Below, in pieces: positions 1 to 64,000 of a stretch of 64,000 nt of DNA. The translations under genes were made by a program, and so were the position numbers. Under the pieces are notes generated by a model. That model made no database searches and had not been told where the DNA came from. It worked only from the letters and a program-made list of their open reading frames with translations. Origin of the DNA: a virus; IMG/VR virus record IMGVR_UViG_3300050014_000899; one strand, 5' to 3'. Positions within the stretch are counted from its first letter, which is position 1. Each line of letters opens with the position of its first letter.

Positions 1-106
1 CTAGTGCAAAAAGTGGCGGATCAAAATTAACCCCCGAAGAATTAGCTCGTTTATTGGCAATCTATTCTGCTTTGGATGATAAAATTTTCAGAAAACAATT
101 AGCATA

Positions 107-640
107 ATGTTCTCCAGAGAAATGACCCCAATGACTCTTGGCATCGGAATTGAAGCCAAGATACAAGCAAGAATGGAAGGAATGGGTAAACTCAGAAAGG
201 GGTTACCGGATTCTATTGTATGGTCAATTCGTCATAATGAACGTGGGTTTTTTGAATATTTTTTAGCTCAGGAAGGAGCAATTGAAAAATGTTTGGAAAA
301 TTCAGATATTTCAAAAGAGATAGTTCATAAAAATGCTCATTGGGCTTTAAAGAGTATTGTGGAAAAATCCCCGGATAAAGCATCTATGAAAATTTTACCT
401 AAAGTCATTGTTAGAAATAACGGTAATATGCTTCAGCTTCTTTTAGAAAAATGGGGAGAATACTATAAGACCATGCAAGATTTCAAAAAGAGGTTATTTA
501 TGGCACTGTCTAATATGGATGGAACCAAAAAACTAAAACCGCCGACGATTAAGTCTTTGGAATACTTTTTTACTCTTGAAGAAATAGACGATATTCTGAT
601 CAAAAGAGGGCAGGCTCATGTAATAATTAACCTATCATGA
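107..640 (+). CDS. hypothetical protein with N-terminal F-x-R...P...L-x-IG motif
   Basis: ORF; MFSREMTPMTLGIG shared with paralogous N-termini. Confidence 0.7.
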   Translation: MFSREMTPMTLGIGIEAKIQARMEGMGKLRKGLPDSIVWSIRHNERGFFEYFLAQEGAIEKCLENSDISKEIVHKNAHWALKSIVEKSPDKASMKILPKVIVRNNGNMLQLLLEKWGEYYKTMQDFKKRLFMALSNMDGTKKLKPPTIKSLEYFFTLEEIDDILIKRGQAHVIINLS

Positions 641-978
641 ACTTTGAAAGAACAAATAATCCTTTAAAATCTCTTGATATTGGAAAAGATAGAATGCTCA
701 AAATTGGGGATTCTTTTACGGTTCATATCGGAGATATGAAAGTTCCAGTTGTTGCTACTTCTGATGAAACCAGAAATAAGCATTTCTATATGGAGAAAAC
801 CGATTGTTTTGGTCAAAAAGAATATACCGGATATGAGGTTCGACAGGTGGGGTACAATGGATCTTTATACATCGGAATTGCAGAATGGAGAGAAAATTGT
901 GAACACCCCAAATGGGAACATACAGATCATCCAGAAGATTTTCGAAAAATAAATCCAGAAGATGGAAGTTATATGTAG
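637..978 (+). CDS. hypothetical protein, FER..P..LDIG N-terminal motif family
   Basis: MNFERTNNPLKSLDIG; ATGA overlap with upstream gene. Confidence 0.75.
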   Translation: MNFERTNNPLKSLDIGKDRMLKIGDSFTVHIGDMKVPVVATSDETRNKHFYMEKTDCFGQKEYTGYEVRQVGYNGSLYIGIAEWRENCEHPKWEHTDHPEDFRKINPEDGSYM

Positions 979-1333
979 ATTTGAACGTAGAGCTGATCCG
1001 ATTAAAACATTAGATATTGGTAATGCTAGGATTCTTCGAAAAGGAGATATGTTTGAGGTTACCCTTCCCTATTTACTTTGTGATTGTGATTGTGATGGGC
1101 AAGGGTATACTCATAGATGCATTGCAGTCAAGGATGAAAAAACAATGATTCTGATGAATATAGGAAAGTATAAAATTCCTCAATTGGTGACTTCCGAAAA
1201 CAGGGACAGAATTAAAGATTATACTGAACGTAGGGAAATAGAATTTTATCTTCTTAATGTTGGATATGGAACAGCATATTTTGATGAAAAATTGAATATT
1301 TGGAAAATCGAAGAAAATGAATCGATAAGATGA
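962..1333 (+). CDS. hypothetical protein, FER..DP..LDIG N-terminal motif family
   Basis: RFERRADPIKTLDIG; related to 637..978. Confidence 0.75.
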   Translation: MEVICRFERRADPIKTLDIGNARILRKGDMFEVTLPYLLCDCDCDGQGYTHRCIAVKDEKTMILMNIGKYKIPQLVTSENRDRIKDYTERREIEFYLLNVGYGTAYFDEKLNIWKIEENESIR

Positions 1334-1406
1334 ACCTTTAACGAACTTTTAACGTTTAAAATTTTTTTACTAAGAAAACTTTTCGTATAATTGCACTATT
1401 AAACAT

Positions 1407-1493
1407 AATCTGCTTGTGTCTTTGTGAGCAAGGAATCAATGATTACCGGTCTGGATTTTAAATTCAGCGGCGGGAACTAACAGCAAGCAGATT
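1407..1493 (+). ncRNA. putative small structured RNA
   Basis: 10-bp closing stem AATCTGCTTG/CAAGCAGATT, just after TATAATTG promoter-like motif (1386) and followed by a U-tract. Confidence 0.4.
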
Positions 1494-1511
1494 TCTTTTT
1501 ATTTTTGTTTA

Positions 1512-2063
1512 ATGGAAAATTTAATTTATGGTCTTTATTGTCCTATAAGAAAAAAACCAGTTTATGTTGGTCAAACTACTAAAGGAATTGATAGACCCTT
1601 TCAACATATAAAAGAACGATCTCATAGTAAAAAAGTTAATGAGTGGGTTCATGAATTAAAGAAGGATGGATTAACTCCAATAATAGTAATTTTGGAGACT
1701 TTTGAAGATTCTTCATTGTTGGATGATAAAGAAAGATTTTGGGTTCAGAAATTTTTAAACGAAGGCGAATTACTTTTAAATCAACAATTAGTATCCCCTT
1801 TAATTTTAACAGTAGCTGAATTTTCAGAACAGAGGGAAACAACATTTAAAGATGAATTAGCTTTATTTGTTAAGGGAAGGAGAAAAATTTTAAATTTAAC
1901 TCAGCAAAGATTTTGTGAAAAGACTGGGATTGGATTAAGATTTCTTCGAAGTGTTGAGCAAGGAAAATTCAAAAAAGATAATTTTAGTACGAAATCAATT
2001 GAAACTGTACTTTATTATTTAGGAGCAAGATTAACTATAGGACCTTATAAAAAAGAAGAATGA
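1512..2063 (+). CDS. GIY-YIG nuclease fused to XRE-type HTH
   Basis: LIYGL...VYVGQT N-terminal; LTQQRFCEKTGIGLRFLRSVEQG HTH. Confidence 0.75.
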   Translation: MENLIYGLYCPIRKKPVYVGQTTKGIDRPFQHIKERSHSKKVNEWVHELKKDGLTPIIVILETFEDSSLLDDKERFWVQKFLNEGELLLNQQLVSPLILTVAEFSEQRETTFKDELALFVKGRRKILNLTQQRFCEKTGIGLRFLRSVEQGKFKKDNFSTKSIETVLYYLGARLTIGPYKKEE

Positions 2064-2275
2064 AATTATTTCTCTTAAAAAGAAAATTCGATGGATTTGA
2101 TCACTGGGATGTTACAATGGGTCTCGTGGTCGCTGCAGATAATGAAAATGATGCTTGGGAAGTTAATGGAGCAATCAATTTCAATCTTGACCGTCAAGAG
2201 GTAGAAATAACAGAATTAGGGGGAGCAAACCCAAACATTGAAAGAGGAATTATTTTGGAAGATTATAAAAGCTAA
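2060..2275 (+). CDS. hypothetical protein
   Basis: ORF in operon context. Confidence 0.6.
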   Translation: MKLFLLKRKFDGFDHWDVTMGLVVAADNENDAWEVNGAINFNLDRQEVEITELGGANPNIERGIILEDYKS

Positions 2276-2280
2276 ATAAG

Positions 2281-2625
2281 ATGTTAACAGAAAAAAATAC
2301 CGTACTTTTACCTCTTGAAGATTATAATGATCTTAGAGATTTTAAACAGAATCTTGAAAAAAATAATTCTGCTCGAATTACAGGAGGCAGATACAGTGGT
2401 GGAAACTCTTACACTTTTGTGTCTACAGAAGAAACGGTAAAATTGGCTACAAAATTTAATGATGAGCTGATTAAGGAAAATAATGAATTAAGATCTAAAG
2501 TTTCAGAATTGCAAACTTTGAAGGATCTTCCAAAACCGGCACCAGTACCGTTAAACACATACCAACTTAATGAACTCAAAAATATGACAATTTGGGAGTT
2601 CAGAAAATGGAAAAAACAAAAATAA
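2281..2625 (+). CDS. hypothetical protein
   Basis: ORF in operon context. Confidence 0.6.
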   Translation: MLTEKNTVLLPLEDYNDLRDFKQNLEKNNSARITGGRYSGGNSYTFVSTEETVKLATKFNDELIKENNELRSKVSELQTLKDLPKPAPVPLNTYQLNELKNMTIWEFRKWKKQK

Positions 2626-2669
2626 AAATAATTTTACATTAAGTTAAAACTTTTCGGGAAAATCCCGTA

Positions 2670-2676
2670 ATATATA
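2670..2676 (+). promoter_or_regulatory. ATATATA phage promoter-like motif for tRNA operon 1
   Basis: same motif precedes leader 2, the head genes and most homing endonucleases. Confidence 0.55.
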
Positions 2677-2701
2677 GAGAAACTAATAAATACTACAGCA
2701 A

Positions 2702-2806
2702 ATGACAAGGCGTGCAAATATGGATAATTTCGTGGATTGGGGCTTTAATAGAGCAGCCAATAAAGACGGAGGTTATGGATGCCCGCTAAGGTGGAGAGGT
2801 ATTTAA
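2702..2806 (+). CDS. leader peptide 1 (MTRRANMDNFVDWGFNRAANKDGGYGCPLRWRGI) of tRNA operon attenuator
   Basis: 34-aa ORF between promoter and terminator; codons 3-24 encode only amino acids whose tRNAs follow; GGATGCCCGCT (2777-2787) is complementary to the terminator 5' arm. Confidence 0.8.
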   Translation: MTRRANMDNFVDWGFNRAANKDGGYGCPLRWRGI

Positions 2807-2833
2807 CGAGGTAGTTAAAAAAATCTTTATATT

Positions 2834-2866
2834 AAGCGGGATCCCAACAGGTCCCGCTTTTCTTTT
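2834..2866 (+). terminator. attenuator terminator of tRNA operon 1
   Basis: AAGCGGGATC-ccaaca-GGTCCCGCTT then TTCTTTT, immediately before the first tRNA sequence. Confidence 0.85.
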
Positions 2867-2878
2867 GATTAAAATTAT

Positions 2879-2911
2879 GGAGCTTAAGCTAATCTAGTGA
2901 AAGCACTAACT
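2879..2911 (+). pseudogene. truncated tRNA 5' half (Phe-like D arm)
   Basis: GGAGCTT-AA-GCT-AATCTAGTGAA-AGC then no anticodon or T arm. Confidence 0.45.
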
Positions 2912-2933
2912 CATCTAAATTTCTCTACTTTAT

Positions 2934-3020
2934 GGTCTCAGGAGCTGCTAGGCGTGGCTGCCGGACTGTCACTCCGGAACAGGTAAAACTGACAGGTGGG
3001 TTCGAATCCCATTGAGACCG
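2934..3020 (+). tRNA. tRNA-Asp(GTC), long variable arm
   Basis: ccgga-CT GTC AC-tccgg; T arm gtggg TTCGAAT cccat. Confidence 0.85.
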
Positions 3021-3075
3021 CAACAAATATGCTCGGTAAAGCCTCTTATGATAAATAACGTAACTGAGTACTTAT

Positions 3076-3152
3076 AGGGGTGTAGTTCAAGTGGTAGAAT
3101 AGTGGTCTCCAAAACCAAAGGTTTGCGGGTTCGAGTCCTGCCACCCCTGCCA
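3076..3152 (+). tRNA. tRNA-Trp(CCA)
   Basis: cloverleaf, loop CT CCA AA, encoded CCA end. Confidence 0.92.
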
Positions 3153-3242
3153 GAGATTTAGTATATGTGAAGACTTGAAGGACTTTGGCCCTTGATTTTA
3201 GAGCTTACATACTTTCATGCCAATGAAGGAACTAAATCACAA

Positions 3243-3316
3243 GGGGAATTAGCTCAGTTGGCTAGAGCACCTGCCCTGCAAGCAGGGGGTCACGAGTTCG
3301 ACTCTCGTATTCTCCA
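3243..3316 (+). tRNA. tRNA-Ala(TGC)
   Basis: G3:U70 pair; loop CC TGC AA (C33). Confidence 0.9.
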
Positions 3317-3360
3317 CTCGAGGATGTTCGGCATCATTCAACTCATTCCAAGAAGGTGTC

Positions 3361-3447
3361 AAGTAACGAATGTCTAAGTTAAGTCACAGCGGCCGTACCT
3401 ATAACGGTCAAAATTTCATGCTCGGGCTTTTTTCCGGTTCGTTACTT
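3361..3447 (+). ncRNA. hairpin RNA displaying a 23S rRNA helix-69 mimic
   Basis: closing stem AAGTAACGAA/TTCGTTACTT; GGCCGTACCTATAACGGTC at 3391-3409 matches H69 at 18/19. Confidence 0.6.
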
Positions 3448-3450
3448 TAT

Positions 3451-3523
3451 GCGCTTTTAGCTCAGATGGTAGAGTAGGTGCCTCTTAAGCATCGGGTCCA
3501 GGGTTCGATCCCCTGAAGGCGCA
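3451..3523 (+). tRNA. tRNA-Lys(CTT)
   Basis: ggtgc-CT CTT AA-gcatc. Confidence 0.92.
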
Positions 3524-3608
3524 CAAATGAAAGTGAACGGCGCGTCTACCGTTTAATGATTACCGACAAGTTGAAAAAGTCTTGGGCTATAACAGCTTTC
3601 ATTTATTT

Positions 3609-3684
3609 GGGACGTAGGTCAAACGGTTAAGATGTCGGCCTGTCACGCCGTACGGAGCGGGTTCAACTCCCGTACGTCCCGCCA
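3609..3684 (+). tRNA. tRNA-Asp(GTC)
   Basis: loop CT GTC AC; GCCA end. Confidence 0.92.
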
Positions 3685-3786
3685 ATATGTAGTAAGAAAA
3701 GGGTTACATCGGTTATGATTGGTTCGATTCCAATTTTACCCTGCGAAAGCTCGGGTGAATTAAAGCTCTTTTCAATTTTCTCATAT
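3685..3786 (+). ncRNA. Y RNA (YrlA)-like RNA 1
   Basis: GTAGTAA..GGGTTACATCG...CTC..TTTTCTC scaffold enclosing a T arm and loop-closed acceptor stem. Confidence 0.6.
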
Positions 3787-3792
3787 CGTTTT

Positions 3793-3866
3793 GTCGATAA
3801 TAGTTTAATGGTAGAATATCCAGCGGTAAAACGAGGGAAGGAACCGGTTCGATTCCGGCTAAGACT
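3793..3866 (+). pseudogene. degenerate tRNA-like element
   Basis: D arm TAGTTTAATGGTAGAATA and T arm CCGG-TTCGATT-CCGG, no regular anticodon arm. Confidence 0.5.
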
Positions 3867-3869
3867 CCT

Positions 3870-4019
3870 GGGAGTATAGCTCAATGGTAGAGCAATTGGC
3901 TGTCTACAGACAGAAGTGTCTGAATAAAAACTTTAGGTGAAGTCTTATGAAGTTAAAGGAATCAAAATCCTCTTCATCTGCTAACCAATAGGTTCTGGGT
4001 TCGAGTCCCTGTGCCCCCG
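3870..4019 (+). tRNA. tRNA (Asn-like body) interrupted by a 78-nt insert in the anticodon loop
   Basis: attgg-CTGT[3904-3981]TAA-ccaat; intact D and T arms; G73. Confidence 0.7.
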
Positions 4020-4086
4020 CTAATAACTAATAAGCAAAAAGATAAAAGTTCGAAACTTTTTCTGAATATATAGTAAAAGATATATT

Positions 4087-4806
4087 ATGAAGAGTTGCGA
4101 AAATTGTCAAAAAGAGCATGAAGGAACTTATGGTTCTGGAAGATTTTGTTCAGCTGAATGTGCTAGGGGATTTAGCACAAAAGAAAAACGTTCTTTGATA
4201 AATGAAAAAATAAGCAAAAAAATGAAAGGATCGGGACATTCTGATATAAAAATAATTTGTCCTATATGCCAAACAGAATTTGAAGTTTCATGGAATAAAA
4301 GAAATCAAAAATTTTGTTCACGAAATTGTTCAATGAGATTTTCTAATTCTCAACCAGAAAATATAAAAAATTTATCTTTAAAAAGAATCAACAAAATACT
4401 TAAAGGACAAGTAAATGATTATGGTATAAAGATGATATATAAATTCAAAAATAAGGATATTAAATGCGATTCAAAAATAGAATTTGCTTGTTTAAATTTT
4501 TTTGAAACTAAAGAGGCATCAGAGATGGAAAGATGCAATCTAATTATTGAATATAAGGATAAAGATAAAATAAGAAGATTTAATCCGGATTTTAAAATAA
4601 AAATAGATAATAATATTTATATTGTTGAAGTTAAGAGTTATATGAGTATTAAATCTATAAATGAAAAATGGCGAAATTATAATGAATTATCTAAATTGAA
4701 AAAAGAAGCTTTAATAAATTTTTGTCAATTAAATAACTATATTCCCTTTTGGTTTACAAAAGATTTAAACAGAAATTTTTATAATAATGTTTCGGTCGTA
4801 CTATAA
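4087..4806 (+). CDS. free-standing homing endonuclease, Zn-binding N-terminus plus PD-(D/E)XK (TnsA-like) domain
   Basis: CxxC...FCSxxC repeats; DSKIE...FNPDF...IVEVK. Confidence 0.75.
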   Translation: MKSCENCQKEHEGTYGSGRFCSAECARGFSTKEKRSLINEKISKKMKGSGHSDIKIICPICQTEFEVSWNKRNQKFCSRNCSMRFSNSQPENIKNLSLKRINKILKGQVNDYGIKMIYKFKNKDIKCDSKIEFACLNFFETKEASEMERCNLIIEYKDKDKIRRFNPDFKIKIDNNIYIVEVKSYMSIKSINEKWRNYNELSKLKKEALINFCQLNNYIPFWFTKDLNRNFYNNVSVVL

Positions 4807-4864
4807 TTGGTCAGACTGCACTCTGTTAAAGTGAATAATGTAGGTTCGAATCCTACCCGAAACG
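4789..4864 (+). tRNA. tRNA-Asn(GTT)
   Basis: cact-CT GTT AA-agtg; acceptor GTTTCGG/CCGAAAC; irregular D stem; overlaps endonuclease stop. Confidence 0.75.
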
Positions 4865-4938
4865 CCGCGCCGCCCAAAGGACGGATGCCCTGGTCACACA
4901 AAACCGTATTTGTGCAACTCACCTACGGGGTGAGTATT

Positions 4939-5175
4939 GCCCTGGTAGTTTAACTGGAGGAGGAACATGAAGTTATTAAATGCTCTCAACACTCAGCGCT
5001 GAGATGTTGGTCAAAGAGACATCAGACCTGATAAAAAAGTTAGGGAGGTGCAAAGGCATTTATTAAAGAATGGTGGAATAGCTTGCCATCCAAATTTAAT
5101 TTATGCTGGTAATAGACATTCCGAGAATTCTGGATTCGTTCAGAGGTGTGGGTTCGATTCCCGCTGGGGGTTCCA
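4939..5175 (+). ncRNA. giant tRNA-like RNA (anticodon arm replaced by about 165 nt)
   Basis: 5' acceptor and D arm; 3' T arm gtggg TTCGATT cccgc plus TCCA end. Confidence 0.55.
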
Positions 5176-5183
5176 ATTTTAAA

Positions 5184-5256
5184 GTTCTTTTAGCTCAGTT
5201 GGAAGAGCGCTTCCGTGACATGGAAGAGGCCGTAGATTCGAGTTCTACAAGGAACA
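5184..5256 (+). tRNA. tRNA-Val(GAC)
   Basis: cttcc-GT GAC AT-ggaag. Confidence 0.9.
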
Positions 5257-5261
5257 CAAAC

Positions 5262-5337
5262 AGCGACATAGCTCAGTGTGAGAGCGCTCCCGTTCATAGG
5301 GAGAGGTGCGGAGGTTCAATTCCTTCTGTCGCTACCA
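5262..5337 (+). tRNA. Met-like tRNA with aberrant anticodon loop GTTCATA
   Basis: full cloverleaf with ACCA end; central triplet TCA, CAT off-register. Confidence 0.55.
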
Positions 5338-5338
5338 A

Positions 5339-5440
5339 GGGAGTATAAGCTGTTAGATGCATAAACAGCCATACGGGAGAACGGCGAATTTGGTGCTAAG
5401 ACCATCATCCGCTGAGAGGGTTCGAATCCCTTTACTTCCA
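5339..5440 (+). tRNA. non-canonical Ala-acceptor tRNA-like RNA
   Basis: GGGAGTA/TACTTCC-A (G3:U70), T arm, no D arm, TGC in the first hairpin loop. Confidence 0.5.
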
Positions 5441-5505
5441 CGAAATTCACTGTGAAGGTGAAATTTAATTTTCTTTCCAAAAGTTCGAACATAAGAAAGA
5501 AGATT

Positions 5506-5580
5506 TGCGATATAGAGCAGTGTTAGCTCGCTCCCGGGAAAAGGGAGAGGTCGGAGGTTCAATTCCTTCTGTCGCGACCA
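5506..5580 (+). tRNA. initiator-like tRNA body with loop GG GAA AA
   Basis: paralog of 5262..5337; GAGC/GCTC D stem; ACCA end. Confidence 0.55.
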
Positions 5581-5654
5581 GTTCCTTTAGCTCAGCTGGA
5601 AGTAGCGCCACCCCTACATGGTGGATGTCATAGGTTCGATCCCTATAAGGAACA
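5581..5654 (+). tRNA. tRNA-Val(TAC)
   Basis: ccacc-CC TAC AT-ggtgg (C33). Confidence 0.85.
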
Positions 5655-5655
5655 C

Positions 5656-5795
5656 AAACTGTAGTAAAACAGCGAGTTACTTCGTATTCCAAACGACTAG
5701 TCTAGGTGCAAATCCTGGGTCCCCTGCCAAAATTACTTAGGGGATTAGTGTAATAGATAGCACAGTAAAAACACTCAAGTTAAATTTCTCAGTTT
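5656..5795 (+). ncRNA. Y RNA (YrlA)-like RNA 2 containing a circularly permuted tRNA-Trp-like domain
   Basis: scaffold GTAGTAA..GAGTTACTTCG...CTC..TTTCTC; order T arm, GTCCCCT-GCCA-linker-AGGGGAT, D arm. Confidence 0.65.
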
Positions 5796-5957
5796 ACGGG
5801 AATGAAACTATTAGGGGGCGGAACCCTTTTATCCACAGTAGGAATAGTGATAAGGAAGCAGGCCGATCACCTGAGTGAGTTCGATTCTCACCATTTCCAC
5901 TAGTAGACCGTTATAATTTCATAGGACTCACATTGGAGAGTACAGCGTAGAAATTAA

Positions 5958-6031
5958 TGGGACACATGTTCCAAGGCAAGGCGAATGAGTTTTGCAAACT
6001 TGTTGGGAGGTTTCGATTACCTTTGTCTCCA
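5958..6031 (+). tRNA. tRNA-Ala(TGC), atypical D arm
   Basis: tgagt-TT TGC AA-acttg; G3:U70; A73. Confidence 0.65.
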
Positions 6032-6036
6032 CACAC

Positions 6037-6132
6037 TGCGGAAGAGTGAAACGGATAGAGATTTTAATTAATTTCGCTATCATCCAGGGCTCATAACCCT
6101 CGGGATATTGGGTTCGACTCCCATTTCCGCTA
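6037..6132 (+). tRNA. tRNA-fMet(CAT) with insertion in the D loop
   Basis: GGG-CT CAT AA-CCC; 1:72 mismatch; enlarged D loop. Confidence 0.75.
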
Positions 6133-6249
6133 CTAAAAACAAATGGCAGCACAACACCTAAAGGGACGCTTTTAAGGTAGTGGCCGAAGCATCGAAAATC
6201 AGAAATGACCTGCCGATGTAAAAAACGAATCCGGGCGTTTGTTTTATAT

Positions 6250-6336
6250 GCCGTCGTGCCAGAGTGGCCAATCGGGGAGGGCTCATATCCCTTGGCTTTT
6301 ATAGCCCCATAGGTTCGAATCCTATCGACGGTACCA
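6250..6336 (+). tRNA. tRNA(CAT) with long variable arm
   Basis: gaggg-CT CAT AT-ccctt; GGCT-tttat-AGCC arm; ACCA end. Confidence 0.8.
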
Positions 6337-6352
6337 AATTTAATGTATAAAA

Positions 6353-6859
6353 ATGTATTATACAATTTACAAAACTACGAATAAATTTAATGGCAAGTTT
6401 TATATCGGAAAGCATCAGACTCAGAAATTAAATGATAATTATTTAGGGTCTGGAAAAGCTTTGGAACTGGCTATTAAGAAATACGGTAAAGAGAATTTTC
6501 AAAAAAGAATTATTTTTGTTTTTGATAATGAAATTTTAATGAATCAAAAAGAAAAAGAAATTGTTACAGAGAATTTTATATCCAGCAATACAAATTATAA
6601 TTGTGGGGTTGGGGGAGAAGGAGGAGCTCAATTCTTAAATAAATCTCACTCTGAAAAAACTAAAAAATTGCTTGCTGAAAAAGCTAAATTAATAAAGCCC
6701 TCTAAAGAAACTAGAGATAAAATATCAGAGGGTAATAGAAAAAGAACATTATCTAAAGAAACAAGAAATAAACTCTCTCAAAAATCTTTCGAGAGATGGA
6801 AAAAATTGCGGGTTGGAGAAAATAGTCATCTCATTGGGCTCATAACCCAAGGTTGCTAG
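6353..6859 (+). CDS. GIY-YIG (Seg-like) homing endonuclease with NUMOD3 repeats
   Basis: TIYKTTN..GKFYIGKH...YLGSG; HSEKTKK repeats. Confidence 0.85.
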   Translation: MYYTIYKTTNKFNGKFYIGKHQTQKLNDNYLGSGKALELAIKKYGKENFQKRIIFVFDNEILMNQKEKEIVTENFISSNTNYNCGVGGEGGAQFLNKSHSEKTKKLLAEKAKLIKPSKETRDKISEGNRKRTLSKETRNKLSQKSFERWKKLRVGENSHLIGLITQGC

Positions 6860-6882
6860 GGCGGTACTAGTGCCCGCTACCA
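6807..6882 (+). tRNA. tRNA-fMet(CAT)
   Basis: ttggg-CT CAT AA-cccaa; 1:72 mismatch; overlaps 3' end of endonuclease ORF. Confidence 0.8.
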
Positions 6883-6887
6883 ATTAA

Positions 6888-6999
6888 GCTGTAGTAACTG
6901 TAAGAATTACTTCGTTGAGTTCGATTCTCAATTTTCCCGCCAGATTTTAAAGGGAAAATCGCCACAAAGGGTGGCATTATTCTTCTAATTTTTCTCAGC
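6888..6999 (+). ncRNA. Y RNA (YrlA)-like RNA 3
   Basis: GCTGTAGTAA..GAATTACTTCG, T arm, loop-closed acceptor stem, TTTTCTCAGC. Confidence 0.6.
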
Positions 7000-7055
7000 G
7001 AAAATACATGCCGGATGACCCCCGTTGTATCACGGTGCCGGCTCCAATAAGGTCA

Positions 7056-7128
7056 GATCTCGTAGCTCAGTTGGTAGAGCACATCCCTTTTAAGGATGGG
7101 GTCCTGGGTTCGAGCCCCAGCGGGATCA
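7056..7128 (+). tRNA. tRNA-Lys(TTT)
   Basis: catcc-CT TTT AA-ggatg. Confidence 0.93.
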
Positions 7129-7129
7129 C

Positions 7130-7235
7130 AATCGTAGTAATGGAAAGAGTTACTTCGTGCTAATGGTTAGCAAAATCCTGTTAAGATTACTTCGCGGTTC
7201 AATTCCGCCTGTTACCTCTTCCGATTTTCTCGATT
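7130..7235 (+). ncRNA. Y RNA-like RNA 4 carrying D, Asn(GTT) anticodon and T arms
   Basis: same scaffold; TGCTAATGGTTAGCA, aatc-CT GTT AA-gatt, gcgg TTCAATT ccgc. Confidence 0.6.
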
Positions 7236-7237
7236 AT

Positions 7238-7312
7238 GGGAGCTTAGCTCAGTTGGTTCAGAGCATCTGCCTTACAAGCAGAGGGTCGAGGGTTCGAATC
7301 CCCCAGTTCCCA
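7238..7312 (+). tRNA. tRNA-Val(TAC)
   Basis: tctgc-CT TAC AA-gcaga. Confidence 0.93.
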
Positions 7313-7401
7313 CATAACGTATAAAATAATATACGTTAACTAAGAAAAAGGGACTTAATGTATAATATTTTATCCGTTATGACCCGATAATATCCGATAA
7401 T

Positions 7402-7474
7402 GGTCCGGTAGCTCAATGGATAGAGCACCTGCCTTCTAAGCAGGTGGTTGAGAGTTCGAGTCTCTCCCGGATCA
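7402..7474 (+). tRNA. tRNA-Arg(TCT)
   Basis: cctgc-CT TCT AA-gcagg. Confidence 0.93.
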
Positions 7475-7481
7475 CTAATTT

Positions 7482-7556
7482 GGTCTCATAGTACAACGGA
7501 TAGTGCGCGAGTTTCCTAAACTTGAAATCCGGGTTCGATTCCCAGTGAGATCACCA
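7482..7556 (+). tRNA. tRNA-Arg(CCT)
   Basis: cgagt-TT CCT AA-acttg; ACCA end. Confidence 0.9.
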
Positions 7557-7570
7557 AATAATTTATAAAC

Positions 7571-7804
7571 ATGACTCATACTCTTAAGCAAATTGTTAAG
7601 GGTAATACTGCTCGCTTTTCATATGCATGCGAAGGGAAGCTCTATTACACTATTGAAGTAGAAGAATCAGTATATCAAGTAGAATTGGACAGTACCGCCG
7701 ATGAATGGAGGGCAACATATATGACCCCAACTTTTCCTGCCATCACTCTTATGAGATGGATCAGAAAAGGTATGGAAAATGAAAAATTTATTCAGATAAA
7801 GTAG
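7571..7804 (+). CDS. hypothetical phage protein
   Basis: ORF after tRNAs. Confidence 0.65.
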   Translation: MTHTLKQIVKGNTARFSYACEGKLYYTIEVEESVYQVELDSTADEWRATYMTPTFPAITLMRWIRKGMENEKFIQIK

Positions 7805-7825
7805 ACAACTTTAGGATATTTTTCG

Positions 7826-7833
7826 TATATTTG
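7826..7833 (+). promoter_or_regulatory. Bacteroidota RpoD -7 element (TAnnTTTG)
   Basis: TATATTTG; same motif at 17628, 21190, 30283, 40633. Confidence 0.6.
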
Positions 7834-7837
7834 TCCC

Positions 7838-8269
7838 ATGGTAATTCACGAAATATTGAAGGAACATGGGATTTTTAGTAATGACATAAAAGTCAAAATT
7901 AAAAATGGCCAGATTAAATTAAATGGAGAAGTTGTTACGGATCCTTTAATGGATTTGGATATTGAATTCGTGAAGAAGGAGGACCGGCCTACCAAAGAAA
8001 CCCCTGCATTTGAAGATGCTGGAAATTTTCTTTTCAGAGCAATTAGTAAAGACAAAGAATGTTTTGACTTATGTACAGCTATGGGGGTTGATGGATTGGG
8101 TATTCATCCAGAATTTTGGCCAGATTTGAATTTTACCAACAAACTAGTTGAAAAATTTAGAAAGGTTTATGTCTTAAAGATTTCTAAAAAAGAATGGATC
8201 ATACTCCAGAAAAAAGAAGTTGAAATTGAAACGGAAGAATTTTTAATATTGAAGAAAAATGATTGTTAA
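7838..8269 (+). CDS. hypothetical protein, possible S4-like RNA-binding N-terminus
   Basis: IKVKIKNGQIKLNGEVVTD resembles the S4 motif. Confidence 0.45.
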   Translation: MVIHEILKEHGIFSNDIKVKIKNGQIKLNGEVVTDPLMDLDIEFVKKEDRPTKETPAFEDAGNFLFRAISKDKECFDLCTAMGVDGLGIHPEFWPDLNFTNKLVEKFRKVYVLKISKKEWIILQKKEVEIETEEFLILKKNDC

Positions 8270-8492
8270 AAAAAGAACTGATAAGATTGAAGTTGACCTG
8301 ACAGGTCCGCATGGAAATGCTTATGCTCTTTTAGGATTAGCAAGTGATATTTGCAAGAATTTAAATCGTCTTGCAGGAAAAGAATTATATGACTTCAAAG
8401 AAATTGAAAAAGATATGAAGAGTTCTGATTATGAACATCTTTTGGAAGTTTTGGAAGAACACTTTGGTAACTTTATAATATTATACAGATGA
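8259..8492 (+). CDS. hypothetical phage protein
   Basis: DLTGPHGNAYALLG...MKSSDYEHLL. Confidence 0.65.
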   Translation: MIVKKRTDKIEVDLTGPHGNAYALLGLASDICKNLNRLAGKELYDFKEIEKDMKSSDYEHLLEVLEEHFGNFIILYR

Positions 8493-8896
8493 GATTTGCA
8501 AATGATCCAGCGGAGCCAACAACTCCCACGAACCCGAAATTATCTTCGATAGCTTATACATTGTCAAAATTGACTGTATTGGAAGCTAAAGAATTAGCTG
8601 ATATACTTGAAAACGATTTTGGTATCAAGAAAGCTAAAACAGAGTTTAAACCTGCAGGATATGAACCTGTTCCTGAAGTGGAACAAACTGAATTCAATGT
8701 TTACCTCAAAGAAATTGGCAATCAAAAATTGCAGGTTATAAAAAAGGTCCATGAAGTAATGGGATTGGGTCTTAAAGAAGCCAAAGCATTGGTTGATTCT
8801 ACCCCCTGTCTTTTAAAAGAAAAGATTTTAAAAGCTGAAGTAACAACCATAAAAGCCGAATTGGAAAATGTCGGAGCAGTAGTGGAAGTGAGATGA
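8489..8896 (+). CDS. rplL: ribosomal protein bL12 (L7/L12)
   Basis: LTVLEAKELADILE; EQTEFNVYL..KLQVIKKV..GLGLKEAKALVD; LENVGAVVEV. Confidence 0.9.
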   Translation: MRFANDPAEPTTPTNPKLSSIAYTLSKLTVLEAKELADILENDFGIKKAKTEFKPAGYEPVPEVEQTEFNVYLKEIGNQKLQVIKKVHEVMGLGLKEAKALVDSTPCLLKEKILKAEVTTIKAELENVGAVVEVR

Positions 8897-9180
8897 AATT
8901 AAAGAACCTCATATTAGCATTAAAAGATCAAGGTCCGCTTAAAAGAGCTTTTCGAAACTTCTTTATAACTGGAAATGCATGGGGTTTATTTTCCATAAAC
9001 TCTCACATAAGGCAGGATACTCAAAAGCCAAAGGTGACTTATAATACTCAAGAAACAGCTGCTAAATCAGCTATCAGTTTGGGTAAGAAAAATGGGGTTC
9101 ACTTTAGCTATTACAAATGTGCTTACTGTGATGGTTATCATATCGGTAAGAATAGAGACAATAAAACAAATGAAAAATAG
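8893..9180 (+). CDS. hypothetical protein with C-terminal Zn motif
   Basis: YKCAYCDGYHIG. Confidence 0.6.
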   Translation: MKLKNLILALKDQGPLKRAFRNFFITGNAWGLFSINSHIRQDTQKPKVTYNTQETAAKSAISLGKKNGVHFSYYKCAYCDGYHIGKNRDNKTNEK

Positions 9181-9571
9181 AGCAAAAGGTTTTTATTGGG
9201 TTCAATATGCAAATTTATCTTGGGTAGTTTGCGAATGGGATGGTGTCCAATGGCATCACCAAGGGGCAAGTTATCCGGATGAAAGTTTTAAACAGATTCA
9301 TGAGATAAGAATTGAGCCTCCAAAACCCAAAGATGTTAGAAATTCCGATGGTATATGGACTCCAGAATGTTTAATTTTTTAAAATGAGAATAATAATCAC
9401 AGCTGAAGAAGCAATCGATAAAGGAATCTGGGAAGATTTATGCGACATGGTCGGATACAGTTATTATGCAGTTAACGAAGGTATGGACCCTGATACAGAA
9501 ATTTCTTTAACAGAGGATCAAGCAAGACAGCTGGGAGTAATACCTGCAAAAAATAGTATTTCCTGGGACTA

Positions 9572-10206
9572 ATGAAAGCATATCACACAATACAGAAATA
9601 TACCGAGGATCACTATGGAAAGTTTGTATGGGCTTTCGATAAGGTAGATGGATCTAATTTCAGGTAGAGTGGGATAGAAAACTTTCAAAGAAAAGCCAGT
9701 TTACATTTGGATTCAAAAAATTCGGGACAAGAACCGAAATGATAATGAACAACAGAAATCCATTTATTGAAGCTGTTACTTTGTTTGAAATGGAATATGC
9801 TCCAAAATTTGACCAGATTTTTAAAGACGCAAAAGAGCTAAGAGGAGTTCCGATAATTACCTTATTTGGAGAGTTTTATGGTCCAGGTAGCTTTGCAGGT
9901 ATGCACGATTGGAACGCTACCCATAGTTTAACATTTTTCGATGCGGCAATATATAAGAAGGGATACCTTCCTCCATCAGATTTTCAAAATCTATTTGGAG
10001 AACTCCCCATACAAAAACTTATTTGGAAAGGAATTTTCAATGAGGAATTTGTAAAAAGAGTAGAAGCCAATGAATTCGGACTTTCCGAAGGAATAGTTTA
10101 CAAGGGCGTTGAAGACGGAGATGTCTTTATGGGCAAAATCAAAACTCTTCAATGGCTCGAAAGTATAAGAAATAAGTACGGTATCAAAAAAATGCTAGAG
10201 TACTAA
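9572..10206 (+). CDS. ATP-dependent RNA ligase-like nucleotidyltransferase, frameshifted near 9664
   Basis: motif I DKVDGSNFR upstream of the shift; LFGEFYG, FFDA, EGIV, MGKIK downstream. Confidence 0.7.
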
Positions 10207-10393
10207 TGGAAGATTTCAAAAAGAAGCGAAAAGATCTTCGCGATCGAAAAAGAGAAGCAATGAACGAGGAATATAAATCCGCCAAAGAAAGAAAAGGGGT
10301 TGTTAACACATTTAAAAGAGAATCCAGATCCATTAAGAGATCTGAGAAAAATGAAATAAAGAAAGTTCTTCGGAACGATTTTGGAATTTAAAC

Positions 10394-10469
10394 GCGCCGG
10401 TATCACGCCTCGCTACGAACGAGGAGAAGTGTAATTGGACACATGAGGGTTCGAATCCCTTTCGGCGTT
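10394..10469 (+). tRNA. non-canonical tRNA-Arg(ACG) lacking a normal D arm
   Basis: cctcg-CT ACG AA-cgagg directly after the acceptor strand; TAATTGG after the anticodon arm; T arm. Confidence 0.65.
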
Positions 10470-10637
10470 CTAATGGGTAAAGTGTTATACGGTCTGAAGC
10501 CCGGGTTTGGGAAATGAATCATCAGAGTACCTCAGGTCTATAAAATAACACAAGAGGGGAATCTTTTCAGATGATCAATCCTTCAAAGACGCTGAATTTA
10601 TCCAGGTGGGAAGGGTTCGCCCGATTCTCACCAAATT

Positions 10638-10709
10638 GCGGAGGTAGTATAACGGTTAGTATAGGGCCTTGCCAAGGCTCAGATGGGTTTTCGATTAACC
10701 TTCTCCGCA
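10638..10709 (+). tRNA. tRNA-Gly(GCC)
   Basis: gggcc-TT GCC AA-ggctc. Confidence 0.85.
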
Positions 10710-10761
10710 CAAAGTAGCAAAATTGGTAGAGCGCATGTGAATATATATAGAAAATATTCGC

Positions 10762-11568
10762 ATGCTACCAAGAAATAAAAAAAATTGTGAAAAATGCAAT
10801 AAAGAAATAAGTTTGTCTAATTTTAATTTGCATTATTCTTCATGTAAAGGAAATATAGAAGAAACAAAGATAAGAGTAAAAGAAGAATGGAAATTGGTCA
10901 ACGGAAAATACAAATGTCCATATTGTAATAAAGAGTATTCGAAGAATGGAATTTCTACACATATTATAAGAAATCATACCGAAAAAGGAAAAGGGCAAAA
11001 TCCCAATATTGGTTTTTTAAAGGAAACCCAAATTATTTGGAATAAGGGGTTATCAAAGGAAACAAATAAAAGTCTTGAAAATCTTTCAAAAACATTATTA
11101 AAAAAATATAAATCTGGAGAATTAAAATCCGGATTTAAAAATAAAAAACATAATAAAATATCATGTGAAAAAATGTCTAAAAGTGCTATTCTAGCATTTC
11201 AAGAAGGAAGACATTCTGGATGGGTTTCAAGAAAAATACAAAGTTATCCTGAGATATATTTTGAAAAGGTTTTAAAAAGCAAAAAGTTATTTGAAGAATG
11301 TATCCCTGAATATTTTATTAAACATAAAAACAATTCTAATTATTTTTTGGATTTTTATTTTCCAAATAAAAGGATTAATTTAGAAATTGATGGCTCTCAA
11401 CATGAATTGGAAGATCGAAAAATATCTGATAATCAAAGAGATAATTTTTTATCAGAACAAAATATATTTGTTTTTAGAATAAAATGGAGAAACCCAAAAT
11501 CATTAGATGGTAAAAAATATTTGGAGAATAAAATAAAAGAATTTATTGAATTATACAAGCGGAAGTAG
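10762..11568 (+). CDS. homing endonuclease, Zn finger plus DUF559/Vsr-like nuclease
   Basis: KCPYCNKEY..THIIRNH; YFLDFY...LEIDGSQH..DNQRDNFL. Confidence 0.8.
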   Translation: MLPRNKKNCEKCNKEISLSNFNLHYSSCKGNIEETKIRVKEEWKLVNGKYKCPYCNKEYSKNGISTHIIRNHTEKGKGQNPNIGFLKETQIIWNKGLSKETNKSLENLSKTLLKKYKSGELKSGFKNKKHNKISCEKMSKSAILAFQEGRHSGWVSRKIQSYPEIYFEKVLKSKKLFEECIPEYFIKHKNNSNYFLDFYFPNKRINLEIDGSQHELEDRKISDNQRDNFLSEQNIFVFRIKWRNPKSLDGKKYLENKIKEFIELYKRK

Positions 11569-11631
11569 CTCAGTTGGTAGAGCACCGTCCTTCCACGTCG
11601 GGGGTCGCGAGTTCGAACCTCGTCTTCCGCT
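11559..11631 (+). tRNA. tRNA-Gly(TCC)
   Basis: GCGGAAGTAGCTCAGTTGGTAGAGC; loop CT TCC AC. Confidence 0.9.
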
Positions 11632-11638
11632 CAATTTT

Positions 11639-11710
11639 GCCTCTATGGTGTAATGGATAACATGGGTGACTTCGGATCATCTGTTACGGGTTCGAATCCT
11701 GTTAGGGGCA
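11639..11710 (+). tRNA. tRNA-Arg(TCG)
   Basis: ggtga-CT TCG GA-tcatc. Confidence 0.88.
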
Positions 11711-11731
11711 CAACTTTTTTAAACTAAAATA

Positions 11732-12031
11732 ATGAATTATACAAATTATATTTTAAGCGGAAACTCTATCAATATCAATTCTCTCATCTCCAAAAAAAGA
11801 TACTTAAAACCAATAACTATTACAATTGCTATTCCAGTAGCTATAGTAGGATTTCTAGCATTTTCGGGAATATTACCAGCAACCTATATAATAGATCGTG
11901 TTAAAGAAGGAGAAATTAAATATCTTAAAGTTATAAGAAAATATAAAAGAAACAAAGAGTTTCAAGCTTTTTTAGAAACCATTTCAGATGATAAAGAAGA
12001 AATGAAAAGAATCAAAAAAATGTATCATTAA
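11732..12031 (+). CDS. hypothetical membrane protein
   Basis: one hydrophobic segment. Confidence 0.55.
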   Translation: MNYTNYILSGNSININSLISKKRYLKPITITIAIPVAIVGFLAFSGILPATYIIDRVKEGEIKYLKVIRKYKRNKEFQAFLETISDDKEEMKRIKKMYH

Positions 12032-12330
12032 TCATGAAAAAATTATTCGATGGTCATTAGGTAAGAAAGTTACCTAAAATAAGACCATTATGAGAAGAAG
12101 ACATTATTTGAAAACGACTCAAATACTTGAGCACACCACAAATCGTAGAGAATTTAAAATTCTTACCACCGTTGATCAAGATCCATATCCTGAAGAGTAT
12201 GGGTATTACCAAAAGCACAAATGGGGATTCAGAGGATGCAGAAAGTCCAGATTAATCTGGAAACATCAAGTAAGAATGTATCGTACTTGGAAGCATAATA
12301 GAAAAACCCAGTATAAATATAATAAAAACG

Positions 12331-12723
12331 ATGGATATATCCACAATAACGAAGGAACAATTTGATTTAGCTTATAATAAGTTTCAACCAAATGCTTGGG
12401 TCAAATTTGGATTTAAGTACTTTTCTAATAGTACTTTAAAAGAAAATTTCAAAATAAAGAAAACTGTAACTTGGATTCTCGGTGTTCTTTTTGGAATTGG
12501 TTTTTTAGCAACTGTAATTGGATTACCGCACAATGTAATTGCAGTTCCTGTTCTAATATATTCAGGAATTATTGTTATTTTAGCTATTATTATGGGGGGA
12601 TCCGCTCTAATGAATAATCTGAGAATTAAAAAAATTCAGAAAGAATTAGGAGTAAACATTTGGCAATATGAAGCTTTAGTAAATATGTTTTATCCAACCC
12701 CTATCAACCCACTTCAAAATTAA
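12331..12723 (+). CDS. hypothetical membrane protein
   Basis: two hydrophobic segments. Confidence 0.65.
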   Translation: MDISTITKEQFDLAYNKFQPNAWVKFGFKYFSNSTLKENFKIKKTVTWILGVLFGIGFLATVIGLPHNVIAVPVLIYSGIIVILAIIMGGSALMNNLRIKKIQKELGVNIWQYEALVNMFYPTPINPLQN

Positions 12724-13310
12724 TGAATAAATTGAGTCCTTTTCTTCAATACAAGGACATCCTTGAGAAATATTTGTCTCCTAAAACCATTTTTAAATTA
12801 AAGGAGGCTTGGAATGAACCCAGAAGAAGGTATCATAATGAAGATCACTTATATCAGATTTTAAAAGATCTCGAAAAAAGTAAATCAAAAGTATCTTCAG
12901 TTCAATGGGAATCTTTAGTAATAGCCGCTTTCTTTCACGATGCTATTTATGTTCCGGGGAATTCCAATAACGAGGATCAGTCCATTAAAGTTTTCTTAGA
13001 GTCTTTTTTAGGAAAAAGATTTGATATGGTTAAAGCTATTAAAGAAATGATCAAAGCAACTCAATTTAGAGTGGTTCCAGCGGATAAACTAGTTAAGATT
13101 TTTTGGGAAGCAGATAATGCAGGATTCCAGGGACCATTTGAAAGTTTTTTAGAAACCGAGAAGAAGATTAGATTAGAGTTTGGACATGTTTCTTTGCATA
13201 CTTATAAGAAAGGAAGACTAAAGTTTCTCAATTCCTGTTTAGGATTAATGGGGCCAAAAGCAGACGAAAACGTCTCAAAACTAATCGAGTACATAGAAAA
13301 AAATTACTAA
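12723..13310 (+). CDS. HD-domain phosphohydrolase
   Basis: EPRRRYHNEDH...AAFFHDAIY..NEDQS. Confidence 0.8.
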   Translation: MNKLSPFLQYKDILEKYLSPKTIFKLKEAWNEPRRRYHNEDHLYQILKDLEKSKSKVSSVQWESLVIAAFFHDAIYVPGNSNNEDQSIKVFLESFLGKRFDMVKAIKEMIKATQFRVVPADKLVKIFWEADNAGFQGPFESFLETEKKIRLEFGHVSLHTYKKGRLKFLNSCLGLMGPKADENVSKLIEYIEKNY

Positions 13311-13369
13311 TTTTAACGTTTTTTCTTCAAAAATATTTTTTTTCTAAGTAAAATAATTGTACATTTACT

Positions 13370-13813
13370 ATGAAATTAAAAATAAGAGATATGAGAACCA
13401 CAGGCGTTATCGAATTCGAAGGATTTAAATTCAAAAATACAGAATTTCAATTTAAGAACAAGAAAGAGATGAACAGCTTTTTTAATGAGGTTCTTATTGA
13501 TAGTCCTCAGAGATTCATTAATACTTTGGATCGTTGGAATTTGGAAAATATGCACATTGCGTTTTCACAATTTATGCTGATGAAAGTTATTGCTTTTTCA
13601 GGTCTTGGAATGGGATTAGTATCAATACTTGCAAAGCTTCCGTCAATTGTTGGAATTGGTTTCGTAGTAATGGCAGCAGTTAATTATATTGCAAGCAAAA
13701 AAGCCGAAAAAAGACTTGATAACATCAACTACAGCAGAGGAGATTATGAAATGATGGCTGAAGGACTTGATGAAGTTCGTGAAGATTTAATAAAAGAAAA
13801 AAATTCAAAGTAA
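13370..13813 (+). CDS. hypothetical membrane protein
   Basis: two hydrophobic segments. Confidence 0.6.
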   Translation: MKLKIRDMRTTGVIEFEGFKFKNTEFQFKNKKEMNSFFNEVLIDSPQRFINTLDRWNLENMHIAFSQFMLMKVIAFSGLGMGLVSILAKLPSIVGIGFVVMAAVNYIASKKAEKRLDNINYSRGDYEMMAEGLDEVREDLIKEKNSK

Positions 13814-13848
13814 TACAAAACCTAAGCATTTTTACGTATATAAGATAG

Positions 13849-13855
13849 ATATATA
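13849..13855 (+). promoter_or_regulatory. ATATATA promoter-like motif for tRNA operon 2
   Basis: same motif and near-identical spacing to ATG as for leader 1. Confidence 0.55.
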
Positions 13856-13879
13856 AAGAAACAACAAAAAGTTAAAACA

Positions 13880-13957
13880 ATGAAAAGGCAGTCCATACAT
13901 ACGATTAGTATTACCTCATCACACGATAAGGGCGGCCTTTTTATGACTAGACTTTAG
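13880..13957 (+). CDS. leader peptide 2 (MKRQSIHTISITSSHDKGGLFMTRL) of tRNA operon attenuator
   Basis: 11 consecutive Ser/Ile/His/Thr codons before a Ser/His/Thr/Ile-only tRNA operon; GGCCTTTTT (13934-13942) can pair with the terminator 5' arm. Confidence 0.85.
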   Translation: MKRQSIHTISITSSHDKGGLFMTRL

Positions 13958-13982
13958 TACTAAGATATTAAATGATTTATTC

Positions 13983-14015
13983 AAAGGAAGGCTCCAATCA
14001 GTCTTCCTTTTTTTT
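13983..14015 (+). terminator. attenuator terminator of tRNA operon 2
   Basis: AAAGGAAGGCT-ccaatc-AGTCTTCCTTT plus T-run, 5 nt before tRNA-Ser. Confidence 0.85.
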
Positions 14016-14020
14016 GTTTT

Positions 14021-14106
14021 GGAGAGTAGCATTCGATGGTGGATAACAGGTCTCGAAAACCTGGCCGGCGGTTCAAATCCCAAGGGTTCGACTCCTTTAC
14101 CCTCCG
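14021..14106 (+). tRNA. tRNA-Ser(CGA)
   Basis: caggt-CT CGA AA-acctg; long variable arm; G73. Confidence 0.85.
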
Positions 14107-14122
14107 CTAGAAAATAAAATAT

Positions 14123-14212
14123 GGATGGGTACCCAAATTGGTTAAGGGGGCGGTCTTGAAAACCGTTAGGTCGTGTAAACACGGCGCGTGGGTTCGAACC
14201 CCACCTCATCCG
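14123..14212 (+). tRNA. tRNA-Ser(TGA)
   Basis: gcggt-CT TGA AA-accgt; long variable arm. Confidence 0.92.
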
Positions 14213-14215
14213 CAA

Positions 14216-14285
14216 GGGGCGAAACCAACTTCGCAAGTTGGATCTGGATTTAGCTACCAGATAAGCATATGTGTGATGCTGTCCC
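14216..14285 (+). ncRNA. three-hairpin small RNA of unknown type
   Basis: CCAACTT/AAGTTGG, ATCTGG/CCAGAT and AGCAT/ATGCT hairpins closed by GGGGC/GTCCC. Confidence 0.45.
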
Positions 14286-14291
14286 GGTTAT

Positions 14292-14368
14292 GGTGGTATT
14301 AGTGTTAGTGGTAAGCACGAAAGTCTGTGGAACTTTTAGGATGGGTTCGAATCCCATATAACACCCCA
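14292..14368 (+). tRNA. tRNA-His(GTG)
   Basis: aaagt-CT GTG GA-acttt; encoded G-1, C73 and CCA. Confidence 0.88.
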
Positions 14369-14372
14369 TTAT

Positions 14373-14452
14373 GGTAGACGTAGCTTAATTGGTTAAAGGG
14401 CCAGATTGTGGATCTGATGCGATTGAGGGTTCGAATCCCTTCGTCTACCCCA
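14373..14452 (+). tRNA. tRNA-His(GTG)
   Basis: caga-TT GTG GA-tctg; encoded G-1, C73 and CCA. Confidence 0.88.
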
Positions 14453-14453
14453 C

Positions 14454-14526
14454 GCCTCTATAGTATAGTTGGTAATTATAGCTGATTCGTAATCAGCAGA
14501 CTGGGATTCGAATTCCCGTAGAGGCT
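14454..14526 (+). tRNA. tRNA-Thr(CGT)
   Basis: gctga-TT CGT AA-tcagc. Confidence 0.88.
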
Positions 14527-14533
14527 CAATAAT

Positions 14534-14607
14534 GCACCCTTAGCTCAGCTGGTAGAGCACTTGCTTGGTAAGCAAGAGGTTCCCGGATTCGATCTCCGGA
14601 GGGTGCT
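14534..14607 (+). tRNA. tRNA-Thr(GGT)
   Basis: cttgc-TT GGT AA-gcaag. Confidence 0.9.
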
Positions 14608-14688
14608 CAAAAGCATACGTGTATGCGACAATAGTGAAGAGTGGTAATACACCCCGCCGTTAACTTGAGGAGGTCAGGCACTATTTTT

Positions 14689-14773
14689 GGAGGGTTGACC
14701 GAGAGGTAAGGTATCGCTCTGGAAAGGCGAAGTCAGGGTTAAACTTGGGTGGGATCGTTACCCGCATCCTCCG
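14689..14773 (+). tRNA. tRNA-Ser(GGA)
   Basis: tcgct-CT GGA AA-ggcga; long variable arm. Confidence 0.85.
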
Positions 14774-14780
14774 CAAAAAT

Positions 14781-14853
14781 ACTGGTGTGGCGCAATGGTA
14801 AGCGCAGGACCCTTATAAGGTCAAGGTTGGGGGTTCAAGTCCCTTCACCAGTA
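14781..14853 (+). tRNA. tRNA-Ile(TAT)
   Basis: gacc-CT TAT AA-ggtc. Confidence 0.88.
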
Positions 14854-14860
14854 CAAATTT

Positions 14861-14937
14861 CGGCCTGTATACCCTCTGTCTGATAAACAGTTGAAAGGTT
14901 AGCTGGTTGCATAGTGGTTCGACTCCACTCAGGCCGA
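14861..14937 (+). tRNA. non-canonical tRNA-Ile(GAT) lacking a normal D arm
   Basis: CGGCCTG/CAGGCCG acceptor; ctgt-CT GAT AA-acag; TAGCTGG after the anticodon arm; T arm. Confidence 0.65.
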
Positions 14938-14943
14938 CAAAAT

Positions 14944-15016
14944 GGGCGTATCATATAGTTGGTTAGTATACGTGCCTGATAAGCACGACACGGAGGTTCG
15001 AGGCTTCCTATGCCCA
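14944..15016 (+). tRNA. tRNA-Ile(GAT)
   Basis: cgtgc-CT GAT AA-gcacg. Confidence 0.88.
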
Positions 15017-15091
15017 CAAATTCTAGAGGGTTAAGAAATGGGGATAGCAATCTAGCCTGCATTTTTACGGATATATATAATAAATAATATT

Positions 15092-15838
15092 ATGTATAAG
15101 TGTAATCATTGCGATAAAGAATTTGAATTAAAACAACAAAAAACTAATCATGAAAGATGGCATGCCAATCCTAAACACAATGAGATTAAAAAAGAATATT
15201 GTTGTTCGATATGTGGAAAAACATTTACAAATTTTGGATGGAAACAAATTCATGAAAAATATTGTGATGGATCAGGATTAACTAAAAAAGAAAAAATTCT
15301 TAAAAACAGAGAAAATAATAAAGGCAAAACTTTTGATGAAATTTTAGTTCAAAAAGGAACTTATGAAAAGTTTTGTCAAAATGTATCTTTTGGAATGAAA
15401 GAAGCTTTTAAAGAAGGCAAATTTACCGGATCCCCATCTACAGAAGAAGGCAAAAAAAGAAAAAATGAAAAATTAAGACAGAGTACATTAAAAAGATACA
15501 AGGAGGGGTGGGATTCAAAATGTGGAAGAGCTCCTAAATATCATTACGAAAGCAAGATAGCAGGAAAAATAACTGTTGATGGGTCATGGGAATTAAATGT
15601 AGCCAAATATTTAGATAACAATAATTTTAGATGGATTAGAAATACAAAAAGATTTGATTATGTTAATTTAGAAGGAAAACAATCAACATATAAACCGGAT
15701 TTTTATATTTTTAATTGGAGTAGTTATTTAGAAATAAAAGGATTTGAAACAAAACTGGATAAATGTAAATGGGAGCAATTTAAAGAACCCCTAATAATAT
15801 GGAAAAGAAATGATTTAAAAGAATTAAAAATAATTTAA
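15092..15838 (+). CDS. homing endonuclease, C2H2 Zn fingers plus PD-(D/E)XK domain
   Basis: YKCNHCDKEF..HERWH; GSWE...YKPDFY...LEIKG. Confidence 0.8.
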   Translation: MYKCNHCDKEFELKQQKTNHERWHANPKHNEIKKEYCCSICGKTFTNFGWKQIHEKYCDGSGLTKKEKILKNRENNKGKTFDEILVQKGTYEKFCQNVSFGMKEAFKEGKFTGSPSTEEGKKRKNEKLRQSTLKRYKEGWDSKCGRAPKYHYESKIAGKITVDGSWELNVAKYLDNNNFRWIRNTKRFDYVNLEGKQSTYKPDFYIFNWSSYLEIKGFETKLDKCKWEQFKEPLIIWKRNDLKELKII

Positions 15839-15840
15839 AA

Positions 15841-15927
15841 GGAGAGTAAACCGGAAAGGTTTGCCGGAACCGCCTGCTAAGCGTGTTGAGCGTTAATTCG
15901 CTTGGTTTTCGAATATCCTGCTCTCCG
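15841..15927 (+). tRNA. tRNA-Ser(GCT)
   Basis: cgc-CT GCT AA-gcg; long variable arm; G73. Confidence 0.8.
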
Positions 15928-15933
15928 CTCATG

Positions 15934-15973
15934 AAAAAGACCCAATATAATTTTTTTATATGGGTCTTTTTTT
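15934..15973 (+). terminator. intrinsic terminator ending tRNA operon 2
   Basis: AAAAAGACCCA...TGGGTCTTTTTTT. Confidence 0.75.
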
Positions 15974-16002
15974 GTACATTTACAGAGTTAAAAAGTATAT
16001 GT

Positions 16003-16386
16003 ATGAACTTTGAAAGACATCAGGATCCTTTAACCTCAATGAATATTGGGATTACTACTTGGGATAAACTGCAGCAAGGTCAAGTCCTAAAAACTAAAAG
16101 AAGCGTAAAGCTTACCGAAATCCCTGGGGGAGCATGGAAAATAAAAGCTGATGGTAGTGTGTTGGATAATTCTATTGGTAAAGATATGTTCTGCCATCTT
16201 ATTCGTGTAAACCACGTTAGGGTAAAAGACGGAAAAACAAAAATTTTACAAATTGTATTTGCTGAATATTTATGGTTAGACAGTATAGCTAAAGATACTA
16301 AACAATTTACAGCTACAAAAACTTTAATTGGAAATATTGATCAGATCAAAAGTAGATTTGAAATTATTCAAAGAGTAAAAATATGA
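16003..16386 (+). CDS. hypothetical protein, FER..DP...IG N-terminal motif family (start corrected)
   Basis: MNFERHQDPLTSMNIG; the upstream extension in the ORF track overlaps a tRNA and terminator. Confidence 0.7.
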   Translation: MNFERHQDPLTSMNIGITTWDKLQQGQVLKTKRSVKLTEIPGGAWKIKADGSVLDNSIGKDMFCHLIRVNHVRVKDGKTKILQIVFAEYLWLDSIAKDTKQFTATKTLIGNIDQIKSRFEIIQRVKI

Positions 16387-17168
16387 AAAATCATTTTGTC
16401 CGAGGGGGAAATGTCATTAAGAAATTAGGTATAGGAAGATCCATTCTTGATGAACTCATGGAACATAAGGTTGCTAGACCTATGAATGATCCTCGTGAAA
16501 AGCTGGAGGGAGATGAAAAATACAGTCAGAATATTGCTGTTTGGATAAATCCTAGTAATCAAACCTGTTTTAATGCTATGTGGTGTGACTATCAGAATCT
16601 GGAGGATTGGATGAACGGAAAAGGACCGATGGTTAAAGGGGATACAGATGAGGAAAAGAAAAAATATTGGGATTATGCTGTAGCTGAAGCAGAAGACACG
16701 GAACATATGATGTGGTCCATTTTATATCATTGGAAATGGTTTGACCAGTTTACAACAGATTTTGATCCTCATAAACATGCAGCTTCTTTTGGAATAAGTA
16801 ACGTTATAAAAAATCCTCTTAAGCTTAACAAGAAAGACCCCTCGGAAACTATAAAAGCTATGTATGCTCCGTATGTGGATGAAATGGCCAGAGATATGGA
16901 ATATAGGGACTGGGGTAACATTAGAAGAGAAGCTGAAAAAGAATGGTATGGGATTAAAAGAACCCTTTATTGTTTAGGAATTGGTTATATGGGAGCTTGC
17001 AATACCCCAGAGGAGATTGAAAATCTTAATTGGATTGAAGGTATTGTTCTATCTAAAGCATATTATAATGGATTGATTAAATATTCCCCCCATAAATCTC
17101 TTCCTGATTTTGCATGGCTTTCCCAAAAAGAGCAAGATAAATACAAGAAAGATAAGATGGATTTATGA
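16383..17168 (+). CDS. hypothetical protein with related N-terminal motif
   Basis: HFVRGGNVIKKLGIG. Confidence 0.7.
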   Translation: MKNHFVRGGNVIKKLGIGRSILDELMEHKVARPMNDPREKLEGDEKYSQNIAVWINPSNQTCFNAMWCDYQNLEDWMNGKGPMVKGDTDEEKKKYWDYAVAEAEDTEHMMWSILYHWKWFDQFTTDFDPHKHAASFGISNVIKNPLKLNKKDPSETIKAMYAPYVDEMARDMEYRDWGNIRREAEKEWYGIKRTLYCLGIGYMGACNTPEEIENLNWIEGIVLSKAYYNGLIKYSPHKSLPDFAWLSQKEQDKYKKDKMDL

Positions 17169-17587
17169 AAAACCAACTCCTATGGAATGAATCGCTTGAA
17201 ACTGGTATCGTTGAATTAGATATTCAGCATAGAAACCTTTTCAACATATTTAAGATTCTACGCGATGCTATTGAAAACAAAAAATCTTCATTAGTTATTA
17301 AATACATTATTGAAGAGGTAGAACGATACGGAGAGTATCACATAAATGCCGAAGAAGAGATTCTAAGAAAATATCAGGTATTAAGTGAATCCCATTATAG
17401 GGAACACGAAAGCTTCAAAAAAATCGTTCATGATTTTAAAGAAAGATATATCACAACCCCAGATAATATTTTAGCTGAGGAAATTTCTAAATATCTCTAT
17501 AGCTGGGTAACGAATCATATCATGAAAATTGATATGGAAGACATTCGGCTTCTGAATGAAGAATTTAAAAAAGCTGGAAAGCTTTAA
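17165..17587 (+). CDS. bacteriohemerythrin
   Basis: W...LETGIVELDIQH; HINAEE; HYREH; WVTNHIMKID. Confidence 0.9.
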   Translation: MKNQLLWNESLETGIVELDIQHRNLFNIFKILRDAIENKKSSLVIKYIIEEVERYGEYHINAEEEILRKYQVLSESHYREHESFKKIVHDFKERYITTPDNILAEEISKYLYSWVTNHIMKIDMEDIRLLNEEFKKAGKL

Positions 17588-17626
17588 AAAAGATCCCAAA
17601 TTATTTTTTAGTTTGGGATCTTTTTT
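17587..17626 (+). terminator. intrinsic terminator
   Basis: AAAAAGATCCCAAA/TTTGGGATCTTTTTT. Confidence 0.7.
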
Positions 17627-17655
17627 GTACATTTGTCCTATATAAATGACGACAC

Positions 17656-20296
17656 ATGGAAGAAATGGATCCCAGAGACGTAAAAGATAAAGATGGCAAC
17701 ATCGTTATGAACTGTACTGGTTACGAAGCTTATCTCAAAGAAAACGGAAAACTCAGCTTAAAAGGAATGAAAAGAGGAGACCAGATTGAGGTTAGTACTT
17801 ACTGGGGGAGCAAAAGAGTCGTAGTAGATGGTTTCGAGGATAATCATATTTTCTGCGATGATGATGGTGTTGAAATGTGTGTTGCTTTACAACAGGATTC
17901 TGGAAGACTTATGTTTGTTGATAGAACTGAAAGATAATGGCAAAAGAAACCGAATTACACAGAGCTATAATGAGTAGCCGAGAAATCTCCTTCGAAGAAG
18001 CAGATGATTTGATTGCTGAAATGAAAGAACGATTCAAAGAAGGGGAAGACCCGGAAGAGGTTCTTTTAAGCGAAGGATATGAACCTGATTACGTATTTGA
18101 TATATTATTTGACTAATGAAAACATTTGAAGAAATCGACATTACTGCTCCTCTTTTGAAAGAGGAATTCTTCATGTTATTTGATACTCAGCTTCCATTAA
18201 ATGATGCTGAAAAGAAGAAAATAAATGAAGACTATTTTCCCTTATATGCTTTATTTATAACTGATGGCGGAGTTACGCCGGAAGTAGCATTTGAAGCAAC
18301 CAAAACAGTTTTTTATAGTCAGGAAACTCAGATTAAAGAACGTCTCGATGGAAAAATTTGAAAATACAGGAAAAACAACCCATTGCGATGCATTGGGAAA
18401 TCCTATTGAAATAGGCAAGGCTTATGGTTTTTCTAAAAATGTAAACGGTCTTACCCAAGTCATAATAGGGGTTGCTAAAAAACTTACTGATCATGGGGTA
18501 ACTCTTACCGTAATCAGTTCTTGCAAAGCTCTTTATGATTATGATTCGGAACCTGAAGAAACAAAAGCATCTGTAACAACTCGAGGAATGATGATGTTTC
18601 CTATTCCGCCAGCGAAAACTCGTAATCCCGGGACATTTATTCATGGAAACAACAACGGGTTTGCTCATTTGGATGATTAAGATTTAACCAGAATTTAACA
18701 AAAACTTCAAAACTATCTCTAAAACTAGCATAAAAAGAGTGTCCAGAGAGAAGGTAAGAAGGTTACTTATAATAGAAAGGAAAGAAATGGCAACAAATTT
18801 CATGACGACTAAGTTCGATAAGTGGTTAAACAGAGATGTTAAAACCCACAAAAAAGGAGTAACCTTAATCCATTTATTTCACGAAGTATGGAGAACCGGA
18901 AAACTCAATGAGAAAAAAGATAAACCAGCTCACCTGGTTATCTATGATCCCCATGATAAACAATACGATGTTTATGGGCAGGAAGCTTTGGATTTAATGA
19001 GTGCCTACACTCGCGAATTTCGTGGATGCATGAGAGTCGATCCAGCCAAAGTAAAAATCTATATCTTATCTTCAATCCTTGATAAAAAGGAAAACTGGTG
19101 CTTTAATCTTTCGGAAAAACCAGCTGTTGATGCTATGATCAAAGTTATTTATAACAACGGAACGATCAAAGTTATCAAATCTACAGGTAACTGGGAGCCT
19201 GAAGTTATTGACAGAAAATACTCAGAGGATACTTCTATACCTCAAACAATTTACCCGGTTGCTTATAAATGCAAACAATGAAAAGCGATAAAAAATACGT
19301 CGTTTTAGAACATCTAACCCTACCAGATAGAGGTTTTAGATTTTTCACTGCCAATACGGAAGATAATACTCACGGACGTAATGGGGAACTTTGGTATAAA
19401 GAAGTTCTTTTTACCGATAGCACCAAGGAAGCTCAGGAGGCATGTCGAAGTCTTGGCGAGGTTCCATCCATGCATGAATTGGAAGAATATTATAGAAACT
19501 TATTAGAACAAGAAAATGAAAATTAAAGGTTATGTACTCGTTGGGGTTTCCAGAGGGGTTTCCAGAGATGTAAATTTTTACTTCTCTAGATCTCAGGAAA
19601 AATTTGTGGATAGTGTTATGAAATTAAATCTGTCTGATCTGGAAGAAGAACCAAGCGGGGTTGGCCCAACTGAGATGCTTAAGATAAGACAGGATTATCC
19701 GCTTATTGATAGTATCAAAGGATATGCTAAAATCAAAATTAAAATAAAGCTATGAATAGAAGAAACTTGCGTAGAATGATTCTACTTTTAGCCACTGCTG
19801 TTGCTATAATTCTAATGTTATCCAGCTGTATGTGCAAAGGGATGCCCGATGATGCAGTAACAGTCACCACGAATTTTTATGTTACCGATGTTTATGTCGG
19901 CAAATATTCTAAGGTAAAGGGATATATCATTTACAAAGATATAAAAATCCCAGCTGATAATGGTGGTTCTGGATATTATAGTTTAACTGAAGGAAGCGTT
20001 GTTCCGGTAACAATTAGTATTGCTATAGAGAATGATGGGTATAATTCTGTTACTCTTAGAACTTCCGCTCTGGATTTAACCAAATACATTCAATAATGGA
20101 ATTCAATACATGCGGCACTTGTGGTGCTAAAAATGGAAGAGCAGGTCCTCTTATAGCTACAGAAAAAAGCAATCGGGTTTTTGAATGTATGAATTGTCAT
20201 GATACCAGGGAATCTGGAGAAATTACTATTCATACGAATCTATCCAGAACTGATGCAGAAATTGAAAAAACAATGAAAATACTTGATACAAAATGA
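17656..20296 (+). other. run of small hypothetical early-type ORFs
   Basis: abutting ORFs at 17656, 17937, 18116, about 18348, 18739, 19269, 19516, 19752 (lipoprotein-like LSSC) and 20096. Confidence 0.6.
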
Positions 20297-21165
20297 AAGA
20301 CGAATTAGGTGACAGAATGAAGGGTAATTACGAAGACAGAACTCGTTTCTCCCTTCCAAGAAGAACATATACAATTATCCGAGTTGACGGAAAAGCATTT
20401 CACACATTAACAAAGGGGATGTGTAAACCGTTCAGCGTAGATTTTAAACAAAACGTATTTGCTGGTTTTATGGACAAAACAGCAAAAGCTTTATGCGAAC
20501 ATATTCAAGGAGCTCAGTTTGCTTTTGTTCAGTCCGATGAAATCTCAGTTTTGTTAACTGATTTTGAAAAGACTACAACTGATGCATGGTTTGATGCCAA
20601 TATTCAGAAAATGGCTTCCGTAGCTGCTTCAATTGCTACAGCTGCTTTTAACAAAGCTAGACTGATAAGAGTTTTCGAGGAATTCCCCAATACATTTGAT
20701 ATTGAACCTGAATTGGATTGCTATACTGTTGCAAAAATGATCGATATGGTTAAAGTTGGGGAATTTGATGCAAGAGTATTTACTATCCCGGATCCAATAG
20801 AAGTTGAAAACTACTTTATATGGAGACAAAAAGATGCCGTAAGAAACTCTGTTTCGATGGCCGCTAAATCTCTTTATTCAACAAAAGAACTCGAAGGAGT
20901 ATCTTCTCAGGGAAAACTGGATTTGATTCACGATAAAGGAGAAAATTGGAATGATCTCCCCGATGGATTTAAAAGAGGACGTTTAATATCTTACAACTAT
21001 TCTTTTGATCTTGAAACTGCTCCTTTAAATACTGGATCCTTTAAAGAAGAACACCAAATGGTTGAGGGGGTTTCCAGAGGAGCTTGGGAAGTTAATCCTG
21101 CTCCGGATTTTCTTAAGGAAAGGGATGAGTTGAGAGACCGTATTCCAAAAATAGAAGTAAATTAA
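20293..21165 (+). CDS. Thg1-like tRNA(His) guanylyltransferase / 3'-5' polymerase
   Basis: RVDGKAFH, VQSDEIS, FDARVF, YFIWRQKDAVRNS. Confidence 0.92.
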   Translation: MKDELGDRMKGNYEDRTRFSLPRRTYTIIRVDGKAFHTLTKGMCKPFSVDFKQNVFAGFMDKTAKALCEHIQGAQFAFVQSDEISVLLTDFEKTTTDAWFDANIQKMASVAASIATAAFNKARLIRVFEEFPNTFDIEPELDCYTVAKMIDMVKVGEFDARVFTIPDPIEVENYFIWRQKDAVRNSVSMAAKSLYSTKELEGVSSQGKLDLIHDKGENWNDLPDGFKRGRLISYNYSFDLETAPLNTGSFKEEHQMVEGVSRGAWEVNPAPDFLKERDELRDRIPKIEVN

Positions 21166-21201
21166 TTTTTTTACTAAGGATTTTTGTTGTACATTTGCTT
21201 T

Positions 21202-21729
21202 ATGAATAAGTATTTAATCTACGGACTTTATTGCCCATTTACCGATAACTTACATTATGTCGGACAAAGCAGTACCGGAATGACGAGACCCAAATCTCAT
21301 ATGACCGGAAGAAGTTCAAAGAAAATAGGTGAATGGGTTGACCAATTAAAATTTTTAGGATATAAGCCTATAATTAAAATACTTGAAGAATGCTCAAAAG
21401 ATAATCTTGATGAAAAAGAAAAATATTGGATTAAAAAATCCAAAGATGAGGGGGCATATCTTTTAAATGTTGTGTACAACAAAACTGAGAAGATATTATT
21501 TCAAAAAGAATATGAATTTAGTGATGCGGATATTTTAACTATTGCTAAAATAATTCGAGAAACCCGCCACAAATTAGATATTCGTCAAGAGGATTTATGC
21601 GAAGCAGCAGGAATTACTCGTCCAACTTTATACATGATTGAAAAAGGAAACAATAAAACAGTTTATAATAATTTGAAAAAGGTTTTGGGGATTTTGGGAT
21701 TTGAAATTACGATTCGAAAAAAATCATAA
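21202..21729 (+). CDS. GIY-YIG nuclease fused to XRE HTH (paralog of 1512..2063)
   Basis: LIYGLYCP...YVGQS; IRQEDLCEAAGITRPTLYMIEKG; start moved downstream of TACATTTG. Confidence 0.75.
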   Translation: MNKYLIYGLYCPFTDNLHYVGQSSTGMTRPKSHMTGRSSKKIGEWVDQLKFLGYKPIIKILEECSKDNLDEKEKYWIKKSKDEGAYLLNVVYNKTEKILFQKEYEFSDADILTIAKIIRETRHKLDIRQEDLCEAAGITRPTLYMIEKGNNKTVYNNLKKVLGILGFEITIRKKS

Positions 21730-21782
21730 CGTCAAATATCTTTTACAAAGGCCCCGGTAAATTCGCAAATATAATTGACATT

Positions 21783-22055
21783 ATGGAAAATACTACATTT
21801 GACAATAAACAAAAGGAACTTAGGGAACAACTCATGGCAAGACCTACCCCGGTTCACTTTACTTACAGAAAAGCTGATGGAACTATCAGAGATGCCATTG
21901 GTACCCTTCGTCCTGGATTAATTCCGGTAAGCAAAGAACCTAAGTCTCCTAATTTAAACGACAATCCAAGTCTTAATCTGAGATATTATGATCTTCAGAA
22001 AGAGGCTTGGAGGTCTTTAACACAGGATTGTTCAATTATAAATATTTTGGACTAG
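21783..22055 (+). CDS. WYL-like/SH3 beta-barrel protein
   Basis: VHFTYRKADGTIRDAIGTL...YYDLQKEAWRS. Confidence 0.7.
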   Translation: MENTTFDNKQKELREQLMARPTPVHFTYRKADGTIRDAIGTLRPGLIPVSKEPKSPNLNDNPSLNLRYYDLQKEAWRSLTQDCSIINILD

Positions 22056-22114
22056 GTTAAATGATGGAACAAAACTTTTTAGAAGATTTTGATATATAAT
22101 ACAAAAACAATATT

Positions 22115-22693
22115 ATGTTTTATGTATATCAATTAAGTTCTTTATCTTACGGGGTTTTTTATATTGGAAAAGGAAAAGGAAACAGAATGTACCGGCATAG
22201 TGAAATAGCTCGGGGAAATTCTATTAATAGGAAAACTAATATTCATTTGTATAACCGAATTTTAAAAATTATTCAGTCAGATGAAAAATTGGTTTATAAA
22301 AAAATATTTACTTCTGAAAATGAGGAGGAATGTTTAAAAGTTGAAATCCAATATATTAAGGAATATGGAACTTTTCATAAAGTTAAAGGAATTAAGCGAG
22401 GCCCTTTATTAAATTTGACACTAGGTGGAGAAGGAACTTCCGGATATACATTATCCGAAGAGACAAAAGAAAAAATGTCAAAAGCAAAAAAAGGAAAAAG
22501 TTTGCCTAAATGGTCGGATGAGTCGAAAGAAAAGTTGTCAAAAACAAATATGGGGAAGAAGGGATTCTGGGAAGGAAAAAATTTATCCGAAAAAACAAAA
22601 GAGAACATGAGCAAATCTCATCTTGGAAAAAATAAAGGACCCATTTCTGAGAAACGAAGATTAGCTATTATAGAAGGAATGAAAAAATATTGA
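22115..22693 (+). CDS. GIY-YIG homing endonuclease with NUMOD3 repeats
   Basis: FYVY..FYIGKG..R; LLNLTLGGEG; SEETKEKMS. Confidence 0.85.
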   Translation: MFYVYQLSSLSYGVFYIGKGKGNRMYRHSEIARGNSINRKTNIHLYNRILKIIQSDEKLVYKKIFTSENEEECLKVEIQYIKEYGTFHKVKGIKRGPLLNLTLGGEGTSGYTLSEETKEKMSKAKKGKSLPKWSDESKEKLSKTNMGKKGFWEGKNLSEKTKENMSKSHLGKNKGPISEKRRLAIIEGMKKY

Positions 22694-22890
22694 TACAGAG
22701 AATTCGTCGCACTACGGTGAGAAACTTCAGTCCATCACAGCTGAAAGCGGGAGATCTAACTAATCGTTAATACCGCTGAGAGATGCAACTTAAACAGACT
22801 TAGACTAAAAGCTGATCAATGATAGTCGGGTTAAGGCCAATAGACAAATGACGAAATAAAGCAAAAGACTGGGTACGCTCATATCAATAT
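22687..22890 (+). ncRNA. rnpB: minimal RNase P RNA
   Basis: P1 ATATTGATA/TATCAATAT; P2 TTCGTCG/TGACGAA; P3 CAC-TACG-GTG; P4 GAGAAAC-T-TCAGT/ACTGG-GT with bulged U; TAGACAAATG before P2'. Confidence 0.7.
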
Positions 22891-22895
22891 TAAAT

Positions 22896-23003
22896 GGTTT
22901 CGTAGCTTAGGGGCAGAGTACTGGCGGAACATGCGGGGAGCGAGAGATCGTCCGTAATGACCTAGAGGCATACGGGGCGGAGGTTCGATTCCTTCCGAGA
23001 CCA
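22896..23003 (+). ncRNA. tRNA-like RNA with expanded anticodon domain
   Basis: GGTTTCG/CGAGACC acceptor, D arm, T arm GGAGG-TTCGATT-CCTTC, about 55-nt middle domain. Confidence 0.55.
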
Positions 23004-23016
23004 CAAAAATTAAATT

Positions 23017-23550
23017 ATGAACACAAAACAGATTGCAGTTACAGGAGATTTGGCTTTAGGGAATTCGGTAAAACCCCTTTTGAAAAATACAGAACTTTAT
23101 TGCGAAGTCTGTAAAGACTACACTGAACACGAAGAAGGTGAAATCACAAAATGTATGGTTTGCGGCTCCGTCTATCGGAATGTTAAAAGATATATCATCT
23201 GCGGTAAACCTGATAATGCAGAAGTAATTGCAGCTCGCGAGGCATTATTGGACAAAGAACCCGATGTTATTATCATCGATGAAGAGGTTGCTTGGAAACA
23301 TAAGGTTAAAGGATTTTCTAACAATCCATTCCAATCTCGCCCAACAATGCCAATCTATCCTAATCCCGAATTATTTCAGGGTTTAGAAGATATGAGATAT
23401 GATCATCTTTCCAAAAGAGAAAGAAATGCTGTTATTGAGCCGGTTCGTACCGAACCTAAATACCAAAGGAACGAACCATGTCCTTGCGGTAAAACCGACG
23501 ATAATGGTAAGAGATTAAAATACAAAAAATGCTGTGGAAAAAATGGCTAA
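23017..23550 (+). CDS. SEC-C motif protein
   Basis: RNEPCPCG...KYKKCCG. Confidence 0.75.
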   Translation: MNTKQIAVTGDLALGNSVKPLLKNTELYCEVCKDYTEHEEGEITKCMVCGSVYRNVKRYIICGKPDNAEVIAAREALLDKEPDVIIIDEEVAWKHKVKGFSNNPFQSRPTMPIYPNPELFQGLEDMRYDHLSKRERNAVIEPVRTEPKYQRNEPCPCGKTDDNGKRLKYKKCCGKNG

Positions 23551-24494
23551 GAAAGAAAAAAGAATCAAAAATCAGGACATTATTGATTTCCGATATTGGC
23601 TAATCAATCAGATGTATCCCGGATCAGTTCCCGATACTTCAAGCACTTCTTTTATTGTTAATGGAAAGAAAAGAGAAATGGATCCGTATGAAAGAGCAGT
23701 CTATGATGAAGTGCTGCTTCAGTTTAACAGTCACTTTGGAGTAAGAGGTTATGATATAGGATAATTATGGCTATAAATTTTGCAGAGTTAGATAAGGAGC
23801 TCAAGGAGGGTCCGCTAACAAGAGACGAATTATTAATCATTGAAAGATTTGAAAATCAGATCGACAAAGATATAAAAAGACAATATACTGGAAACAACTC
23901 GGTTCATATTTCTGATCATCAAGTTGAGTTTACTTTTGACTCAATACAGGATCGTCAATTAAATCTTCCTTATGCCCGAAGAAAAATCATGACAAAAGAA
24001 CTTTTGAATCGATATGATAGAGCTGGATGGAAAGTTCAGAAGGATTCAGGTGGAGAAGATGATGGCCCAAATCGTCCAGCAATTCCATTTTACGTATTCA
24101 CAGGCAAAACCTTAAGATAATGTATACGGATGCACTTTCACTCGAAGAAAAGAAATACAGGCAAACAAAGTCTGTAAGGTGGTTAGATACACCAGAGGGA
24201 ACTATTTGGGCAACATATGGTTTTAGAAACTATATCCAGCCCGTTGATCCGAATTTAAGATATACCCCGCTTGGAGTTGATCTTGATCTTTTGTTTGATG
24301 AAGATGAAGCAATATTTGAACCTACAAAATAATATGGCTAAAATTATTATTGATCCCGTCGGAGACTATGATGTAAATTGGAGAAGGGGTCTTTGGAAAT
24401 CTGTTTGGAAAAATGCTTTTATTCCAGAAGGTTTGCGAGGAAAAATCAAAATAGTTTTTGATAAGAAAGACGGGCATCCTATAATTAAAAAGAA

Positions 24495-25070
24495 ATGATT
24501 GAAACCCTTGCGGTCATATTTACTATAATAGATGTTTGGCTGACAACCAAAAGGCATATTTTAACTTGGCCTGTAGGAATCATCGGGGTTATTCTTTATG
24601 GCATCGTTTTCTGGAATTCCAGACTTTATTCTGACTTTGGTCTTCAATTTGTTTTCTTAGCTCAAAGTATTGTTGGCTGGATAACTTGGAGCAGACATCT
24701 GGAGGATGTTAAAACTCATACGAGAGTCACATGCATGACTCCAAAAGAAATGGCTTATTGGTTTTCTGGGGGAATTTGGGCATATATCATTTTAGCCATA
24801 GTGATGAAAAAATATACAAATGCTGCTGTTCCATGGGTAGATTCATTTGTAGCAGTTTTTAGCTTAATAGCCAACTGGTTACTTGCTAAAAGGAAACTTG
24901 AAAATTGGTATGTCTGGATTCTTGCAAACACGATTTATGTCGGACTATTTTTATATAAAGGGCTTTACCTATCCTCAGTTCTATATGCTGGATTAATATA
25001 TTTGGATATTGTAGGATTGAAAGATTGGACCAAAAAATTAAAAGAACAATTTTTAATGTTTAAATCATGA
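24495..25070 (+). CDS. pnuC: nicotinamide riboside transporter PnuC
   Basis: multi-TM; WPVGIIG, PWVDSF, LLAKRKLENWYVWI. Confidence 0.9.
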   Translation: MIETLAVIFTIIDVWLTTKRHILTWPVGIIGVILYGIVFWNSRLYSDFGLQFVFLAQSIVGWITWSRHLEDVKTHTRVTCMTPKEMAYWFSGGIWAYIILAIVMKKYTNAAVPWVDSFVAVFSLIANWLLAKRKLENWYVWILANTIYVGLFLYKGLYLSSVLYAGLIYLDIVGLKDWTKKLKEQFLMFKS

Positions 25071-25751
25071 ACTGCGCAGCTAAATTATTTTGGTTAATGT
25101 TAGGGCTCTTTTTTATCATGTGCCTTATATTCTTCTTTTCGTGGATAGTGATGATTGTATTTGGAGCAATTCTGATAACCGGAATCTGCGGAATATTCTC
25201 CAATAAAAGAAAAAAGGAAATATCTATTTCAGTAAGAGGTACTGGAACTGTGGATGAAAATGGAAAAGTGACAGATTATAAATTGCAAGGTATTGATATA
25301 GTGGAAAATGAAAACACCAAAGAAAGCTAAAATGAGCGATGATCCTCGATGGGAAAAATATGATGAACTGAGGAAAGCTGGAGATATTTTAAAAGCAGAT
25401 AAATTAAAAGAGGAAATCAAAGATACTTACATTTGGAAAAAACCGTGTCACCATGTCGGAGAAAAATGAACTAAGCAAATCCTATCGCGATTGGGAAAAA
25501 GATGTTGATCTTGACGAACTGGATAAAAAAATGGCAAAAGAATTGGAAATGACACAGCAGGATAAGGACTTGGCTAAAGTTACTGGTTTTGTTAGTAAAA
25601 ATTATGGGCCAAAAGCTGCTCTAATTTTTTACATTGATTTTATACAACCTATTAAAGAACGTTTAGAAGAATTAAAAGATGAGTCATAAACGTATAATTT
25701 TTGTGGGTTCAACTTTTTCGGGAATGAACTTGGATATATATAATAAAAACT

Positions 25752-26615
25752 ATGTATTCAAGAAATTGTCCAAAATGCGGAAAAGTAATAAATTATCGAA
25801 ATAAAAGATCTTTTTTAATTTCGATAAAACAAAATACCAACTGTGGGCCATGCCGTTCTGCTGGTATAAATAAAGGGAAAAAAGCTTCAGAAAAAACAAA
25901 GAAGAAATTAAGTATAAACAATTCCGGCTCTGGAAATGGTTTTTTTGGTAAAAATCATACAAAACAATCCAAAGATGCTATAAAAAATTATAATATTGGG
26001 AAAACATATTCTGATGAAACAAATAAAACTAAAGGATTAAAAGGAGAATTAAATCCTAGATATGGCAAAAATAATTATGATTCATGGCTTAAAAAATATG
26101 GAGAAAAAGAAGCAAATGAAAAACTTAATAATTTTAAAAAGAAAGCATCAATAAATTCTTCAGGAAAAAATAATCCAATGTATGGTAAGCCTTCCCCAAC
26201 TGGTTCTGGGAATGGTTGGTCTGGTTGGTATAAAAATAAATATTTTCGAAGTTTGCGAGAACTTTCTTTTATAATTTACTATATTGAAAGATTTAATCTA
26301 AAATATGAAACTGGAGAAAGTAAGAAATATCAAATAAAATATAAGGATAATGAAGTTGAAAGAAATTATTATCCTGATTTTTTTATAAGCAACCATTATT
26401 TAGTAGAAATTAAGCCAATAAAACTTTGGAATAGTAGATCCGTTCTATTAAAAAAAGAAGCAGCAATTAGATTTTGTGAAGAGAGAGGATTAAAATATAA
26501 ATTGATAGACCCCATAAAATTAGTTACAAAAATCGAGTTAATGAAAAAAATTGAAATGGGGGAACTCCAATTTTTAGAAAAATATCAACTAAAATTAAAT
26601 AATTATGAGTCATAA
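25752..26615 (+). CDS. homing endonuclease, NUMOD3 plus TnsA-like nuclease
   Basis: NPMYGK; YFRSLREL; YYPDF..LVEIKP. Confidence 0.8.
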   Translation: MYSRNCPKCGKVINYRNKRSFLISIKQNTNCGPCRSAGINKGKKASEKTKKKLSINNSGSGNGFFGKNHTKQSKDAIKNYNIGKTYSDETNKTKGLKGELNPRYGKNNYDSWLKKYGEKEANEKLNNFKKKASINSSGKNNPMYGKPSPTGSGNGWSGWYKNKYFRSLRELSFIIYYIERFNLKYETGESKKYQIKYKDNEVERNYYPDFFISNHYLVEIKPIKLWNSRSVLLKKEAAIRFCEERGLKYKLIDPIKLVTKIELMKKIEMGELQFLEKYQLKLNNYES

Positions 26616-27090
26616 ACGCGTGATAATTTGTGGCGCAACTTGCTCCGGTAAGACCTATCTTCGAAAGAAACTTGAAGAAAAAGGATTTCATTTTGATGTT
26701 TCATATACTACTCGCCCTCGTAGACCAGGTGAGGAGGACGGAGTTCATTACAAATTCATTAAACAAGATGCATTTGAATTTATGGTTAAGATAGGATCTT
26801 TCTATGAACATGTAGAGTATAATGGATTTGGTTACGGAACTGGAAAACAGGAATGGAATACCTCAGATTGTTTCATCATGGAAACTGATGGTATCAAACA
26901 CATTGATAAAACCAGCAGAAAACATACATTCATCATATACATCAACCCACCAGTAAAAATTCGTAAAGAAAGAATGCTTGGAGAACGTGGTTGGTCCGAA
27001 GAAGAAGCTAATGCGAGACTCAAAACAGATAAGAAGAAATTCAAAGACTTCACGGATTACGATTTAATGATTACAAACCCCGATTTCTAA
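26605..27090 (+). CDS. gmk: guanylate kinase-like
   Basis: GATCSGKT; SYTTRPRRPGEEDGVHYKF; YGT. Confidence 0.85.
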   Translation: MSHKRVIICGATCSGKTYLRKKLEEKGFHFDVSYTTRPRRPGEEDGVHYKFIKQDAFEFMVKIGSFYEHVEYNGFGYGTGKQEWNTSDCFIMETDGIKHIDKTSRKHTFIIYINPPVKIRKERMLGERGWSEEEANARLKTDKKKFKDFTDYDLMITNPDF

Positions 27091-27332
27091 TGAAAGAAAT
27101 ACTAACCGGTTTATTATACCTTTTAGGATTTATAGCAGTCCTTATAGGAACTCTATATTTTCTGGGTCATGCTGGCCGAATTATTAAGAATTTTTTCTCT
27201 TGCTGTAGCTATACCCCTCCAGAAAACTTTGAAGATACCTGTTTAAGAGGAGTAACAAGTATGCTAATTCTTTTATAGTAGCTGCATTTATAATGGTATG
27301 CTATGCTCTAGGATCTGCAATTTTAAATTAAT

Positions 27333-28226
27333 ATGGACTCAAAATCTCTACAAAAGAAAGTTTCGGGGGTTTTCAAAGATAACTTTGGATATACTCCTCT
27401 TAGCGAACGTCTTCAAGATATTCAAAGAGAATTCTTTGAACTTATGAAATGGACTGATGTAAAAAATCTTAAAGAGGAAGCAGGGGATCTCTTAACTTCC
27501 TTGATTGCTCTTCATGAAGAAAATGAGTGGTGGTTTGATGAGAATGTTCATGCAACTTTAGAAAAAATAGAAAAGAGGAAACTTCAATATAAAACACTTG
27601 GAAGAAAAACCAAGGTAGCTATTTATGGCGGAGCATTTAATCCTATCACAACTGGTCACATTCAAGTTTGTAAATTCTTATTGAACACTTCCAAAGAATT
27701 TGACGAAGTTTGGATAATGCCGGCTTATCACCACATGTATAATAAAGAAATGGTATCTCCCGAACACCGTCTTTCAATGTGTGAACTTGCTGCTCAGGTT
27801 GATAAAAGAATCAAAATATTCCCATTTGAGATTGACAATAAGCTTCATGGGGAAACTTATTACTTTGTCAAGAAACTCAAAGAAGAAACACTTAACGAAC
27901 AATACAATTTTAGCATAGTTATTGGTTTGGATAATGCTAATACTTTCTATCATTGGGTTAATTATGAACTACTTGAAAGACTAATTCGTTTCGTGGTTGT
28001 TCCTAGAAAAGGATACTCAGCTATTGAAAATGCCTGGTATTTTAAAGAACCTCATATTTACTTACATGAAGATCCTAATGCAATAGAGGTTTCATCTTCG
28101 GAAGTTCGAGGACTATTAGGCATGTCGGAATTTAACGCAGAAAATCATAAACATTTAATGACTAAAATTTGTCCGGAAGTCTTCGAGTATATTATAAAAA
28201 ACAAATTATACATCTATGGCACGTAA
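27333..28226 (+). CDS. nadD: NMN/NaMN adenylyltransferase with N-terminal MazG-like domain
   Basis: EEAGDLL N-terminal; YGGAFNPITTGH, HRLSM, IGLDN..W, VSSSEVR. Confidence 0.85.
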   Translation: MDSKSLQKKVSGVFKDNFGYTPLSERLQDIQREFFELMKWTDVKNLKEEAGDLLTSLIALHEENEWWFDENVHATLEKIEKRKLQYKTLGRKTKVAIYGGAFNPITTGHIQVCKFLLNTSKEFDEVWIMPAYHHMYNKEMVSPEHRLSMCELAAQVDKRIKIFPFEIDNKLHGETYYFVKKLKEETLNEQYNFSIVIGLDNANTFYHWVNYELLERLIRFVVVPRKGYSAIENAWYFKEPHIYLHEDPNAIEVSSSEVRGLLGMSEFNAENHKHLMTKICPEVFEYIIKNKLYIYGT

Positions 28227-28481
28227 ATCTATTTGTTCAGATTGCGGCGAAGTTCTGGAACCAACTAACAAAGATTATGTTGTTTGCGGAAATTGCGGTG
28301 AATTCCAATGGGTTGACTTTGATCAAAAAATAGAAGAGGAACCTACAATTTCAGAAAGACTCAGGGAAGCTGCAAAGAAATATAAAGCAGTAACAGAAGA
28401 GATGGGGGTACCCGGAAAATTTCACGGAAATAAAGTCATGAAAAGCACATTGGTTAAAAAGAAACGTAATAAAAAATATTA

Positions 28482-29018
28482 ATGGTAAGACCTATCGTAT
28501 TATTTGGAGACCCTATGCTAAGGCTTATTAGCACAGAGGTTCAAAAAAATAGCAAAATTCCTATTGAGCCGCTTCTTGTTGACATGTTTGAAACTGTGAA
28601 GAAAGCAAACGGTGCTGGTCTTGCTGCAATTCAAGTTGGAGTTCCTCTTCGTATTTTTGTTGTTGATGCTAATCTTGAAAAGGAGGACTTTCACTTCAAA
28701 CAGTCATTTATAAATCCTAAGATTTTAAAAGAATGGGGAGAACCGGAAAAGCATCCGGAAGGTTGTCTTTCTATTCCTCAATTAACAGCGATGATCTCAC
28801 GTCTTCCTAATATAGAATTCGAATGGTATGATGAAGAATGGGTTTACCATAAGGAAGAATTTTCTGGTTACGCAGCTCGCATTATACAGCATGAATACGA
28901 GCATTTAAATGGTGGGTTATATGTTGATGATCTGGATCTCATGTGGAGCGAAATGTTTAAACTTCCTCTTGACTTAATTGAAAAAAGAAAAATCAAATTA
29001 CCATATTTATGGAGATAA
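28482..29018 (+). CDS. def: peptide deformylase
   Basis: GAGLAAIQVG, EGCLSIP, QHEYEHLNG. Confidence 0.95.
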   Translation: MVRPIVLFGDPMLRLISTEVQKNSKIPIEPLLVDMFETVKKANGAGLAAIQVGVPLRIFVVDANLEKEDFHFKQSFINPKILKEWGEPEKHPEGCLSIPQLTAMISRLPNIEFEWYDEEWVYHKEEFSGYAARIIQHEYEHLNGGLYVDDLDLMWSEMFKLPLDLIEKRKIKLPYLWR

Positions 29019-29244
29019 CATCTGATTTCATTTACACAGAAAGGATCAAACGATTAGAGAAACTCTATCAGGATGGAATTGATCTATTGAAAGAAAATAA
29101 AAGACAATGGGATAAAGCTGTCGACGATGAAACCTGCAATCCCATTATGCTAAATATCATAGCGGATAATATGTACTCGATGGAAGAAACTCTTCGAGTC
29201 ATTAAGGAACGAATGGGTACAATTAAACTTGAAATATCCAATTA

Positions 29245-29754
29245 ATGAAGAATAGAATACCACATGAATTTTTTATAACCAAAGGTTCTGGTTGTAGTGA
29301 CTTAGCTCTCCATCCGGGTTCATATCACATGGCTTTGCATGATGCTGGAATACACCAATTCAATATAGTTGGATATTCTTCAGTGTTACCTGCTTCAGCT
29401 AAACTCGTAACTACTGATGAAGTAGATTTACCCGAATTTGGTTCAGAACTTTCTACAATAATGGCTTGTGCCAGCGGTAACTACGGAGAACATATTTCAG
29501 CAGGGATTATTTATGCTTGGTTATACAAGGATGATAATTTTGATGAAAAAATCGGTGGCATTGTTTGTGAACTTGCCGGATATTTTAACGTAGAAGAATT
29601 AGAAGGAAGATTGTATGCAGTTATTGAAGACATGCATAAGAAAACTTTCGACCAATACTTTATGGGGGAACCTCAGGTTCTTACAGAATCTCTTACCATA
29701 GATAAAAGATTTGGTACCGCTTTAGTTTCAATGTGTTTCGTAAATTACAAATAA
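29245..29754 (+). CDS. pyruvoyl-dependent arginine decarboxylase
   Basis: ALHDAGI..FNIVGYSSVLP self-cleavage motif. Confidence 0.85.
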   Translation: MKNRIPHEFFITKGSGCSDLALHPGSYHMALHDAGIHQFNIVGYSSVLPASAKLVTTDEVDLPEFGSELSTIMACASGNYGEHISAGIIYAWLYKDDNFDEKIGGIVCELAGYFNVEELEGRLYAVIEDMHKKTFDQYFMGEPQVLTESLTIDKRFGTALVSMCFVNYK

Positions 29755-30843
29755 GATGGATAGCAGGATTTGTACATATCTCAACACTGTTGAGCTGGAT
29801 GCAGTAATCCAGAGAATAATTAACGAACTTACAAATATTCAGATTATATCTGTTGTTCGTACTTCGGAATTTCAAAGATTAACTCCTACATCGGGAGACT
29901 GTGCCGATTATATAATACTTTATACCAATACCAATTAATATGACAAAAGAAGAAATTGCTCGAGAAGTAGCTGTAATGACCCCGGTTAAAAATGGTCGTT
30001 ACTTAATGGGAACCAAAGCATATCATCAACTTGGTGATATAAGCAGAGATGAACCTGATCTTTTCTGTGCTTCTGCCGAAACCGAAAAGTTTTACATTGG
30101 TATGTGGGTTACTGGTTTTGGATTTTTCAATGTATGTTTCCCTAAAGAAACCAGCCGGGAACTTACTCCTGAAGAAATTGAAAAGTACAACAAAACCTAC
30201 ATTCAGATCTCTTCACAGCCTCCCATAAAATTAAAAGTCGATTAATTTCTTAAAAATATTTTTTTTCTAAGGAATAATTGTGTACATTTGTATCCACATT
30301 TAAATTAACTTAATCGAATACACATGAAGAAAATCGTATTGTTATTTATGCTACTTATTTTTTCAGCTGTGGCTTATTCCCAGTCTAGCGGAATAACACT
30401 CACTCCTGATCAAATTAGTAAGTTGGACCCCGCCACAAAGGCTCAGATTGTAGCTTTACAGGCTGAACAGAAAACAGATCAACTAATTTCTACCGGATCA
30501 AAATGGGTAGGATTAGGAAAAGAAATTGCTGAAGCTGTAAATGAATCAGCTAAAGGAGTCGCTTTAACTGCATCTGAATTTGCCGAAACTAAACTCGGAA
30601 AGTATACCATGTTTCTTATTGCTTATAAGGTACTTGGTGGAGATTTTCTGCGATTTTGCTTCTTATAAACACTATGGTTTATGGAGGTCTTATCTGGTTT
30701 CTTGATTCCCAACTTTTGCAGGATATAAAAGATCCAATCAATCCTAAAACAGCAATTAATGCAATTCTTTTAACTGGATGGGCATTAAGCTCTGTAGTTT
30801 GTTGCATACTTCCATACATTAAACTTCATAAAAACAAGACAAT

Positions 30844-32307
30844 ATGATAATGTTCGGTGCCCTTATCGTTGTTATCCTTATCACTGGGATATTCTATTTT
30901 CTCAAACCTAAAGAATTTACTTGGTGGGAATTTTTTGTTCCTATGATTATAACTACCGGAATTATATTCGGTATGAAAGCATTGGTTGAACGTAGCAATG
31001 TTATGTTCACGGAATATTGGGGGGAAACTATCGACGTTGTCGGGGAAGAAGCTCCTTATAATTACTGGCATAGTGAAACATGTTATCGTCAGGTCGCTTG
31101 TGGAACTGACAAAGATGGGAATACAGAATATTGTTCAGAACCTTATGATTGTTCTCATCAGGAAGACGTTGGTCCAAGTTGGTGGGCTCATACTAATTTA
31201 GGAAACACTTATTCTCTTACTGAACATCAGCATGATAGTATCGTAGCTTTGTTTAGAACTCCTAAAATAATCGTTAGCAGAAGAGACAATTATTCTCCTC
31301 GGGATCGAGCTGTTGGCTCAGATGGAACTAAATTTGAAGGAACTTGCGTAGGACAATCTAGCCCAATATGGAATACAACTTGGTCTGGGACAGATCAAAC
31401 TCGGAAAGGCTATTTTACAATGCATACTTATGAAAATCGAATTAAAGCTTCGGATTTAACCATATTTAATATTTCAGTTATTGATGATAAAGAAGCAGAT
31501 AGTATTGGCCTTTATAAATACCCAAATATGAATGAAGGCGGATTTTTCAGAGGGATTGGGGATGCTATTTATTTTCCCACAATACTTGGTAAGAATGTTT
31601 CCAAAACTACTCAAACAAAATTTCAACGACTTAATGCGAAGTTTGGTCCGTCAAATGAATTAAGATTGTGGATTCTCTTATTTGATAAGAAGCCTGCTTC
31701 AATAGCTGCACTTCAGGAAAATTACTGGGTTAAGGGAAATCAGAATGAATTAATCATTTGTATTGGAACCAATGGCGATGAAATTACTTGGGTACATTCA
31801 TTCTCATGGGCTTTATCTGGAGACCTAACAGCCGAAACAACTCAAAAAGCTTTGGATCTTTATATGATGAATATTGAAACCAAAAAGGGCCAAACTCTTC
31901 CAGTTGCAATACCATTAAATTCTCAGCTGAAAGAAACTATCGGAAAAGGAACAGGCATAGATACTGCATTACTTCCTCCAGTTCTTCCTTTAAACTTGAA
32001 TAAGAAAGATATAACCAAAGTCACCAAAGGAAAGTATCCTGTTCTCAACGATCAAACCTGGGATGTATATTACAACTATCTTAATCAGAACCTAAACAAA
32101 TTTAAGAGGAGACATTTTGAGGAATTTTCTTATTTGAAAGTAGTTCCAAAGACATGGCAGGTTATCTTGCTATACGTATTAGCCATTGCCATTGCGATAG
32201 GTATAAACTTTTGGAATATCAGTAATGAGTTTAATGATGATAGTCCAAGGGGAAATTCAGGCTACGGTGGTTACAATATTCAATACAGAAATAAATTCAG
32301 GTACTAA
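30844..32307 (+). CDS. membrane-anchored hypothetical phage protein
   Basis: N- and C-terminal TM segments, Cys-containing soluble region. Confidence 0.7.
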   Translation: MIMFGALIVVILITGIFYFLKPKEFTWWEFFVPMIITTGIIFGMKALVERSNVMFTEYWGETIDVVGEEAPYNYWHSETCYRQVACGTDKDGNTEYCSEPYDCSHQEDVGPSWWAHTNLGNTYSLTEHQHDSIVALFRTPKIIVSRRDNYSPRDRAVGSDGTKFEGTCVGQSSPIWNTTWSGTDQTRKGYFTMHTYENRIKASDLTIFNISVIDDKEADSIGLYKYPNMNEGGFFRGIGDAIYFPTILGKNVSKTTQTKFQRLNAKFGPSNELRLWILLFDKKPASIAALQENYWVKGNQNELIICIGTNGDEITWVHSFSWALSGDLTAETTQKALDLYMMNIETKKGQTLPVAIPLNSQLKETIGKGTGIDTALLPPVLPLNLNKKDITKVTKGKYPVLNDQTWDVYYNYLNQNLNKFKRRHFEEFSYLKVVPKTWQVILLYVLAIAIAIGINFWNISNEFNDDSPRGNSGYGGYNIQYRNKFRY

Positions 32308-32645
32308 TGAAAATGTATATCTTCCTCTGGGAACATGTCCCAGATCATATGGCACCGGTTGTTGCAGCTCATGCTTCATTAGCTTGTTATCTTAAATTTC
32401 AAGACGATCCAAGAATGAAAAAATGGCTGGAAACCTCATTTAAAAAAGTAGTTTGTCGAGTATCTGAATCCGACTTTAAATGGTTAAAGCTGTGTGATAA
32501 GATTGATAACCTTAAACATCTCAATTATAATGTTACTACAGAATCTTCATTAAGTGGAGAAGAAGTAGCTATTACATTCTGTCCTGAAGAAACATTCCCT
32601 GAATTCTTTCATAAATTTAAACTCTGGAAACCTAATAAATCTTAA
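32307..32645 (+). CDS. peptidyl-tRNA hydrolase, PTH2 fold
   Basis: KMYI..AAHASLA..W...FKKVVCRV..P...KFKLW. Confidence 0.7.
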   Translation: MKMYIFLWEHVPDHMAPVVAAHASLACYLKFQDDPRMKKWLETSFKKVVCRVSESDFKWLKLCDKIDNLKHLNYNVTTESSLSGEEVAITFCPEETFPEFFHKFKLWKPNKS

Positions 32646-32705
32646 AGTCCGGATTACTGGGGATATTTGGTATTTCTTCATGAATATATAAATAAAAAGA
32701 TATTC

Positions 32706-33569
32706 ATGAAAGAATTAAGAAAAGAAAAAGAATTATATATTTGTGAAGAATGTGGAACCCTACATAAAAAAATTAATGGTTTATTAACCCATGTTGCTTT
32801 AAAACATGATAAAAAAGCATATTTTGATAAATGGAGAAAAGAAGAAATAGATGATAAATGCAAAATTTGTAATCAAAAAACCGAATTTATTTCTGTTTTC
32901 TTAGGATATAAAAATGGATGTTGTAAAGAGCATCTGAATCAATATGTTTATAAAACTAGTCAAGAAGCTATATTTGATAGATATGGAGTTGAAAATCAGT
33001 ATCAAAGAGAAGATGTAAAAAAGAAATTGAAAAAAACCTGGTTTAAAAATTATGGATTTGATAATCCTTCCAAATCTGAAGCTATAAAAAGTCAAAAAGA
33101 AAAAACTTGTTTAAAAAATAATGGAGTTAAATATGCTTTACAATCCTTAGTATTTCAGGAAAAATACAAGCAAACTTGTTTAAGAAAATATGGGGTTGAA
33201 TATAGTCATCAGAATAGAGGGATTTTAGATAAAGCTCTAAAATCTAGTAGATTGCTAAAACCCTTTGCCAATACCTCGCTAAAATATCAGGGAACATATG
33301 AATTAGATTTTTTAGAAAAATATTATAATAGTTATCCAGATATTAAAAAAGGATTTTCTTTCAGATATAATTATAATGGCAAAAATAGAGTCTATCACTC
33401 TGATTTTTATATTCCTTCTTTAAATTTAATTGTCGAAATAAAAAGTTCGTATATTTTAACACTTGATATAGAAATTGAAGAAAAAAAGAAAAGTGTTTTG
33501 AATAGCGGATATAACTATATAATGATACTTGATAAAAATTATGAAAAAATGATAAATTATGAAAAATAA
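32706..33569 (+). CDS. homing endonuclease-like protein (KYG repeats plus PD-(D/E)XK)
   Basis: TCLRKYGVE repeats; YHSDFYIPSLNLIVEIK; start moved downstream of ATATATA. Confidence 0.75.
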   Translation: MKELRKEKELYICEECGTLHKKINGLLTHVALKHDKKAYFDKWRKEEIDDKCKICNQKTEFISVFLGYKNGCCKEHLNQYVYKTSQEAIFDRYGVENQYQREDVKKKLKKTWFKNYGFDNPSKSEAIKSQKEKTCLKNNGVKYALQSLVFQEKYKQTCLRKYGVEYSHQNRGILDKALKSSRLLKPFANTSLKYQGTYELDFLEKYYNSYPDIKKGFSFRYNYNGKNRVYHSDFYIPSLNLIVEIKSSYILTLDIEIEEKKKSVLNSGYNYIMILDKNYEKMINYEK

Positions 33570-34371
33570 GGTAATTGTTGGTAAGAAAATATTATTCATA
33601 GGAGACATCCACGGTAATTCAGAGTGGGAAGATCTTGTAAAAGAAGGTCTAAAATCTTTTTATGAAATTGTTTTTCTTGGCGATTATGTCGATAGTTTTC
33701 ACGTTCGTCCAGTAGAACAAATTCACAATTTAAATAATCTTGTTAATTTTTTAAGCAAGCAACGTAAGATTGGTGGCAAAGTTACTGCTCTTTTGGGAAA
33801 TCATGATTATGCTTATATCTATAATTATCCAGGTATAAGTGGACATAATTTTATTCAAGGACCAGAATACCGTAAGATATTCACAGATAATCTTGATTTA
33901 TTTCAAATGGCCTGGGGATATGCTAGTGCCAATACTGGAAGATATACTCTTGCCAGTCATGCAGGATTAACTCAAACATTTTGGAGTCAGTTTATGTTAC
34001 CGGAAATGAATAATCCAGAAAGTACGGTTGCTCAATTAATTGCTGCTGAAGAAAGAGGAAATGGAAGTGTCGATGGCGATCCATTTAAACCGGCTCGAAA
34101 ATTGGCTATTCATGAGAAGCTAAATTTTTTCAGGGATAAAAGCGACATTTTATGGAAAGTAGGATCTGATCGTGGTGGATGGGGAACTCCCGGACCACTA
34201 TGGGGGGATTTCAGAGAATTGCTTGAAGATCCATACGAAGGAATTGATCAGGTTGTAGGGCATACACCCAAAATTTCTCCTTCGGTAGTTCCAAACCAGA
34301 ATGGATGTTTTTATGCTTGTATTGACAATTGGGGAAATAAAAAAACAGCTAGCTTGATCGTCTCTTTATAG
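33559..34371 (+). CDS. calcineurin-like metallophosphoesterase
   Basis: GDIHG, GDYVD, GNHD, SHAG, GHT. Confidence 0.9.
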   Translation: MKNKVIVGKKILFIGDIHGNSEWEDLVKEGLKSFYEIVFLGDYVDSFHVRPVEQIHNLNNLVNFLSKQRKIGGKVTALLGNHDYAYIYNYPGISGHNFIQGPEYRKIFTDNLDLFQMAWGYASANTGRYTLASHAGLTQTFWSQFMLPEMNNPESTVAQLIAAEERGNGSVDGDPFKPARKLAIHEKLNFFRDKSDILWKVGSDRGGWGTPGPLWGDFRELLEDPYEGIDQVVGHTPKISPSVVPNQNGCFYACIDNWGNKKTASLIVSL

Positions 34372-34396
34372 AATATATAAAGAAAACGACCTACGC

Positions 34397-35434
34397 ATGA
34401 AAGTTATTATAAGTATTGATGGCGGCGGAATACGAGGAATTGTAACCGCCGCCATTTTAGATTACATCGAAAGAAAGATACAAGAAATTCAGGGGGATAA
34501 TAGAATAAGAATTGGTAATCTAGTTGACTTAGTGGCTGGAACCTCTACCGGATCTATTGTTGGAGCTCTAATGCTTATTCCATCTGAAACAAGTCCATGG
34601 GCAAAATATACCATGAAAGAAATCATAGATTTGTATTTTAGTTTAGGAGAAACTGTTTTTAAATCTGACACTAAACATAATTTTAAAACTTTGTGGGGAT
34701 TAATTGGTCCACAATTCTCTGCAAGTAATATCGAGGATCCATTATTAACTCAATTTAATCATTACAAATTAAAGGACCTTATTAAACCTTGTTTATTTAC
34801 TGGCTACGACATCGACAAAAGAATAGTCAATATCTACACTAACTCGGATATAGATCGAAAATATGCTGAGTATTATGTAAAGGATATTGTAAGAGGATCT
34901 ACTGCTATTCCATCAATTTTTCCACCAGCTTATTTTAAAGAAGGAATTGACATTAATACTATTGTCGATGGTGGAGTTTTTGCAGGGAATCCTTCCATGA
35001 TTGCTTATATTGAAGCATTCAAAACACTTTTTGGAAAAGCAGATAATGTTGCAAATTTAGATCCTAATCAAGTTCTGATGATTTCTTTAGGAACTGGAAT
35101 AGGAGTTAGAACCCCATATTCATTCAATACAGTTAAACGTTGGGGAAAAGCTCAATGGTTAATGCCGGTTCTAAATGTCCTAATGTCCGCAGCAACAGAT
35201 ATTACCGATTATGAAATGTCGATGATGTTTAAATCTGTTTTGAGAAATGATAACTATAAAAGAATAAATCCCCCTCTTACCCATAATGTTCAACCTTCTA
35301 CCGATGCATCAAAAGAAAACATGTTGAATCTGCTGAAAGATGCCAACGATTACATCGAAGCAAATAAAGCATATCTCGATTTAATTGCACATGAAATTTG
35401 TGATCTTCACTACCTAATTAAGCTCGACGATTAA
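34397..35434 (+). CDS. patatin-like phospholipase
   Basis: DGGGIRG, GTSTG, DGG..NP, SLGTG. Confidence 0.92.
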   Translation: MKVIISIDGGGIRGIVTAAILDYIERKIQEIQGDNRIRIGNLVDLVAGTSTGSIVGALMLIPSETSPWAKYTMKEIIDLYFSLGETVFKSDTKHNFKTLWGLIGPQFSASNIEDPLLTQFNHYKLKDLIKPCLFTGYDIDKRIVNIYTNSDIDRKYAEYYVKDIVRGSTAIPSIFPPAYFKEGIDINTIVDGGVFAGNPSMIAYIEAFKTLFGKADNVANLDPNQVLMISLGTGIGVRTPYSFNTVKRWGKAQWLMPVLNVLMSAATDITDYEMSMMFKSVLRNDNYKRINPPLTHNVQPSTDASKENMLNLLKDANDYIEANKAYLDLIAHEICDLHYLIKLDD

Positions 35435-35445
35435 GAAAATATACT

Positions 35446-35472
35446 AAACCCCAGCGAAAACTGGGGTTTTTT
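35446..35472 (+). terminator. intrinsic terminator
   Basis: AAACCCCAG-cgaaaa-CTGGGGTTTTTT. Confidence 0.8.
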
Positions 35473-35614
35473 GTTGTGGGCTTAACATTGAAGTAACATC
35501 ATGAATTCGTATAAACCCTTAAAATACATGCACTTTCTTAGATATTTTCAGTCATATTTTAATTAAATTTTAACTATTTTACGTTATACCCCTTATCCAC
35601 AAGAATACTAAACG

Positions 35615-35626
35615 TATATATAAATA
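35615..35626 (+). promoter_or_regulatory. late-type promoter
   Basis: TATATATAAATA contains the T4 late consensus TATAAATA. Confidence 0.6.
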
Positions 35627-35642
35627 AAAAAATAGTATTCAG

Positions 35643-38009
35643 ATGAGTCAAAGAAACGTATTGATCCTTGAAAGATCGAGCCAAAACCTTCAAAAGATAA
35701 GTAAAGAAGGAAAAGTTGTCCTAGAAGGTGTCTTTGCCGAATTCGGAGTCGAAAACAGAAATGGACGTATTTACGAGGAAAAGGAATACCTTCCACATTT
35801 GGAATATCTAAAGAAAGATATTGCATCAGGTAACTTACTTGGCGAACTAGATCACCCAGAACGTTTTGAAGTAGCCTTAGGCAGTGTTTCTCACAGAATT
35901 TCCGAACTTTGGTATGACCAATCCGCTAGACAAATTAAAGGTAGAATTGAGGTTCTCAATACACCTAAAGGCCAGATCGCTAAATCTCTTTTAGAAGCTG
36001 GTATCCCACTTTCAATCTCTTCACGTGCCGCTGGTACGGTCAATGAAGACAAAACCGTTTCAATTCAGCAAATTTACACTTATGACTTAGTTGCTAAGCC
36101 AGGGTTTGAGAATGCCCAATTGTCAACCGTTAATGAAGGTGCTAAGGCACGTATTCAGAGTCAAATTTCTAAACTAAATGAGTCTTACAGTAAAGGTGCG
36201 TCTCATAACGTTGCCAAGACTGAATTTGGTATAGTCAATGAAAATATTACTATTGTCGATTTAACTGACAAATTTCCATCAGTTAAGTTGAGGGAAGAGG
36301 CAATTGCCCTTCAAAACCCAAACGTTAAAAATAAAAGCGAGTTTAAAATGGAAAATGTTAATGAAGATCAGGCTCTTCAGCAATGGACAGTATTCTTTAA
36401 AAACGAGCTTAGCAAAATGAACCAAAAGTTAACTTCAATTGAGAACACTATTCTTGAAGGAACTAATGAAGGTGTTGCCAAAGAAATTGGAATTATTAAG
36501 GAATACCTTGAAAAACTAAGAGGCGTTCAAGAAAAATCTCTTAATTGGACAGGCGATATTGCTAAAGCAGTTAACAAAGTTGCTACCTATGCAGACACTC
36601 TTGCAGAAAAGAACAACGTTCACTACAAACTTACAAAGAAAGTAGTTGAGACAGTTGATCACAATGCTAAGACTTTAAATGCAACCCAGGACTGGGTAGG
36701 TAACAATGCAAAGATTCTTAATATTGTTGCAGAAACAGTAGACCACAATGCAGAAATGACAAACGGTCTAAATGAATGGAACGGCCAAATTTCTAAGGCA
36801 GTTAATGCACTCCATGAATGGGGTGGCGAAAAAGCAAAAGCAATTAATGGAATTCACGAGTGGACTTCATCTATTGCAAAGAATGTAAACGAAATGGCAA
36901 ACTGGTCAGAAGACATGTTCGGAAGAGCAGTTAGCAAAGAAGATGCGAAGACTCTTATTAAATATATCGAGTTGGTAGCTGAATCCAAAAAGGATCCTGA
37001 ACTCAAGGCAAAACTTGACGAAACACTATCTAAACATGGGATCACCGAAAAACCATTAACCGAATCTATGATCACAGGAATTAAAGGAATTAAAGGACTC
37101 GGTGTTATCACAGACGTTACTAAAATTGGCAACGAAAAAGTAAACACCGATGCTGGCAAGAGTGCTGGCGTAACCTTCGATGGTAAAACTATCGTTGCGA
37201 AAATGAATAAATCTAAAGTTGGTTCTGGAAACAAACCAAAGGCTCTAAAGACGATCGAAGATCAGAAAATGGAACCAGGTAAAGTATCCGGAGCTAAAGT
37301 AAAAGGAATTATGGTTCTTGACAAAATCAGCGGAACCCTACATTCTGTAAAAGGAACCTCAACAGAAGGTAATCTCAAAACTTCAAAACAGAACATGAAG
37401 CTTGATACCAAACCTGCTGGAAAGGGATTTATAACCGAAAAACAGGAAACTCCAATTCTTACAAAGGCACCCGCCATTAAAGAAAGAGCTTCTAAACTCG
37501 ATGAGAAACTAAGTGCAATCATTACCAATATCGAAAAAGAAAAGACTTTGATTGAAAACGCGAGGGCTCAATATCCATTTATCGCTCTCTTAGCTGAAAG
37601 TGATAAGAAAGATTTTGCTGCACTATCAGACTCCGACAAAAAGAAGGTAGCCGCAGAAGTTAGCAAAAATCCAACTGTTGATTCTGGAACAATTAAAGGA
37701 CTATGGTCAGCTGCATTAGTTGAAAACAAAGTTGAAGAACCATTATGGTTAGCACTTGCTCCAAAAGAGTACAAAGAGCTATACACAAAGGCTTCTCCCG
37801 TTATGCAGGAATCTATTAAAGCTAGATCAGAATTCTATCCTCTAGAAACACAGTACCAAATCATCAATTTCTGGGAAACTTCTAAGATTGCCCCAAGAAC
37901 ATCAAGCCTCAATGAGGTCTTCGTTGCTCCAGGCGTTAAGGGAGAAGAACCAAAAATGGACCCATTCATCGCTCAAATCGGTGAAGAAATGAAAAGGTAT
38001 CAGAGATAA
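35643..38009 (+). CDS. prohead protease (T4 gp21-like) fused to long scaffold-like region
   Basis: LEGVF..NRNGRIY; LGELDHP; VSHRI; ISSRAAG; YDLVAKPGF. Confidence 0.9.
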   Translation: MSQRNVLILERSSQNLQKISKEGKVVLEGVFAEFGVENRNGRIYEEKEYLPHLEYLKKDIASGNLLGELDHPERFEVALGSVSHRISELWYDQSARQIKGRIEVLNTPKGQIAKSLLEAGIPLSISSRAAGTVNEDKTVSIQQIYTYDLVAKPGFENAQLSTVNEGAKARIQSQISKLNESYSKGASHNVAKTEFGIVNENITIVDLTDKFPSVKLREEAIALQNPNVKNKSEFKMENVNEDQALQQWTVFFKNELSKMNQKLTSIENTILEGTNEGVAKEIGIIKEYLEKLRGVQEKSLNWTGDIAKAVNKVATYADTLAEKNNVHYKLTKKVVETVDHNAKTLNATQDWVGNNAKILNIVAETVDHNAEMTNGLNEWNGQISKAVNALHEWGGEKAKAINGIHEWTSSIAKNVNEMANWSEDMFGRAVSKEDAKTLIKYIELVAESKKDPELKAKLDETLSKHGITEKPLTESMITGIKGIKGLGVITDVTKIGNEKVNTDAGKSAGVTFDGKTIVAKMNKSKVGSGNKPKALKTIEDQKMEPGKVSGAKVKGIMVLDKISGTLHSVKGTSTEGNLKTSKQNMKLDTKPAGKGFITEKQETPILTKAPAIKERASKLDEKLSAIITNIEKEKTLIENARAQYPFIALLAESDKKDFAALSDSDKKKVAAEVSKNPTVDSGTIKGLWSAALVENKVEEPLWLALAPKEYKELYTKASPVMQESIKARSEFYPLETQYQIINFWETSKIAPRTSSLNEVFVAPGVKGEEPKMDPFIAQIGEEMKRYQR

Positions 38010-38079
38010 TTGCGACGCTATGTCCCTATTTCAATGAACCGTTAAAAAATAAATAAATAAAAATAAATAATTTTTCAAA

Positions 38080-39834
38080 ATGAAACAATTAAACGAACAA
38101 CAAATCGTAGAAAAATGGAGTCCTATGATTGAGTCTACAACCGGTCTTAAAGATAAGTCAAGACTTAATTGGATTTCTAAATACGCTCATTTTCACGCCT
38201 TAAACGAGGCTGACATGGGTGGTGTATCTGCACCATATGCAACTCTATTCAATGTTCCTGGCGTTGGTAATGCTCAGCCTGCTTCTCAGGCAGCTACAAC
38301 TGGTAACCAGTTCTATCAGCAAGGTACAAAGGGTTCAGGTGACAAATGGCCTGCACTTCTTCCAATGGCTCTTCAGGTTGCTGCAAGAACAGTTGGTTTC
38401 GACATCGTTAACGTAATTCCTATGGCTGGTCCAACTGGCGTAGTTTCTTACCTTGATTATGTATACGCTGGTGGAAAACAGCCTTATGGCGCTCCTCCTG
38501 CTCACGATCCAAACTCAGCTAACCCTCCTTATTTCCAGGGAAGCAACGCAACCGGAAAATTTGAAGCTCCACTTGCATTCAAAATCCAGCTAAAAGCTGT
38601 TGATGCTTCTGCAGTTGTAGCCGGACTTTACAATGGTGAAGTTGTTACATTCCAGAATGGCGGACCTTCAATTCAGGTTACAGCTACTTATATTGGAAAA
38701 TCACGTATTGATGGTTTTGCAATGTTTAAAACAGGCGCTTTCACAGGAACAACCAAGAACTTAGCAGAAGTATTTGATGGCTCAGCTATCATCGTTTCTG
38801 ACACATCAGTTGGTGGTGTTGTTACTACTTACCCAACCTTAGTTTCTACTCTTGAAGATCAGATCCAGGGATTCACTGGCGCTGGCGAACAGGACAATAA
38901 CGCATGGCAGGGAACATTCGTATCAGGTACAACCCTTTACGAACCTATGGAAAGAGGCGTTGGTGAAATGCAGTACCCAAGGGCTTTAGGTCTTCAGGTA
39001 TTCACCAAATTCGTTACCGTTGGAACTTACCAGGTATCAGTTTCTGTAACTCAGGAACAAATTCAGGACCTTAACAAACAGTGGGGTATTGATGTTATCG
39101 CAATGGTAGAAAACGCTGGTATCAACGAAATCAGCCAGTCAATTAACAAACACATCCTTTCAAGATTATTCGGTCTAGGATGGAAGAACCACCTTAGAGC
39201 TTACAATGCTGAAGCTATTAACCTTAACTTCAGAGTAGACTCATCAGCTGACGGCGTAACTGCTGCTTATGCTTATCCAGATGGCGACACCACTTTCTCA
39301 ACCGCAACAATGATCATCCCAGGTTATAGAAGCTATGGCCCAGCTAACACTGGATCATTCGAAAACCAGGATACAGCTATCAAGAGAATTATGGCTCTTA
39401 TACTAGCTGGTGGAAACGTTATTATGCAACGTGGTCGTAGAGGCCCAGCTAACTTTATCGTTACAAACATAAAGATTGCTACCGCTCTTCAGACAAACGC
39501 ACAGTACACATTCTCCCCAATCGCTAACACATTCAACCAGAATAACGGATCTCTTTATCCACTCGGAACCATCGCAGGAATGACATTATATGTTGATCCT
39601 AACATGATGTACGAAGACACAAGAGTACTTATCGGAAGAAAAGGTGCTAGTGACGAACCAGGAACAGTATTCTGCCCATACTTAATGGCTGAATCAGTAA
39701 AACTCATCACCGAAGGAACAGGTGCTCCAAAGGTAATCATCAAATCAAGATACGCTCTTGTAGATGCAGGTTTCCATCCTGAGACCCAGTATCTCTGCTT
39801 GTACATCAAGACAAACGCAGGTGCATTACTTTAA
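38080..39834 (+). CDS. major capsid protein (T4 gp23-like)
   Basis: VIPMAGPTG; EQIQDL; EISQSINKHI; GRRGPANF; FCPY; KSRYAL. Confidence 0.93.
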   Translation: MKQLNEQQIVEKWSPMIESTTGLKDKSRLNWISKYAHFHALNEADMGGVSAPYATLFNVPGVGNAQPASQAATTGNQFYQQGTKGSGDKWPALLPMALQVAARTVGFDIVNVIPMAGPTGVVSYLDYVYAGGKQPYGAPPAHDPNSANPPYFQGSNATGKFEAPLAFKIQLKAVDASAVVAGLYNGEVVTFQNGGPSIQVTATYIGKSRIDGFAMFKTGAFTGTTKNLAEVFDGSAIIVSDTSVGGVVTTYPTLVSTLEDQIQGFTGAGEQDNNAWQGTFVSGTTLYEPMERGVGEMQYPRALGLQVFTKFVTVGTYQVSVSVTQEQIQDLNKQWGIDVIAMVENAGINEISQSINKHILSRLFGLGWKNHLRAYNAEAINLNFRVDSSADGVTAAYAYPDGDTTFSTATMIIPGYRSYGPANTGSFENQDTAIKRIMALILAGGNVIMQRGRRGPANFIVTNIKIATALQTNAQYTFSPIANTFNQNNGSLYPLGTIAGMTLYVDPNMMYEDTRVLIGRKGASDEPGTVFCPYLMAESVKLITEGTGAPKVIIKSRYALVDAGFHPETQYLCLYIKTNAGALL

Positions 39835-39862
39835 TAGTTAATCAGTTAGCTAGATAAAACAG

Positions 39863-39891
39863 AAAGGAGAGAATTAATTCTCTCCTTTTTT
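39863..39891. terminator. bidirectional terminator
   Basis: AAAGGAGAGAAT/ATTCTCTCCTTTTTT between convergent genes. Confidence 0.75.
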
Positions 39892-40545
39892 ATTGTTCCA
39901 AACATTCTGCATTTTATGACAAAATTCTGCATATTTTATTTGACCCTCATCGATACCATATTGCTCTATAAAGCATTCAATAGTATTCGTAGGTCCTTTT
40001 CTTTTTCTAGCTTCTTTAATACTTTCAATAAAAATATTATATCGTCTATTCCCCTCTTCTTCTCCCCATTTTTCAATATATGTTGATAATCTAGTTCTTC
40101 CAGTTCTTTTTTCTTTCATATCTCCAAGATACTTTTCATATTTTTTCATTCCAATTTCTTCCCCGTATCTTTTTATATAGTGATCCCGGTTAGATCTCCC
40201 TTTGAGAGAATTTCCAATTTTATCTTTTGTTTTTCGAGAATGAGAATAACCTTGAAGCGTACTTCCTCCTTCGGTCATATTATACCCAAATCCAAAGGAT
40301 CCAAATTGATTTACATAAAAAATTTCTTTATCATCTAATTCTTTAGCCGGTATTTCGCTTTCCAATATTTTCCATTTAAAATTGGATTCCCCATACTTAC
40401 GTAAAGCCTCATAAAATCTATTTGGCAAATTATATTTAAAAGCATTATCTAAATGTTTTTGTTTCCTTAACTTTAACGATACAACAGTCTGGCCAATATA
40501 TTTTTTTCCATTCTGAAGATTTTCGGCACAATAAATTATTCCCAT
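39874..40545 (-). CDS. GIY-YIG homing endonuclease
   Basis: GIIY..NGKKYIGQT; GYNMTEGG. Confidence 0.85.
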   Translation of the reverse strand: MGIIYCAENLQNGKKYIGQTVVSLKLRKQKHLDNAFKYNLPNRFYEALRKYGESNFKWKILESEIPAKELDDKEIFYVNQFGSFGFGYNMTEGGSTLQGYSHSRKTKDKIGNSLKGRSNRDHYIKRYGEEIGMKKYEKYLGDMKEKRTGRTRLSTYIEKWGEEEGNRRYNIFIESIKEARKRKGPTNTIECFIEQYGIDEGQIKYAEFCHKMQNVWNNKKGEN

Positions 40546-40663
40546 AGTATCTTTATTTTATCCCAATACATTACTTATACTATTTATCAACAAAAAGTTT
40601 CAAAAATATTTTTTTACTACGGAAGTATTTCGTATATTTGTCTTGTAATCAAAAAAGAAAAAG

Positions 40664-41029
40664 ATGAAAGAGATTGAAAACAAAATCAAAGAATTTCTGA
40701 AATTATCAAAGGAAAAACCTGAAGATTGGGATCTCGTTACCGAACATATGCGTAAGCAGGATAAAATGATGGACGAACTTACCGAAATGTCAAGAGAAAA
40801 GAAAACTCTTCTTGGTCGTACCATAAAATTCAGTGTTGCTGATGGTCATGCAGTTTATGTCGTTACCAAAGTTGGTCCGACTTCAGTTAAACTTTCCTGG
40901 ATTGATTATTGCGACGGATATTGTGACAGACATTACGGAGAACGTGGTGGAAGTATGAAAATCCGCGAAGCTCAAGCTCACGCATCTTTTGAAGACATGC
41001 TGGATAATATGAGTAAATGTAAAAAATAA
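40664..41029 (+). CDS. hypothetical phage protein
   Basis: follows TATATTTG promoter motif. Confidence 0.65.
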   Translation: MKEIENKIKEFLKLSKEKPEDWDLVTEHMRKQDKMMDELTEMSREKKTLLGRTIKFSVADGHAVYVVTKVGPTSVKLSWIDYCDGYCDRHYGERGGSMKIREAQAHASFEDMLDNMSKCKK

Positions 41030-41174
41030 TGGACGAAAAATTAATTGAAGAAATCATTTTAAAGCTTGACGAATACGCAAGAGATTACGACAATTATGAT
41101 TATGGCTTGCCTCTCCATGATGAACACATGGATAAAATGAAAGCCATAATTCAGGAAATCATAAAAAAAGGAGC

Positions 41175-41858
41175 TTAAAGCTCCTTTTTCCATTCAATTG
41201 GTTGTCCTACGAAAGTTTTGTCCGGATTTCTAACCTTAAATAACTTTTCATTGCCTGTTAATCTTAATTCCTTAAGATCTGCAATGTGAGCTATATGAGT
41301 ATTAATTACTCTCGGCCAAATATATTTCCATAGGAATGGCTGGTCGGTATTAAAATATTTTCCTCTGGGCTTATAAACATCCTGGAAAGTAAGACTTTCA
41401 AGATATTCATTAAGCATATCATCATATTGAAATTTAATCTTATCAATAAATTTGGAGGTAGCTCCCCACATCCCTCCGCATATTGGAGCATTATGCATTG
41501 GATTGTCTCTCATGATATGAAATTCTTTTCCGCTTTCTTCCCATTCTCTAACTGCATCAGCTTCTCTTGGATTTAATCTCGAATCTGCATCACGTACGAT
41601 AAATCTTTCTATGGAATCATCCTTAAGGGGTTCAAATCTCCAGAATAGACCATAACATCCATCGGATTTATCCATGATGACCGTCTCAGCTCCCTCTTGT
41701 TCCATACGCTCAACGATATTTTGAGGCACTGTTTCATCCATATAAAACCTACACGTCCAGCCTGGGTAATATTTAGGTGCTAGAACGAGATTCTCGTACG
41801 CGGCTTCAGCATACTTGGGATTTTTGCCCCAAACTGAAAAAGAAATTATTTTATTCAT
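41175..41858 (-). CDS. putative glycosyltransferase (GT-A-like)
   Basis: ISFSVWG..KY; FWRF; IVRDADSR; GGMWG; DQPFL. Confidence 0.6.
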   Translation of the reverse strand: MNKIISFSVWGKNPKYAEAAYENLVLAPKYYPGWTCRFYMDETVPQNIVERMEQEGAETVIMDKSDGCYGLFWRFEPLKDDSIERFIVRDADSRLNPREADAVREWEESGKEFHIMRDNPMHNAPICGGMWGATSKFIDKIKFQYDDMLNEYLESLTFQDVYKPRGKYFNTDQPFLWKYIWPRVINTHIAHIADLKELRLTGNEKLFKVRNPDKTFVGQPIEWKKEL

Positions 41859-42036
41859 ACTCTAAATTCTAATATTATTTTTTGTTTGCATTTTAAACAC
41901 TCTTTGTATTCTATTCCATTTGTGGGATCCCGAACATAAGTCCAATCACATTCAGTTGCGCAAGGAAATATTTTGGGTTCCTCGGGAAAGTAATCACTCA
42001 TTTCAGCAATTATTCCTACATTACCAACTAAAGTTA

Positions 42037-42822
42037 TCATAGTTTTTTAAATTCTTCAATAATTCTTTTTTCCCAATAACTCATATAAAGCATCTCAGCA
42101 TTGATTTCGATAGGTTTTTCTAATAAATCCGGAGTTATTTCATCCCAACTATTTACTTGTATGATGGGAAGATTGTAATTTTTATAAATTTGATGTCGGA
42201 GAGTAATGGGGATACATCCTAAATATAGAGACTCCCATAATCTATGAGTATCTATTCCATTACCCCGGGGACATATAACAAACTTATTTTTAGACATATT
42301 AATGCAATAAGTTTCGAAACTAAGTCCAGATTCTTCAATAATTGGTAAATTATTTTTTTTAAGTATCGAACTAATTATACCCCGACTGGGATTTGTAGAA
42401 GAATTCCAATTACAATATAATGTTAATTTTTTTTCTGATTTTTGTAATTCATTTAAATTTTCTTCTAACCATTTATGATTTGTAAATTTTCCTTTAGAAC
42501 TTCCTATGTGATTTTCAAGTCCTATTGGAACAGAGATTAAATCGGGATTATTGTATATTGCATTTTCGGCAAACCATTTTTTAATGCTATTTGGTTTTAA
42601 TGAAAATCTCATTACATCTATGGGATAATCCGACATATGGGTTATCAAAATATATTTTTTTCCAAAAACCCCTAAATGATTAAATAATTGGGGGATAAAA
42701 TCGGTTTTGCAATAAATTATAGCATTATTTCGTAACATTTCTGTTGAAAAAATGGAACGATCTAAATCAATAGCAAAATTTGAGATCTCAGAAAATTTAT
42801 ATCCGTTAATATAATCCAGCAT
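42037..42822 (-). CDS. exostosin/GT47-like glycosyltransferase
   Basis: FVICPRGNGIDTHRLWESLYLGCIP. Confidence 0.75.
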   Translation of the reverse strand: MLDYINGYKFSEISNFAIDLDRSIFSTEMLRNNAIIYCKTDFIPQLFNHLGVFGKKYILITHMSDYPIDVMRFSLKPNSIKKWFAENAIYNNPDLISVPIGLENHIGSSKGKFTNHKWLEENLNELQKSEKKLTLYCNWNSSTNPSRGIISSILKKNNLPIIEESGLSFETYCINMSKNKFVICPRGNGIDTHRLWESLYLGCIPITLRHQIYKNYNLPIIQVNSWDEITPDLLEKPIEINAEMLYMSYWEKRIIEEFKKL

Positions 42823-42823
42823 C

Positions 42824-43519
42824 CTATAATATTTTCCAGTTTAATTTAAATTTAGGATTCGGGCTGTCGGATCTGGCATAAGAATGCAAAAATAGAGATT
42901 TTGTATCAATTTGCATAGTATCAATAAGACATGAAAAGGAACTATCAATGACATGAACTTCAGCGGCTTTTTCTATTGTATAAATAAAATCAAATATTCC
43001 GATATTATTAAAGTCCGATGGATTAATGATTTTTATGTCTTTTCTAATATGCGAAAAATTTATTTCTCTTCCAGTTCTAAGATCATTATGGAGAAAAATA
43101 TATTCTTGATTATCTTTCAATTTCAACTTATCATAATACGTTTCTTTTTCCCGACTCAAATCTCTTTCCATGTGAAATTTATTCCATCTATCCTCAATCG
43201 GAATACCTGCTGAAATATAGAATCCCTCATCAAATGTTTTAAAAATACCAGTATGCAGTTTTTTAAACCATTCAGCCGTATGACCTATAATAAGATAATT
43301 CTTTAAAGGATTGATCTGTATAAAAAAGCTTATATCATTATCCAGAGATATTACTCTTAAGTTTGATAAATCCCTAAACATTCTTATAACATTTTTAACA
43401 TTTTTGGATTTAGAAAATAAATAAACCCAATCATATTTAACAGCATTTGTTCTTACTATTGCATTGCAAATAATATGATCCCCCAATCCTAAATGATGAT
43501 AAATGTATACGGAATTCAT
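42824..43519 (-). CDS. putative GT-B glycosyltransferase
   Basis: HLGLGDHI; AAEVHVIDSSF. Confidence 0.55.
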   Translation of the reverse strand: MNSVYIYHHLGLGDHIICNAIVRTNAVKYDWVYLFSKSKNVKNVIRMFRDLSNLRVISLDNDISFFIQINPLKNYLIIGHTAEWFKKLHTGIFKTFDEGFYISAGIPIEDRWNKFHMERDLSREKETYYDKLKLKDNQEYIFLHNDLRTGREINFSHIRKDIKIINPSDFNNIGIFDFIYTIEKAAEVHVIDSSFSCLIDTMQIDTKSLFLHSYARSDSPNPKFKLNWKIL

Positions 43520-43521
43520 AA

Positions 43522-44121
43522 TTATAGTCTTTTTAATAGCACATCTCCAACAATTGTTGCGTATTTTTTATAAAAGGGGGAGAGGTATGATACAACTGCT
43601 TCAATACCTGTATTCGCTTCAATACAAAGATATTCTATATTAAAAATTCTCCAATCGATAGATTTTACAACATGTATTTCATGAGTTTCCACATCGATAG
43701 AACAAAAATCAGCATTTTTTATATTATGCTTATTCAAAATTGTATCCAACCGAAATGTGGGAATTTTTATTACATTATAAGAACCCCCATGGCCTTCAAT
43801 TTCGGATTGAGCTACGGTTTCTCGATTAAATCCGCTGGCCATTTCTCCATATCCTGATATGACAGTGAAATCTTTCTCTCCTTCCGCATCCGATATAGCA
43901 CAATTTTCTGTTATACAATTCCTGTTCGATACCAATTTTTTAAAAACTTCCGGAATAGGTTCAACGCAAATCCCCGACCATTGCATTTCCTTTTCAAAAA
44001 AATATGAATTGCTATAGGTTACCCCATCATGAGCTCCTATATCAATAAAGATTCCAAATTTTTTATGGTTTAAAAGGTGATTTAATAATTGATCTTGCCC
44101 GTATTGCGAATAATATTTCAT
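43522..44121 (-). CDS. FkbM family methyltransferase
   Basis: YSQYGQD; FIDIGAHDG..SNS; VEP; SIDVE. Confidence 0.9.
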   Translation of the reverse strand: MKYYSQYGQDQLLNHLLNHKKFGIFIDIGAHDGVTYSNSYFFEKEMQWSGICVEPIPEVFKKLVSNRNCITENCAISDAEGEKDFTVISGYGEMASGFNRETVAQSEIEGHGGSYNVIKIPTFRLDTILNKHNIKNADFCSIDVETHEIHVVKSIDWRIFNIEYLCIEANTGIEAVVSYLSPFYKKYATIVGDVLLKRL

Positions 44122-44122
44122 T

Positions 44123-44794
44123 TTAGATTCGGTTTTTAAAGTATTTTTTGGAAGGATGAACTCTTTCTAATTTATGTTCCCAAATATATGTAAATGGGTC
44201 ATAAGCATAAGTTACAAACGGATAATAGGTATATGATTTTAAAGTTTCTTTAGAAATCATATTATTATAACTATCATCTGTAGTGGTTTCAAATTTGGAA
44301 AGATATGAAATTATTTTGTTATAAGCAATATCTCGAATAAGCATTGAATGAGTACATTCAGTGAAAATAGTAGGCACAACATTTAAAAACTGAAGATTCG
44401 GAAGGGTGCTAAGACCTAATCTGGGTATTCCTGATAGATAAACATGTTCCCAATTATTTGGAAGGATATTAAATAAAATTTTGATTCTTTTTTCAAAATC
44501 TTCTGCTAAAACTACATCATCTTCTAAAACAATAAAATGGGGCCAATTATTTTCTTTAGCTATTTTTATAGTTTGAATATGAGACATTGTACAAGCAATC
44601 TCTCCGGGTTTAAAAGTATCCCCAAATCTATATCCTCCCTGTAAATGTATTTTTTTAGATTTTTCGAATTCCGATAATTTTTGCACATCTATGGCATCCA
44701 TTATAATAGCTTCAATATTAAGAGATTTTAATTGAGATTGAATATATTCTCTTCTCTCTTTTGCTCTTTCTAAACTTATAACAACGATATTCAT
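44123..44794 (-). CDS. GT25 glycosyltransferase
   Basis: VISLERAKERR; GEIACTMSH; VLEDD. Confidence 0.88.
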   Translation of the reverse strand: MNIVVISLERAKERREYIQSQLKSLNIEAIIMDAIDVQKLSEFEKSKKIHLQGGYRFGDTFKPGEIACTMSHIQTIKIAKENNWPHFIVLEDDVVLAEDFEKRIKILFNILPNNWEHVYLSGIPRLGLSTLPNLQFLNVVPTIFTECTHSMLIRDIAYNKIISYLSKFETTTDDSYNNMISKETLKSYTYYPFVTYAYDPFTYIWEHKLERVHPSKKYFKNRI

Positions 44795-44797
44795 ATC

Positions 44798-45345
44798 CTA
44801 TTTTTCAAAATACCAGCATCCCCCCAAATAAGGTTTTGCTCCGAATGTAAAATACTCATCAACAGCTCTTCTAACCCCACAAGACGGTTCATTATAATCG
44901 TGACCAGCAATAACTCCTCCTTTTTTAACCTTTGGAAACCACATACGTAGATCTTTTTTAATTCCTTCGTATCTATGGCTTCCCCATCTAAAAAAAGAAA
45001 GTCAATACTTTCATCCTCAAATTTTGAAGCAAAATCAAAACTAAAACCCACAAAAGTCTCGATAAGAGATTTTACGGGTTCAATATTTTTAGTATATGTT
45101 TCTAATAGAGAATGATTTTTGAAATCCCGGTCGTCATTATATCCATCTCCGAATCCATCGAAGGAATCAATTGTACAAAAGCGAATAGATTTATGAGACT
45201 CTTTGATTTTTTCTGCCATGAATACGGCAGATTTACCTTTCCAGGTTCCTATCTCGACAAATAAAGAATTTGAAGGAAATTTTTGAACCATGTTGCCATA
45301 TAAGGCATCAAAAGTAAACATTCCTTCCAGGTTTTCCCAATACAT
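44798..45345 (-). CDS. class I SAM methyltransferase (Methyltransf_24), frameshifted at a G run near 44983
   Basis: VEIGTWKGKS; after the shift HRYEGIKKDL..WFPKVKKGGVIAGHDY. Confidence 0.75.
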
Positions 45346-45628
45346 AATTTTAAATTTTTAATCGTTAGTATCTTCAATTTCTTCTTTTCTATTTTCCCAA
45401 CTTCCGTCGTCATTTTGATATATTTTAGCTCCACATCGTGGGCAGGTTCCAAAGTGATCAAAGCCATTAGAATCCTGCCAAAGAGAATCCTTATGCCATT
45501 TTAATAGTGTACAAAAGAATTTAAGTTTTGATTTTTTCTCCCAGTAAAATAGAATTCCAAATACAGCCAAAAATATTAAGCCAACATAAATAAATACCTG
45601 CAAAATATCCATGGAGAATGTTATTTCT

Positions 45629-46282
45629 CTATTTATTCACAAATTTTTTGCATCTATCCCCGTGCCATCTAACATAATTTCCTGGGTTTGTTTCCATACC
45701 ACAGTATTCGCAGATTTTCAAGATTTTATTTATTGCATCCCAAGCCGGTTTGCCAAAATTTGGATTCTGATCACCTAAATGGGATTGGCTTATATTTTTC
45801 TTGTGCTTTTCTGATTTGGATTTTCCTTTTAAAGCTAAACTACTGTGTAGTTTCATATTTTTAGCTTTTTCGATTCCATATAGATCTTCAACTGATTTTC
45901 CTAAAATATTATTTCTAAGAATTTCTTTTGTTTCCTCAGATAAGGGCGAATTATTACCGCCAGATCTTATATTATATCCGCCCTTTATTGTATTATCTCT
46001 AGCAATATAAAAAGTTTCCCTTTTATTAAGGATTTCGGCTAATTCTTTTTTATCTTTAGATTTGTGCTCTTCAATTATTTCCCATTCAAAATTTTCAAAA
46101 CCGTATTTTCTAATTGCATTTAAAAATTTGGTTTTTGTATTTTTATAGTATTTTGCAAATTTTTTATGACTTCTTTTTCTATCTTCTAGAGAATTAATGG
46201 ATTGGCCATAATAAATTTTCTTAGAAATTAAGCAGGTAGATTTATAAATTATTCCTATTTGTTCACAATTTGAACTAACCAT
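45629..46282 (-). CDS. GIY-YIG homing endonuclease with NUMOD3
   Basis: GIIYK..KIYYGQS; GYNIRSGG. Confidence 0.8.
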   Translation of the reverse strand: MVSSNCEQIGIIYKSTCLISKKIYYGQSINSLEDRKRSHKKFAKYYKNTKTKFLNAIRKYGFENFEWEIIEEHKSKDKKELAEILNKRETFYIARDNTIKGGYNIRSGGNNSPLSEETKEILRNNILGKSVEDLYGIEKAKNMKLHSSLALKGKSKSEKHKKNISQSHLGDQNPNFGKPAWDAINKILKICEYCGMETNPGNYVRWHGDRCKKFVNK

Positions 46283-47112
46283 TTTTCAAAATTAAGAAGA
46301 TTGTTCTCTAGTTTTTCTTTTTGCTGGGTTGTAAATATTCCTTCTGTATATCTTGTCTGAAATATAACATCATCGAAATCACTTTGTTTAACTAATTCTA
46401 TTAGTTCACTAGGTTTCCCGTGAATGAAAGCGTCAGTATTAAAATCCTGAGTTATCTGAGGGTCTCCGAAATATATCGGTAAGGAACCAGCTAAGAAAGC
46501 ATCCATCAATTTTTCCGTGGTATATCCGGGGTATGGAGTATTTTCAAAAACGATGGCAAATTTATGAGTATGCTGTTTGAAAAATTCATCCTTAGTATCT
46601 CTCCAATATTTTCCTATAGATAATTTCTGCAATGAAAAATCATTACAAAGAACCTTACCATAGGAATGAACTCGTTTATACTCATTCAGTTGCTGGAAGA
46701 ATCCATTTCGCATCATATTATTAGGATTCGAAACAGTAAAAGAACAAAATCTTTCAAAATCTTCTAGGTTTAGTCTCAGTCGGTTATACAAACGATCTTT
46801 TAGTTCGGGCTTATTTAAAATATAAACCTGCCACAAAGGTAAGCGATAGTTTGTTTCACTATGAGGATCAAATGAAATGCTATAATTAGCACCAAACTGG
46901 CCGGGTCTCCAGTTTTCACCAAGATATAAAACTCTTTTCTTACAAGGAATTGTTTTAGCTTCTTTCATCCCGCCAAAGATAGAATGAAAAACAATATCCG
47001 GATGATTTTTATCTAAAACTAAGGTAAAGTGTTTTGAAAGAATAGGGGAGATGAAGTTTTCATCATTCCACTCTGGCCAAAAGTCAGAGAACCAAATTTT
47101 TAAAGTATCCAT
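46255..47112 (-). CDS. alpha-1,3-fucosyltransferase (GT10)
   Basis: FCSFTVSN; KFAIVFENTPYPGYTTEKLMDAF..SLPIYFG. Confidence 0.88.
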   Translation of the reverse strand: MDTLKIWFSDFWPEWNDENFISPILSKHFTLVLDKNHPDIVFHSIFGGMKEAKTIPCKKRVLYLGENWRPGQFGANYSISFDPHSETNYRLPLWQVYILNKPELKDRLYNRLRLNLEDFERFCSFTVSNPNNMMRNGFFQQLNEYKRVHSYGKVLCNDFSLQKLSIGKYWRDTKDEFFKQHTHKFAIVFENTPYPGYTTEKLMDAFLAGSLPIYFGDPQITQDFNTDAFIHGKPSELIELVKQSDFDDVIFQTRYTEGIFTTQQKEKLENNLLNFEKWLVQIVNK

Positions 47113-47843
47113 TATTCGTAGTCGTTTTCGTTTATACCTAACATAAAAATATTGCCTCCTTGACCGGGGGCTAAATCGTAGTTCTTATTTTCCCCTCTTA
47201 TATTTGAAGTTAAAGATTTTGTGGGAATTACAAGTGGAGGACTTGCAATGTAGAAATTGAATCCTTCATGAGTCATCATGTGATGAGTAATAGAATCTGC
47301 AATCATGGGTTGTGCATCCGCAATAGCAATATATCTTTCCATTGCTCTTCGATTCATCCCATAAGCTAAAATAGACCAGGAAGCAAATCCTTTTGTCCAT
47401 CTTGCTTGAACTCTTATGTTTTGTGGTTCTAAATTTCCCATATAGGAATAAAGAAGCACCCCATCTTGATCTTTAGGGAGTGTATCAAAATACTTTTGAA
47501 CCTTTGTATCCCAATCTTTATGGAATGCACAGTCATCTTCAAAAATAAAAATGCTAGAACAATCTTCCAGTAAAGCAGTTTTAATTACATGATAATGAGA
47601 TTGCATTGCCCCAAATTCATTTGGAAATTTAGAATTGAAACGTACTTTTCTTCCGTCTGGACTATTATACTTCTGATTATAAGTTTCTAAAAGTCTAGCT
47701 GCATATCCAGGAACAACGGGATGAAAGAATTCAGCATCAATGTCATGCTTCTCAAATTGAGCAATCATATAGTCGAATTTGTCGCCTCGCTCTAAAAGAT
47801 TGATGCAGACAACTTTATCATATATTGCGTTAATTGTTCTCAC
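47112..47843 (-). CDS. GT25-like glycosyltransferase
   Basis: CINLLER; GAMQSH; IFEDD. Confidence 0.8.
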   Translation of the reverse strand: MRTINAIYDKVVCINLLERGDKFDYMIAQFEKHDIDAEFFHPVVPGYAARLLETYNQKYNSPDGRKVRFNSKFPNEFGAMQSHYHVIKTALLEDCSSIFIFEDDCAFHKDWDTKVQKYFDTLPKDQDGVLLYSYMGNLEPQNIRVQARWTKGFASWSILAYGMNRRAMERYIAIADAQPMIADSITHHMMTHEGFNFYIASPPLVIPTKSLTSNIRGENKNYDLAPGQGGNIFMLGINENDYE

Positions 47844-48443
47844 GGTTTAAAATTTTAATGATTTTTTCTTCAAGCCAAAAAATATAAGACGGATCATAGA
47901 CTGTTCTAATGACCCAGTTATAATACTTATTCCATCCCCTTTTATACCAGGATTTGCATTTAGATGTATAAGTTGGAGCAATGTGATTTTCAAATTGATA
48001 ATCTCTTTGTAATGAATGCCCTCCAGCTTTTTCTTCCAACCATTGACCATATTCCGAAGTTGGATAATCTGTTTCATCCCAAATTTTTACTCTCCATTGA
48101 TCAGGATCCCAAAACGGTAAGCTAGCGGTATCCATGTGAAATTTAATTCTTAAATCGCGTTCTGTTGTCATTTATTTTCGTTTAAAATAGTTCCTACTTT
48201 AGCTTTAGCTCTGTCTAAAATCTCGTAAGGACCTTCCGCAGAAGTATCCAGATATTCAAAAACTTGCTCTTCTGATACTAATTTATAAGATTCCGGGTCA
48301 ACTACCAACTTAAAGCAGGTAACCTTATAATCGTTATTTCCTGGGAAATAATCCATCTTAATTCTGTGTCCTCTAAACAATCTTTCCATGCTTATTATAT
48401 TGAGTATCATAAAATAGTTTCACAAAAAAAGGGAAATAATTCC

Positions 48444-48932
48444 CTATTTTTCTTCTTCTGAGCGATTAGAATCACATTTATCTAATAATTCTGTGAATAA
48501 CGTGTGAAATAATATGGGATCCTTAAAAATAGTTCTTGTAAATTCACCCCAAAACTTAAGTAGGTCATGAGTATCAATTTCATCACCATTTTCGGCCGTT
48601 TTTGTGATGATATTTTTGAAAAAAGATCGTGTAGTAGGGGTGTGAAGCCAATCGTTTTTTCCAGTTTTATAATCTTCTCCAAAAGACTCCTCTAGAGCCT
48701 CGCTAAGATTTTTATCAAAGAATATTTCTTTATTTCCTTGACGACTGGTATATGCATATTTATGGGCAATTTTTTGAATAGAATCTTTAACTTCCCATAT
48801 TTCGTCATCTCCAATACCTTTTTCCTGTAGTTTAGTTTTGATAACTTCTACTTCCCCGATCCCTAAATGTTTTATCGGGTCTTCTGAACGTAAAAAACCC
48901 TGGTCGCCCAGGGATTCTTTAACTATTTTCAT
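48444..48932 (-). CDS. putative internal head protein
   Basis: MKIVKESL followed by FLRSEDPIKHLGIG motif. Confidence 0.55.
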   Translation of the reverse strand: MKIVKESLGDQGFLRSEDPIKHLGIGEVEVIKTKLQEKGIGDDEIWEVKDSIQKIAHKYAYTSRQGNKEIFFDKNLSEALEESFGEDYKTGKNDWLHTPTTRSFFKNIITKTAENGDEIDTHDLLKFWGEFTRTIFKDPILFHTLFTELLDKCDSNRSEEEK

Positions 48933-48935
48933 TTG

Positions 48936-49928
48936 TTAGGCTTTCATGAATTGATCAAGCTTTGCTCTCTTTGCCTGTCTCATTTTTTCTCGAGCGGCTA
49001 ATTCAGTTTCCTTTTTCTTTTCGTCCTGAGCTTGTTTGAATTTAAGTATTTGTTCTTTCATAGATCCTTTGAATGCGTTCTCAAAGAAATCTTTAAATTG
49101 TTCAATAACGGTAGTGCTATCAGTTCTGAAAACTTCTTCTCTTTCTTCACCGCTCATATTGTAAACTACGAAACATTCGCTGGTTCCTTCTTCCTCTTTG
49201 AAATCCATTTCTGGATCCTCTGATGTTTCTTCCCCAGTTTCTTTCCCGCCTTCAGGATCTTCTTCTGGATTTTCTTCAGGTATTTCTGGACTTTCTTCTC
49301 CATCAAGTGAAGGTTCTTCTATAGGATTTTCATCTGAAGGTTCTGGAGGAGCATCTTCTGCACCTATTTTTGGATCTTCATCCGAGGGTTCATCAAAATC
49401 AAGATTTAAATCATCAGCTTCATTTAAACTCTCCTTAACTAAAGGTTTTTCTGTTTTCTCTTCCTCTTCATGTTCTTCTTCCTCTTCTTCAGGGGTTTCT
49501 TCAGTTTCTTCTTCGGCGGTTTCGGCAGATTCTTCACCAGGTTCACTAGTATCTCCGTCTTTATCAACGTCTTCAATTTCGGCATTAATTTCTTCATCAC
49601 TGATAGCTTCATCCGGAAGCATTAAAACTGCAGCTACATAATCGCTATCGAACATTTTATAAACTTGTCCTTGTTCTTCGAAGCTTTCTTTAGCTTTTTT
49701 ATTCTCTTCCCAGAATTCTTTATATTTGATGATCTTATCACCAGCAGCGGATTTAAACCTTTCAAGGTTGTCCTGAAGTTTTTTAACTACTTCTGCACCT
49801 TCTTTGGCGTCTTCGTCTTTCATTTTTTGCTCATCTTTGGAGATCTTTTCGGCTCTTTTGCCTTCTAGCATTGAAAAGAATTGGAAATCCTGAAATTTAC
49901 CTAAGGTTTCATGTAACATTTTTGCCAT
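48936..49928 (-). CDS. highly acidic protein, possible head/core component
   Basis: E/D/P-rich; LVKESLNEA; likely start MAKMLHE after ATATAT motif. Confidence 0.6.
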   Translation of the reverse strand: MAKMLHETLGKFQDFQFFSMLEGKRAEKISKDEQKMKDEDAKEGAEVVKKLQDNLERFKSAAGDKIIKYKEFWEENKKAKESFEEQGQVYKMFDSDYVAAVLMLPDEAISDEEINAEIEDVDKDGDTSEPGEESAETAEEETEETPEEEEEEHEEEEKTEKPLVKESLNEADDLNLDFDEPSDEDPKIGAEDAPPEPSDENPIEEPSLDGEESPEIPEENPEEDPEGGKETGEETSEDPEMDFKEEEGTSECFVVYNMSGEEREEVFRTDSTTVIEQFKDFFENAFKGSMKEQILKFKQAQDEKKKETELAAREKMRQAKRAKLDQFMKA

Positions 49929-50017
49929 GATCGTATCTTTTATTTTATATATCCAACCTAAAGCCCAATAGAACAACAAGTAAGTCTGAAACGTTTATGT
50001 GGCATGGGCCCAAAGAA

Positions 50018-50401
50018 TTATGAATTTTGTAAATATTTAATTGCATTTTGTAAAATTTCAATATCATCTTTTGCATATCCTAACAAAGCATTACAGTTAT
50101 TGCAAAGTAATCCCCTAACCTCATTAGTTTGATGATCATGATCAATTGATAAACTTTTTTTAAATTCGATTTGATGTTTACCACATATTTTACAACAACC
50201 ATTTTGAGAAGTAAACTTTTCATTATACTCAACTATTGTAAGATTATATGATTTGCATCGGAGATTTAAAGAATATGTTTTGCCATTTTCGGTTTTTTTC
50301 CATTTTAATTTGGCTTTAGCATATGCTTTTTTACCTTTTTCTGATTGTCGGTATTTTTTATTAATTTCTTTTTGTTTTTTCTTTTCTTCTTCCGATTTCA
50401 T
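50018..50401 (-). CDS. endonuclease VII-type homing endonuclease
   Basis: QNGCCKIC; IDHDH..VRGLLCNNCN..LG. Confidence 0.9.
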   Translation of the reverse strand: MKSEEEKKKQKEINKKYRQSEKGKKAYAKAKLKWKKTENGKTYSLNLRCKSYNLTIVEYNEKFTSQNGCCKICGKHQIEFKKSLSIDHDHQTNEVRGLLCNNCNALLGYAKDDIEILQNAIKYLQNS

Positions 50402-50486
50402 AAGTTTAATTTATAAAATATATATTTAGGAATAACATGAGCATGAGAACAAATTTGTAGATATATATAAAAAAATGTCATAGATT

Positions 50487-51284
50487 ATGAAATTTACTCA
50501 ATTTCTTGAGCTTGAAAAGCTTTCCGAGACTAAAAATACCCCAGTAAGAAAACTTATTGAAACTGCTGAAATAGCTACCCCGGGTCCTATTAATGAAGCA
50601 GATCCTGAACCCGGTGCCGAAGATAAATTGGACACCAAAAAAGGAAACATCGTTACCAAAAAAGGCAGGATGAGAATGGCTTTAAACAAACAAGCCAAGA
50701 AAATGCAAGATGGACTTAATAAAGATCTAGGCGAAAAATTTATAAAGCCTCTTATTGATCAAAAAGTTAAGGTTTATCAAAAGATGGCTGAAGTTGGCAA
50801 AGGAAAACAGCCAAAAGATATTCTTAAAGCTTTACAGGGGGATCTTAAAAATGTTAAAGCTACCACTGACAAACAAATAGGTCTTATTGAAAAGACTGCT
50901 CAGGGAATTGTTGATAACTATGCTAAGAAAATTGAATCAGCTCTTCAGAAAAAGGGATTCAAAGAAACTTCTTTAGCGGATCTTCAGTCATACTGGACTC
51001 TTTTATCCGCTCAGGTTATGAACAACGTACTTGCCAGGTTAGCTAAACTTGACGATGAAACAGTTGCTAAAACCATTCAGGATAAAGGAATTCTTAATGC
51101 TGCCAAGATAATAAATAAACAAATTCTTAATAAAGGATTAGCTGGTGAACTTGCTAAGAAAGATGGCAAAATCAAGGAATTAAAAGCTCAGGTTAAAAAG
51201 AGCATTGATGCAGAAAAGAATGAACCCGAAGAAAAACCCGCTGAAACACCAGCTGAAAAACCTGCAGAAGAAACCAAAGTATAA
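50487..51284 (+). CDS. late helical protein, probable virion component
   Basis: ATATATA promoter; MKFTQFLE..INEA. Confidence 0.6.
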   Translation: MKFTQFLELEKLSETKNTPVRKLIETAEIATPGPINEADPEPGAEDKLDTKKGNIVTKKGRMRMALNKQAKKMQDGLNKDLGEKFIKPLIDQKVKVYQKMAEVGKGKQPKDILKALQGDLKNVKATTDKQIGLIEKTAQGIVDNYAKKIESALQKKGFKETSLADLQSYWTLLSAQVMNNVLARLAKLDDETVAKTIQDKGILNAAKIINKQILNKGLAGELAKKDGKIKELKAQVKKSIDAEKNEPEEKPAETPAEKPAEETKV

Positions 51285-51300
51285 CAAAATAAAGTAGCTA

Positions 51301-52800
51301 ATGACCACTTACCTATCAATAGTAATTGAAAAAGAATTGGATGATATTGTATTTGAAGAATATGGATACACTTATCATGAAGGATTTGAATTGAATGAAG
51401 CTAAGGATGACGATGGAAAATATGAAACCCCAGTTAACAGGGGTTTATCTTTCCCAGCCAGAGCTATTCGTTACAAAAAAGCCAAGAACATCATGGCTAG
51501 ATATGCTAAGAAGATTATAAAGAAATCGGAAGGCATCATTGAAAAATTCGAATCTGAATTAAATAAGTCTATTGTCCAGATTAAGAAAAGAGGACTTGAG
51601 CTTACAAAACAACTTGAAAAAGCTAGAGCAGCTGGGAATGAAACAGAGGAAAAAGCAGCGATCAACCAACAAAAGAAATTCAAATCGGATGTTGAGTTAA
51701 ACCAAGCAGCAAGAATTCAAAATCTAAATCAATCAGTCGATAATCTTATTGGTGCTTACACTAATGGTATTAATAAAAGAATAGACGAACCCGGATATGT
51801 TCTTAAAGTAGAACTATCAGATAAAGGTAAAGCCGATCTTAAATTCTTCTGGGAAGAACATGTAGCTCTTATCCGTCAGCAAATTTATGAGAAACTCATT
51901 AAAATTATCAATCATAAGAATGTCAAGGGCCTCGAAACTCTTATTGCTAAATTGGAAGTAGAGATTGAAGATGCTGAAGACAAAAGAATGGTAGTTCGAA
52001 GATCCCGTCAAGGAATTTATCGAGATGATAAAAAAGAAGCTCTGCAAAAACAAAGGGACCAGATGAGGGGAGGTAAAAATAAAGTTGAAGGCGGGTTAGA
52101 AGAACCCGAACAACATAAACCCGAAACTGAAGGACCTAAGAATATTCAAGTAGCGGGGGAGCATGTTTTATCTGATGAAGATTTTGATAAACTCTATAAA
52201 TTTTTAGATGAAGATTTGCCGGAAGGAATCCAAAAAGAGAATGAACCTTATCGAGTTTCATACAAGGATAAAGAAATATTACATTCTTATGATGCTTACC
52301 TTCAAATAAAGAAAGATACCAAAGAAATAATGGTAGCTCTTTATAAAATTGATCAGGTTCCGGAAGACGATGAAGCTCTAAAGGAATTTGCTATTGACGA
52401 TATGGAACAAGCAGAAAATTTTGTGGATGCAGTAGAAGCAGGAGAAGAAGCTAGGGGATTTGAAGAGAAAGATGTCAAAGCTGAAAAGTATGCTGAAGTT
52501 ATCTCAGATTATCTTGAAATTCTATTCAAAACCAAGAAAAAACGTATTGTAGATTCATTTTCTTATGGATTCTATAATGATTTCAAAGGAGCTCAAAGAA
52601 TTCAAGACTTTTCTCATTATATGGCATCAGAAATATTGGATAACCCTAAACATTATGCCAAATTTTTAAAACTTCTTCAGAATGAAAGCTTTACGGATCA
52701 GCAATTGATTCTTCTTATGCTTAAATTCAAGGAGGGATATGAAAAGAGCTTAAAAGAAAGCTTCTTCTCGCTAAGAGATTATGTTAAACATCATTTATAA
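51301..52800 (+). CDS. large helical protein, probable virion component
   Basis: LNEA motif; co-transcribed with 50487. Confidence 0.6.
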   Translation: MTTYLSIVIEKELDDIVFEEYGYTYHEGFELNEAKDDDGKYETPVNRGLSFPARAIRYKKAKNIMARYAKKIIKKSEGIIEKFESELNKSIVQIKKRGLELTKQLEKARAAGNETEEKAAINQQKKFKSDVELNQAARIQNLNQSVDNLIGAYTNGINKRIDEPGYVLKVELSDKGKADLKFFWEEHVALIRQQIYEKLIKIINHKNVKGLETLIAKLEVEIEDAEDKRMVVRRSRQGIYRDDKKEALQKQRDQMRGGKNKVEGGLEEPEQHKPETEGPKNIQVAGEHVLSDEDFDKLYKFLDEDLPEGIQKENEPYRVSYKDKEILHSYDAYLQIKKDTKEIMVALYKIDQVPEDDEALKEFAIDDMEQAENFVDAVEAGEEARGFEEKDVKAEKYAEVISDYLEILFKTKKKRIVDSFSYGFYNDFKGAQRIQDFSHYMASEILDNPKHYAKFLKLLQNESFTDQQLILLMLKFKEGYEKSLKESFFSLRDYVKHHL

Positions 52801-52803
52801 GAT

Positions 52804-53511
52804 ATGGACGAAAACAAAATACCCAAATTAGAAGATTTTAAAAATTCTGCTATCAAAGAAGATTTTTATAATCCTTTTACAGAAGACGAAGAATTAGCAG
52901 CAAAGAAACCTAAACATGTTGCTGACTATGGCGGAGCTTTTCAACCAAGGAAAGAAACATTTAACCTAGGCCGTGTTGAATACTCAAAACGCCCTGGAGG
53001 AGATTATACTATGCTTGGAAAAACCCAGTTCGCCAAAGGTGAAATTGTTGAGGTTTGTCCCGTGATATTAGTTTCCGATTTAGCTAAAACTATTGACAGG
53101 TTAAAGGATATTATCTTTGAACTTGACAAAGCTAAAAATCAGTGGGGTTTAATCTTAGGATACGGATCTTTATACAGACATTCGCAAACTCCTAACCTTA
53201 CTTATGGCTATAACCCTAAAAACAAACAAATGTATTTCACCACGAATCGTTATATCAAACTTGGTGAGGAACTTACAATAGATTACGGAACAGACTACTG
53301 GGCAGAAAGAACTAATTTCAATACGATGGCTGAAATTCCGAATGTAAATAAAGATACTACCCCTGTAGCTAAACCTGAAAATGAAAGCATGGTTCAACCA
53401 AACTCTGCAGACATTGACCAGAAAAAATCAGGAGTAATGTTCAATGATCCTAATAGTAAACAAAATCCTGCTCGTACCGGCGTTGCAATGCAAGGGGTTG
53501 GGCAATCATAA
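52804..53511 (+). CDS. SET-domain protein
   Basis: KGEIVEVCP; GYGSLYRHSQTPN; IKLGEELTIDYG..YW. Confidence 0.85.
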   Translation: MDENKIPKLEDFKNSAIKEDFYNPFTEDEELAAKKPKHVADYGGAFQPRKETFNLGRVEYSKRPGGDYTMLGKTQFAKGEIVEVCPVILVSDLAKTIDRLKDIIFELDKAKNQWGLILGYGSLYRHSQTPNLTYGYNPKNKQMYFTTNRYIKLGEELTIDYGTDYWAERTNFNTMAEIPNVNKDTTPVAKPENESMVQPNSADIDQKKSGVMFNDPNSKQNPARTGVAMQGVGQS

Positions 53512-54182
53512 ACCTAAAAACCATGACATATATTGATCTTCTAAGAATTTCTTTATTAGAAAAAGACGGCGAAATAAAAACAGATGAAGGTGAAGTAAAA
53601 TCCACCTGCGTTTGTAAATCCACGGCTGTATTTCGTTTTAATGAATATGTTGAAACCACATTTCCTGGAGCTAATGATGAGGAAAGAGAAGCAATTCTTA
53701 GCGGAGTTTCGGATAAGATCCTACATGATTTGATGGAACAAACATCAGCAGAATATAATCATGTTGGAATTTGGCTAACTATATCGGGAGTTGTGATTGA
53801 AAATAGCATAGATCTTCCGGGTTTAAAAGCTATTGAAGAATTCGCACCAGATACAGAGATTGTTCCAATCTACGAATTTATAAAAATGACTTTGAAGCAA
53901 CCATGAGCGATATTGGGCAATTCGATGAATTGTATCTTATAAATCCAGAAGGAGAGCTTGTTAAAATGGGTGATAATGAACATCACCTAGAATATTTGCT
54001 GAGTTATTTTCCAGATGAAGAAAATTATGATGAAGAATTCTGGGATTTTGTTTTTGAAGAAGGATGGATTCGTATTGAACTCAAAAAGAATCATCGTGAT
54101 GGCTGGGATTTATCTTTGAACGGCGAAAGCTTATCCAAGATGAAAAAAGCTGTCAGAGATAATTTTCTAAGTAGAGTAAAAC

Positions 54183-54791
54183 ATGGAGAAAACAAGGTTC
54201 ACATTGTATGGGGAAAAAATGCATACCCATGGATGGGCTAATTATGGTAAATCAATAAAAGGCAAAACAAGTGTAGAGATTTTCGGAAAAGAAAAATCCG
54301 ATAAAATAAAAGAAAAATTATCTTTTGCTTCTTCTGGAGAAAATAATCCAATGTATGGGAAACCCTCTCCAATGGGCTCTGGTAATGGATGGTCCGGATG
54401 GTACAAAGGATGGTATTTTAGAAGTTTGCATGAACTTTCTTATATGATAAATGTTATCGAAAGATTTAAATTAATTTGGAAAAGTGCAGAGAAAAAAGAA
54501 TTAAAAATATTTTATCATGATTTTAACGGAATTAACAAAACTTATCTTGCTGATTTTCTTATAAATGAAAAATATTTAGTAGAGATTAAACCTAAATCAT
54601 TACATAGTTCGAAAATAGTTCAATTAAAAAAAGAAGCAGCTTTAAAGTTTTGTGAAAATAATCACATGGTTTATAAATTATTGGACTCCCCTATTTTAAC
54701 AAAACAAAAAATTATTGAATTATATAAAACTAATCAAATTGAGTTTATAGAAAGATATAAATCAAGAGTTATAGATTATTTACAAATATAA
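54183..54791 (+). CDS. TnsA-like homing endonuclease (paralog of 25752), 5' end disturbed
   Basis: SSGENNPMYGKPSP.GSGNGWSGWYK..YFRSL.ELS. Confidence 0.7.
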   Translation: MEKTRFTLYGEKMHTHGWANYGKSIKGKTSVEIFGKEKSDKIKEKLSFASSGENNPMYGKPSPMGSGNGWSGWYKGWYFRSLHELSYMINVIERFKLIWKSAEKKELKIFYHDFNGINKTYLADFLINEKYLVEIKPKSLHSSKIVQLKKEAALKFCENNHMVYKLLDSPILTKQKIIELYKTNQIEFIERYKSRVIDYLQI

Positions 54792-54810
54792 ACATTTAAT
54801 ACACAATACG

Positions 54811-55749
54811 ATGATTGTGATAGAAGGGCCGGATTGCGCAGGTAAAAGTACACTGGTAGATCACATACGAAAGCATTCAAAAATAGGATTAGTTAAACCT
54901 TTCTATCCAAAACAGAACCAGCTTAGCTATTACATTCATTCCCCGGCTTATTATGCTAATTTTTATCTTGAACGGTATTATATTAGCGAGCTTGTTTATC
55001 CAGAATTTAAACCAGGTAGAGCAAAAATGGAGCCTTGGCATCAATATCTTATTGAAGCTGGGTTAATGCCGTTTGCTCCTGTAATACTTTATGTTCGCCC
55101 AACTAAGGAAACTATACTTGAAAACATGAAACGTCGAGGAGATGATTATGTTAACTTGGATGAAGTAGACTTAATGATTGAGACTTATGATAAAGTTGTA
55201 AAAAGATCCTATCTTCCTAGATTTGCTTTTGACTACAAAAAAACAAATTCTCCTTCAGAAATTATAGACTGGTTAGATTTTCTAGAAAACTATCATGAGG
55301 TTCTTCAAGATTCATCTCAGCCTTTACAAAAATTTCTTTCAACAGGTAATGGATCTGCAAGACCAATTATGTTTATTGGCGATATGCCAAGTGACAAATC
55401 AATTGGTAATGGATACATTAGAGCTTTTGCCAGTTATACAGGATCTTCGGAATTTTTCCATAAGTGTTTATTTAATGCTGGATATTATCCCGAAGCTCAA
55501 ATGCCTTACTTTACAAATTGGAACAAGTGTGAAAATAACGATCTCTTAAATATGAGAGCATTGGAAGAAGAACTTAAACTTGTAAATCCATGTGCTATTG
55601 TTTGTTTAGGAGAAAAGATTCGTAAAAAAGTTGGACAAGGGGAAACTATCTTCCATCCATCCTATATAAAGAGGTTTGGGAAAGAATTGGAATACGGAAA
55701 TTATATCAAACAATTAAAAGTCATTAAAAATCAAAATAAATCTAAATGA
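54811..55749 (+). CDS. dNMP kinase fused to a UDG-superfamily-like domain
   Basis: IEGPDCAGKST, LERYYISE; C-terminal IMFIGDMP..IVCLG..HPSY. Confidence 0.7.
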   Translation: MIVIEGPDCAGKSTLVDHIRKHSKIGLVKPFYPKQNQLSYYIHSPAYYANFYLERYYISELVYPEFKPGRAKMEPWHQYLIEAGLMPFAPVILYVRPTKETILENMKRRGDDYVNLDEVDLMIETYDKVVKRSYLPRFAFDYKKTNSPSEIIDWLDFLENYHEVLQDSSQPLQKFLSTGNGSARPIMFIGDMPSDKSIGNGYIRAFASYTGSSEFFHKCLFNAGYYPEAQMPYFTNWNKCENNDLLNMRALEEELKLVNPCAIVCLGEKIRKKVGQGETIFHPSYIKRFGKELEYGNYIKQLKVIKNQNKSK

Positions 55750-56516
55750 ACACACGCGATGAACTTAGAAGAGCTTTTGAAACTCTAAAAAATAAAGGAG
55801 AAGTTGCAATCTCGGAAAAATGGCAAGCTACAACTCCACCAGATGCTCTTTTTGAAATTATCAACTATAGCTTTAAAATAACCAAGATGCCTGAAAGCTC
55901 AGATGAGCTTAAAAGGGAAACAAAATGCGATTATCCTTGGTCAGAAAATCATTTTCAAGAAAGAATAGCGGGAGAACCAACAAATCCGGGTTATGAATAT
56001 TTAAATTGGCCTTATTATACTCCTGAAAAACACAATGGGGTTTTCAGAGCAGAAGGAGAAAATTATTTTTCTCACACTTATCAAGAAAGATTTTGGCCAG
56101 ATAAAACCCTTATAGGAACTGGTAAGATGGGATACCATTTAGGTGATTTCAATGATTTAATTACCAGAATAAAAAACGATCCAGGTGGAAGACAAGCTTT
56201 CTATGCTATTTGGCACCCACAGGATTCTGCAGAGAATGGAGTTCGTCTACCATGCACAATCGGTTATCATTTCTTAATCCGTAATGGCAAACTCAATATG
56301 TCCTATCTTATCAGAAGTTGCGATATTCGTCGTCACTTTAGAAACGATATGTACATGAGCATCAGACTTGGTCAGTATGTTAGAGATCAGGTTAAAGAAA
56401 AAGTGGATCCAAATTTAAAGATGGGAGAATTCTTCTGCTGGTTAGGTAGTTTACACTGCTGGAATGGAGAAAAAGCCATGTTGGATGCAGATATTGCAAA
56501 ATTTGATAGCTTCTAA
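55746..56516 (+). CDS. thymidylate synthase family, dCMP hydroxymethylase-like
   Basis: RQA; LPCT; RSCD...FRND; GSLH. Confidence 0.8.
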   Translation: MNTRDELRRAFETLKNKGEVAISEKWQATTPPDALFEIINYSFKITKMPESSDELKRETKCDYPWSENHFQERIAGEPTNPGYEYLNWPYYTPEKHNGVFRAEGENYFSHTYQERFWPDKTLIGTGKMGYHLGDFNDLITRIKNDPGGRQAFYAIWHPQDSAENGVRLPCTIGYHFLIRNGKLNMSYLIRSCDIRRHFRNDMYMSIRLGQYVRDQVKEKVDPNLKMGEFFCWLGSLHCWNGEKAMLDADIAKFDSF

Positions 56517-56902
56517 TATGAAAGCCCCTAATTTACACGGGATTGAACACGATTTAATCGATTTATCCATCGCAGTTGTAGGTAATGCCGAAATTGGATA
56601 TACCCTATTCATAAAAGAATATCCAGAACTAATTGTAGAAGGACATACGAAAACTGAGGGGATGATAAATCTAATGGCCGGATTTCATGATTTAATGAAA
56701 AATCATATTATACAATTTGCAGAATGAACAGATTAAGTAAAGAAGATTGGATTCTATATTGGGAACAAAGTAACGAGCACACTTGCTGCGATGTTTGCGA
56801 TAAAGTAGAGGATACAATCCATTTTAGCATATTAGGAAATGTTTATGTCCTTTGTAAAGATTGCGTAAAAGAATTAAACGACACCATAAATAGTAAAGAA
56901 TA

Positions 56903-58162
56903 ATGGCAGAATCAAAACATTTAAACACAGTTGAACCAGGACATATCGTCCAAGATCGACCCGGGATTCCCTCAGATTATCACTGTACTTGTGAATACTG
57001 TCAAAAATTCATGGGTGAAATCTATAACACTGAACATGACAAATATTACAGCAATCGTATTCGTAAGGGATACTATGTTGATAAGGCTGGAGATCATCTT
57101 GATGTCGGTCATGTTATTGGTTACAAATGGGCTATACAAAATCTTTGCCCTCCCGGAGGATATGTTTTGGATCCTACCGCAGGAACTGGAACTGCTGTTG
57201 TTGAAGCCATTACAAGTGGAAGAAATGGAATTGGAATTGAACTTGAATACCCAGAGGTTGGGGAAAGAAATATCAGAGAACAGTGGGCAAAAGCAAGAGT
57301 TCCGGATCCTGAAATAAGCTCTTATTTTCGTCAAGGAGATGCTACAAAACTAGATAAATATTTTGCTGAATGGTCATTTAGTAACCCCGTTTTTAAAGGT
57401 CCTTTCTTGGATCTTATAGTAAATGGAACCCCTTACCCAAAACTATCTGGAAAAAGTTCAGATGCACCCGAAAGGAAAAATCTTCACACAAAAGTTGATA
57501 CCAGTTTTGATTACATGCATGAAGATAATATTGGACTTACGAAAGGGGATGCTTATTGGAAGCTCGTAGAGACGATATATTCAAAATCTATTGCTTATCT
57601 TAAGCCCGGAGGATACTTCGTCATCATTATAAAAGACCTAGTACAAAATAAAAAACCATATCTTCTTCACAAGTATATTACGGATGTGGTTTTGGCCAGC
57701 AATCCTGATATGGAATATCATGGGTTCTTCTTACACAAACATTGTCCAACCACAATGTTTATCAATACTTATCAAAAGAGATTTCCTGGTCTCCCAATTC
57801 CTCTTTATCAAACAGGTATTGTACTCAGGAAAAAAGGAAATTATCCCCACACTGATGGATTTCCTGTTGAAGAATCCAAAACTATTCGACAGATCCCAAC
57901 CCCCGAAGAAATAGCAACCGATAAAATAAAGAAGGATGTTGAAAAAATAGTTGATAAAAAAGCTAAAATAGCACTCGATTTATCTCAATTTAAATCAGCT
58001 GGAATGGGTCCAGAATACGAGGGGCCTAAAAAGAAAAATAAAAAAAATTTCATGGAGGAATATGATAGGGGATTTCAGGATGGTTATACGAGCGCATGTT
58101 CAGATATTAAAGAACAAATATGGCAATTAAATAAAGATAATGGTAATCGGGAGGAAATTTAA
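56903..58162 (+). CDS. amino (N4/N6) DNA methyltransferase-like protein
   Basis: VLDPTAGTGT; GIELE; NGTPY; LKPGGY. Confidence 0.75.
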   Translation: MAESKHLNTVEPGHIVQDRPGIPSDYHCTCEYCQKFMGEIYNTEHDKYYSNRIRKGYYVDKAGDHLDVGHVIGYKWAIQNLCPPGGYVLDPTAGTGTAVVEAITSGRNGIGIELEYPEVGERNIREQWAKARVPDPEISSYFRQGDATKLDKYFAEWSFSNPVFKGPFLDLIVNGTPYPKLSGKSSDAPERKNLHTKVDTSFDYMHEDNIGLTKGDAYWKLVETIYSKSIAYLKPGGYFVIIIKDLVQNKKPYLLHKYITDVVLASNPDMEYHGFFLHKHCPTTMFINTYQKRFPGLPIPLYQTGIVLRKKGNYPHTDGFPVEESKTIRQIPTPEEIATDKIKKDVEKIVDKKAKIALDLSQFKSAGMGPEYEGPKKKNKKNFMEEYDRGFQDGYTSACSDIKEQIWQLNKDNGNREEI

Positions 58163-59239
58163 ATGGGACACGTAGAAAAACTTTATTCGGAAGGAACTAA
58201 GCGACCTAAGGTAGCACCAGCTCCTCAACCAATTCCACCTAAGGATTATGAGGAACATTCTAATTTAGCTTATCATGCAGGATATGTAGCAGGCACGAAA
58301 GATACTGCTGAAAAATTCTTGAAATATTTCGAAGATAAAAAAACGATTAAAAATGAATAAAGTTACTGAAAGATATTTCACAACTCCAGAACAAGGAATT
58401 GAAATAATTACAGATGCAATAAATGCTGGATGGCATCATGTAAATGGAGCAACATTAAAGGAACTCAAGAAGGATATAAAAGCCGTCATGAAAGTAAATG
58501 GAACTGAACAGTTTTTCAAATACGTTTATGGGGTTGAAGAAGATTCCGATACAATGACATTTTCAGTCTTTGTAAAATTTGATAAAGTTTATAGTATAGC
58601 AATTAAATAATGGAACAGACTTTTGTAATTTCAGTACCAAATGATCCTAAAAACAAAAAGTACTTTGATACTTTAGATGATGGGATTCAACTCATTTTTG
58701 AATATATTTCTGCAGGATATAAAGAAATCAATGGAAATAAAACTACCGAAGTTATTGCAGATTTGAAAACTCTTTTCAATCCTAATCGTAAAAGATTGGA
58801 AGGGTATAAATTAAGAATGGGTATTCATTTTGATCCTGAATACAAAACCTTTTGTGTATTTACAGAAACTATCAAATTATGAGAAATTTAACTAATACAG
58901 AGCTTTCAGAATGTTTAAATGAGGCGTGCGTTCTATTAACTTTGGATTTTAATCAGGGAAAGGAATATGGTAACTTTGAAAAACTTCCCAATGAATCCAT
59001 TAATAAAATAAAAAAATACTCTCTTGAACATTTTGAAGTTTTTGGAAATCCCGAAGTAACCTTTAGGATTACTACAAAATTATTTAATAGTGTAAAATTT
59101 TGTAACTCAGATCCAAGGGTAAAAGGTCCAAAAATAATAAAAGCTTTAATTTTAAATAAGATGTCCGGCGTAACTTTAGCAATATCCAAAGAAGGACAAG
59201 AATTTTATAAAATTTTTAAAGAACTTATATAATATAATC

Positions 59240-59638
59240 ATGGGAAAAATTAAAAATTTAAAATTGAGTCTTGCAGAAGTTAGACTTGAAAAACTTCAGC
59301 ATGTAAAAAATCATGATTTTGAAAAAGCTTGTGCAGCTAGAGATCGAGAAAAGGATCTTTTAGATCAGATTGAAGCAGCTAGAAAAAACAAAACTAAAAA
59401 ATTCTTAACAAAAGTCAAGAGGTCAGAGATCGAAGAGATTATTTTGGGTTCTCAATTTAGCATAAATACCCCCGAAAATAGATCATTACTCGGAGCATCC
59501 CTTTCTAAAGCTTTGGGATTTTCAATGGAGGATATTACCACAAATGAATTAGTTGATGATGGATTTGTGTGCTTTAGAGGATATGACCCTATTTCTAAAA
59601 AAGTAATTTCTATCACTATTGCTCCAACCACAATATAA
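59240..59638 (+). CDS. UVR (UvrB/C) motif protein
   Basis: KNHDFEKACAARDREK. Confidence 0.55.
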   Translation: MGKIKNLKLSLAEVRLEKLQHVKNHDFEKACAARDREKDLLDQIEAARKNKTKKFLTKVKRSEIEEIILGSQFSINTPENRSLLGASLSKALGFSMEDITTNELVDDGFVCFRGYDPISKKVISITIAPTTI

Positions 59639-60179
59639 TGGGAAGCAGATATACAAAAAGTATTCCTGAAAAAGTATGGTTTCAGGAACTTCGAGAGCGA
59701 GGATGGATTGCAGGTCCTTTTGTTGCAAAGCCCAAAGGACCTGGAAAATATCTAGCATTTAGATTGATACCAGATGAAGAATACATGAAATTTGTTATTC
59801 CCGTCGGAGAACTTACTGAAGAACAAGCCATAGAACGATTGAAAGAATTGCGTAAGTTATATGCTGAAGATTTGGATATGCCAGACGCAGAAATATATTT
59901 AAAACCAAACAATGAGAACGATAACGCTTGAGGAATTAGCAGCTACTCTAACCACAATGGCTACTAAATTTCCCTATGAAATAAATGAGCTATCTATAAT
60001 TTATGATGGCGAAAATCTTGAAACGAAGATTCATCCTATTATTGGAGTAGAAAATATTGAGATCAATTTTACCGTTGAAAAAACTGAAGAAGATAAAGTT
60101 CCTCCTCCGCCTCCTCCACCCCCTCCTAGATTATTAAAAGAAGAATAACCACAATAACCACCAAAACCAACCAAACCAA

Positions 60180-61550
60180 ATGTGCGGAATAATTGTCACT
60201 GCAGCACCTCAAAAGGTTGACTGTATTAAACATAGAGGAATTCAATTTACCTCAGTAACAAAAGACGCTTGGACTTACGGTCATCACCGTCTTCCCATCC
60301 AAACTCTTGAAGATGATAAATGGTACCAACCCATTCACTTAGCTGATGGAGGATTACTATTATTCAATGGAGAGATATTTAACTTCAATGAGATAAATGA
60401 AACCCAGTTTGATAACGATACAGAGTATTTAAAAGCACTTTTTGATTACGAAGATCATTGGTACCGTCTTATCCCCGAAATTAATCTTTGGGATGGATTC
60501 TGGTCAATTGTAATTATCCGAAATGAAAAAGTTACTGCTTTTACAGATCCTCTTGGGAAAAAACAACTCTATTATAATAAAAGAGGCGAGATCTGCAGCG
60601 AGGTTAAGGGATTAACTAATTATGGACTTGTTGATCAAAGATTTATAAGTACCGTTAATAAATGGGGTTACAATACAGATGACAGAACTCTATGGGTAGA
60701 TGTTAAGAGAATTATGCCCAACTGCATTTATATGTGGGATCAGAAAACCCCAAATAATAAAGAAATTATAGCCGATTACTTTGATTGGAACTACAATGTC
60801 AAAAGCAAATCTTCATTCCACGATCTTATAGAACAATCTGTTAGAAGGAGATTACTCACCAAAAAATATAAAGTTTCTACACTGTTCTCGGCTGGTTTGG
60901 ATAGTACAATTATACTTTATTTCCTCAAGAAATTTGGTGCAGATGTAAACATCTATTCAATCAACAATGAAGAAGATGGGGTCTTTGTTCAATCCGTAGA
61001 GAACCTATGGGGATTAAATATTAACTATCTCGATGTTAAACCTGAAGAACTTCCTTTAGTCGATCGTATGAGAATTTACGACATCCAGGATTCAATGATT
61101 GATCTCGGATCAGTAATTCCGCAATACTATTTGTTCAAAGACATCAAGGACAAAATCGTTTTAACTGGCGATGGGGCTGATGAACTATTTGGAGGTTATA
61201 GAAGAATAAGCGAATATGATTCTCAGAAGAGTGATGTATTCCAGGAACTCCCATTCTATCACATGGTTCGAATTGACCGTATGAGCATGAATTTCACCAT
61301 CGAATGCAGAAACCCATTCTTGGGTCATGACGTAGTCAGAGCAGCTCTACAATTACCTTTATCAGAAAGAACTCACAAGAAAATATTAAAAGATGAATTC
61401 AAAGGATATATCCCGGATAATATAATCGAAAGAAAGAAAAACCCTTTGAAAATCAACGCTATAAGAACTAATGAAGTAGCTTATCGAAGAGAAACCATTG
61501 AAGACTATCTCAAATGGACTAAACTTAATCCACCTAAAGACCGCTTTTAA
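60180..61550 (+). CDS. asparagine synthetase-like class II glutamine amidotransferase
   Basis: MCGI; HRG; HHRL; FNGEIFN; SAGLDS; LTGDGADELFGGY. Confidence 0.9.
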   Translation: MCGIIVTAAPQKVDCIKHRGIQFTSVTKDAWTYGHHRLPIQTLEDDKWYQPIHLADGGLLLFNGEIFNFNEINETQFDNDTEYLKALFDYEDHWYRLIPEINLWDGFWSIVIIRNEKVTAFTDPLGKKQLYYNKRGEICSEVKGLTNYGLVDQRFISTVNKWGYNTDDRTLWVDVKRIMPNCIYMWDQKTPNNKEIIADYFDWNYNVKSKSSFHDLIEQSVRRRLLTKKYKVSTLFSAGLDSTIILYFLKKFGADVNIYSINNEEDGVFVQSVENLWGLNINYLDVKPEELPLVDRMRIYDIQDSMIDLGSVIPQYYLFKDIKDKIVLTGDGADELFGGYRRISEYDSQKSDVFQELPFYHMVRIDRMSMNFTIECRNPFLGHDVVRAALQLPLSERTHKKILKDEFKGYIPDNIIERKKNPLKINAIRTNEVAYRRETIEDYLKWTKLNPPKDRF

Positions 61551-61585
61551 ATGAAAGAATTAACATCATCACAATCTTTAATCTG

Positions 61586-62017
61586 ATGGAAACAACAAAA
61601 GATACTAGACTTCAGTTTGGTTTTGAAGCTGAAGACTTTTGCCGAAAACATTTTGATAGACTCAAAATTAAAGTAATGAGAACAAGGGATCGAGCAGATT
61701 GGGATCCTTATTTGGATAGAAGGATAGGAGATTTAATTATAGAGGACTATAAATTTGTTTTTATTGATGTTAAAAGGGGAGGGATTTCGGAGGATTCCTT
61801 AAATCATTTTAAGGGTCAATATTATTTTGTTTATAATGGAAATTTAACTGAATTATTTATTTTTAAACCCGAAGATATAAAAAACAATTCAGCTATTTCT
61901 AAAGAACGTTTGTCTTCGGGAGATTGGGGTATAAAACATTATATGCTCATAAAACACGTTCCCTATATGGAATTAGACGAATTTATTGCAAAACTTCATT
62001 CAAGAACATTAGTATAA
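61586..62017 (+). CDS. possible PD-(D/E)XK nuclease
   Basis: G..AE; GDL; FIDVK. Confidence 0.45.
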   Translation: METTKDTRLQFGFEAEDFCRKHFDRLKIKVMRTRDRADWDPYLDRRIGDLIIEDYKFVFIDVKRGGISEDSLNHFKGQYYFVYNGNLTELFIFKPEDIKNNSAISKERLSSGDWGIKHYMLIKHVPYMELDEFIAKLHSRTLV

Positions 62018-62022
62018 GAATC

Positions 62023-62217
62023 ATGGAAACAAAATTATATAGAAGTCGTCATGGAGTCATAGGCGGAGTTTGTGCCGGACTTGCTAAATATTGGAACTGT
62101 GATGAAGCTATCGTCAGAGTTGTTACTCTTTTAGGAGCACTATTAACAGTATTTCCATTCACTTTAATCTACATTATTTCTTGGATAGTAATACCCAAAG
62201 AACCTAAAGAAAAATAA
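62023..62217 (+). CDS. PspC domain membrane protein
   Basis: KLYRSR..IGGVCAGLAKY...IVRV...YIISWIVIP. Confidence 0.85.
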   Translation: METKLYRSRHGVIGGVCAGLAKYWNCDEAIVRVVTLLGALLTVFPFTLIYIISWIVIPKEPKEK

Positions 62218-62608
62218 TCATGGATACAAAAACACCAGATTGGACACATAGAGATTGCAAAATTTCAGATATAAGAAAACTTTATGAGATGTATATCTTT
62301 ACATTGGAATCAGCAAATACAATGATTCCAGAAGGTGGATATAGAACCCCGCTTCTTGTAAAGAATAATATATTCGAAGAAAGACTTAAAACTTACTTTC
62401 TTAAAGATGCTCACCGAGTAACAAGGGAAGAAATCCTTGGAGTTAAGTGGAACTTATTCATTACTCAAGGCTATTACATTAAGATTGTCAAAGGGGAAAC
62501 CACTAGATACCCAATGGATAAAGAAAAGTATTATGTTTCTTATTTAGAAATTGCAGGTCCTCTTGGAACTTTTCCCGACCGAATTCATGATATATAGAAT
62601 AAAACTAT

Positions 62609-63229
62609 ATGTCGGAAAAAATTCACTATGTTTATTTAACTACTAATATAATTTCAGGAAAACAATATGTTGGGGATCATACAATAAATTCCAAAGAAAA
62701 AAGATATTATATTGGTAGCGGGGAAGCATTTTTGGATGCTGTTAAAAGTTATGGAGAATCAAATTTTTTCAAAGAAATACTAGAATGGTTTGAAACAAGA
62801 AAGGATTCACACAATGCAGAAACTTTCTATATAAAAAAGTTTAATACTTTAGTTCCAAATGGATATAATATTAGTCCCACGGGAGGATTAAATGTTCAGG
62901 GATGTTTTTCAGAGGAATCTAAAAAGAAAATGTCTATTCATAACGTTGGGATGAAAGGAAAACATCATTCGGAAAAATCAAAAGAAAAAATAAGAAAAGG
63001 AAATAAGGATTTAAAAAGATCCGTAGAAACAAAAGAAAAAATTCAAAAAGCTACAGAAGGAGAAAACCACCCAAATTGGGGAAAACACTTATCCCAAAAA
63101 ACAAAAGATAAAATTAAAGACGGTAATCTCAATAAAACCCACCCAAAAGAATTTGGGGAAAAAATTGGTAAAGCACTTAAAGGAAGAGAACCCTGGAATA
63201 AAGGATTAAAATATTCACGAATAAACTAA
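62609..63229 (+). CDS. GIY-YIG homing endonuclease with NUMOD3 repeats
   Basis: YVYLTTN..GKQYVG; YIGSG; GYNISPTGG. Confidence 0.85.
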   Translation: MSEKIHYVYLTTNIISGKQYVGDHTINSKEKRYYIGSGEAFLDAVKSYGESNFFKEILEWFETRKDSHNAETFYIKKFNTLVPNGYNISPTGGLNVQGCFSEESKKKMSIHNVGMKGKHHSEKSKEKIRKGNKDLKRSVETKEKIQKATEGENHPNWGKHLSQKTKDKIKDGNLNKTHPKEFGEKIGKALKGREPWNKGLKYSRIN

Positions 63230-63442
63230 AAAACATGAAAACACAAGCAGAATTAGAAAATCAAAATGTTAAAAGTAACATGAACAAAAGAATTGAAATG
63301 TTTACGAATGACATTAAATCAAAAGAAATATTGTTTGAAACGACTGGAGAACAAAGATATAAATCAGCAGCAAACAATCTTCGAGCTAGACGTGGCGAAT
63401 TGGAATTTGTATCAGAAGTATGGTTTTAAATAATAAATCAAA

Positions 63443-63793
63443 ATGGACGACAAAACAAAAGCAATTATTGGTGCTGGAGCAGCACCTCAAACTCAGGTAA
63501 GAATTACCCCAGAGATAATCAGGGTTTCTAAAAATGTTACTTGTGAATGCGGCGGAATGCTATTCAGCGAGAAGATATTTTTCAAAATTCTCTCAGGATT
63601 AGTATCTCAGAGTGGTAAGGAAGAAATGATTCCTATGCCTGTATTCGTATGTGAAAAATGTGGTAAAGTACCTCAGTTCTTTGATTCACAAAATGTTCTA
63701 CCAGATGCAATCAAGACAACTCCTGTCAATAGAGGCGAAGTAGAAGTAAATGGAAATAAACAAGTTCCTTTCACCGTATCTAAAAACGAATAA
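63443..63793 (+). CDS. Zn-ribbon hypothetical protein
   Basis: CECGG...CEKCG. Confidence 0.6.
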   Translation: MDDKTKAIIGAGAAPQTQVRITPEIIRVSKNVTCECGGMLFSEKIFFKILSGLVSQSGKEEMIPMPVFVCEKCGKVPQFFDSQNVLPDAIKTTPVNRGEVEVNGNKQVPFTVSKNE

Positions 63794-64000
63794 TAATGAA
63801 ACTCAATCTCGCAAAATTGCAAGAAGTTGAAGCTAAATATCGCAATGATACTATAACTTTCAACGCTTTACAAACTATGGTTGATACTGCTCTTCGTCAG
63901 ACCGAGTTATTCGGACTTGACTTTGGACAACCCAGTGTTGCAACTTCGGTAACAACTCTTCTTGATCTTGGTATTCTTATTCCAGGTCCGGATGACAAAC

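Follow-up and report, generated by a model that had tools for sequence, protein, structure and literature searches.

A putative ribosome-mediated attenuator in front of a tRNA gene array of a Lak-like megaphage

The viral DNA analysed here (a stretch of 64,000 nucleotides, hereafter the window) carries a large array of tRNA genes preceded by a short open reading frame whose codons mirror the array, which raises the question of whether this reading frame takes part in controlling the tRNA genes behind it. The window belongs to a Lak-like megaphage: the capsid gene product (38080-39834) shares 46-47% identity, over 98% of its length, with those of Lak-A, Lak-B and Lak-C and 70-82% with those of many IMG/VR contigs, and a match to a head protease PHROG is also present. 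We consider it likely that the region 2646-2868 is a ribosome-mediated leader-peptide transcription attenuator, situated between a phage promoter and the tRNA array; there are no expression data, and the host and the polymerase are unknown. All features of the window given below lie on the plus strand.

Leader A and its tRNA array

The putative attenuator unit (2646-2868) starts with a promoter-like motif, followed by an ORF of 34 codons, an antiterminator strand and a terminator, and the presence of these parts is read directly from the sequence. The promoter-like motif (2646-2676) consists of AAAACTTT, a spacer and TATATA, and ends about 25 nt upstream of the leader start codon; the pattern occurs three times in the window (at 2646, 13817 and 22071), where 0.63 occurrences were expected, and the same motif was found upstream of the leaders in related phages. 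Leader ORF A (2702-2806, ATG to TAA) begins at the first ATG past this motif. No Shine-Dalgarno sequence is visible upstream of that ATG, and translation of the leader is inferred.

Codons 3 to 24 of leader A (2708-2773, the putative control region) are limited to codons for Arg, Ala, Asn, Met, Asp, Phe, Val, Trp, Gly and Lys, all amino acids of the array. This run of 22 residues is the longest for the ten-amino-acid set in the 64-kb window (six frames, 7,615 stop-to-stop segments), the runner-up being 12 residues long. Since the ten residues make up a fraction of 0.508 of all residues in window ORFs of at least 120 aa, the chance of such a run is about 3e-7 per position. The match extends to the level of anticodons, as 21 of the 22 codons have a cognate anticodon in the leader's own array, and for codons 2 to 24 the count is 21/23 with the own array versus 1/23 with the second array of the window (array B, see below). 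Each of the ten amino acids is sampled once to four times, with different isoacceptor codons; the Arg codons AGG, CGT and AGA, for instance, are each matched by a different isoacceptor.

Array A starts with tRNAs for Asp (GUC, 88 nt, with a long extra arm), Trp (CCA), Ala (UGC), Lys (CUU) and again Asp (GUC) at 2934-3684. These are followed by a tRNA with an insert of 78-81 nt in the anticodon loop (3870-4019; supported by an Rfam tRNA score of 49.2 bits, ARAGORN and alignment), for which both Asn(GUU) and GCU are possible readings and which gene order (in the relatives L040 and L038) equates with the Asn(GUU) of related phages, and by a non-canonical Asn(GUU)-like tRNA (4789-4864; 25.4 bits, below the Rfam threshold), in which the acceptor and T arms are perfect and the D arm is aberrant. 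Further downstream are Val(GAC), a tRNA with a UCA anticodon, Phe(GAA) and Val(UAC) at 5184-5655, Met(CAU) at 6250-6336, and Lys(UUU), Val(UAC), Arg(UCU) and Arg(CCU) at 7056-7556. The distal genes are a non-canonical Arg(ACG) at 10394-10469 (29.1 bits, at the Rfam threshold), cognate to the leader CGT codon, and Gly(GCC), Gly(UCC) and Arg(UCG) at 10638-11711, for which membership of the unit is unproven. The calls made by ARAGORN were Asp (twice), Trp, Ala, Lys (CUU, UUU), Val (GAC, UAC twice), Phe(GAA), Met, Arg (UCU, CCU, UCG), Gly (GCC, UCC) and the UCA-anticodon tRNA. The Phe(GAA) tRNA carries a G instead of a U at position 33, and it is possible that the Asn and Phe tRNAs of the window, both non-canonical, are non-functional.

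A preliminary description of the locus had claimed a leader run of 22 codons for ten amino acids, and this claim held, the run being unique in six frames. The array content it listed was confirmed too, except that Asn is represented only by non-canonical genes and Arg(ACG) only at threshold; Phe is represented by the G33-containing Phe(GAA) gene, and the separate isoacceptors for AGG, CGT and AGA were as claimed.

Terminator, antiterminator and the proposed switch

The terminator hairpin (2834-2859) is made up of strand 3 (2834-2843) and strand 4 (2850-2859), which form ten pairs (-15.8 kcal/mol), and is directly followed by a U tract (2860-2868). It ranks first among the plus-strand terminators in positions 1-17000 and lies 75 nt upstream of the first tRNA gene, the second-ranked terminator being the one behind the second leader of the window; that transcription actually stops here is inferred. 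Strand 2, the 5' strand of the antiterminator (2777-2787, within leader codons 26 to 29), pairs with 2835-2844 through ten pairs and one bulged G (-13.0 kcal/mol, z = -3.95 relative to shuffled sequences). This pairing, proposed in the preliminary description, was recovered in two ways, in a fold that omitted the 3' arm and in a duplex search. Between strands 2 and 3 lies an intervening hairpin (2791-2830), which includes the leader stop codon and has a predicted counterpart in the majority of A-type leaders. When the full-length sequence is folded to minimum energy, strand 1 (2709-2722) pairs with 2774-2787, which would hide strand 2 as long as the leader is free of ribosomes; this is a prediction only. 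When the ribosome footprint was masked codon by codon, the antiterminator was lost at codon 23/24, where the control run ends.

The proposed mechanism, including the direction of the switch, is inferred. Transcription would begin a few bases downstream of the TATATA box, after which a ribosome would translate the 34-codon leader (2702-2806), sampling in codons 3 to 24 ten amino acids and nearly all anticodons of the downstream tRNAs. When a charged tRNA is scarce, decoding would be slow and the ribosome would stall before approximately position 2774, leaving strand 2 free to pair with strand 3 as the latter emerges; this would block the terminator hairpin, and the polymerase would enter the tRNA genes. 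With fast decoding the ribosome would cover strand 2 during synthesis of strands 3 and 4, so that the terminator could form and end transcription at 2860-2868. The net effect would be a negative feedback with OR logic, in which a shortage of any one tRNA causes the array to be made. Such a shortage might come about if the host tRNAs do not match the codon usage of the phage, or if host tRNAs are lost during infection. Because the leader stop codon lies 16 nt past strand 2, a ribosome that has reached it would uncover strand 2 again, and termination would therefore hinge on timing. One result speaks against the switch: in our crude folding model most units make the antiterminator even when ribosome-free. 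The response of read-through to the supply of charged tRNA is likewise an inference, made without expression data.

The region has the features by which leader-peptide attenuators are recognised: a short translatable ORF (translation being inferred) between the promoter-like motif and the first tRNA gene, regulatory codons that match what the regulated genes produce, an intrinsic terminator before the first tRNA gene, and a mutually exclusive antiterminator with a 5' strand that can be covered by a ribosome. It falls outside the classical scope of the class in that the downstream genes are tRNA genes, not genes for biosynthetic enzymes or aminoacyl-tRNA synthetases.

Conservation in related phages and a second unit in the window

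Another unit of the same kind was found downstream in the window. Companion unit B (13817-14010) consists of the promoter-like motif (13817-13855), a leader of 25 codons (13880-13957) and a terminator (13983-14010), and is followed by array B (14021-15017), with tRNAs for Ser (three), His (two), Thr (two) and Ile (two). Leader B contains a run of 11 Ser, Ile, His and Thr residues (the next best in the window is 7), directly upstream of the array for the same amino acids. The amino-acid sets of leaders A and B are disjoint, and so are those of the two arrays. We regard the units as separate switches; as they share promoter motif and architecture, they may be old paralogues and not independent inventions.

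For a comparative analysis 19 units were collected from the window and ten related contigs, and the conservation and covariation reported here are observed directly in these sequences. ORF, start and stop were retained in all 19 units despite diverged leader sequences, and in every unit the 3' end of the leader ORF contains a complement of the terminator 5' arm (z from -1.4 to -5.7). Real leader-terminator pairings outperformed permuted ones: for type A the observed mean was not reached in any of 20,000 permutations, and for type B p was 0.006. The antiterminator helix shows 77.6% pairing in the alignment, versus 36-50% when slid, with four pairs showing double changes, and the terminator helix is paired to a similar extent (81.6%); these covariation counts are uncorrected for shared ancestry.

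The leaders also track the content of their arrays. Over the 19 units the amino acid is present in the leader in 119 of the 124 cases in which it has a tRNA in the array, and in 50 of the 237 cases in which it has none (odds ratio 89, not phylogenetically corrected). Six genomes with tRNA-His in array B have His codons in leader B; in the genomes with tRNA-His in array A, the His codons are found in leader A and not in leader B (18 of 18 units concordant overall). Similarly, the three genomes that have Phe in array A carry Phe codons in leader A, and the complete relative G001, which has Phe in array C, carries them in leader C. This third leader (L039:10369-10479, minus strand) precedes an array for Leu, Pro, Glu, Gln, Tyr, Cys and Phe. 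In a comparison of the three closest A leaders, 28 of the 32 residues that differ remain within the array amino-acid set, versus 41% expected for random nonsynonymous changes. Three more matched units were found in LR756500, a huge phage with a capsid identity of 41%, and no clear leader-array unit was found in Lak-A1 under simple criteria. The match is not perfect: several A leaders contain Ile codons with no Ile tRNA seen in their arrays, B leaders open with Lys/Arg codons and contain Asp-Lys-Gly-Gly codons that do not belong to array B, leader C holds four Ser codons, and the leader of L041 retains Ala, Val, Asn, Met and Arg codons although its array has lost most of these tRNAs.

These results bear on the remaining claims of the preliminary description. 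Its non-overlapping leader and array sets were confirmed, and its view of leader A as part of a second, independent attenuator held with the qualification drawn above from the shared motif and architecture. The third leader predicted for Leu, Pro, Glu, Gln, Tyr and Cys exists, in G001, and the association between leader and array content, for which a test had been proposed, was found.

Known attenuators and alternative readings

The nearest known systems are the attenuators of amino-acid operons (trpL, hisL, leuL, pheL, and the multivalent ilvGMEDA (Ile/Leu/Val) and thr (Thr/Ile) leaders), which also combine a short translated leader containing regulatory codons with an intrinsic terminator and an antiterminator using the terminator 5' arm, which are also decided by ribosome position, and in which one leader can sense several amino acids. 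Those attenuators control biosynthetic enzymes, whereas the phage unit controls tRNA genes, so that the sensor would read the supply of the very molecules under its control. Moreover, enterobacterial leaders use runs of one to three amino acids, whereas leader A mixes ten, and the phage-encoded element matches none of the Rfam leader families in sequence. The pheST operon (with the pheM leader), encoding phenylalanyl-tRNA synthetase of E. coli, is an attenuated component of the translation apparatus that responds to charged tRNA; its output is a synthetase protein sensed through a run of Phe codons for one amino acid, whereas the phage output is untranslated tRNA and the roster is mixed. T-box riboswitches read tRNA status as well, with a terminator/antiterminator switch upstream of translation-related genes, but bind one uncharged tRNA directly by a specifier codon, without a ribosome; the phage unit has a conserved translatable ORF, would read many tRNAs together by decoding speed, and has no Rfam T-box match. 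A cmscan of positions 1-17000 (E up to 1) gave no match to the Rfam Trp, His, Leu, Thr and Phe leader families or to the T-box and nothing over 2640-2930 or 13817-14020; its matches were to the tRNA clan, plus two weak minus-strand Plastid-ycf2 matches over tRNA genes. Genomes of Lak megaphages and their relatives typically contain large tRNA arrays with interspersed homing endonucleases, and tRNAs are discussed in the Lak phage papers (PMC6784885, PMC8346664). In the literature searched we found no description of leader ORFs or attenuators before giant-phage tRNA arrays, nor a published account of an attenuator with tRNA genes as output.

With the tRNA block behind a switchable stop, the phage would probably make these tRNAs only when roster codons are decoded slowly, although the physiological signal is inferred. 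In a bolder reading, towards which we lean with some hesitation, giant phages homeostatically control each tRNA block through a roster leader; slow decoding of any one codon would open the terminator, and the phage would thus top up only the tRNAs that the cell lacks. If true, the trigger could for example be degradation of host tRNA or its cleavage by anticodon-nuclease defences, and these units would be the first attenuator class with tRNA as output, and also a built-in sensor of tRNA-targeting host immunity.

A rival explanation accepts the same RNA switch and takes amino-acid starvation or general translation stress as the evolved signal, the extra tRNA being a by-product or serving another use such as the buffering of uncharged tRNA. 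As established for the trp and his attenuators, what a ribosome on the leader senses is charged tRNA, and such a sensor is therefore blind to the difference between a shortage of tRNA and one of amino acids; the sequence evidence fits both readings equally. We nevertheless consider this rival unlikely, as more tRNA gives no relief from starvation and a roster that mirrors the array is hence hard to account for; the roster also follows moves of tRNA genes between arrays (His, Phe) and matches isoacceptor anticodons beyond amino acids alone. Less plausible still is a constitutive terminator or RNA-processing signal with an ORF that is no sensor (untranslated, or coding for a small peptide that has a function of its own), in which case the codon match would be a by-product of composition or shared ancestry. 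The lack of a visible Shine-Dalgarno sequence, the absence of expression data and the origin of most of the comparative signal from one phage clade favour it. Against it are the six-frame uniqueness of the leader run, the retention of the complete ORF across diverged units, substitutions that keep set membership and not peptide chemistry, the constant position of strand 2 at the ORF 3' end with covariation with the terminator arm, and the same match in the unrelated-looking leaders of LR756500. Neither is the hairpin 2834-2859 the terminator of the upstream gene, as the promoter-like motif lies between the stop of that gene (2625) and the leader.

The attenuator reading leaves the length of the transcription unit as an inference. 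Gly(GCC) and Gly(UCC) are the only Gly tRNAs that fit the three Gly codons of leader A, and as they lie 7.7-8.7 kb downstream, beyond about a dozen ORFs, co-transcription is unproven. It is possible that the switch is real and limited to the proximal block (2934-7556), the distal genes (10394-11711) and intervening ORFs being transcribed from other promoters and the leader Gly codons being an ancestral leftover. In favour of this are about 2.8 kb of ORFs between the blocks, among them an L7/L12 homologue, and the position of a Gly tRNA at the head of the array in relatives such as L040 and L044, so that the roster may be older than a rearrangement. The preliminary description had placed internal promoters before the distal Gly/Arg genes and cautioned that these may be separately transcribed; the former is unconfirmed, the leader-type motif being restricted to its three sites and sigma-70-like matches occurring no more often than expected by chance, and the latter is undecided by the sequence evidence. 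Against the limitation to the proximal block, no strong plus-strand terminator or leader-type promoter was found between 2868 and 13817, every gene between the blocks is co-directional, most relatives keep the distal Arg/Gly block as the end of array A, and all ten A leaders retain Gly and Arg codons.

The leaders and the predicted RNA switch

The open reading frame at 2702-2806 (+), here called leader A, is real, and its codons 3-24 are, as the preliminary description had claimed, drawn only from the ten amino acids of the tRNA genes that follow it (array A, 2934-11711). No other run of residues from this set, in any of the six frames of the 64-kb window, is as long as the resulting one of 22 (next best 12), and since the set accounts for a fraction of 0.508 of the residues in the window's long open reading frames, the chance of such a run is about 3e-7 per position. 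Leader B (13880-13957, +), which precedes array B (14021-15017), contains an 11-residue run of Ser, Ile, His and Thr that is likewise the maximum for the window (next best 7). For 21 of the 23 codons 2-24 of leader A a cognate anticodon is found in array A, and for 1 of the 23 in array B. The claim of a separate isoacceptor for each of the Arg codons AGG, CGT and AGA also held: three different Arg tRNAs read them. Across the leaders, those of relatives included, some Ile, Ser, Lys and Arg codons have no match.

A promoter-like motif (AAAACTTT, a spacer and TATATA; 2646-2676, +) is located between the stop codon of the upstream gene (2625) and leader A. Just three copies are present in the window, one ahead of each of leaders A and B and one at 22071. 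The third copy (22071-22098, +) lies 17 nt 5' of an ORF (22115-22693) that is no short leader. Neither the Bacteroidetes-type consensus TTTG...TAnnTTTG nor sigma-70-like sites occurred more frequently than expected by chance, and internal promoters can therefore be neither confirmed nor excluded.

The two best plus-strand terminator candidates within positions 1-17000 are the hairpins behind leaders A and B. In a fold lacking the terminator 3' arm, the 5' arm (2835-2844) pairs with 2777-2787, within codons 26-29 of leader A (-13.0 kcal/mol, z = -3.95), and in the full-length fold 2774-2787 is paired with 2709-2722 and the terminator is formed. Given these alternative pairings, the classical four-strand layout (1:2, 2:3 and 3:4) is present. 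When a 30-nt ribosome footprint was masked codon by codon, which is a crude thermodynamic model, the antiterminator persisted with the A site at positions 1-23 and was gone from codon 24, coinciding exactly with the end of the control run. The stop codon of leader A is found 16 nt beyond strand 2 (2777-2787), so that termination must hinge on when the ribosome passes and not on its being parked at the stop codon.

Units in related phages

The window is DNA of a giant phage, with a G+C content of about 34%. The ORF at 38080-39834 encodes a major capsid protein, adjoined by the gene for a head-maturation protease. Across 98% of its length this capsid protein is 46-47% identical to its counterparts in the Prevotella megaphages Lak-A, Lak-B and Lak-C; for 30-odd IMG/VR contigs the identity is 70-82%. 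A search of IMG/VR with the array-flanking proteins (2281-2625 and 13370-13813) yielded no close relatives; relatives were obtained via the capsid protein instead. The 23 related records from the capsid matches were scanned for tRNAs, and the array regions of eleven (L-numbered loci) were retrieved.

A simple scan (a terminator at most 300 nt upstream of a tRNA and, shortly before the terminator, the end of a short ORF), together with inspection of the remaining array starts, identified 19 units, ten A-type, eight B-type and one C-type. Besides that of the window (2702-2806, +), the A-type leaders are L041:2210-2320 (+), L043:13079-13180 (-), L040:2202-2309 (+), L044:10813-10911 (-), L045:1695-1790 (+), L038:5255-5362 (-), L048:17719-17811 (-), L050:210-308 (+) and L047:13440-13535 (-). 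The B-type leaders are, with that of the window (13880-13957, +), L041:14225-14299 (+), L043:2655-2735 (-), L040:16047-16121 (+), L045:11487-11543 (+), L046:10971-11039 (+), L050:9185-9247 (+) and L037:12413-12472 (-). In B-type leaders, Asp-Lys-Gly-Gly-like codons, for amino acids of array A, are found right before the antiterminator strand (13925-13936 in the window, the same place in L041 and L043), and Lys or Arg at codons 2-3. Such array-A-type codons might be spacers or reflect cross-talk between the two units.

The single C-type leader (L039:10369-10479, -) belongs to the complete 405-kb relative G001 and contains many Leu, Pro, Gln, Glu, Tyr, Cys and Phe codons; behind it are tRNAs for Cys, Gln, Phe, Leu (five), Pro, Tyr and Glu, a tRNA with anticodon CUA, and tRNAs for Met and Gln. 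The third leader predicted earlier was thus found in a relative, the one genome in which the prediction could be tested. For the window's own phage, an exact look-up of the protein of its first ORF and an exact 39-mer scan of metagenome contigs returned nothing that would extend the sequence upstream. We also found three further units in LR756500, a huge phage with 41% capsid identity, preceding His, Glu, Val, Trp and Leu tRNAs (L058:19312-19386, -), Ala, Leu, Pro, Tyr, Gln, Gly, Thr and Gly tRNAs (L056:5252-5368, -) and Asn, Asp, Arg, Met and Arg tRNAs (L057:9426-9572, -). By the criteria of a terminator and a short ORF, no convincing leader was observed before the tRNA clusters of Lak-A1. 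This genome is very AT-rich and is known to recode TAG, for which reasons the result is no evidence of absence.

One subgroup of relatives has two elements between the leader B terminator and the Thr/Ser tRNAs, a conserved structured RNA and a gene resembling a tRNA (L037, minus strand, around 11900-12100 in locus coordinates; L050 9370-9540; L048; L051; L047). The window has a similar sequence at 22687-22890, previously described as an RNase P-like RNA.

Taking all 19 units together, the control region of the leader represents 119 of the 124 amino acids that have a tRNA in its array and only 50 of the 237 that have none (odds ratio 89, uncorrected for phylogeny). Trp, a rare residue, is found in every one of the ten A leaders, and its tRNA in every one of the ten A arrays. 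The tRNAs that switched array are the informative cases for this tracking. In six genomes tRNA-His is part of array B, with His codons in leader B and none in leader A; in the group of G001, L048, L050 and L047 it is part of array A, with His codons in leader A and none in the two available B leaders (placement concordant in 18/18). Phe codons are found in leader A of the three genomes whose array A includes Phe; in G001, where array C has the Phe tRNA, they are in leader C. L047 and L048 are exceptions. The array A of L047 has extra Leu and Ile tRNAs, and its leader extra Leu and Ile codons. Where the three closest A leaders differ, 28 of the 32 residues concerned remain members of the set; random nonsynonymous changes would be expected to do so in 41% of cases. 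This indicates selection on which tRNA reads the codon and not on peptide chemistry. There is counter-evidence, however, in the close relative L041, which lost the central part of array A (3700-7600; Ala, Asn, Val, Met and two Arg tRNAs) and whose leader nevertheless retains, and even gains, codons for the missing tRNAs.

A segment complementary to the 5' arm of the terminator is present at the end of the leader ORF in all 19 units (nt 67-93 of A leaders, 54-73 of B leaders). True leader-terminator pairs bind better than permuted ones: in 20,000 permutations the observed mean was never reached, whether for type A or for all 19 units, and for type B p = 0.006. When the ten A units are aligned with MAFFT, 77.6% of the antiterminator helix is paired, compared to 36-50% when it is slid by 1-3 columns, and the terminator helix is comparable (81.6%). 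Four pairs of the antiterminator helix show double changes (e.g. C-G to U-A in three sequences). Since shared ancestry inflates such counts, they support the helix without proving it. The parts of the unit, their statistics, their conservation and their covariation are established by these data.

Proposed attenuation and its alternatives

The observation made in the preliminary description is confirmed, and its interpretation as an attenuator is supported by comparative evidence and probably correct. The most likely mechanism would be ribosome-mediated attenuation that keeps the supply of tRNA under negative feedback. Without expression data, it is by inference that the leader is taken to be translated and the hairpin to terminate transcription; inference also underlies the direction of the switch, its physiological trigger and how far the operon extends. 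An alternative is that the hairpin merely terminates the upstream gene, but this is ruled out by the promoter-like motif between the two. Another is that the element is a T-box or one of the known leaders in Rfam, which was rejected because no Rfam leader or T-box model gave a hit.

In function the proposed attenuator resembles the pheST leader and the multivalent leader-peptide attenuators known from the amino-acid operons of enterobacteria, and it meets every structural criterion of that class. Unlike these, it targets tRNA genes, its roster is broader (ten amino acids, several isoacceptors) and its sequence is different. In the literature searched, which covered few subscription journals, we found no phage or bacterial tRNA genes described as controlled by leader-peptide attenuation, so a prior account is not excluded.

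The reason for the presence of tRNA genes in phages, and the way such genes are regulated, are long-standing questions. Codon compensation is one current idea, and escape from tRNA-targeting defences is the other (PMC10264068). If the attenuation reading is true, the array would be on only when its own codons are decoded slowly, and the phage would measure tRNA supply directly. Such a sensor would make both ideas testable, its roster naming the codons that the phage anticipates to be limiting. The design lends itself to simple tests and has a bearing on the question of why tRNAs are carried at all. Attenuation by leader peptides, familiar from textbooks for amino-acid and synthetase operons, would be extended in scope to non-coding RNA genes and to an OR gate with ten inputs. 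The leaders could also help to mark out tRNA operons in phage genomes from metagenomes and serve as a compact synthetic-biology part reporting tRNA availability.

Composition of array A

The tRNA inventory of the preliminary description essentially held, with qualifications for Arg(ACG) (10394-10469, +; non-canonical, 29.1 bits), Phe(GAA) (5506-5580, +; G33, non-canonical) and Asn. The latter has only two representatives in the window. One is a tRNA (3870-4019, +) whose anticodon loop carries an insert of 78-81 nt and which can be read as GUU or GCU; the other is a weak tRNA-like gene with GUU (4789-4864). Excision of the insert in one register would give Asn(GUU) and in another GCU; a group I intron was rejected because the insert is too short. 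The Asn(GUU)-like element (4789-4903, +) has an aberrant D arm and overlaps the 3' end of an HNH endonuclease ORF, and its T arm with the following 40 nt shows 84-88% identity to short stretches of unrelated phage records.

A tRNA with anticodon UCA, which would read UGA (5262-5337, +), is a close paralogue of the Phe(GAA) G33 tRNA, with an identical T arm and a similar acceptor stem. It raised the possibility of an alternative genetic code, but reading TGA or TAG as sense lifts ORF coverage only a little (0.81 to 0.85), and 23 of the 98 ORFs of the window terminate at TGA, so the standard code fits. The relatives G001 and G002 (L039 and L042) have a CUA-anticodon tRNA, which would read UAG, where the window arrays have the UCA tRNA. 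Such a tRNA is to be expected in Lak-like phages with a recoded TAG.

Several homing-endonuclease-like ORFs are found among the tRNAs, encoding an HNH protein (phrog_1271; 4087-4806, +), a homing endonuclease (phrog_314; 6353-6859, +) and a zinc-finger protein with DUF559 (10762-11568, +). The ORF at 8489-8896 (+) encodes a homologue of ribosomal protein L7/L12 (Pfam PF00542, E = 7e-23; PF16320, E = 5e-7), and the array region has the look of a translation module. The sole Gly tRNAs are located 7.7-8.7 kb downstream, beyond ORFs that include this homologue, which is a weak point of the attenuation reading, as are the non-canonical Asn and Phe tRNAs. A small tRNA-like element with an acceptor and a T arm (5798-5902, +) scores 26.6 bits against the Rfam tmRNA model, below the cut-off of 47. 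The first tRNA of array A is an 88-nt Asp(GUC) (2934-3021, +) whose long extra arm is not usual in Asp tRNAs; the gene is kept in the relative L040 (2585-2673), and in the window a canonical Asp(GUC) follows at 3609.

What the first reader, a model, noticed from the sequence alone, without database searches (positions are those of the whole stretch)
3361..3447. 23S rRNA helix-69 mimic embedded between tRNAs
Seen: ACAGCGGCCGTACCTATAACGGTC (3386-3409) matches bacterial 23S ACGGCGGCCGTAACTATAACGGTC at 22/24. The change within H69 is A1913->C (E. coli numbering). It sits inside a perfect 10-bp closing stem between tRNA-Ala and tRNA-Lys, so tRNA processing would release it. Known: H69 forms bridge B2a and contacts A-site tRNA, RRF, release factors and RluD. 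Inference: decoy for an rRNA-targeting toxin or ribosome factor, co-induced with the tRNAs.
Basis: partly seen in the sequence, partly recalled or inferred. Interest (0 to 1): 0.8.

Follow-up and report, generated by a model that had tools for sequence, protein, structure and literature searches.

The report
Phage spacer RNA copying helix 69
A giant peat-bog phage carries, between two of its tRNA genes, an 87-base folded RNA whose tip is a near-exact copy of helix 69 of bacterial 23S ribosomal RNA; the copy is real and unlikely to be chance, but it is absent from every related phage I could reach and its function is untested.

Summary
Observation confirmed. Window 3386-3409 equals E. coli 23S rRNA 1901-1924 at 22/24. 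The differences are G1903A and A1913C. It is the only strong rRNA match in the window (E about 3e-3 to 3e-4). It forms the whole H69 hairpin at the tip of an 87-nt element closed by a 10-11 bp stem. The element lies on the tRNA strand between tRNA-Ala(TGC) and tRNA-Lys(CTT). The next 26 nt weakly resemble 23S 1936-1960 (shuffle p 0.01-0.03).

The window is a Lak-like megaphage from peat. The tRNA order is kept in relatives, but their Ala-Lys spacers are unrelated. No H69-like sequence occurs in 30 related IMG/VR records or four Lak-type genomes. The element is identical in peat samples of 2018, 2020 and 2025. Closing stems are general in this array.

An unrelated 205-kb phage has an exact 21-nt H69 copy in a non-coding region just upstream of a Ro60 (TROVE) gene. 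The scan reported H69-H71 mimics in phage Y RNAs on other DNA before (e1-5378743, e1-5402323, e1-5406828); I did not check those.

Best reading (0.4): a co-transcribed, excised RNA that displays an H69 look-alike. Main rival (0.3): a neutral captured rRNA fragment.

The parts
3243..3317 (+). tRNA-Ala(TGC), upstream neighbour; no encoded CCA
   Evidence: ARAGORN; Rfam tRNA 65.8 bits; sequence
3318..3360 (+). 5' part of the Ala-Lys spacer, with a small separate hairpin; not part of the stem-closed element
   Evidence: Fold of the whole 133-nt spacer
3361..3447 (+). 87-nt stem-closed element: a long irregular hairpin with the H69 look-alike at its tip
   Evidence: RNAfold MFE equals centroid, -24.6 kcal/mol, z -3.74, 0 of 200 shuffles fold as well; no Rfam family at E up to 10; no credible ORF
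3361..3371 (+). 5' strand of the closing stem (AAGTAACGAAT); holds AACGAATG, one mismatch from the Y-RNA motif GNCGAA(N)G
   Evidence: motif from PMC4201824
3386..3409 (+). Match to 23S rRNA 1901-1924, 22/24 (G1903A, A1913C)
3391..3409 (+). H69 look-alike hairpin: all six base pairs as in 23S 1906-1911/1919-1924; loop ACCTATA against AACTATA
3411..3436 (+). Weak colinear resemblance to 23S 1936-1960 (H70 3' side and H71 hairpin), after an 11-nt gap corresponding to 1925-1935
   Evidence: Local alignment score 10 against shuffle mean 6.3, p 0.01-0.03 with three different 23S sequences; in the MFE fold this stretch pairs with 3381-3390 instead
3437..3447 (+). 3' strand of the closing stem (GTTCGTTACTT)
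3451..3524 (+). tRNA-Lys(CTT), downstream neighbour; its 5' end lies 3 nt after the closing stem
   Evidence: ARAGORN; Rfam tRNA 61.5 bits

Best explanation
The 87-nt element is a non-coding RNA module in the tRNA operon of a Lak-like peat megaphage. It is probably transcribed with the tRNAs. RNase P cleavage at tRNA-Lys and 3'-end processing of tRNA-Ala would cut it out. Its 11-bp terminal stem would protect it from exonucleases. At the tip of a long irregular hairpin it shows a sense-strand, near-exact copy of 23S rRNA helix 69, followed by a degenerate H70/H71-like stretch. I propose that it works off the ribosome as an imitation of H69 that competes for something which recognises H69. The ligand is unknown. 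Candidates are the Ro60-type RNA-binding ring protein that this phage group encodes, H69-directed antisense RNAs, host H69 enzymes or factors (RluD, RlmH, RRF; from own knowledge), or an H69-directed nuclease. Shown here: the sequence match and its significance, the fold, the strand, the position, the lack of coding capacity, the restriction to this lineage, and identity across peat samples. Inferred: transcription, release, stability and any decoy action.
For: The match is the one clear outlier between a whole rrn operon and the window (E 2.6e-4; next best are 15-mers). It is G+C-rich in an A+T-rich genome. It covers the complete H69 hairpin. Both substitutions spare the six base pairs. It lies on the tRNA strand inside a fold much more stable than shuffles (z -3.7). 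The 26 nt after it resemble the 23S segment that follows in order (p 0.01-0.03). The H69 part keeps 22/24 while that downstream segment keeps about 19/26 with two indels and the upstream flank shows no similarity, a weak hint of constraint on the hairpin. The element is identical in peat runs of 2018 and 2020, even though one of those strains lacks 3527-4040. An unrelated complete 205-kb phage, with no capsid-protein match, has an exact 21-nt H69 copy. That copy forms its own hairpin in a strongly structured non-coding region (z -5.6) directly upstream of a TROVE/Ro60 gene. This window's phage group encodes Ro60 and carries Ro60-linked Y-like RNAs inside its tRNA arrays, so RNAs with imitation cargo are at home in this setting. 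No paper describing such an RNA was found.
Against: The element is an orphan. Three relatives (70-80% capsid-protein identity) keep the same tRNA order, yet their Ala-Lys spacers are unrelated. No H69-like sequence with up to 3 mismatches occurs in 30 related IMG/VR records, one of them a complete 405-kb genome, or in four Lak-type genomes. BLAST of the region into relatives matches only the tRNAs. With one sequence there is no covariation evidence. A1913, a universally conserved and functionally central base, is changed to C. Only 1 of 80 Ro60 loci has a sense H69 copy. The element lacks this phage group's Y-RNA handle. In a scan of about 250,000 windows a few chance matches of this strength are expected somewhere. 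The second case (G031) has an expected chance count of roughly 0.04 in IMG/VR by my rough estimate, which is suggestive but not conclusive.
Confidence: 0.4

Rival explanations
1. Neutral relic. A short piece of host 23S rRNA or rDNA (about 1901-1960) was captured by illegitimate recombination into a fast-evolving tRNA spacer. It has partly decayed and persists only because a stable hairpin is tolerated or mildly useful as spacer structure. It has no H69-specific function.
For: The element is lineage-specific and absent from syntenic spacers of relatives. Spacers in these arrays turn over completely between relatives and hold other stable-RNA debris such as T-arm-like pieces. The array is in flux between strains: one strain lacks 3527-4040. 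The flanks have decayed, with an 11-nt gap and about 19/26 identity downstream and nothing upstream. A1913C changes a base that a faithful mimic would be expected to keep. In bacterial rrn operons tRNA-Ala(UGC) commonly precedes 23S (own knowledge), and here the fragment follows tRNA-Ala(TGC).
Against: The match ends coincide with a complete structural unit. Both substitutions avoid the stem, and 6 of 7 loop bases are kept, which spacer structure alone does not require. No other rRNA-like fragment was found in this window, in 130 kb of relatives' arrays or in 690 kb of Ro60 loci, apart from the G031 H69 copy. Random capture of rRNA pieces is therefore not common, yet the two captures seen are both H69.
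Confidence: 0.3
2. It is specifically a Y RNA: a partner RNA of the phage's Ro60 ring protein whose terminal stem is the Ro60 handle and whose cargo imitates H69-H71. This is a special case of the best explanation.
For: The length (87 nt) and the architecture of a long terminal stem plus internal loops fit the description of Y RNAs in PMC4201824. The 5' strand holds AACGAATG, one mismatch from GNCGAA(N)G. The closing stem shares the 5-bp helix AGTAA/TTACT with this group's Ro60-linked handle (roughly 1% by chance before allowing for post-hoc choice). Relatives encode Ro60. In G031 an H69 copy sits right before the Ro60 gene. Earlier scan notes report Y RNAs with H69-H71 cargo in other phages; I did not check them.
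Against: There is no match to Rfam YrlA even at E 10. The group's own handle (GTAGTAA, 5-11 nt, TTACNTCG, then a 3' TTTCTC) marks four other elements in this array but is absent here, and the cargo topology differs. No TROVE gene lies in the 64-kb window. None of 33 or so Ro60 loci of this phage group has an H69 copy.
Confidence: 0.12
3. Chance. A G+C-rich hairpin in a structured spacer happens to resemble H69.
For: Only 24 nt match. A hairpin halves the number of independent positions. Matches of comparable strength turn up at roughly the rate expected by chance in the 2.3-Gb phage collection: Vibrio phages at 22/24 with E 0.4, Staphylococcus phage SpP with a 17-mer at E 4. The scan covers some 250,000 windows.
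Against: The per-window expectation is 3e-3 or lower. The match lies in the roughly 2% of the window that is tRNA-strand spacer RNA. Both mismatches spare the stem (about 0.24 by chance). A colinear downstream resemblance adds p 0.01-0.03.
Confidence: 0.1
4. The feature acts at another level: either as an RNA made from the minus strand that is antisense to 23S H69, or as DNA, a remnant of a homing-endonuclease target in 23S rDNA.
For: Earlier scan notes describe phage small RNAs antisense to H69-H71. Vibrio phages carry a 22/24 match to 23S 1909-1932 on the strand opposite to their tRNAs and genes. The 23S stretch 1913-1938 is the I-CeuI recognition site (own knowledge). Endonuclease-like ORFs sit in this array (PD-(D/E)XK at 4087-4806, DUF559 at 10762-11568).
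Against: All neighbouring genes are on the + strand. Minus-strand promoter-like hits are no more frequent than in shuffles. An antisense RNA would carry a central mismatch at 1913 and would itself be locked in a hairpin. The right half of the I-CeuI site (1925-1935) is missing, so the site could not be cut.
Confidence: 0.05

Closest known systems
Helix 69 of bacterial 23S rRNA (E. coli 1906-1924; bridge B2a)
   Same: All six stem pairs and 6 of 7 loop bases are identical, as are 4 of the 5 bases before the stem. The orientation is sense. The hairpin is predicted to fold on its own.
   Different: It is a free-standing fragment of about 24-60 nt in a phage tRNA spacer, not part of a 2.9-kb rRNA. 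A1913 is C. 1925-1935 are missing. There is no upstream (H68) similarity.
Y RNAs of Ro60/Rsr, especially tRNA-mimicking YrlA (Chen et al. 2014, PMC4201824; Thermus phage phiLo Yrl1/2, PMC12135203)
   Same: It is a small RNA of 80-130 nt with a long terminal stem and an internal module that imitates a translation RNA. There is a CGAA-containing 5' strand. This phage group encodes Ro60 and keeps Y-like RNAs in its tRNA arrays.
   Different: The cargo imitates rRNA, not tRNA. There is no YrlA model match and no group handle. No Ro60 gene lies in the window.
Small stable RNAs in the phage T4 tRNA cluster (species 1 and 2, rnaC and rnaD); recalled from own knowledge
   Same: Non-tRNA structured RNAs encoded among phage tRNA genes, made from the same precursor and freed by tRNA processing; their function is unknown.
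   Different: No rRNA resemblance is known for them. Nothing was tested here.
rRNA mimicry in ribosomal-protein mRNA leaders (S8, S15, L1, L20 operators); from own knowledge and reviews listed
   Same: A short RNA copies an rRNA binding site and so competes with the ribosome for a ligand.
   Different: Those are cis-acting mRNA operators for known proteins. No ribosomal protein binds H69, and this element is not in an mRNA leader.
Phage RNAs copying 23S pieces reported earlier in this scan (GTPase-associated-centre family; Y RNAs with H69-H71 cargo; AI notes that I did not check)
   Same: They lie beside tRNA genes in large phages and carry a sense copy of a functional 23S element.
   Different: Those are reported as conserved families. 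This element has no homologue in any relative I could reach.

Membership tests
23S rRNA helix 69 (as a sequence and structure element) | 19-nt hairpin with a 6-bp stem (1906-1911/1919-1924) and a 7-nt loop | tested here: met
   3391-3409 forms exactly these pairs in the MFE and centroid folds; alignment
23S rRNA helix 69 (as a sequence and structure element) | Universally conserved loop AACUAUA, including A1913 | tested here: not met
   The loop is ACCUAUA (A1913C). The same 19-mer occurs in only 4 true 23S genes across the metagenome and species-genome collections.
23S rRNA helix 69 (as a sequence and structure element) | Continuous with H68 upstream and H70-H71 downstream, within a full-length 23S | tested here: not met
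   No upstream similarity (p 0.92). Downstream similarity is only weak and follows an 11-nt gap. It sits between two tRNA genes.
Y RNA (Ro60/Rsr partner; YrlA type) | Long stem formed by the 5' and 3' ends, length 80-130 nt | tested here: met
   87 nt with an 11-bp terminal stem; criterion from PMC4201824
Y RNA (Ro60/Rsr partner; YrlA type) | 5' motif GNCGAA(N)G, or the CGAA motif | tested here: inconclusive
   AACGAATG at 3365-3372: CGAA is present but the first G is A (motif)
Y RNA (Ro60/Rsr partner; YrlA type) | Match to the Rfam YrlA covariance model (tRNA-like D and T arms) | tested here: not met
   No hit at E up to 10 in 3300-3470
Y RNA (Ro60/Rsr partner; YrlA type) | Encoded within about 4 kb of the Ro60 gene, on the same strand | tested here: not met
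   No TROVE gene in the 64-kb window (tblastn best E 0.22). Relatives G010 and G023 encode one elsewhere. The rest of this phage's genome was not available.
Y-like RNAs of this phage group (handle GTAGTAA, 5-11 nt, TTACNTCG, then 3' TTTCTC) | The handle itself | tested here: not met
   The regex finds 3689, 5661, 6891, 7134 (+) and 59075 (-) in the window, but not this element. Only the 5-bp helix AGTAA/TTACT is shared.
tRNA or suppressor tRNA (the loop holds CTA) | Cloverleaf recognised by ARAGORN or the Rfam tRNA model; U33 and purine 37 | tested here: not met
   Not called by ARAGORN or by Rfam at E up to 10. The loop would have C33 and U37.
Small stable RNAs of phage tRNA clusters (T4 species 1/2 type) | Non-tRNA structured RNA inside a tRNA operon, on the same strand | tested here: met
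Small stable RNAs of phage tRNA clusters (T4 species 1/2 type) | Accumulates as a discrete processed RNA | not testable with these tools
   No RNA run that holds the stretch was listed
Phage RNAs antisense to 23S H69-H71 (earlier scan notes) | The transcribed strand is complementary to 23S | tested here: not met
   The copy is sense on the strand of all neighbouring tRNA genes

The most novel reading that the evidence does not exclude
Free-standing sense copies of 23S helix 69 are a recurrent phage device, not a one-off. This peat megaphage places one in its tRNA operon. An unrelated 205-kb phage places an exact copy directly before its Ro60 gene. Earlier scan notes report H69-H71 cargo in Y RNAs of other phages. 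If so, phages display the ribosome's central inter-subunit bridge as a decoy or bait. It could steer a Ro60-type RNA surveillance machine, or sponge H69-directed antisense RNAs or nucleases used in phage-host or phage-phage conflict.
Probability: 0.25. Interest if true: 0.8.

Novelty: new variant of a known kind. Interest (0 to 1): 0.5.

Why it matters
RNAs that imitate tRNA (Y RNAs, tmRNA, viral tRNA-like structures) and mRNA leaders that imitate rRNA protein-binding sites are established. I found no published description of a free-standing phage RNA that imitates helix 69. H69 is the ribosome's central inter-subunit bridge and a contact for tRNA, release factors and the recycling factor. If the copy is functional, it would point to a factor that reads H69 off the ribosome. 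It would also extend the imitation-cargo principle of Ro60 partner RNAs from tRNA to rRNA. If it is only a captured fragment, it still records how megaphage tRNA arrays pick up pieces of host stable RNA.

Tried and rejected
1. Exact H69-variant 19-mer in IMG/VR: 0 hits, so the window is not in that collection.
2. The same 19-mer in JGI metagenome contigs and in 185,579 species genomes: 4 hits, all true 23S genes with a rare A1913C. None is the phage element and none has A1903.
3. Closing-stem pattern with a free 50-80 nt interior in IMG/VR: one unrelated repeat array of GTAACGAA units.
4. Rfam at the gathering threshold and at E up to 10: no family for the element.
5. tRNA or amber-suppressor reading (CTA in the loop): rejected. 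There is no cloverleaf, and the loop would have C33 and U37. Partial likeness of 3398-3413 to the anticodon arm of the window's tRNA-Ile(TAT) is much weaker than the 23S match.
6. Terminator reading of 3423-3441 plus the T-run: only a 6-pair, 3-GC consensus hit, no more frequent than in shuffles.
7. Expression: no RNA holder listed.
8. Read-laying. Runs X5 and X6 leave parts of 3351-3432 without cover, which tells nothing. One X6 contig joins 4009 to 3360 through 10 other letters (depth 3.2) and aligns only to about 3391. I could not see its sequence, so I draw no conclusion.
9. Closer relatives through neighbouring proteins. ORF 2281-2625 has no close homologue. Homologues of ORF 9739-10206 at 88% and 72% lie on contigs that give no DNA and are too short to reach the spacer. 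Exact-protein look-ups return only pieces identical to the window from one run.
10. General Ro60-H69 link: only 1 of 80 TROVE loci (G031) has a sense H69 copy.
11. Other rRNA-like fragments in relatives' tRNA arrays: none.
12. Paenibacillus phage Pd_22F hit: a real 23S gene inside the record.
13. I-CeuI target-site idea: the right half-site is deleted, so it was not pursued.
14. No complex or structure prediction was run, because the tools take no RNA chain.

Full report
**What the window is.** The window holds 26 or more tRNA genes in several arrays, all on the + strand. It also holds a T4 gp23-type major capsid protein. That protein is 47% identical to the Prevotella Lak megaphages and 70-80% identical to about 35 IMG/VR contigs, one of them a complete 405-kb genome. 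Public runs that hold the stretch are peat metagenomes. No whole genome is held for the window.

**The observation.**
- The 24-mer at 3386-3409 is as described.
- It matches E. coli 23S rRNA 1901-1924 at 22/24, and at 23/24 for a strain variant with A1903.
- The two differences are G1903A and A1913C.
- In a short-word BLAST of a complete rrn operon against the whole window it is the single outlier (E 2.6e-4). The next hits are 13-15-mers, mostly tRNA T arms.
- The uniform-composition expectation for 22/24 or better is 0.0034 per window. It is lower in reality, because the 24-mer is 58% G+C in a 34% G+C genome.
- The 87-nt element 3361-3447 folds with an 11-pair terminal stem and the complete H69 hairpin at its tip. 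The MFE equals the centroid at -24.6 kcal/mol, z -3.7.
- It does not code and matches no Rfam family.

**Does the resemblance go further?** Upstream of the match there is none (p 0.92). Downstream, after a gap equal to 23S 1925-1935, 26 nt align colinearly with 1936-1960, the H70 3' side and the H71 hairpin. The score is reached by 1-3% of shuffles for three different 23S sequences. The resemblance is thus to about 1901-1960 of domain IV, with H69 kept far better than the rest. In the predicted fold that downstream stretch pairs with 3381-3390 instead of forming an H71-like hairpin.

**Context within the array.** The element lies 43 nt after tRNA-Ala(TGC) and 3 nt before tRNA-Lys(CTT). Other spacers (3153-3242, 3525-3608, 7130-7237, 7314-7401) are also closed by terminal stems. 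The stem is therefore a property of the array, not a device peculiar to this element. Release by tRNA processing is a reasonable inference but is not shown.

**Conservation.** Relatives keep the tRNA order Asp-Trp-Ala(TGC)-Lys(CTT)-Asp-Asn. Their Ala-Lys spacers are 44, 60 and 67 nt, unrelated to the element and to one another.
- BLAST of 3155-3700 into 23 related records matches only the tRNAs.
- A pattern search with up to 3 mismatches finds no H69-like site in 30 related records or in four Lak-type genomes.
- The exact hairpin occurs elsewhere only in four genuine 23S genes.
- Contigs from independent peat runs of 2018 and 2020 carry the element unchanged. The 2018 strain lacks 3527-4040, so the array is in flux while the element stays.
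- Closer relatives could not be reached.

But spacers turn over completely at this distance, so absence does not discriminate well.

**A second, independent case.** A scan of IMG/VR for the H69 19-mer with a free base at 1913 gave one contaminating 23S and one complete 205-kb phage, G031.
- G031 has no capsid-protein similarity to this window.
- It has 21 consecutive bases identical to 23S 1906-1926.
- They form a separate hairpin in a roughly 400-nt non-coding region that is strongly structured (z -5.6).
- That region has a promoter-like site, a tRNA-like acceptor/T-arm minihelix ending in CCA, and a terminator.
- It lies immediately upstream of an ORF with a TROVE (Ro60) domain.
- My rough expectation for such a 21-mer in that collection is about 0.04.

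**Ro60 in this phage group.** Two relatives of the window, G010 and G023, encode TROVE proteins. Just upstream of those genes lies a small RNA with the handle GTAGTAA, 5-11 nt, TTACNTCG and a 3' TTTCTC. The same handle occurs in the window's arrays at 3689, 5661, 6891, 7134 and 59075, and in relatives' arrays. It lies within 4 kb of the TROVE gene, always on the same strand, in 27 of 80 IMG/VR Ro60 loci, against 0 in reversed-sequence controls. These are therefore Ro60-linked Y-like RNAs carrying tRNA-like cargo.

The H69 element lacks that handle. It shares only a 5-bp helix with it and has a one-mismatch version of the published Y-RNA motif. Only G031 among the 80 Ro60 loci has a sense H69 copy. 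Membership in the Y RNA family is thus not shown.

**Other matches.** A group of Vibrio phages has a 22/24 match to 23S 1909-1932 in a conserved intergenic block. It lies on the strand opposite to their tRNAs and genes, and its E-value of 0.4 is compatible with chance. A 17-mer in Staphylococcus phage SpP (E 4) is also compatible with chance.

**Earlier notes of this scan.** These are unchecked AI reports. They describe a large phage RNA family copying the 23S GTPase-associated centre next to tRNA genes, Y RNAs with H69-H71 look-alike cargo, and phage small RNAs antisense to H69. They raise the prior that rRNA imitation in phage stable-RNA loci is real. I did not test them beyond finding G031 independently.

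**Literature.** Full-text searches found no report of a phage H69 mimic.

**Verdict.** The best reading is a co-transcribed, excised RNA that displays an H69 look-alike (0.4). The Ro60-partner version is a special case of it (0.12). A neutral captured rRNA fragment is the main rival (0.3). Chance is about 0.1. A minus-strand or DNA-level role is about 0.05. Function, ligand and even expression remain untested.

Noticed in passing
window 3689, 5661, 6891, 7134 (+), 59075 (-); L087 (G010) and L088 (G023) upstream of TROVE; 27 of 80 loci L094-L173: A conserved RNA handle (GTAGTAA, 5-11 nt, TTACNTCG, variable cargo, then CTCTT...TTTCTC) marks elements in the tRNA arrays. It also sits just upstream of, and on the same strand as, the Ro60/TROVE gene in many phages (27 of 80 loci; 0 in the reversed control). 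These look like genuine Ro60 partner (Y-like) RNAs with tRNA-like or no cargo.
   Followed up: partly
L082 (G031, IMGVR_UViG_3300012943_000001) 6095-6497; H69 copy at 6403-6423; TROVE ORF 6498-8060; tmRNA 4776-5115: A complete 205-kb phage unrelated to this window has an exact 21-nt copy of 23S 1906-1926 as its own hairpin in a structured non-coding region. The region has a promoter-like site, a tRNA-like minihelix ending in CCA and a terminator, directly before a Ro60 gene. A tmRNA gene lies 1.3 kb upstream.
   Followed up: partly
L091 (Vibrio phage PWH3a-P1) and L092 (vB_VpaM_R16F), about 1425-1535 of each locus: A conserved intergenic block of about 110 nt contains a 22/24 match to 23S 1909-1932 on the strand opposite to the neighbouring tRNAs and genes. 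If transcribed with them it would be antisense to 23S. The E-value of 0.4 does not exclude chance.
   Followed up: partly
window 5262-5337: A 76-nt tRNA with anticodon TCA (called tRNA-SeC by ARAGORN, but of ordinary length) is a close paralogue of the tRNA-Phe at 5506-5580. It may be an opal suppressor, which would suggest TGA recoding in part of the genome.
   Followed up: no
window 2934-3021; L069 14391-14478; L070 4085-4173: An 88-nt tRNA with anticodon GTC (Asp) and a long extra arm scores below threshold on the Rfam tRNA-Sec model. It is kept at the head of the same tRNA block in relatives.
   Followed up: no
window 3870-4019 (insert about 3904-3981): A tRNA is interrupted in the anticodon loop by a 78-nt insert. 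Contigs of another peat run join 3903 directly to 3982, so an insert-free form exists as DNA in relatives.
   Followed up: partly
window 3527-4040: A 2018 peat strain that is identical over 2907-3526 lacks these 514 nt (a spacer, tRNA-Asp, a Y-like element and the split tRNA) and has 18 other letters instead. The array differs between near-identical strains.
   Followed up: no
window 9571-10206: The RNA-ligase-like ORF (PF09414 in its homologues) is 155 aa here and about 210 aa in homologues up to 88% identical. The upstream frame has two stops where the homologue has its KIDG-type motif, so the gene may be truncated or disrupted.
   Followed up: partly
window 4087-4806 and 10762-11568: Endonuclease-like ORFs (PD-(D/E)XK_3; DUF559 with a zinc finger) lie inside the tRNA arrays and have partial homologues in relatives' arrays. 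They may be mobile nuclease genes.
   Followed up: no

What the first reader, a model, noticed from the sequence alone, without database searches (positions are those of the whole stretch)
10394..14937. Shared non-cloverleaf tRNA fold: D-loop motif moved 3' of the anticodon arm
Seen: Arg(ACG) 10394-10469 and Ile(GAT) 14861-14937 both run acceptor - TAT - short strand (CAC / ACC) - anticodon hairpin - GAA - complementary strand (GTG / GGT) - TA(AT/GC)TGG - CAT - T arm - acceptor. They have normal length and good anticodon loops but no D arm in the normal place. Each lies in the operon matching its amino acid, and Arg(ACG) is the direct cognate of the leader's CGT. Inference: a rearranged but L-shaped tRNA class that tRNA finders and perhaps host tRNases miss.
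Basis: partly seen in the sequence, partly recalled or inferred. Interest (0 to 1): 0.72.

Follow-up and report, generated by a model that had tools for sequence, protein, structure and literature searches.

The report
Rewired non-cloverleaf phage tRNAs (Arg, Ile)
Two genes that tRNA finders miss in this giant phage's tRNA cluster are very probably working arginine and isoleucine tRNAs with their inner parts joined in a different order, which conflicts with the textbook view that bacterial-type tRNAs are always cloverleaves.

Summary
Both elements (10394-10469, anticodon ACG; 14861-14937, anticodon GAT) have perfect acceptor, anticodon and T arms. Neither has a D hairpin. A 3-nt strand before the anticodon arm is complementary to a 3-nt strand after it, and a D-loop-like TA(A/G)..TGG follows.

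ARAGORN misses both, and Rfam tRNA scores them 29.1 and 24.1 bits against a cut-off of 29.

They are not isolated oddities. Pattern and covariance-model searches found at least 118 distinct relatives in IMG/VR phage contigs, and unannotated or mislabelled copies in cultured Streptomyces and Microbacterium phages. Relatives are sporadic in bacterial genomes.

- **Fold:** the 3-bp enclosing helix covaries heavily, with 16 strand combinations. Among close relatives, 47 changes are compensatory and 6 are disruptive. The rival local hairpin is not conserved.
- **Charging:** the base after GG is A in 77/77 Arg members, which matches the main ArgRS determinant A20. It is T in 33/34 Ile members.
- **Role:** in this window and in a complete 349-kb phage, the rewired ACG is the only Arg(ACG) tRNA found.

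I read them as functional tRNAs with an internally permuted D/anticodon domain. Expression, charging and the L-shape remain untested. This scan has found the same family before on other DNA, and I found no paper describing it.

The parts
10394..10469 (+). Rewired tRNA-Arg(ACG) gene, 76 nt, no encoded CCA
   Evidence: Sequence read. It scores 79.1 bits on model R1 and 29.1 bits on Rfam tRNA. Near-identical copies with different flanks lie in three IMG/VR contigs.
10394..10400 (+). Acceptor stem, 5' strand (pairs with 10462-10468; discriminator T at 10469)
   Evidence: All 7 positions pair, two of them as G-T. L004 shows compensatory G6-C67 to T-A. Across the family 98.2% of cells pair and all 7 pairs change on both sides.
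10401..10403 (+). T8 A9 T linker
   Evidence: T8 and A9 are invariant, including in members that the pattern did not force.
10404..10406 (+). CAC, 5' strand of the 3-bp helix that encloses the anticodon arm (geometric equivalent of D-stem positions 23-25)
   Evidence: It pairs with GTG at 10429-10431. The closest relative, L007, has CGC/GCG and is 96% identical elsewhere.
10408..10424 (+). Anticodon arm with a 5-bp stem and loop CTACGAA; anticodon ACG at 10415-10417
   Evidence: Rfam places it at the anticodon arm of RF00005. The stem covaries in orthologues while the loop stays fixed.
10425..10428 (+). A-GAA joiner on the 3' side of the internal loop (positions 44-47 in the permutation reading)
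   Evidence: GAA is conserved, though partly forced by the pattern. Unforced members have GAT, GTA or ATA here.
10429..10431 (+). GTG, 3' strand of the enclosing helix (equivalent of D-stem positions 10-12)
   Evidence: Covariation.
10432..10444 (+). D-loop-like segment T-AATTGG-A, then CACAT up to the T stem
   Evidence: TA(A/G) and GG are invariant although the generic pattern did not force TA(A/G). The A after GG is present in 77/77 Arg members.
10445..10461 (+). T arm GAGGG-TTCGAAT-CCCTT
   Evidence: The stem has 5 bp. Across the family 99% of cells pair and 4 of 5 pairs change on both sides.
14861..14937 (+). Rewired tRNA-Ile(GAT) gene, 77 nt, no encoded CCA
   Evidence: Sequence read. 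It scores 83.1 bits on R1 and 24.1 bits on Rfam tRNA. A near-identical copy is in L086, on the same IMG/VR contig as L003.
14871..14873 (+). ACC, 5' strand of the enclosing helix
   Evidence: It pairs with GGT at 14897-14899. ACC/GGT is the commonest combination in the family, in 26 of 118 members.
14875..14891 (+). Anticodon arm TCTGT-CTGATAA-ACAGT (T-T at 27:43, then 4 bp); anticodon GAT at 14882-14884
   Evidence: Rfam alignment. T:T at this position occurs in 67 of 118 members.
14892..14896 (+). T-GAA-A joiner
14897..14899 (+). GGT, 3' strand of the enclosing helix
14900..14912 (+). D-loop-like segment T-AGCTGG-T, then TGCAT
   Evidence: The T after GG is present in 33/34 Ile members.
14913..14936 (+). 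T arm AGTGG-TTCGACT-CCACT and acceptor 3' strand CAGGCCG; discriminator A at 14937
   Evidence: Both stems pair perfectly. The discriminator is A in 34/34 Ile members.

Best explanation
Both loci are genes for functional elongator tRNAs, Arg(ACG, presumably read as ICG) and Ile(GAU). They belong to a large, mostly phage-borne class whose core is wired differently from the cloverleaf.

**What is kept.** The acceptor stem, T arm and anticodon arm are standard.

**What differs.**
- The D stem is not a hairpin. It forms between a strand just after U8-A9 and a strand just after the anticodon arm, so it encloses the anticodon arm.
- Its 3' strand runs straight into a normal D-loop sequence: A14, R15, Y, Y, G18, G19, then A20 or U20.
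- That segment then joins the T stem through ..AU48.
- Formally, segment 10-47 is circularly permuted, with new ends at 21/22.
- The three new joins (9 to 22, 44-47 to 10, 21 to 48) connect residues that already touch in the canonical L.
- The stack of anticodon stem, 26:44 layer and D stem keeps its 10 layers.

**Inferred life cycle.** The genes are transcribed with the neighbouring tRNAs. The transcript is trimmed by RNase P and 3' nucleases and given CCA. It is then charged by host ArgRS or IleRS through the anticodon plus A20 (Arg) or A73 (Ile), and used on the ribosome.

**Shown versus inferred.** Shown here are family membership, the pairing pattern, conservation of the tertiary-core bases, class-specific identity bases and gap-filling in tRNA sets. 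Inferred are expression, charging, decoding, the L-shape and the duplication-and-trim origin of the permutation.
For: **Stems and the enclosing helix.**
- On 118 distinct sequences, 94.1% of cells pair against 59.9 +/- 0.7% in shuffles, and 35-49% when the partners are slid.
- Helix pair 11:39 pairs in 82/82 rows that have letters on both sides (CG 46, AU 27, GC 8, UA 1).
- In the corrected register, 91/118 have 3 of 3 pairs and 27/118 have 2 of 3. There are 16 strand combinations.
- Among relatives at least 80% identical elsewhere, 47 helix differences are double and keep the pair, against 6 one-sided losses. One example is the window's Arg (CAC/GTG) versus L007 (CGC/GCG).
- The alternative local hairpin pairs in only 36% of cells.

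**Family membership.**
- Model R1 gives 83.1 and 79.1 bits for the two loci. The next window hit is 26.3, and canonical tRNAs score 24 or less.
- Sequences not used to build R1 score highly: Microbacterium phage Zooman 85.4, Streptomyces phage Mildred21 82.3, and members that lack the forced motifs.

**Identity elements.**
- The base after GG is A in 77/77 Arg members and T in 33/34 Ile members. The discriminator is A in 34/34 Ile members.
- A20 is the main ArgRS determinant and is unique to tRNA-Arg (PMC9976931).

**Core bases.** T8, A9, the T-A-R after the 3' strand, GG and the A-T before the T stem are conserved, also where the pattern did not force them.

**Gap-filling.**
- The window has canonical Arg TCT, CCT and TCG, and no ACG other than this gene.
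- The complete 349-kb phage G159 has the same set, with the rewired ACG 10 nt after Arg(TCG).
- Mildred21 has one canonical Arg (CCT) plus rewired TCT, TCG and ACG.

**Array context.** The Ile gene sits in phase in the array, with 6-7-nt spacers that start CAA like its neighbours.

**Codon demand.** CGT is the commonest CGN codon in the window's ORFs, and ATT+ATC make up 70% of Ile codons.
Against: - There is no expression, processing, charging or decoding data for any member.
- A 3-bp helix across an asymmetric internal loop is weak. Single-sequence folding does not find it, and RNAalifold on the MAFFT alignment does not predict it.
- 27/118 members have only two standard pairs.
- The Ile copy looks redundant, because a good canonical Ile(GAT) lies 6 nt downstream.
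- Most family sequences were collected with patterns that fix TAT, GAA, TGG, CAT and TTCGA. Conservation of those motifs is therefore partly by construction.
- R1 was trained on the two window sequences.
- Shuffle controls ignore relatedness.
- The 3D argument rests on textbook tRNA geometry and not on a model.
Confidence: 0.8

Rival explanations
1. They are conserved tRNA-like RNAs that are not used for decoding. Possible roles are decoys that soak up host anticodon nucleases or other tRNA-directed defence enzymes, ligands of a phage Ro-type RNA-binding protein, or regulators of the tRNA array.
For: - Canonical copies with the same anticodon lie next to rewired ones: Ile(GAT) in the window and Arg(acg) in Zooman.
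- Phage tRNA regions and one bacterial island that carry them also encode RNA ligase, polynucleotide kinase, a CCA-adding enzyme and, in Mildred21, a Ro-like protein.
- Nothing here shows charging.
Against: - Synthetase identity bases track the anticodon class: A20 in 77/77 Arg members, A73 in 34/34 Ile members.
- In three genomes the rewired genes supply Arg isoacceptors that have no canonical copy.
- Length, termini and spacing match those of ordinary tRNA genes.
- RNA-repair genes are common in big-phage tRNA regions in any case.
Confidence: 0.12
2. They are D-arm-less tRNAs with a hairpin in an enlarged variable region, which is the minimum-free-energy fold of the Arg gene (GTGT/ACAC). The strands that flank the anticodon arm do not pair.
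For: ViennaRNA predicts this hairpin for 10394-10469. RNAalifold does not call the long-range helix.
Against: - The hairpin pairs in only 36% of cells across the family and shows almost no compensatory change.
- It is broken in L007, L009, L011 and L017, and cannot form at all in the Ile gene.
- The flanking strands covary instead.
Confidence: 0.03
3. They are decaying tRNA pseudogenes or recombination scars in a tRNA array that is riddled with homing endonuclease genes.
For: The window does hold degenerate tRNA-like pieces (3691-3746, 4789-4864, 5958-6031) and GIY-YIG, NUMOD3 and PD-(D/E)XK ORFs between tRNAs.
Against: - The same architecture recurs in at least 118 distinct sequences from unrelated contigs and in cultured actinophages.
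- All four helices are maintained by compensatory change, and the anticodon loops stay intact.
Confidence: 0.02
4. The conserved GAA is the anticodon, so these are odd tRNA-Phe genes. One member is annotated that way in GenBank.
For: Mildred21 91367-91442 is annotated tRNA-Phe(gaa).
Against: - No stem flanks the GAA.
- GAA is replaced by GAT, GTA or ATA in unforced members.
- The hairpin upstream has the 5-bp stem, 7-nt loop, U33 and R37 signature of an anticodon arm, and Rfam aligns it as such.
- The triplet in that hairpin loop predicts the identity bases elsewhere in the molecule.
Confidence: 0.01

Closest known systems
Canonical bacterial and phage class I tRNA-Arg(ACG) and tRNA-Ile(GAU) (Rfam RF00005), such as the window's own Arg(TCG) 11639-11711 and Ile(GAT) 14944-15017
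   Same: - 7-bp acceptor stem with a discriminator
- 5-bp T stem with a TTCGA-type loop
- 5-bp, 7-nt anticodon arm with U33 and R37
- D-loop consensus with GG, then A20 (Arg) or U20 (Ile)
- U8 and A14
- 76-77 nt in length
- placement and spacing in tRNA arrays
   Different: - There is no D hairpin between positions 9 and 26.
- The D stem is built from two strands on either side of the anticodon arm.
- The D-loop sequence lies 3' of the anticodon arm, where the variable loop would be.
- Scores fall at or below the Rfam cut-off, and ARAGORN does not see the genes.
D-arm-lacking mitochondrial tRNAs of animals (tRNA-Ser(AGY) and nematode or mite tRNAs; PMC4013460, PMC4394434 listed)
   Same: There is no D hairpin. 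The anticodon helix is effectively extended towards the core.
   Different: - The mitochondrial tRNAs are truncated (about 55-65 nt), have lost the D-loop/T-loop GG contact, and need adapted partner proteins.
- The phage tRNAs are full length, keep every core motif, and have only changed the order of the parts.
Circularly permuted tRNA genes of Cyanidioschyzon merolae and some other algae and archaea (from my own knowledge: Soma et al. 2007)
   Same: The parts of a tRNA appear in a permuted order in the gene.
   Different: - In those genes the whole gene is permuted at the acceptor ends. Processing through a circular intermediate restores a normal cloverleaf.
- Here the acceptor ends are normal and only the inner D/anticodon domain is permuted, so the mature RNA itself would be non-cloverleaf.
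allo-tRNAs and other non-standard bacterial or phage tRNAs with 8/4 or 9/3 acceptor/T stems (from my own knowledge: Mukai et al. 2017; PMC7590224 listed)
   Same: They are non-canonical tRNAs found by sequence mining in bacteria and phages, and standard finders partly miss them.
   Different: allo-tRNAs keep the cloverleaf order of arms and change only stem lengths. The class here keeps the stem lengths and changes the connectivity.

Membership tests
tRNA (Rfam RF00005, cloverleaf) | 7-bp acceptor stem closing the molecule, with a discriminator base | tested here: met
   All 7 positions pair in both loci. Across the family 98.2% of cells pair.
tRNA (Rfam RF00005, cloverleaf) | T arm with a 5-bp stem and a 7-nt TPsiC-type loop | tested here: met
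   The arms are GAGGG-TTCGAAT-CCCTT and AGTGG-TTCGACT-CCACT.
tRNA (Rfam RF00005, cloverleaf) | Anticodon arm with a 5-bp stem and a 7-nt loop carrying U33 and a purine at 37 | tested here: met
   The loops are CTACGAA and CTGATAA, and Rfam aligns them to the model's anticodon arm. The Ile stem has T-T at 27:43.
tRNA (Rfam RF00005, cloverleaf) | D arm: a hairpin between positions 10 and 25, 5' of the anticodon arm | tested here: not met
   Only 4 nt stand where the model has 15 positions, and the model has to insert 17-18 nt in the variable region.
tRNA (Rfam RF00005, cloverleaf) | Score at or above the curated gathering threshold (29 bits) | tested here: inconclusive
   The Arg gene scores 29.1 bits, just over the threshold. 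The Ile gene scores 24.1 bits, below it.
tRNA (functional definition) | Aminoacylated and used in decoding | not testable with these tools
   Only indirect evidence is available: identity bases and gap-filling in tRNA sets.
   The window has CAC/GTG and ACC/GGT. The family shows 16 combinations and 47 compensatory against 6 disruptive near-neighbour changes.
   The window has TAATTGG..CAT and TAGCTGG..CAT. TA(A/G) is invariant although it was not forced.
   The two loci score 83.1 and 79.1 bits, against 26.3 or less for everything else in the window. Both were in the training set. Independent members score 82-85 bits.
D-arm-lacking mitochondrial-type tRNA | Truncated molecule (about 55-65 nt) with the D arm replaced by a short loop and no D-loop/T-loop GG motif | tested here: not met
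   The genes are 76-77 nt and keep the GG motif and the T loop. ARAGORN in mitochondrial modes finds nothing.
Permuted tRNA gene (whole-gene circular permutation) | 3' half encoded upstream of the 5' half, so acceptor strands are adjacent in the middle of the gene | tested here: not met
   The acceptor strands lie at the two ends of the gene as usual.

The most novel reading that the evidence does not exclude
The rewiring is adaptive. It would leave ArgRS, IleRS, EF-Tu, RNase P and the ribosome satisfied, while making these Arg and Ile tRNAs unrecognisable to an enzyme that reads the D arm or core of ordinary tRNAs. That enzyme could be a host tRNA-directed defence nuclease or modifier, or the phage's own host-tRNA shut-off. 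Phages, and a few bacterial RNA-repair islands, would then carry them as attack-proof spares. Bacterial translation would naturally use tRNAs that are not cloverleaves.
Probability: 0.2. Interest if true: 0.92.

Novelty: new variant of a known kind. Interest (0 to 1): 0.8.

Why it matters
**Textbook view.** The cloverleaf is treated as universal outside animal mitochondria. [quoted passage not shown] A widespread natural class of full-length tRNAs with a permuted core, working with bacterial synthetases and ribosomes, would contradict that statement.

**Structural and practical consequences.**
- It would show that the L-shape can be reached by another chain topology.
- It would offer ready-made scaffolds for orthogonal tRNA design.

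**Annotation consequences.** Phage tRNA complements are systematically under-counted or mislabelled. In Mildred21, two members are unannotated, one is 'tRNA-OTHER' and one is called tRNA-Phe(gaa). This skews analyses of phage codon usage and tRNA function.

**Testability.** Members sit in cultured phages of harmless Streptomyces and Microbacterium hosts, so the question can be tested directly.

Tried and rejected
1. **Canonical cloverleaf.** I tried to read a canonical cloverleaf or an intron-containing tRNA into either locus. None fits. The length is already that of a mature tRNA, and Rfam needs a D-arm deletion plus a 17-18-nt insertion.
2. **Local GTGT/ACAC hairpin** (the MFE fold). Rejected by family counts: 36% of cells pair.
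3. **GAA as a Phe anticodon**, prompted by the GenBank label in Mildred21. Rejected.
4. **ARAGORN in mitochondrial, D-armless and relaxed modes.** It finds nothing.
5. **Protein-anchored search for syntenic loci** (ORF 10762-11568). It gave only two weak, unhelpful hits.
6. **Megablast-style search of the 5-kb region against INPHARED.** It matched only ordinary tRNAs.
7. **An exact 30-mer of the Ile gene.** It found nothing in IMG/VR. The generic pattern did find relatives.
8. **RNAalifold on the MAFFT alignment.** It recovers the three standard stems and neither candidate for the fourth. In that alignment 36 rows are shifted by one column in the 3' strand.
9. **Clade-wide bacterial gene?** The rewired Ile(TAT) of Ohtaekwangia and three Cytophagales-like MAGs shares a syntenic WYL-domain gene. 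A sample of 151 genomes of the order gave only the query genome and one weak case. It is therefore sporadic, and probably island- or prophage-borne.
10. **Recent anticodon switching.** The closest Arg-Ile pairs are only 77% identical, so the data show no recent anticodon switch.
11. **Literature.** Four searches found no description. The library is open-access only, so this is not proof of absence.
12. **The 102-nt tRNA-like RNA at 5339-5440.** No homologue was found.

Full report
**What is in the window.** The window is an A+T-rich (about 34% G+C) stretch of an uncultured large phage.
- No whole genome is held for it, and it has no close relative in INPHARED.
- ARAGORN finds 26 tRNA genes between 2934 and 15017, all on the + strand. 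Small ORFs lie between them, several of which resemble homing endonucleases (GIY-YIG, NUMOD3, PD-(D/E)XK, DUF559).
- Neither 10394-10469 nor 14861-14937 is in ARAGORN's list. ARAGORN also misses them in mitochondrial, D-armless and relaxed modes.

- The 7-bp acceptor stems are perfect in Ile and have two G-T pairs in Arg.
- The T arms are perfect, with TTCGA-type loops.
- The anticodon arms have 5-bp stems and 7-nt loops, CTACGAA and CTGATAA. The Ile stem has T-T at 27:43.
- Between the acceptor and the anticodon arm stand only TAT plus four bases. No D hairpin is there.
- After the anticodon arm come N-GAA-(A), a 3-nt strand complementary to the 3 nt that precede the anticodon arm (CAC/GTG; ACC/GGT), then TAATTGG or TAGCTGG, a few bases ending in CAT, and the T arm.
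- Rfam's tRNA model sees the same thing. It aligns the acceptor, anticodon and T arms, deletes the D arm (4 nt for 15 model positions) and inserts 17-18 nt in the variable region. The scores are 29.1 bits (Arg, just over the gathering score of 29) and 24.1 bits (Ile, under it).
- Single-sequence folding gives no cloverleaf. For Arg it prefers a local GTGT/ACAC hairpin.

**They belong to a large family.**
- An exact 31-mer from the Arg gene occurs in three IMG/VR contigs with unrelated flanks. One of them has a compensatory G-C to T-A change in the acceptor stem.
- An Arg-specific spaced pattern found 13 tRNA-like loci, 9 of them distinct, among 22 hits.
Of 139 matches, 132 have pairing acceptor, T and anticodon stems, which gives 118 distinct sequences.
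- Their anticodons are Arg (ACG, TCT, TCG, CCT, GCG), Ile (GAT, TAT), CAT and one Val (TAC).
- A looser descriptor of my own does not fix GAA, CAT or the anticodon. It found 98 distinct hits in 1.59 Mb of held loci and none in reversed or complement-only controls, with the same narrow set of anticodons.
- A covariance model built on the 118 sequences (R1) scores the two window loci 83.1 and 79.1 bits. The next window hit is 26.3, and canonical tRNAs score 24 or below. The two loci were in the training set.
- Independent support comes from 155 hits in the fetched loci. These include members in which TAT, GAA or CAT is replaced (TAA, TAC, TAG; GAT, GTA, ATA; GAT, AAT) while the pairing is kept.

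**The fold.**
- On the MAFFT alignment, 94.1% of cells in the proposed structure pair. Shuffles give 59.9 +/- 0.7%, and sliding the 3' partners gives 35-49%.
- All three pairs of the enclosing helix change on both sides. Pair 11:39 pairs in 82/82 informative rows with four pair types.
- MAFFT shifts 36 rows by one column in the 3' strand. In the corrected register, 91/118 have three pairs and 27/118 have two pairs plus a C-A next to the internal loop. There are 16 different strand combinations.
- To reduce the effect of shared ancestry, I compared only sequences at least 80% identical outside the helix. Helix positions that differ are changed on both sides with the pair kept 47 times, and changed on one side with the pair lost 6 times.
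- The clearest case is the window's own Arg gene (CAC/GTG) against L007 (CGC/GCG), which is 96% identical elsewhere.
- The local hairpin preferred by energy minimisation pairs in only 36% of cells, shows essentially no compensatory change, and cannot form in the Ile gene.
- RNAalifold on the same alignment predicts the three standard stems and neither fourth helix. A 3-bp helix across a 1 x 4-5 internal loop is too weak for an energy model, so its support is comparative only.

**How I read the architecture (inference).** The 3' strand of the helix runs into T-A-R-Y-Y-G-G-N, which is the canonical 13-14-15-16-17-18-19-20 sequence.
- T8 and A9 precede the 5' strand.
- One base (26) and one base (44) face each other between the helix and the anticodon stem. 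This is G:A in the Arg gene, the commonest canonical 26:44 combination.
- A-T precedes the T stem, which is the place of U48, the partner of A15.
- T8, A9, T-A-R and GG are invariant even where no pattern forced them.
- The helix pair next to the anticodon arm is C (5' strand) with G (3' strand) in 100/118 members. In this reading it corresponds to the conserved G10:C25.
- The simplest description is an internal circular permutation of segment 10-47, with new ends at 21/22. The chain order becomes 8-9, 22-25, 26, anticodon arm, 44-47 (N-GAA), 10-13, D loop 14-21, 48, T arm.
- From textbook tRNA structure, the three new joins connect residues that already touch through the 9-12-23, 45-10-25 and 8-14-21 / 15-48 interactions. 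The stack of anticodon stem, 26:44 layer and four D-stem layers is unchanged.
- A partial tandem duplication of the D and anticodon arms followed by trimming would produce this order. None of this was modelled in 3D.

**Evidence that they are charged and used.**
- The base after GG is A in 77/77 members with Arg anticodons and T in 33/34 with Ile anticodons. The discriminator is A in 34/34 Ile members and varies in Arg members (G 40, A 21, T 16).
- A20 in the D loop is the main determinant for bacterial ArgRS and is unique to tRNA-Arg (PMC9976931). The relocated GG-N segment therefore behaves as a D loop, and the Arg members look selected for ArgRS.
- The rewired genes complete tRNA sets. In this window the canonical Arg tRNAs are TCT, CCT and TCG, and the only ACG is the rewired gene.
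- The complete 349-kb phage G159 has exactly the same arrangement, with the rewired ACG 10 nt after Arg(TCG).
- Streptomyces phage Mildred21 has one canonical Arg (CCT) and rewired TCT, TCG and ACG.
- In the window's longer ORFs, CGT is the commonest CGN codon (13% of Arg codons; CGT+CGC+CGA 26%). ATT+ATC are 70% of Ile codons.
- The Ile gene is in phase in its array. The spacers on both sides are 6-7 nt and begin CAA, as between the neighbouring canonical tRNAs.

**Points against or open.**
- The Ile gene duplicates the anticodon of a good canonical tRNA 6 nt downstream.
- Nothing shows transcription, processing or charging.
- Much of the family was gathered with motif-constrained patterns.

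**Distribution.**
- BLAST of the Ile gene finds 46 INPHARED records. These are mostly ~131-kb Streptomyces phages, plus Microbacterium phages, a crAss-like record and an uncultured one. 'None' is annotated under the listed matches. The Arg gene finds Microbacterium phage Zooman.
- In Zooman the rewired Arg(ACG) lies unannotated between annotated tRNA-Arg(acg) and tRNA-Arg(ccg).
- In Mildred21, two of the four members are unannotated, one is 'tRNA-OTHER' and one is labelled tRNA-Phe(gaa). That label was evidently read from the conserved GAA.
- A stricter pattern over one genome for each of 185,579 prokaryote species gave only 25 hits, of which 24 are structurally valid. Nearly all lie on MAG contigs with phage-like tRNA arrays.
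- Two isolate genomes carry one each. In Achromobacter anxifer it is Arg(CCG) inside a 14-tRNA array. In Ohtaekwangia koreensis it is Ile(TAT) in an island with a WYL regulator, four ordinary tRNAs, an HD/P-loop kinase and an RNA ligase.
- Of 151 genomes sampled from that order, only the query genome and one weak case matched. In bacteria the class is therefore sporadic.

- The 'leader' is the 34-codon ORF 2702-2806. It does contain CGT, at codon 4, next to AGG and AGA codons.
- The ORF 13880-13957 ahead of the Ser/His/Thr/Ile cluster has ATT twice and ATA once.
- I did not evaluate the attenuator idea. The Arg gene is 7.6 kb from the first ORF, with many ORFs between them.

**Prior knowledge.**
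- Four full-text searches found no description of such tRNAs.
- A 2024 NAR paper states that all known bacterial tRNAs are cloverleaves (PMC11551756).
- Earlier agents of this scan reported the same Arg/Ile class, and a related Tyr class, on other DNA. My analysis was done independently and agrees with them on the Arg/Ile class. I did not examine the Tyr class.

**Verdict.**
- These are new members of an apparently undescribed, mostly phage-borne variant of tRNA.
- I put about 0.95 on 'real conserved genes with this pairing' and about 0.8 on 'functional, charged tRNAs'.
- I put about 0.2 on the bolder idea that the rewiring serves to escape a tRNA-directed enzyme.

Noticed in passing
window 5339-5440 (+): This is a 102-nt tRNA-like RNA, 1 nt after the TCA tRNA. 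It has a perfect 7-bp acceptor stem and T arm, a 6-bp hairpin with a 9-nt loop where the D arm should be, and a long second arm whose inner hairpin has the loop CTAAGAC (AAG?). ARAGORN and Rfam both miss it. The fold z-score is -2.2. No homologue was found in five related contigs or by one IMG/VR pattern scan. It remains unexplained.
   Followed up: partly
window 3870-4019 (+): Rfam tRNA scores 49.2 bits over 150 nt. This is a tRNA body with an insert of about 78 nt in the anticodon region, which ARAGORN does not call. Another note of this scan covers it.
   Followed up: no
window 3691-3746, 4789-4864, 5958-6031 (+): These are three degenerate tRNA-like pieces.
- One is an acceptor/T-arm minihelix without D or anticodon arms.
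- One is a weak Asn(GTT)-like tRNA with its D loop in the normal place (Rfam 25.4 bits, R1 26.3 bits).
- One is a 28-bit Rfam tRNA match.

ARAGORN calls none of them.
   Followed up: partly
window 5262-5337 (+): This tRNA has anticodon TCA. ARAGORN calls it 'SeC', and Rfam scores it as an ordinary tRNA at 54.9 bits. It may be a UGA suppressor or a sign of recoding.
   Followed up: no
window 2702-2806 and 13880-13957 (+): Short ORFs lie ahead of the two tRNA blocks. The second is followed by a terminator-like hairpin at 13983-14010, just before the first tRNA of its block. They use codons that the downstream tRNAs read, including CGT and ATT. The attenuator idea was not evaluated here.
   Followed up: partly
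window 107-17168 (+), ORFs between the tRNAs: Several ORFs resemble homing endonucleases: weak GIY-YIG, NUMOD3, PD-(D/E)XK and DUF559 matches, some with zinc fingers. Examples are 1512-2063, 4087-4806, 6353-6859 and 10762-11568.
   Followed up: no
L183 (Streptomyces phage Mildred21, NC_042008.1 66000-104000): GenBank annotation of the rewired tRNAs in Mildred21:
- 91367-91442 (Arg TCG) is labelled tRNA-Phe(gaa).
- 86379-86453 (Arg TCT) is labelled tRNA-OTHER.
- 73703-73779 (Ile GAT) and 94857-94933 (Arg ACG) are unannotated.

The same region encodes a tRNA nucleotidyltransferase, a Ro-like RNA-binding protein, an RNA ligase, a polynucleotide kinase and a tmRNA.
   Followed up: yes
L168 (Ohtaekwangia koreensis DSM 25262, NZ_FUZU01000001.1), 511-6201: This bacterial island holds:
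- a WYL-WCX-PhyH protein
- tRNA-Asn
- a rewired Ile(TAT) at 3358-3433
- tRNA-Lys, tRNA-Pro and tRNA-His
- an HD + AAA_33 kinase/phosphatase-like protein
- an RNA ligase (PF09414)

The WYL gene and the rewired tRNA are syntenic in three Cytophagales-like MAGs (L151, L152, L156). It looks like a set of spare tRNAs plus an RNA-repair module.
   Followed up: partly
L198/L199 (IMG/VR 3300014494_000005, 349 kb, 238000-270000): This complete jumbo phage has 31 ARAGORN tRNAs. They include Leu(AAG), Gly(ACC) and a CTA-anticodon tRNA that ARAGORN calls 'Pyl', which may be an amber suppressor.
   Followed up: no
all held loci: The rewired layout was found only with Arg and Ile anticodons, CAT (Met or Ile2) and one Val. 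All of these are clients of class Ia synthetases. The loci were chosen through Arg/Ile-type patterns, so the restriction needs an unbiased census.
   Followed up: partly
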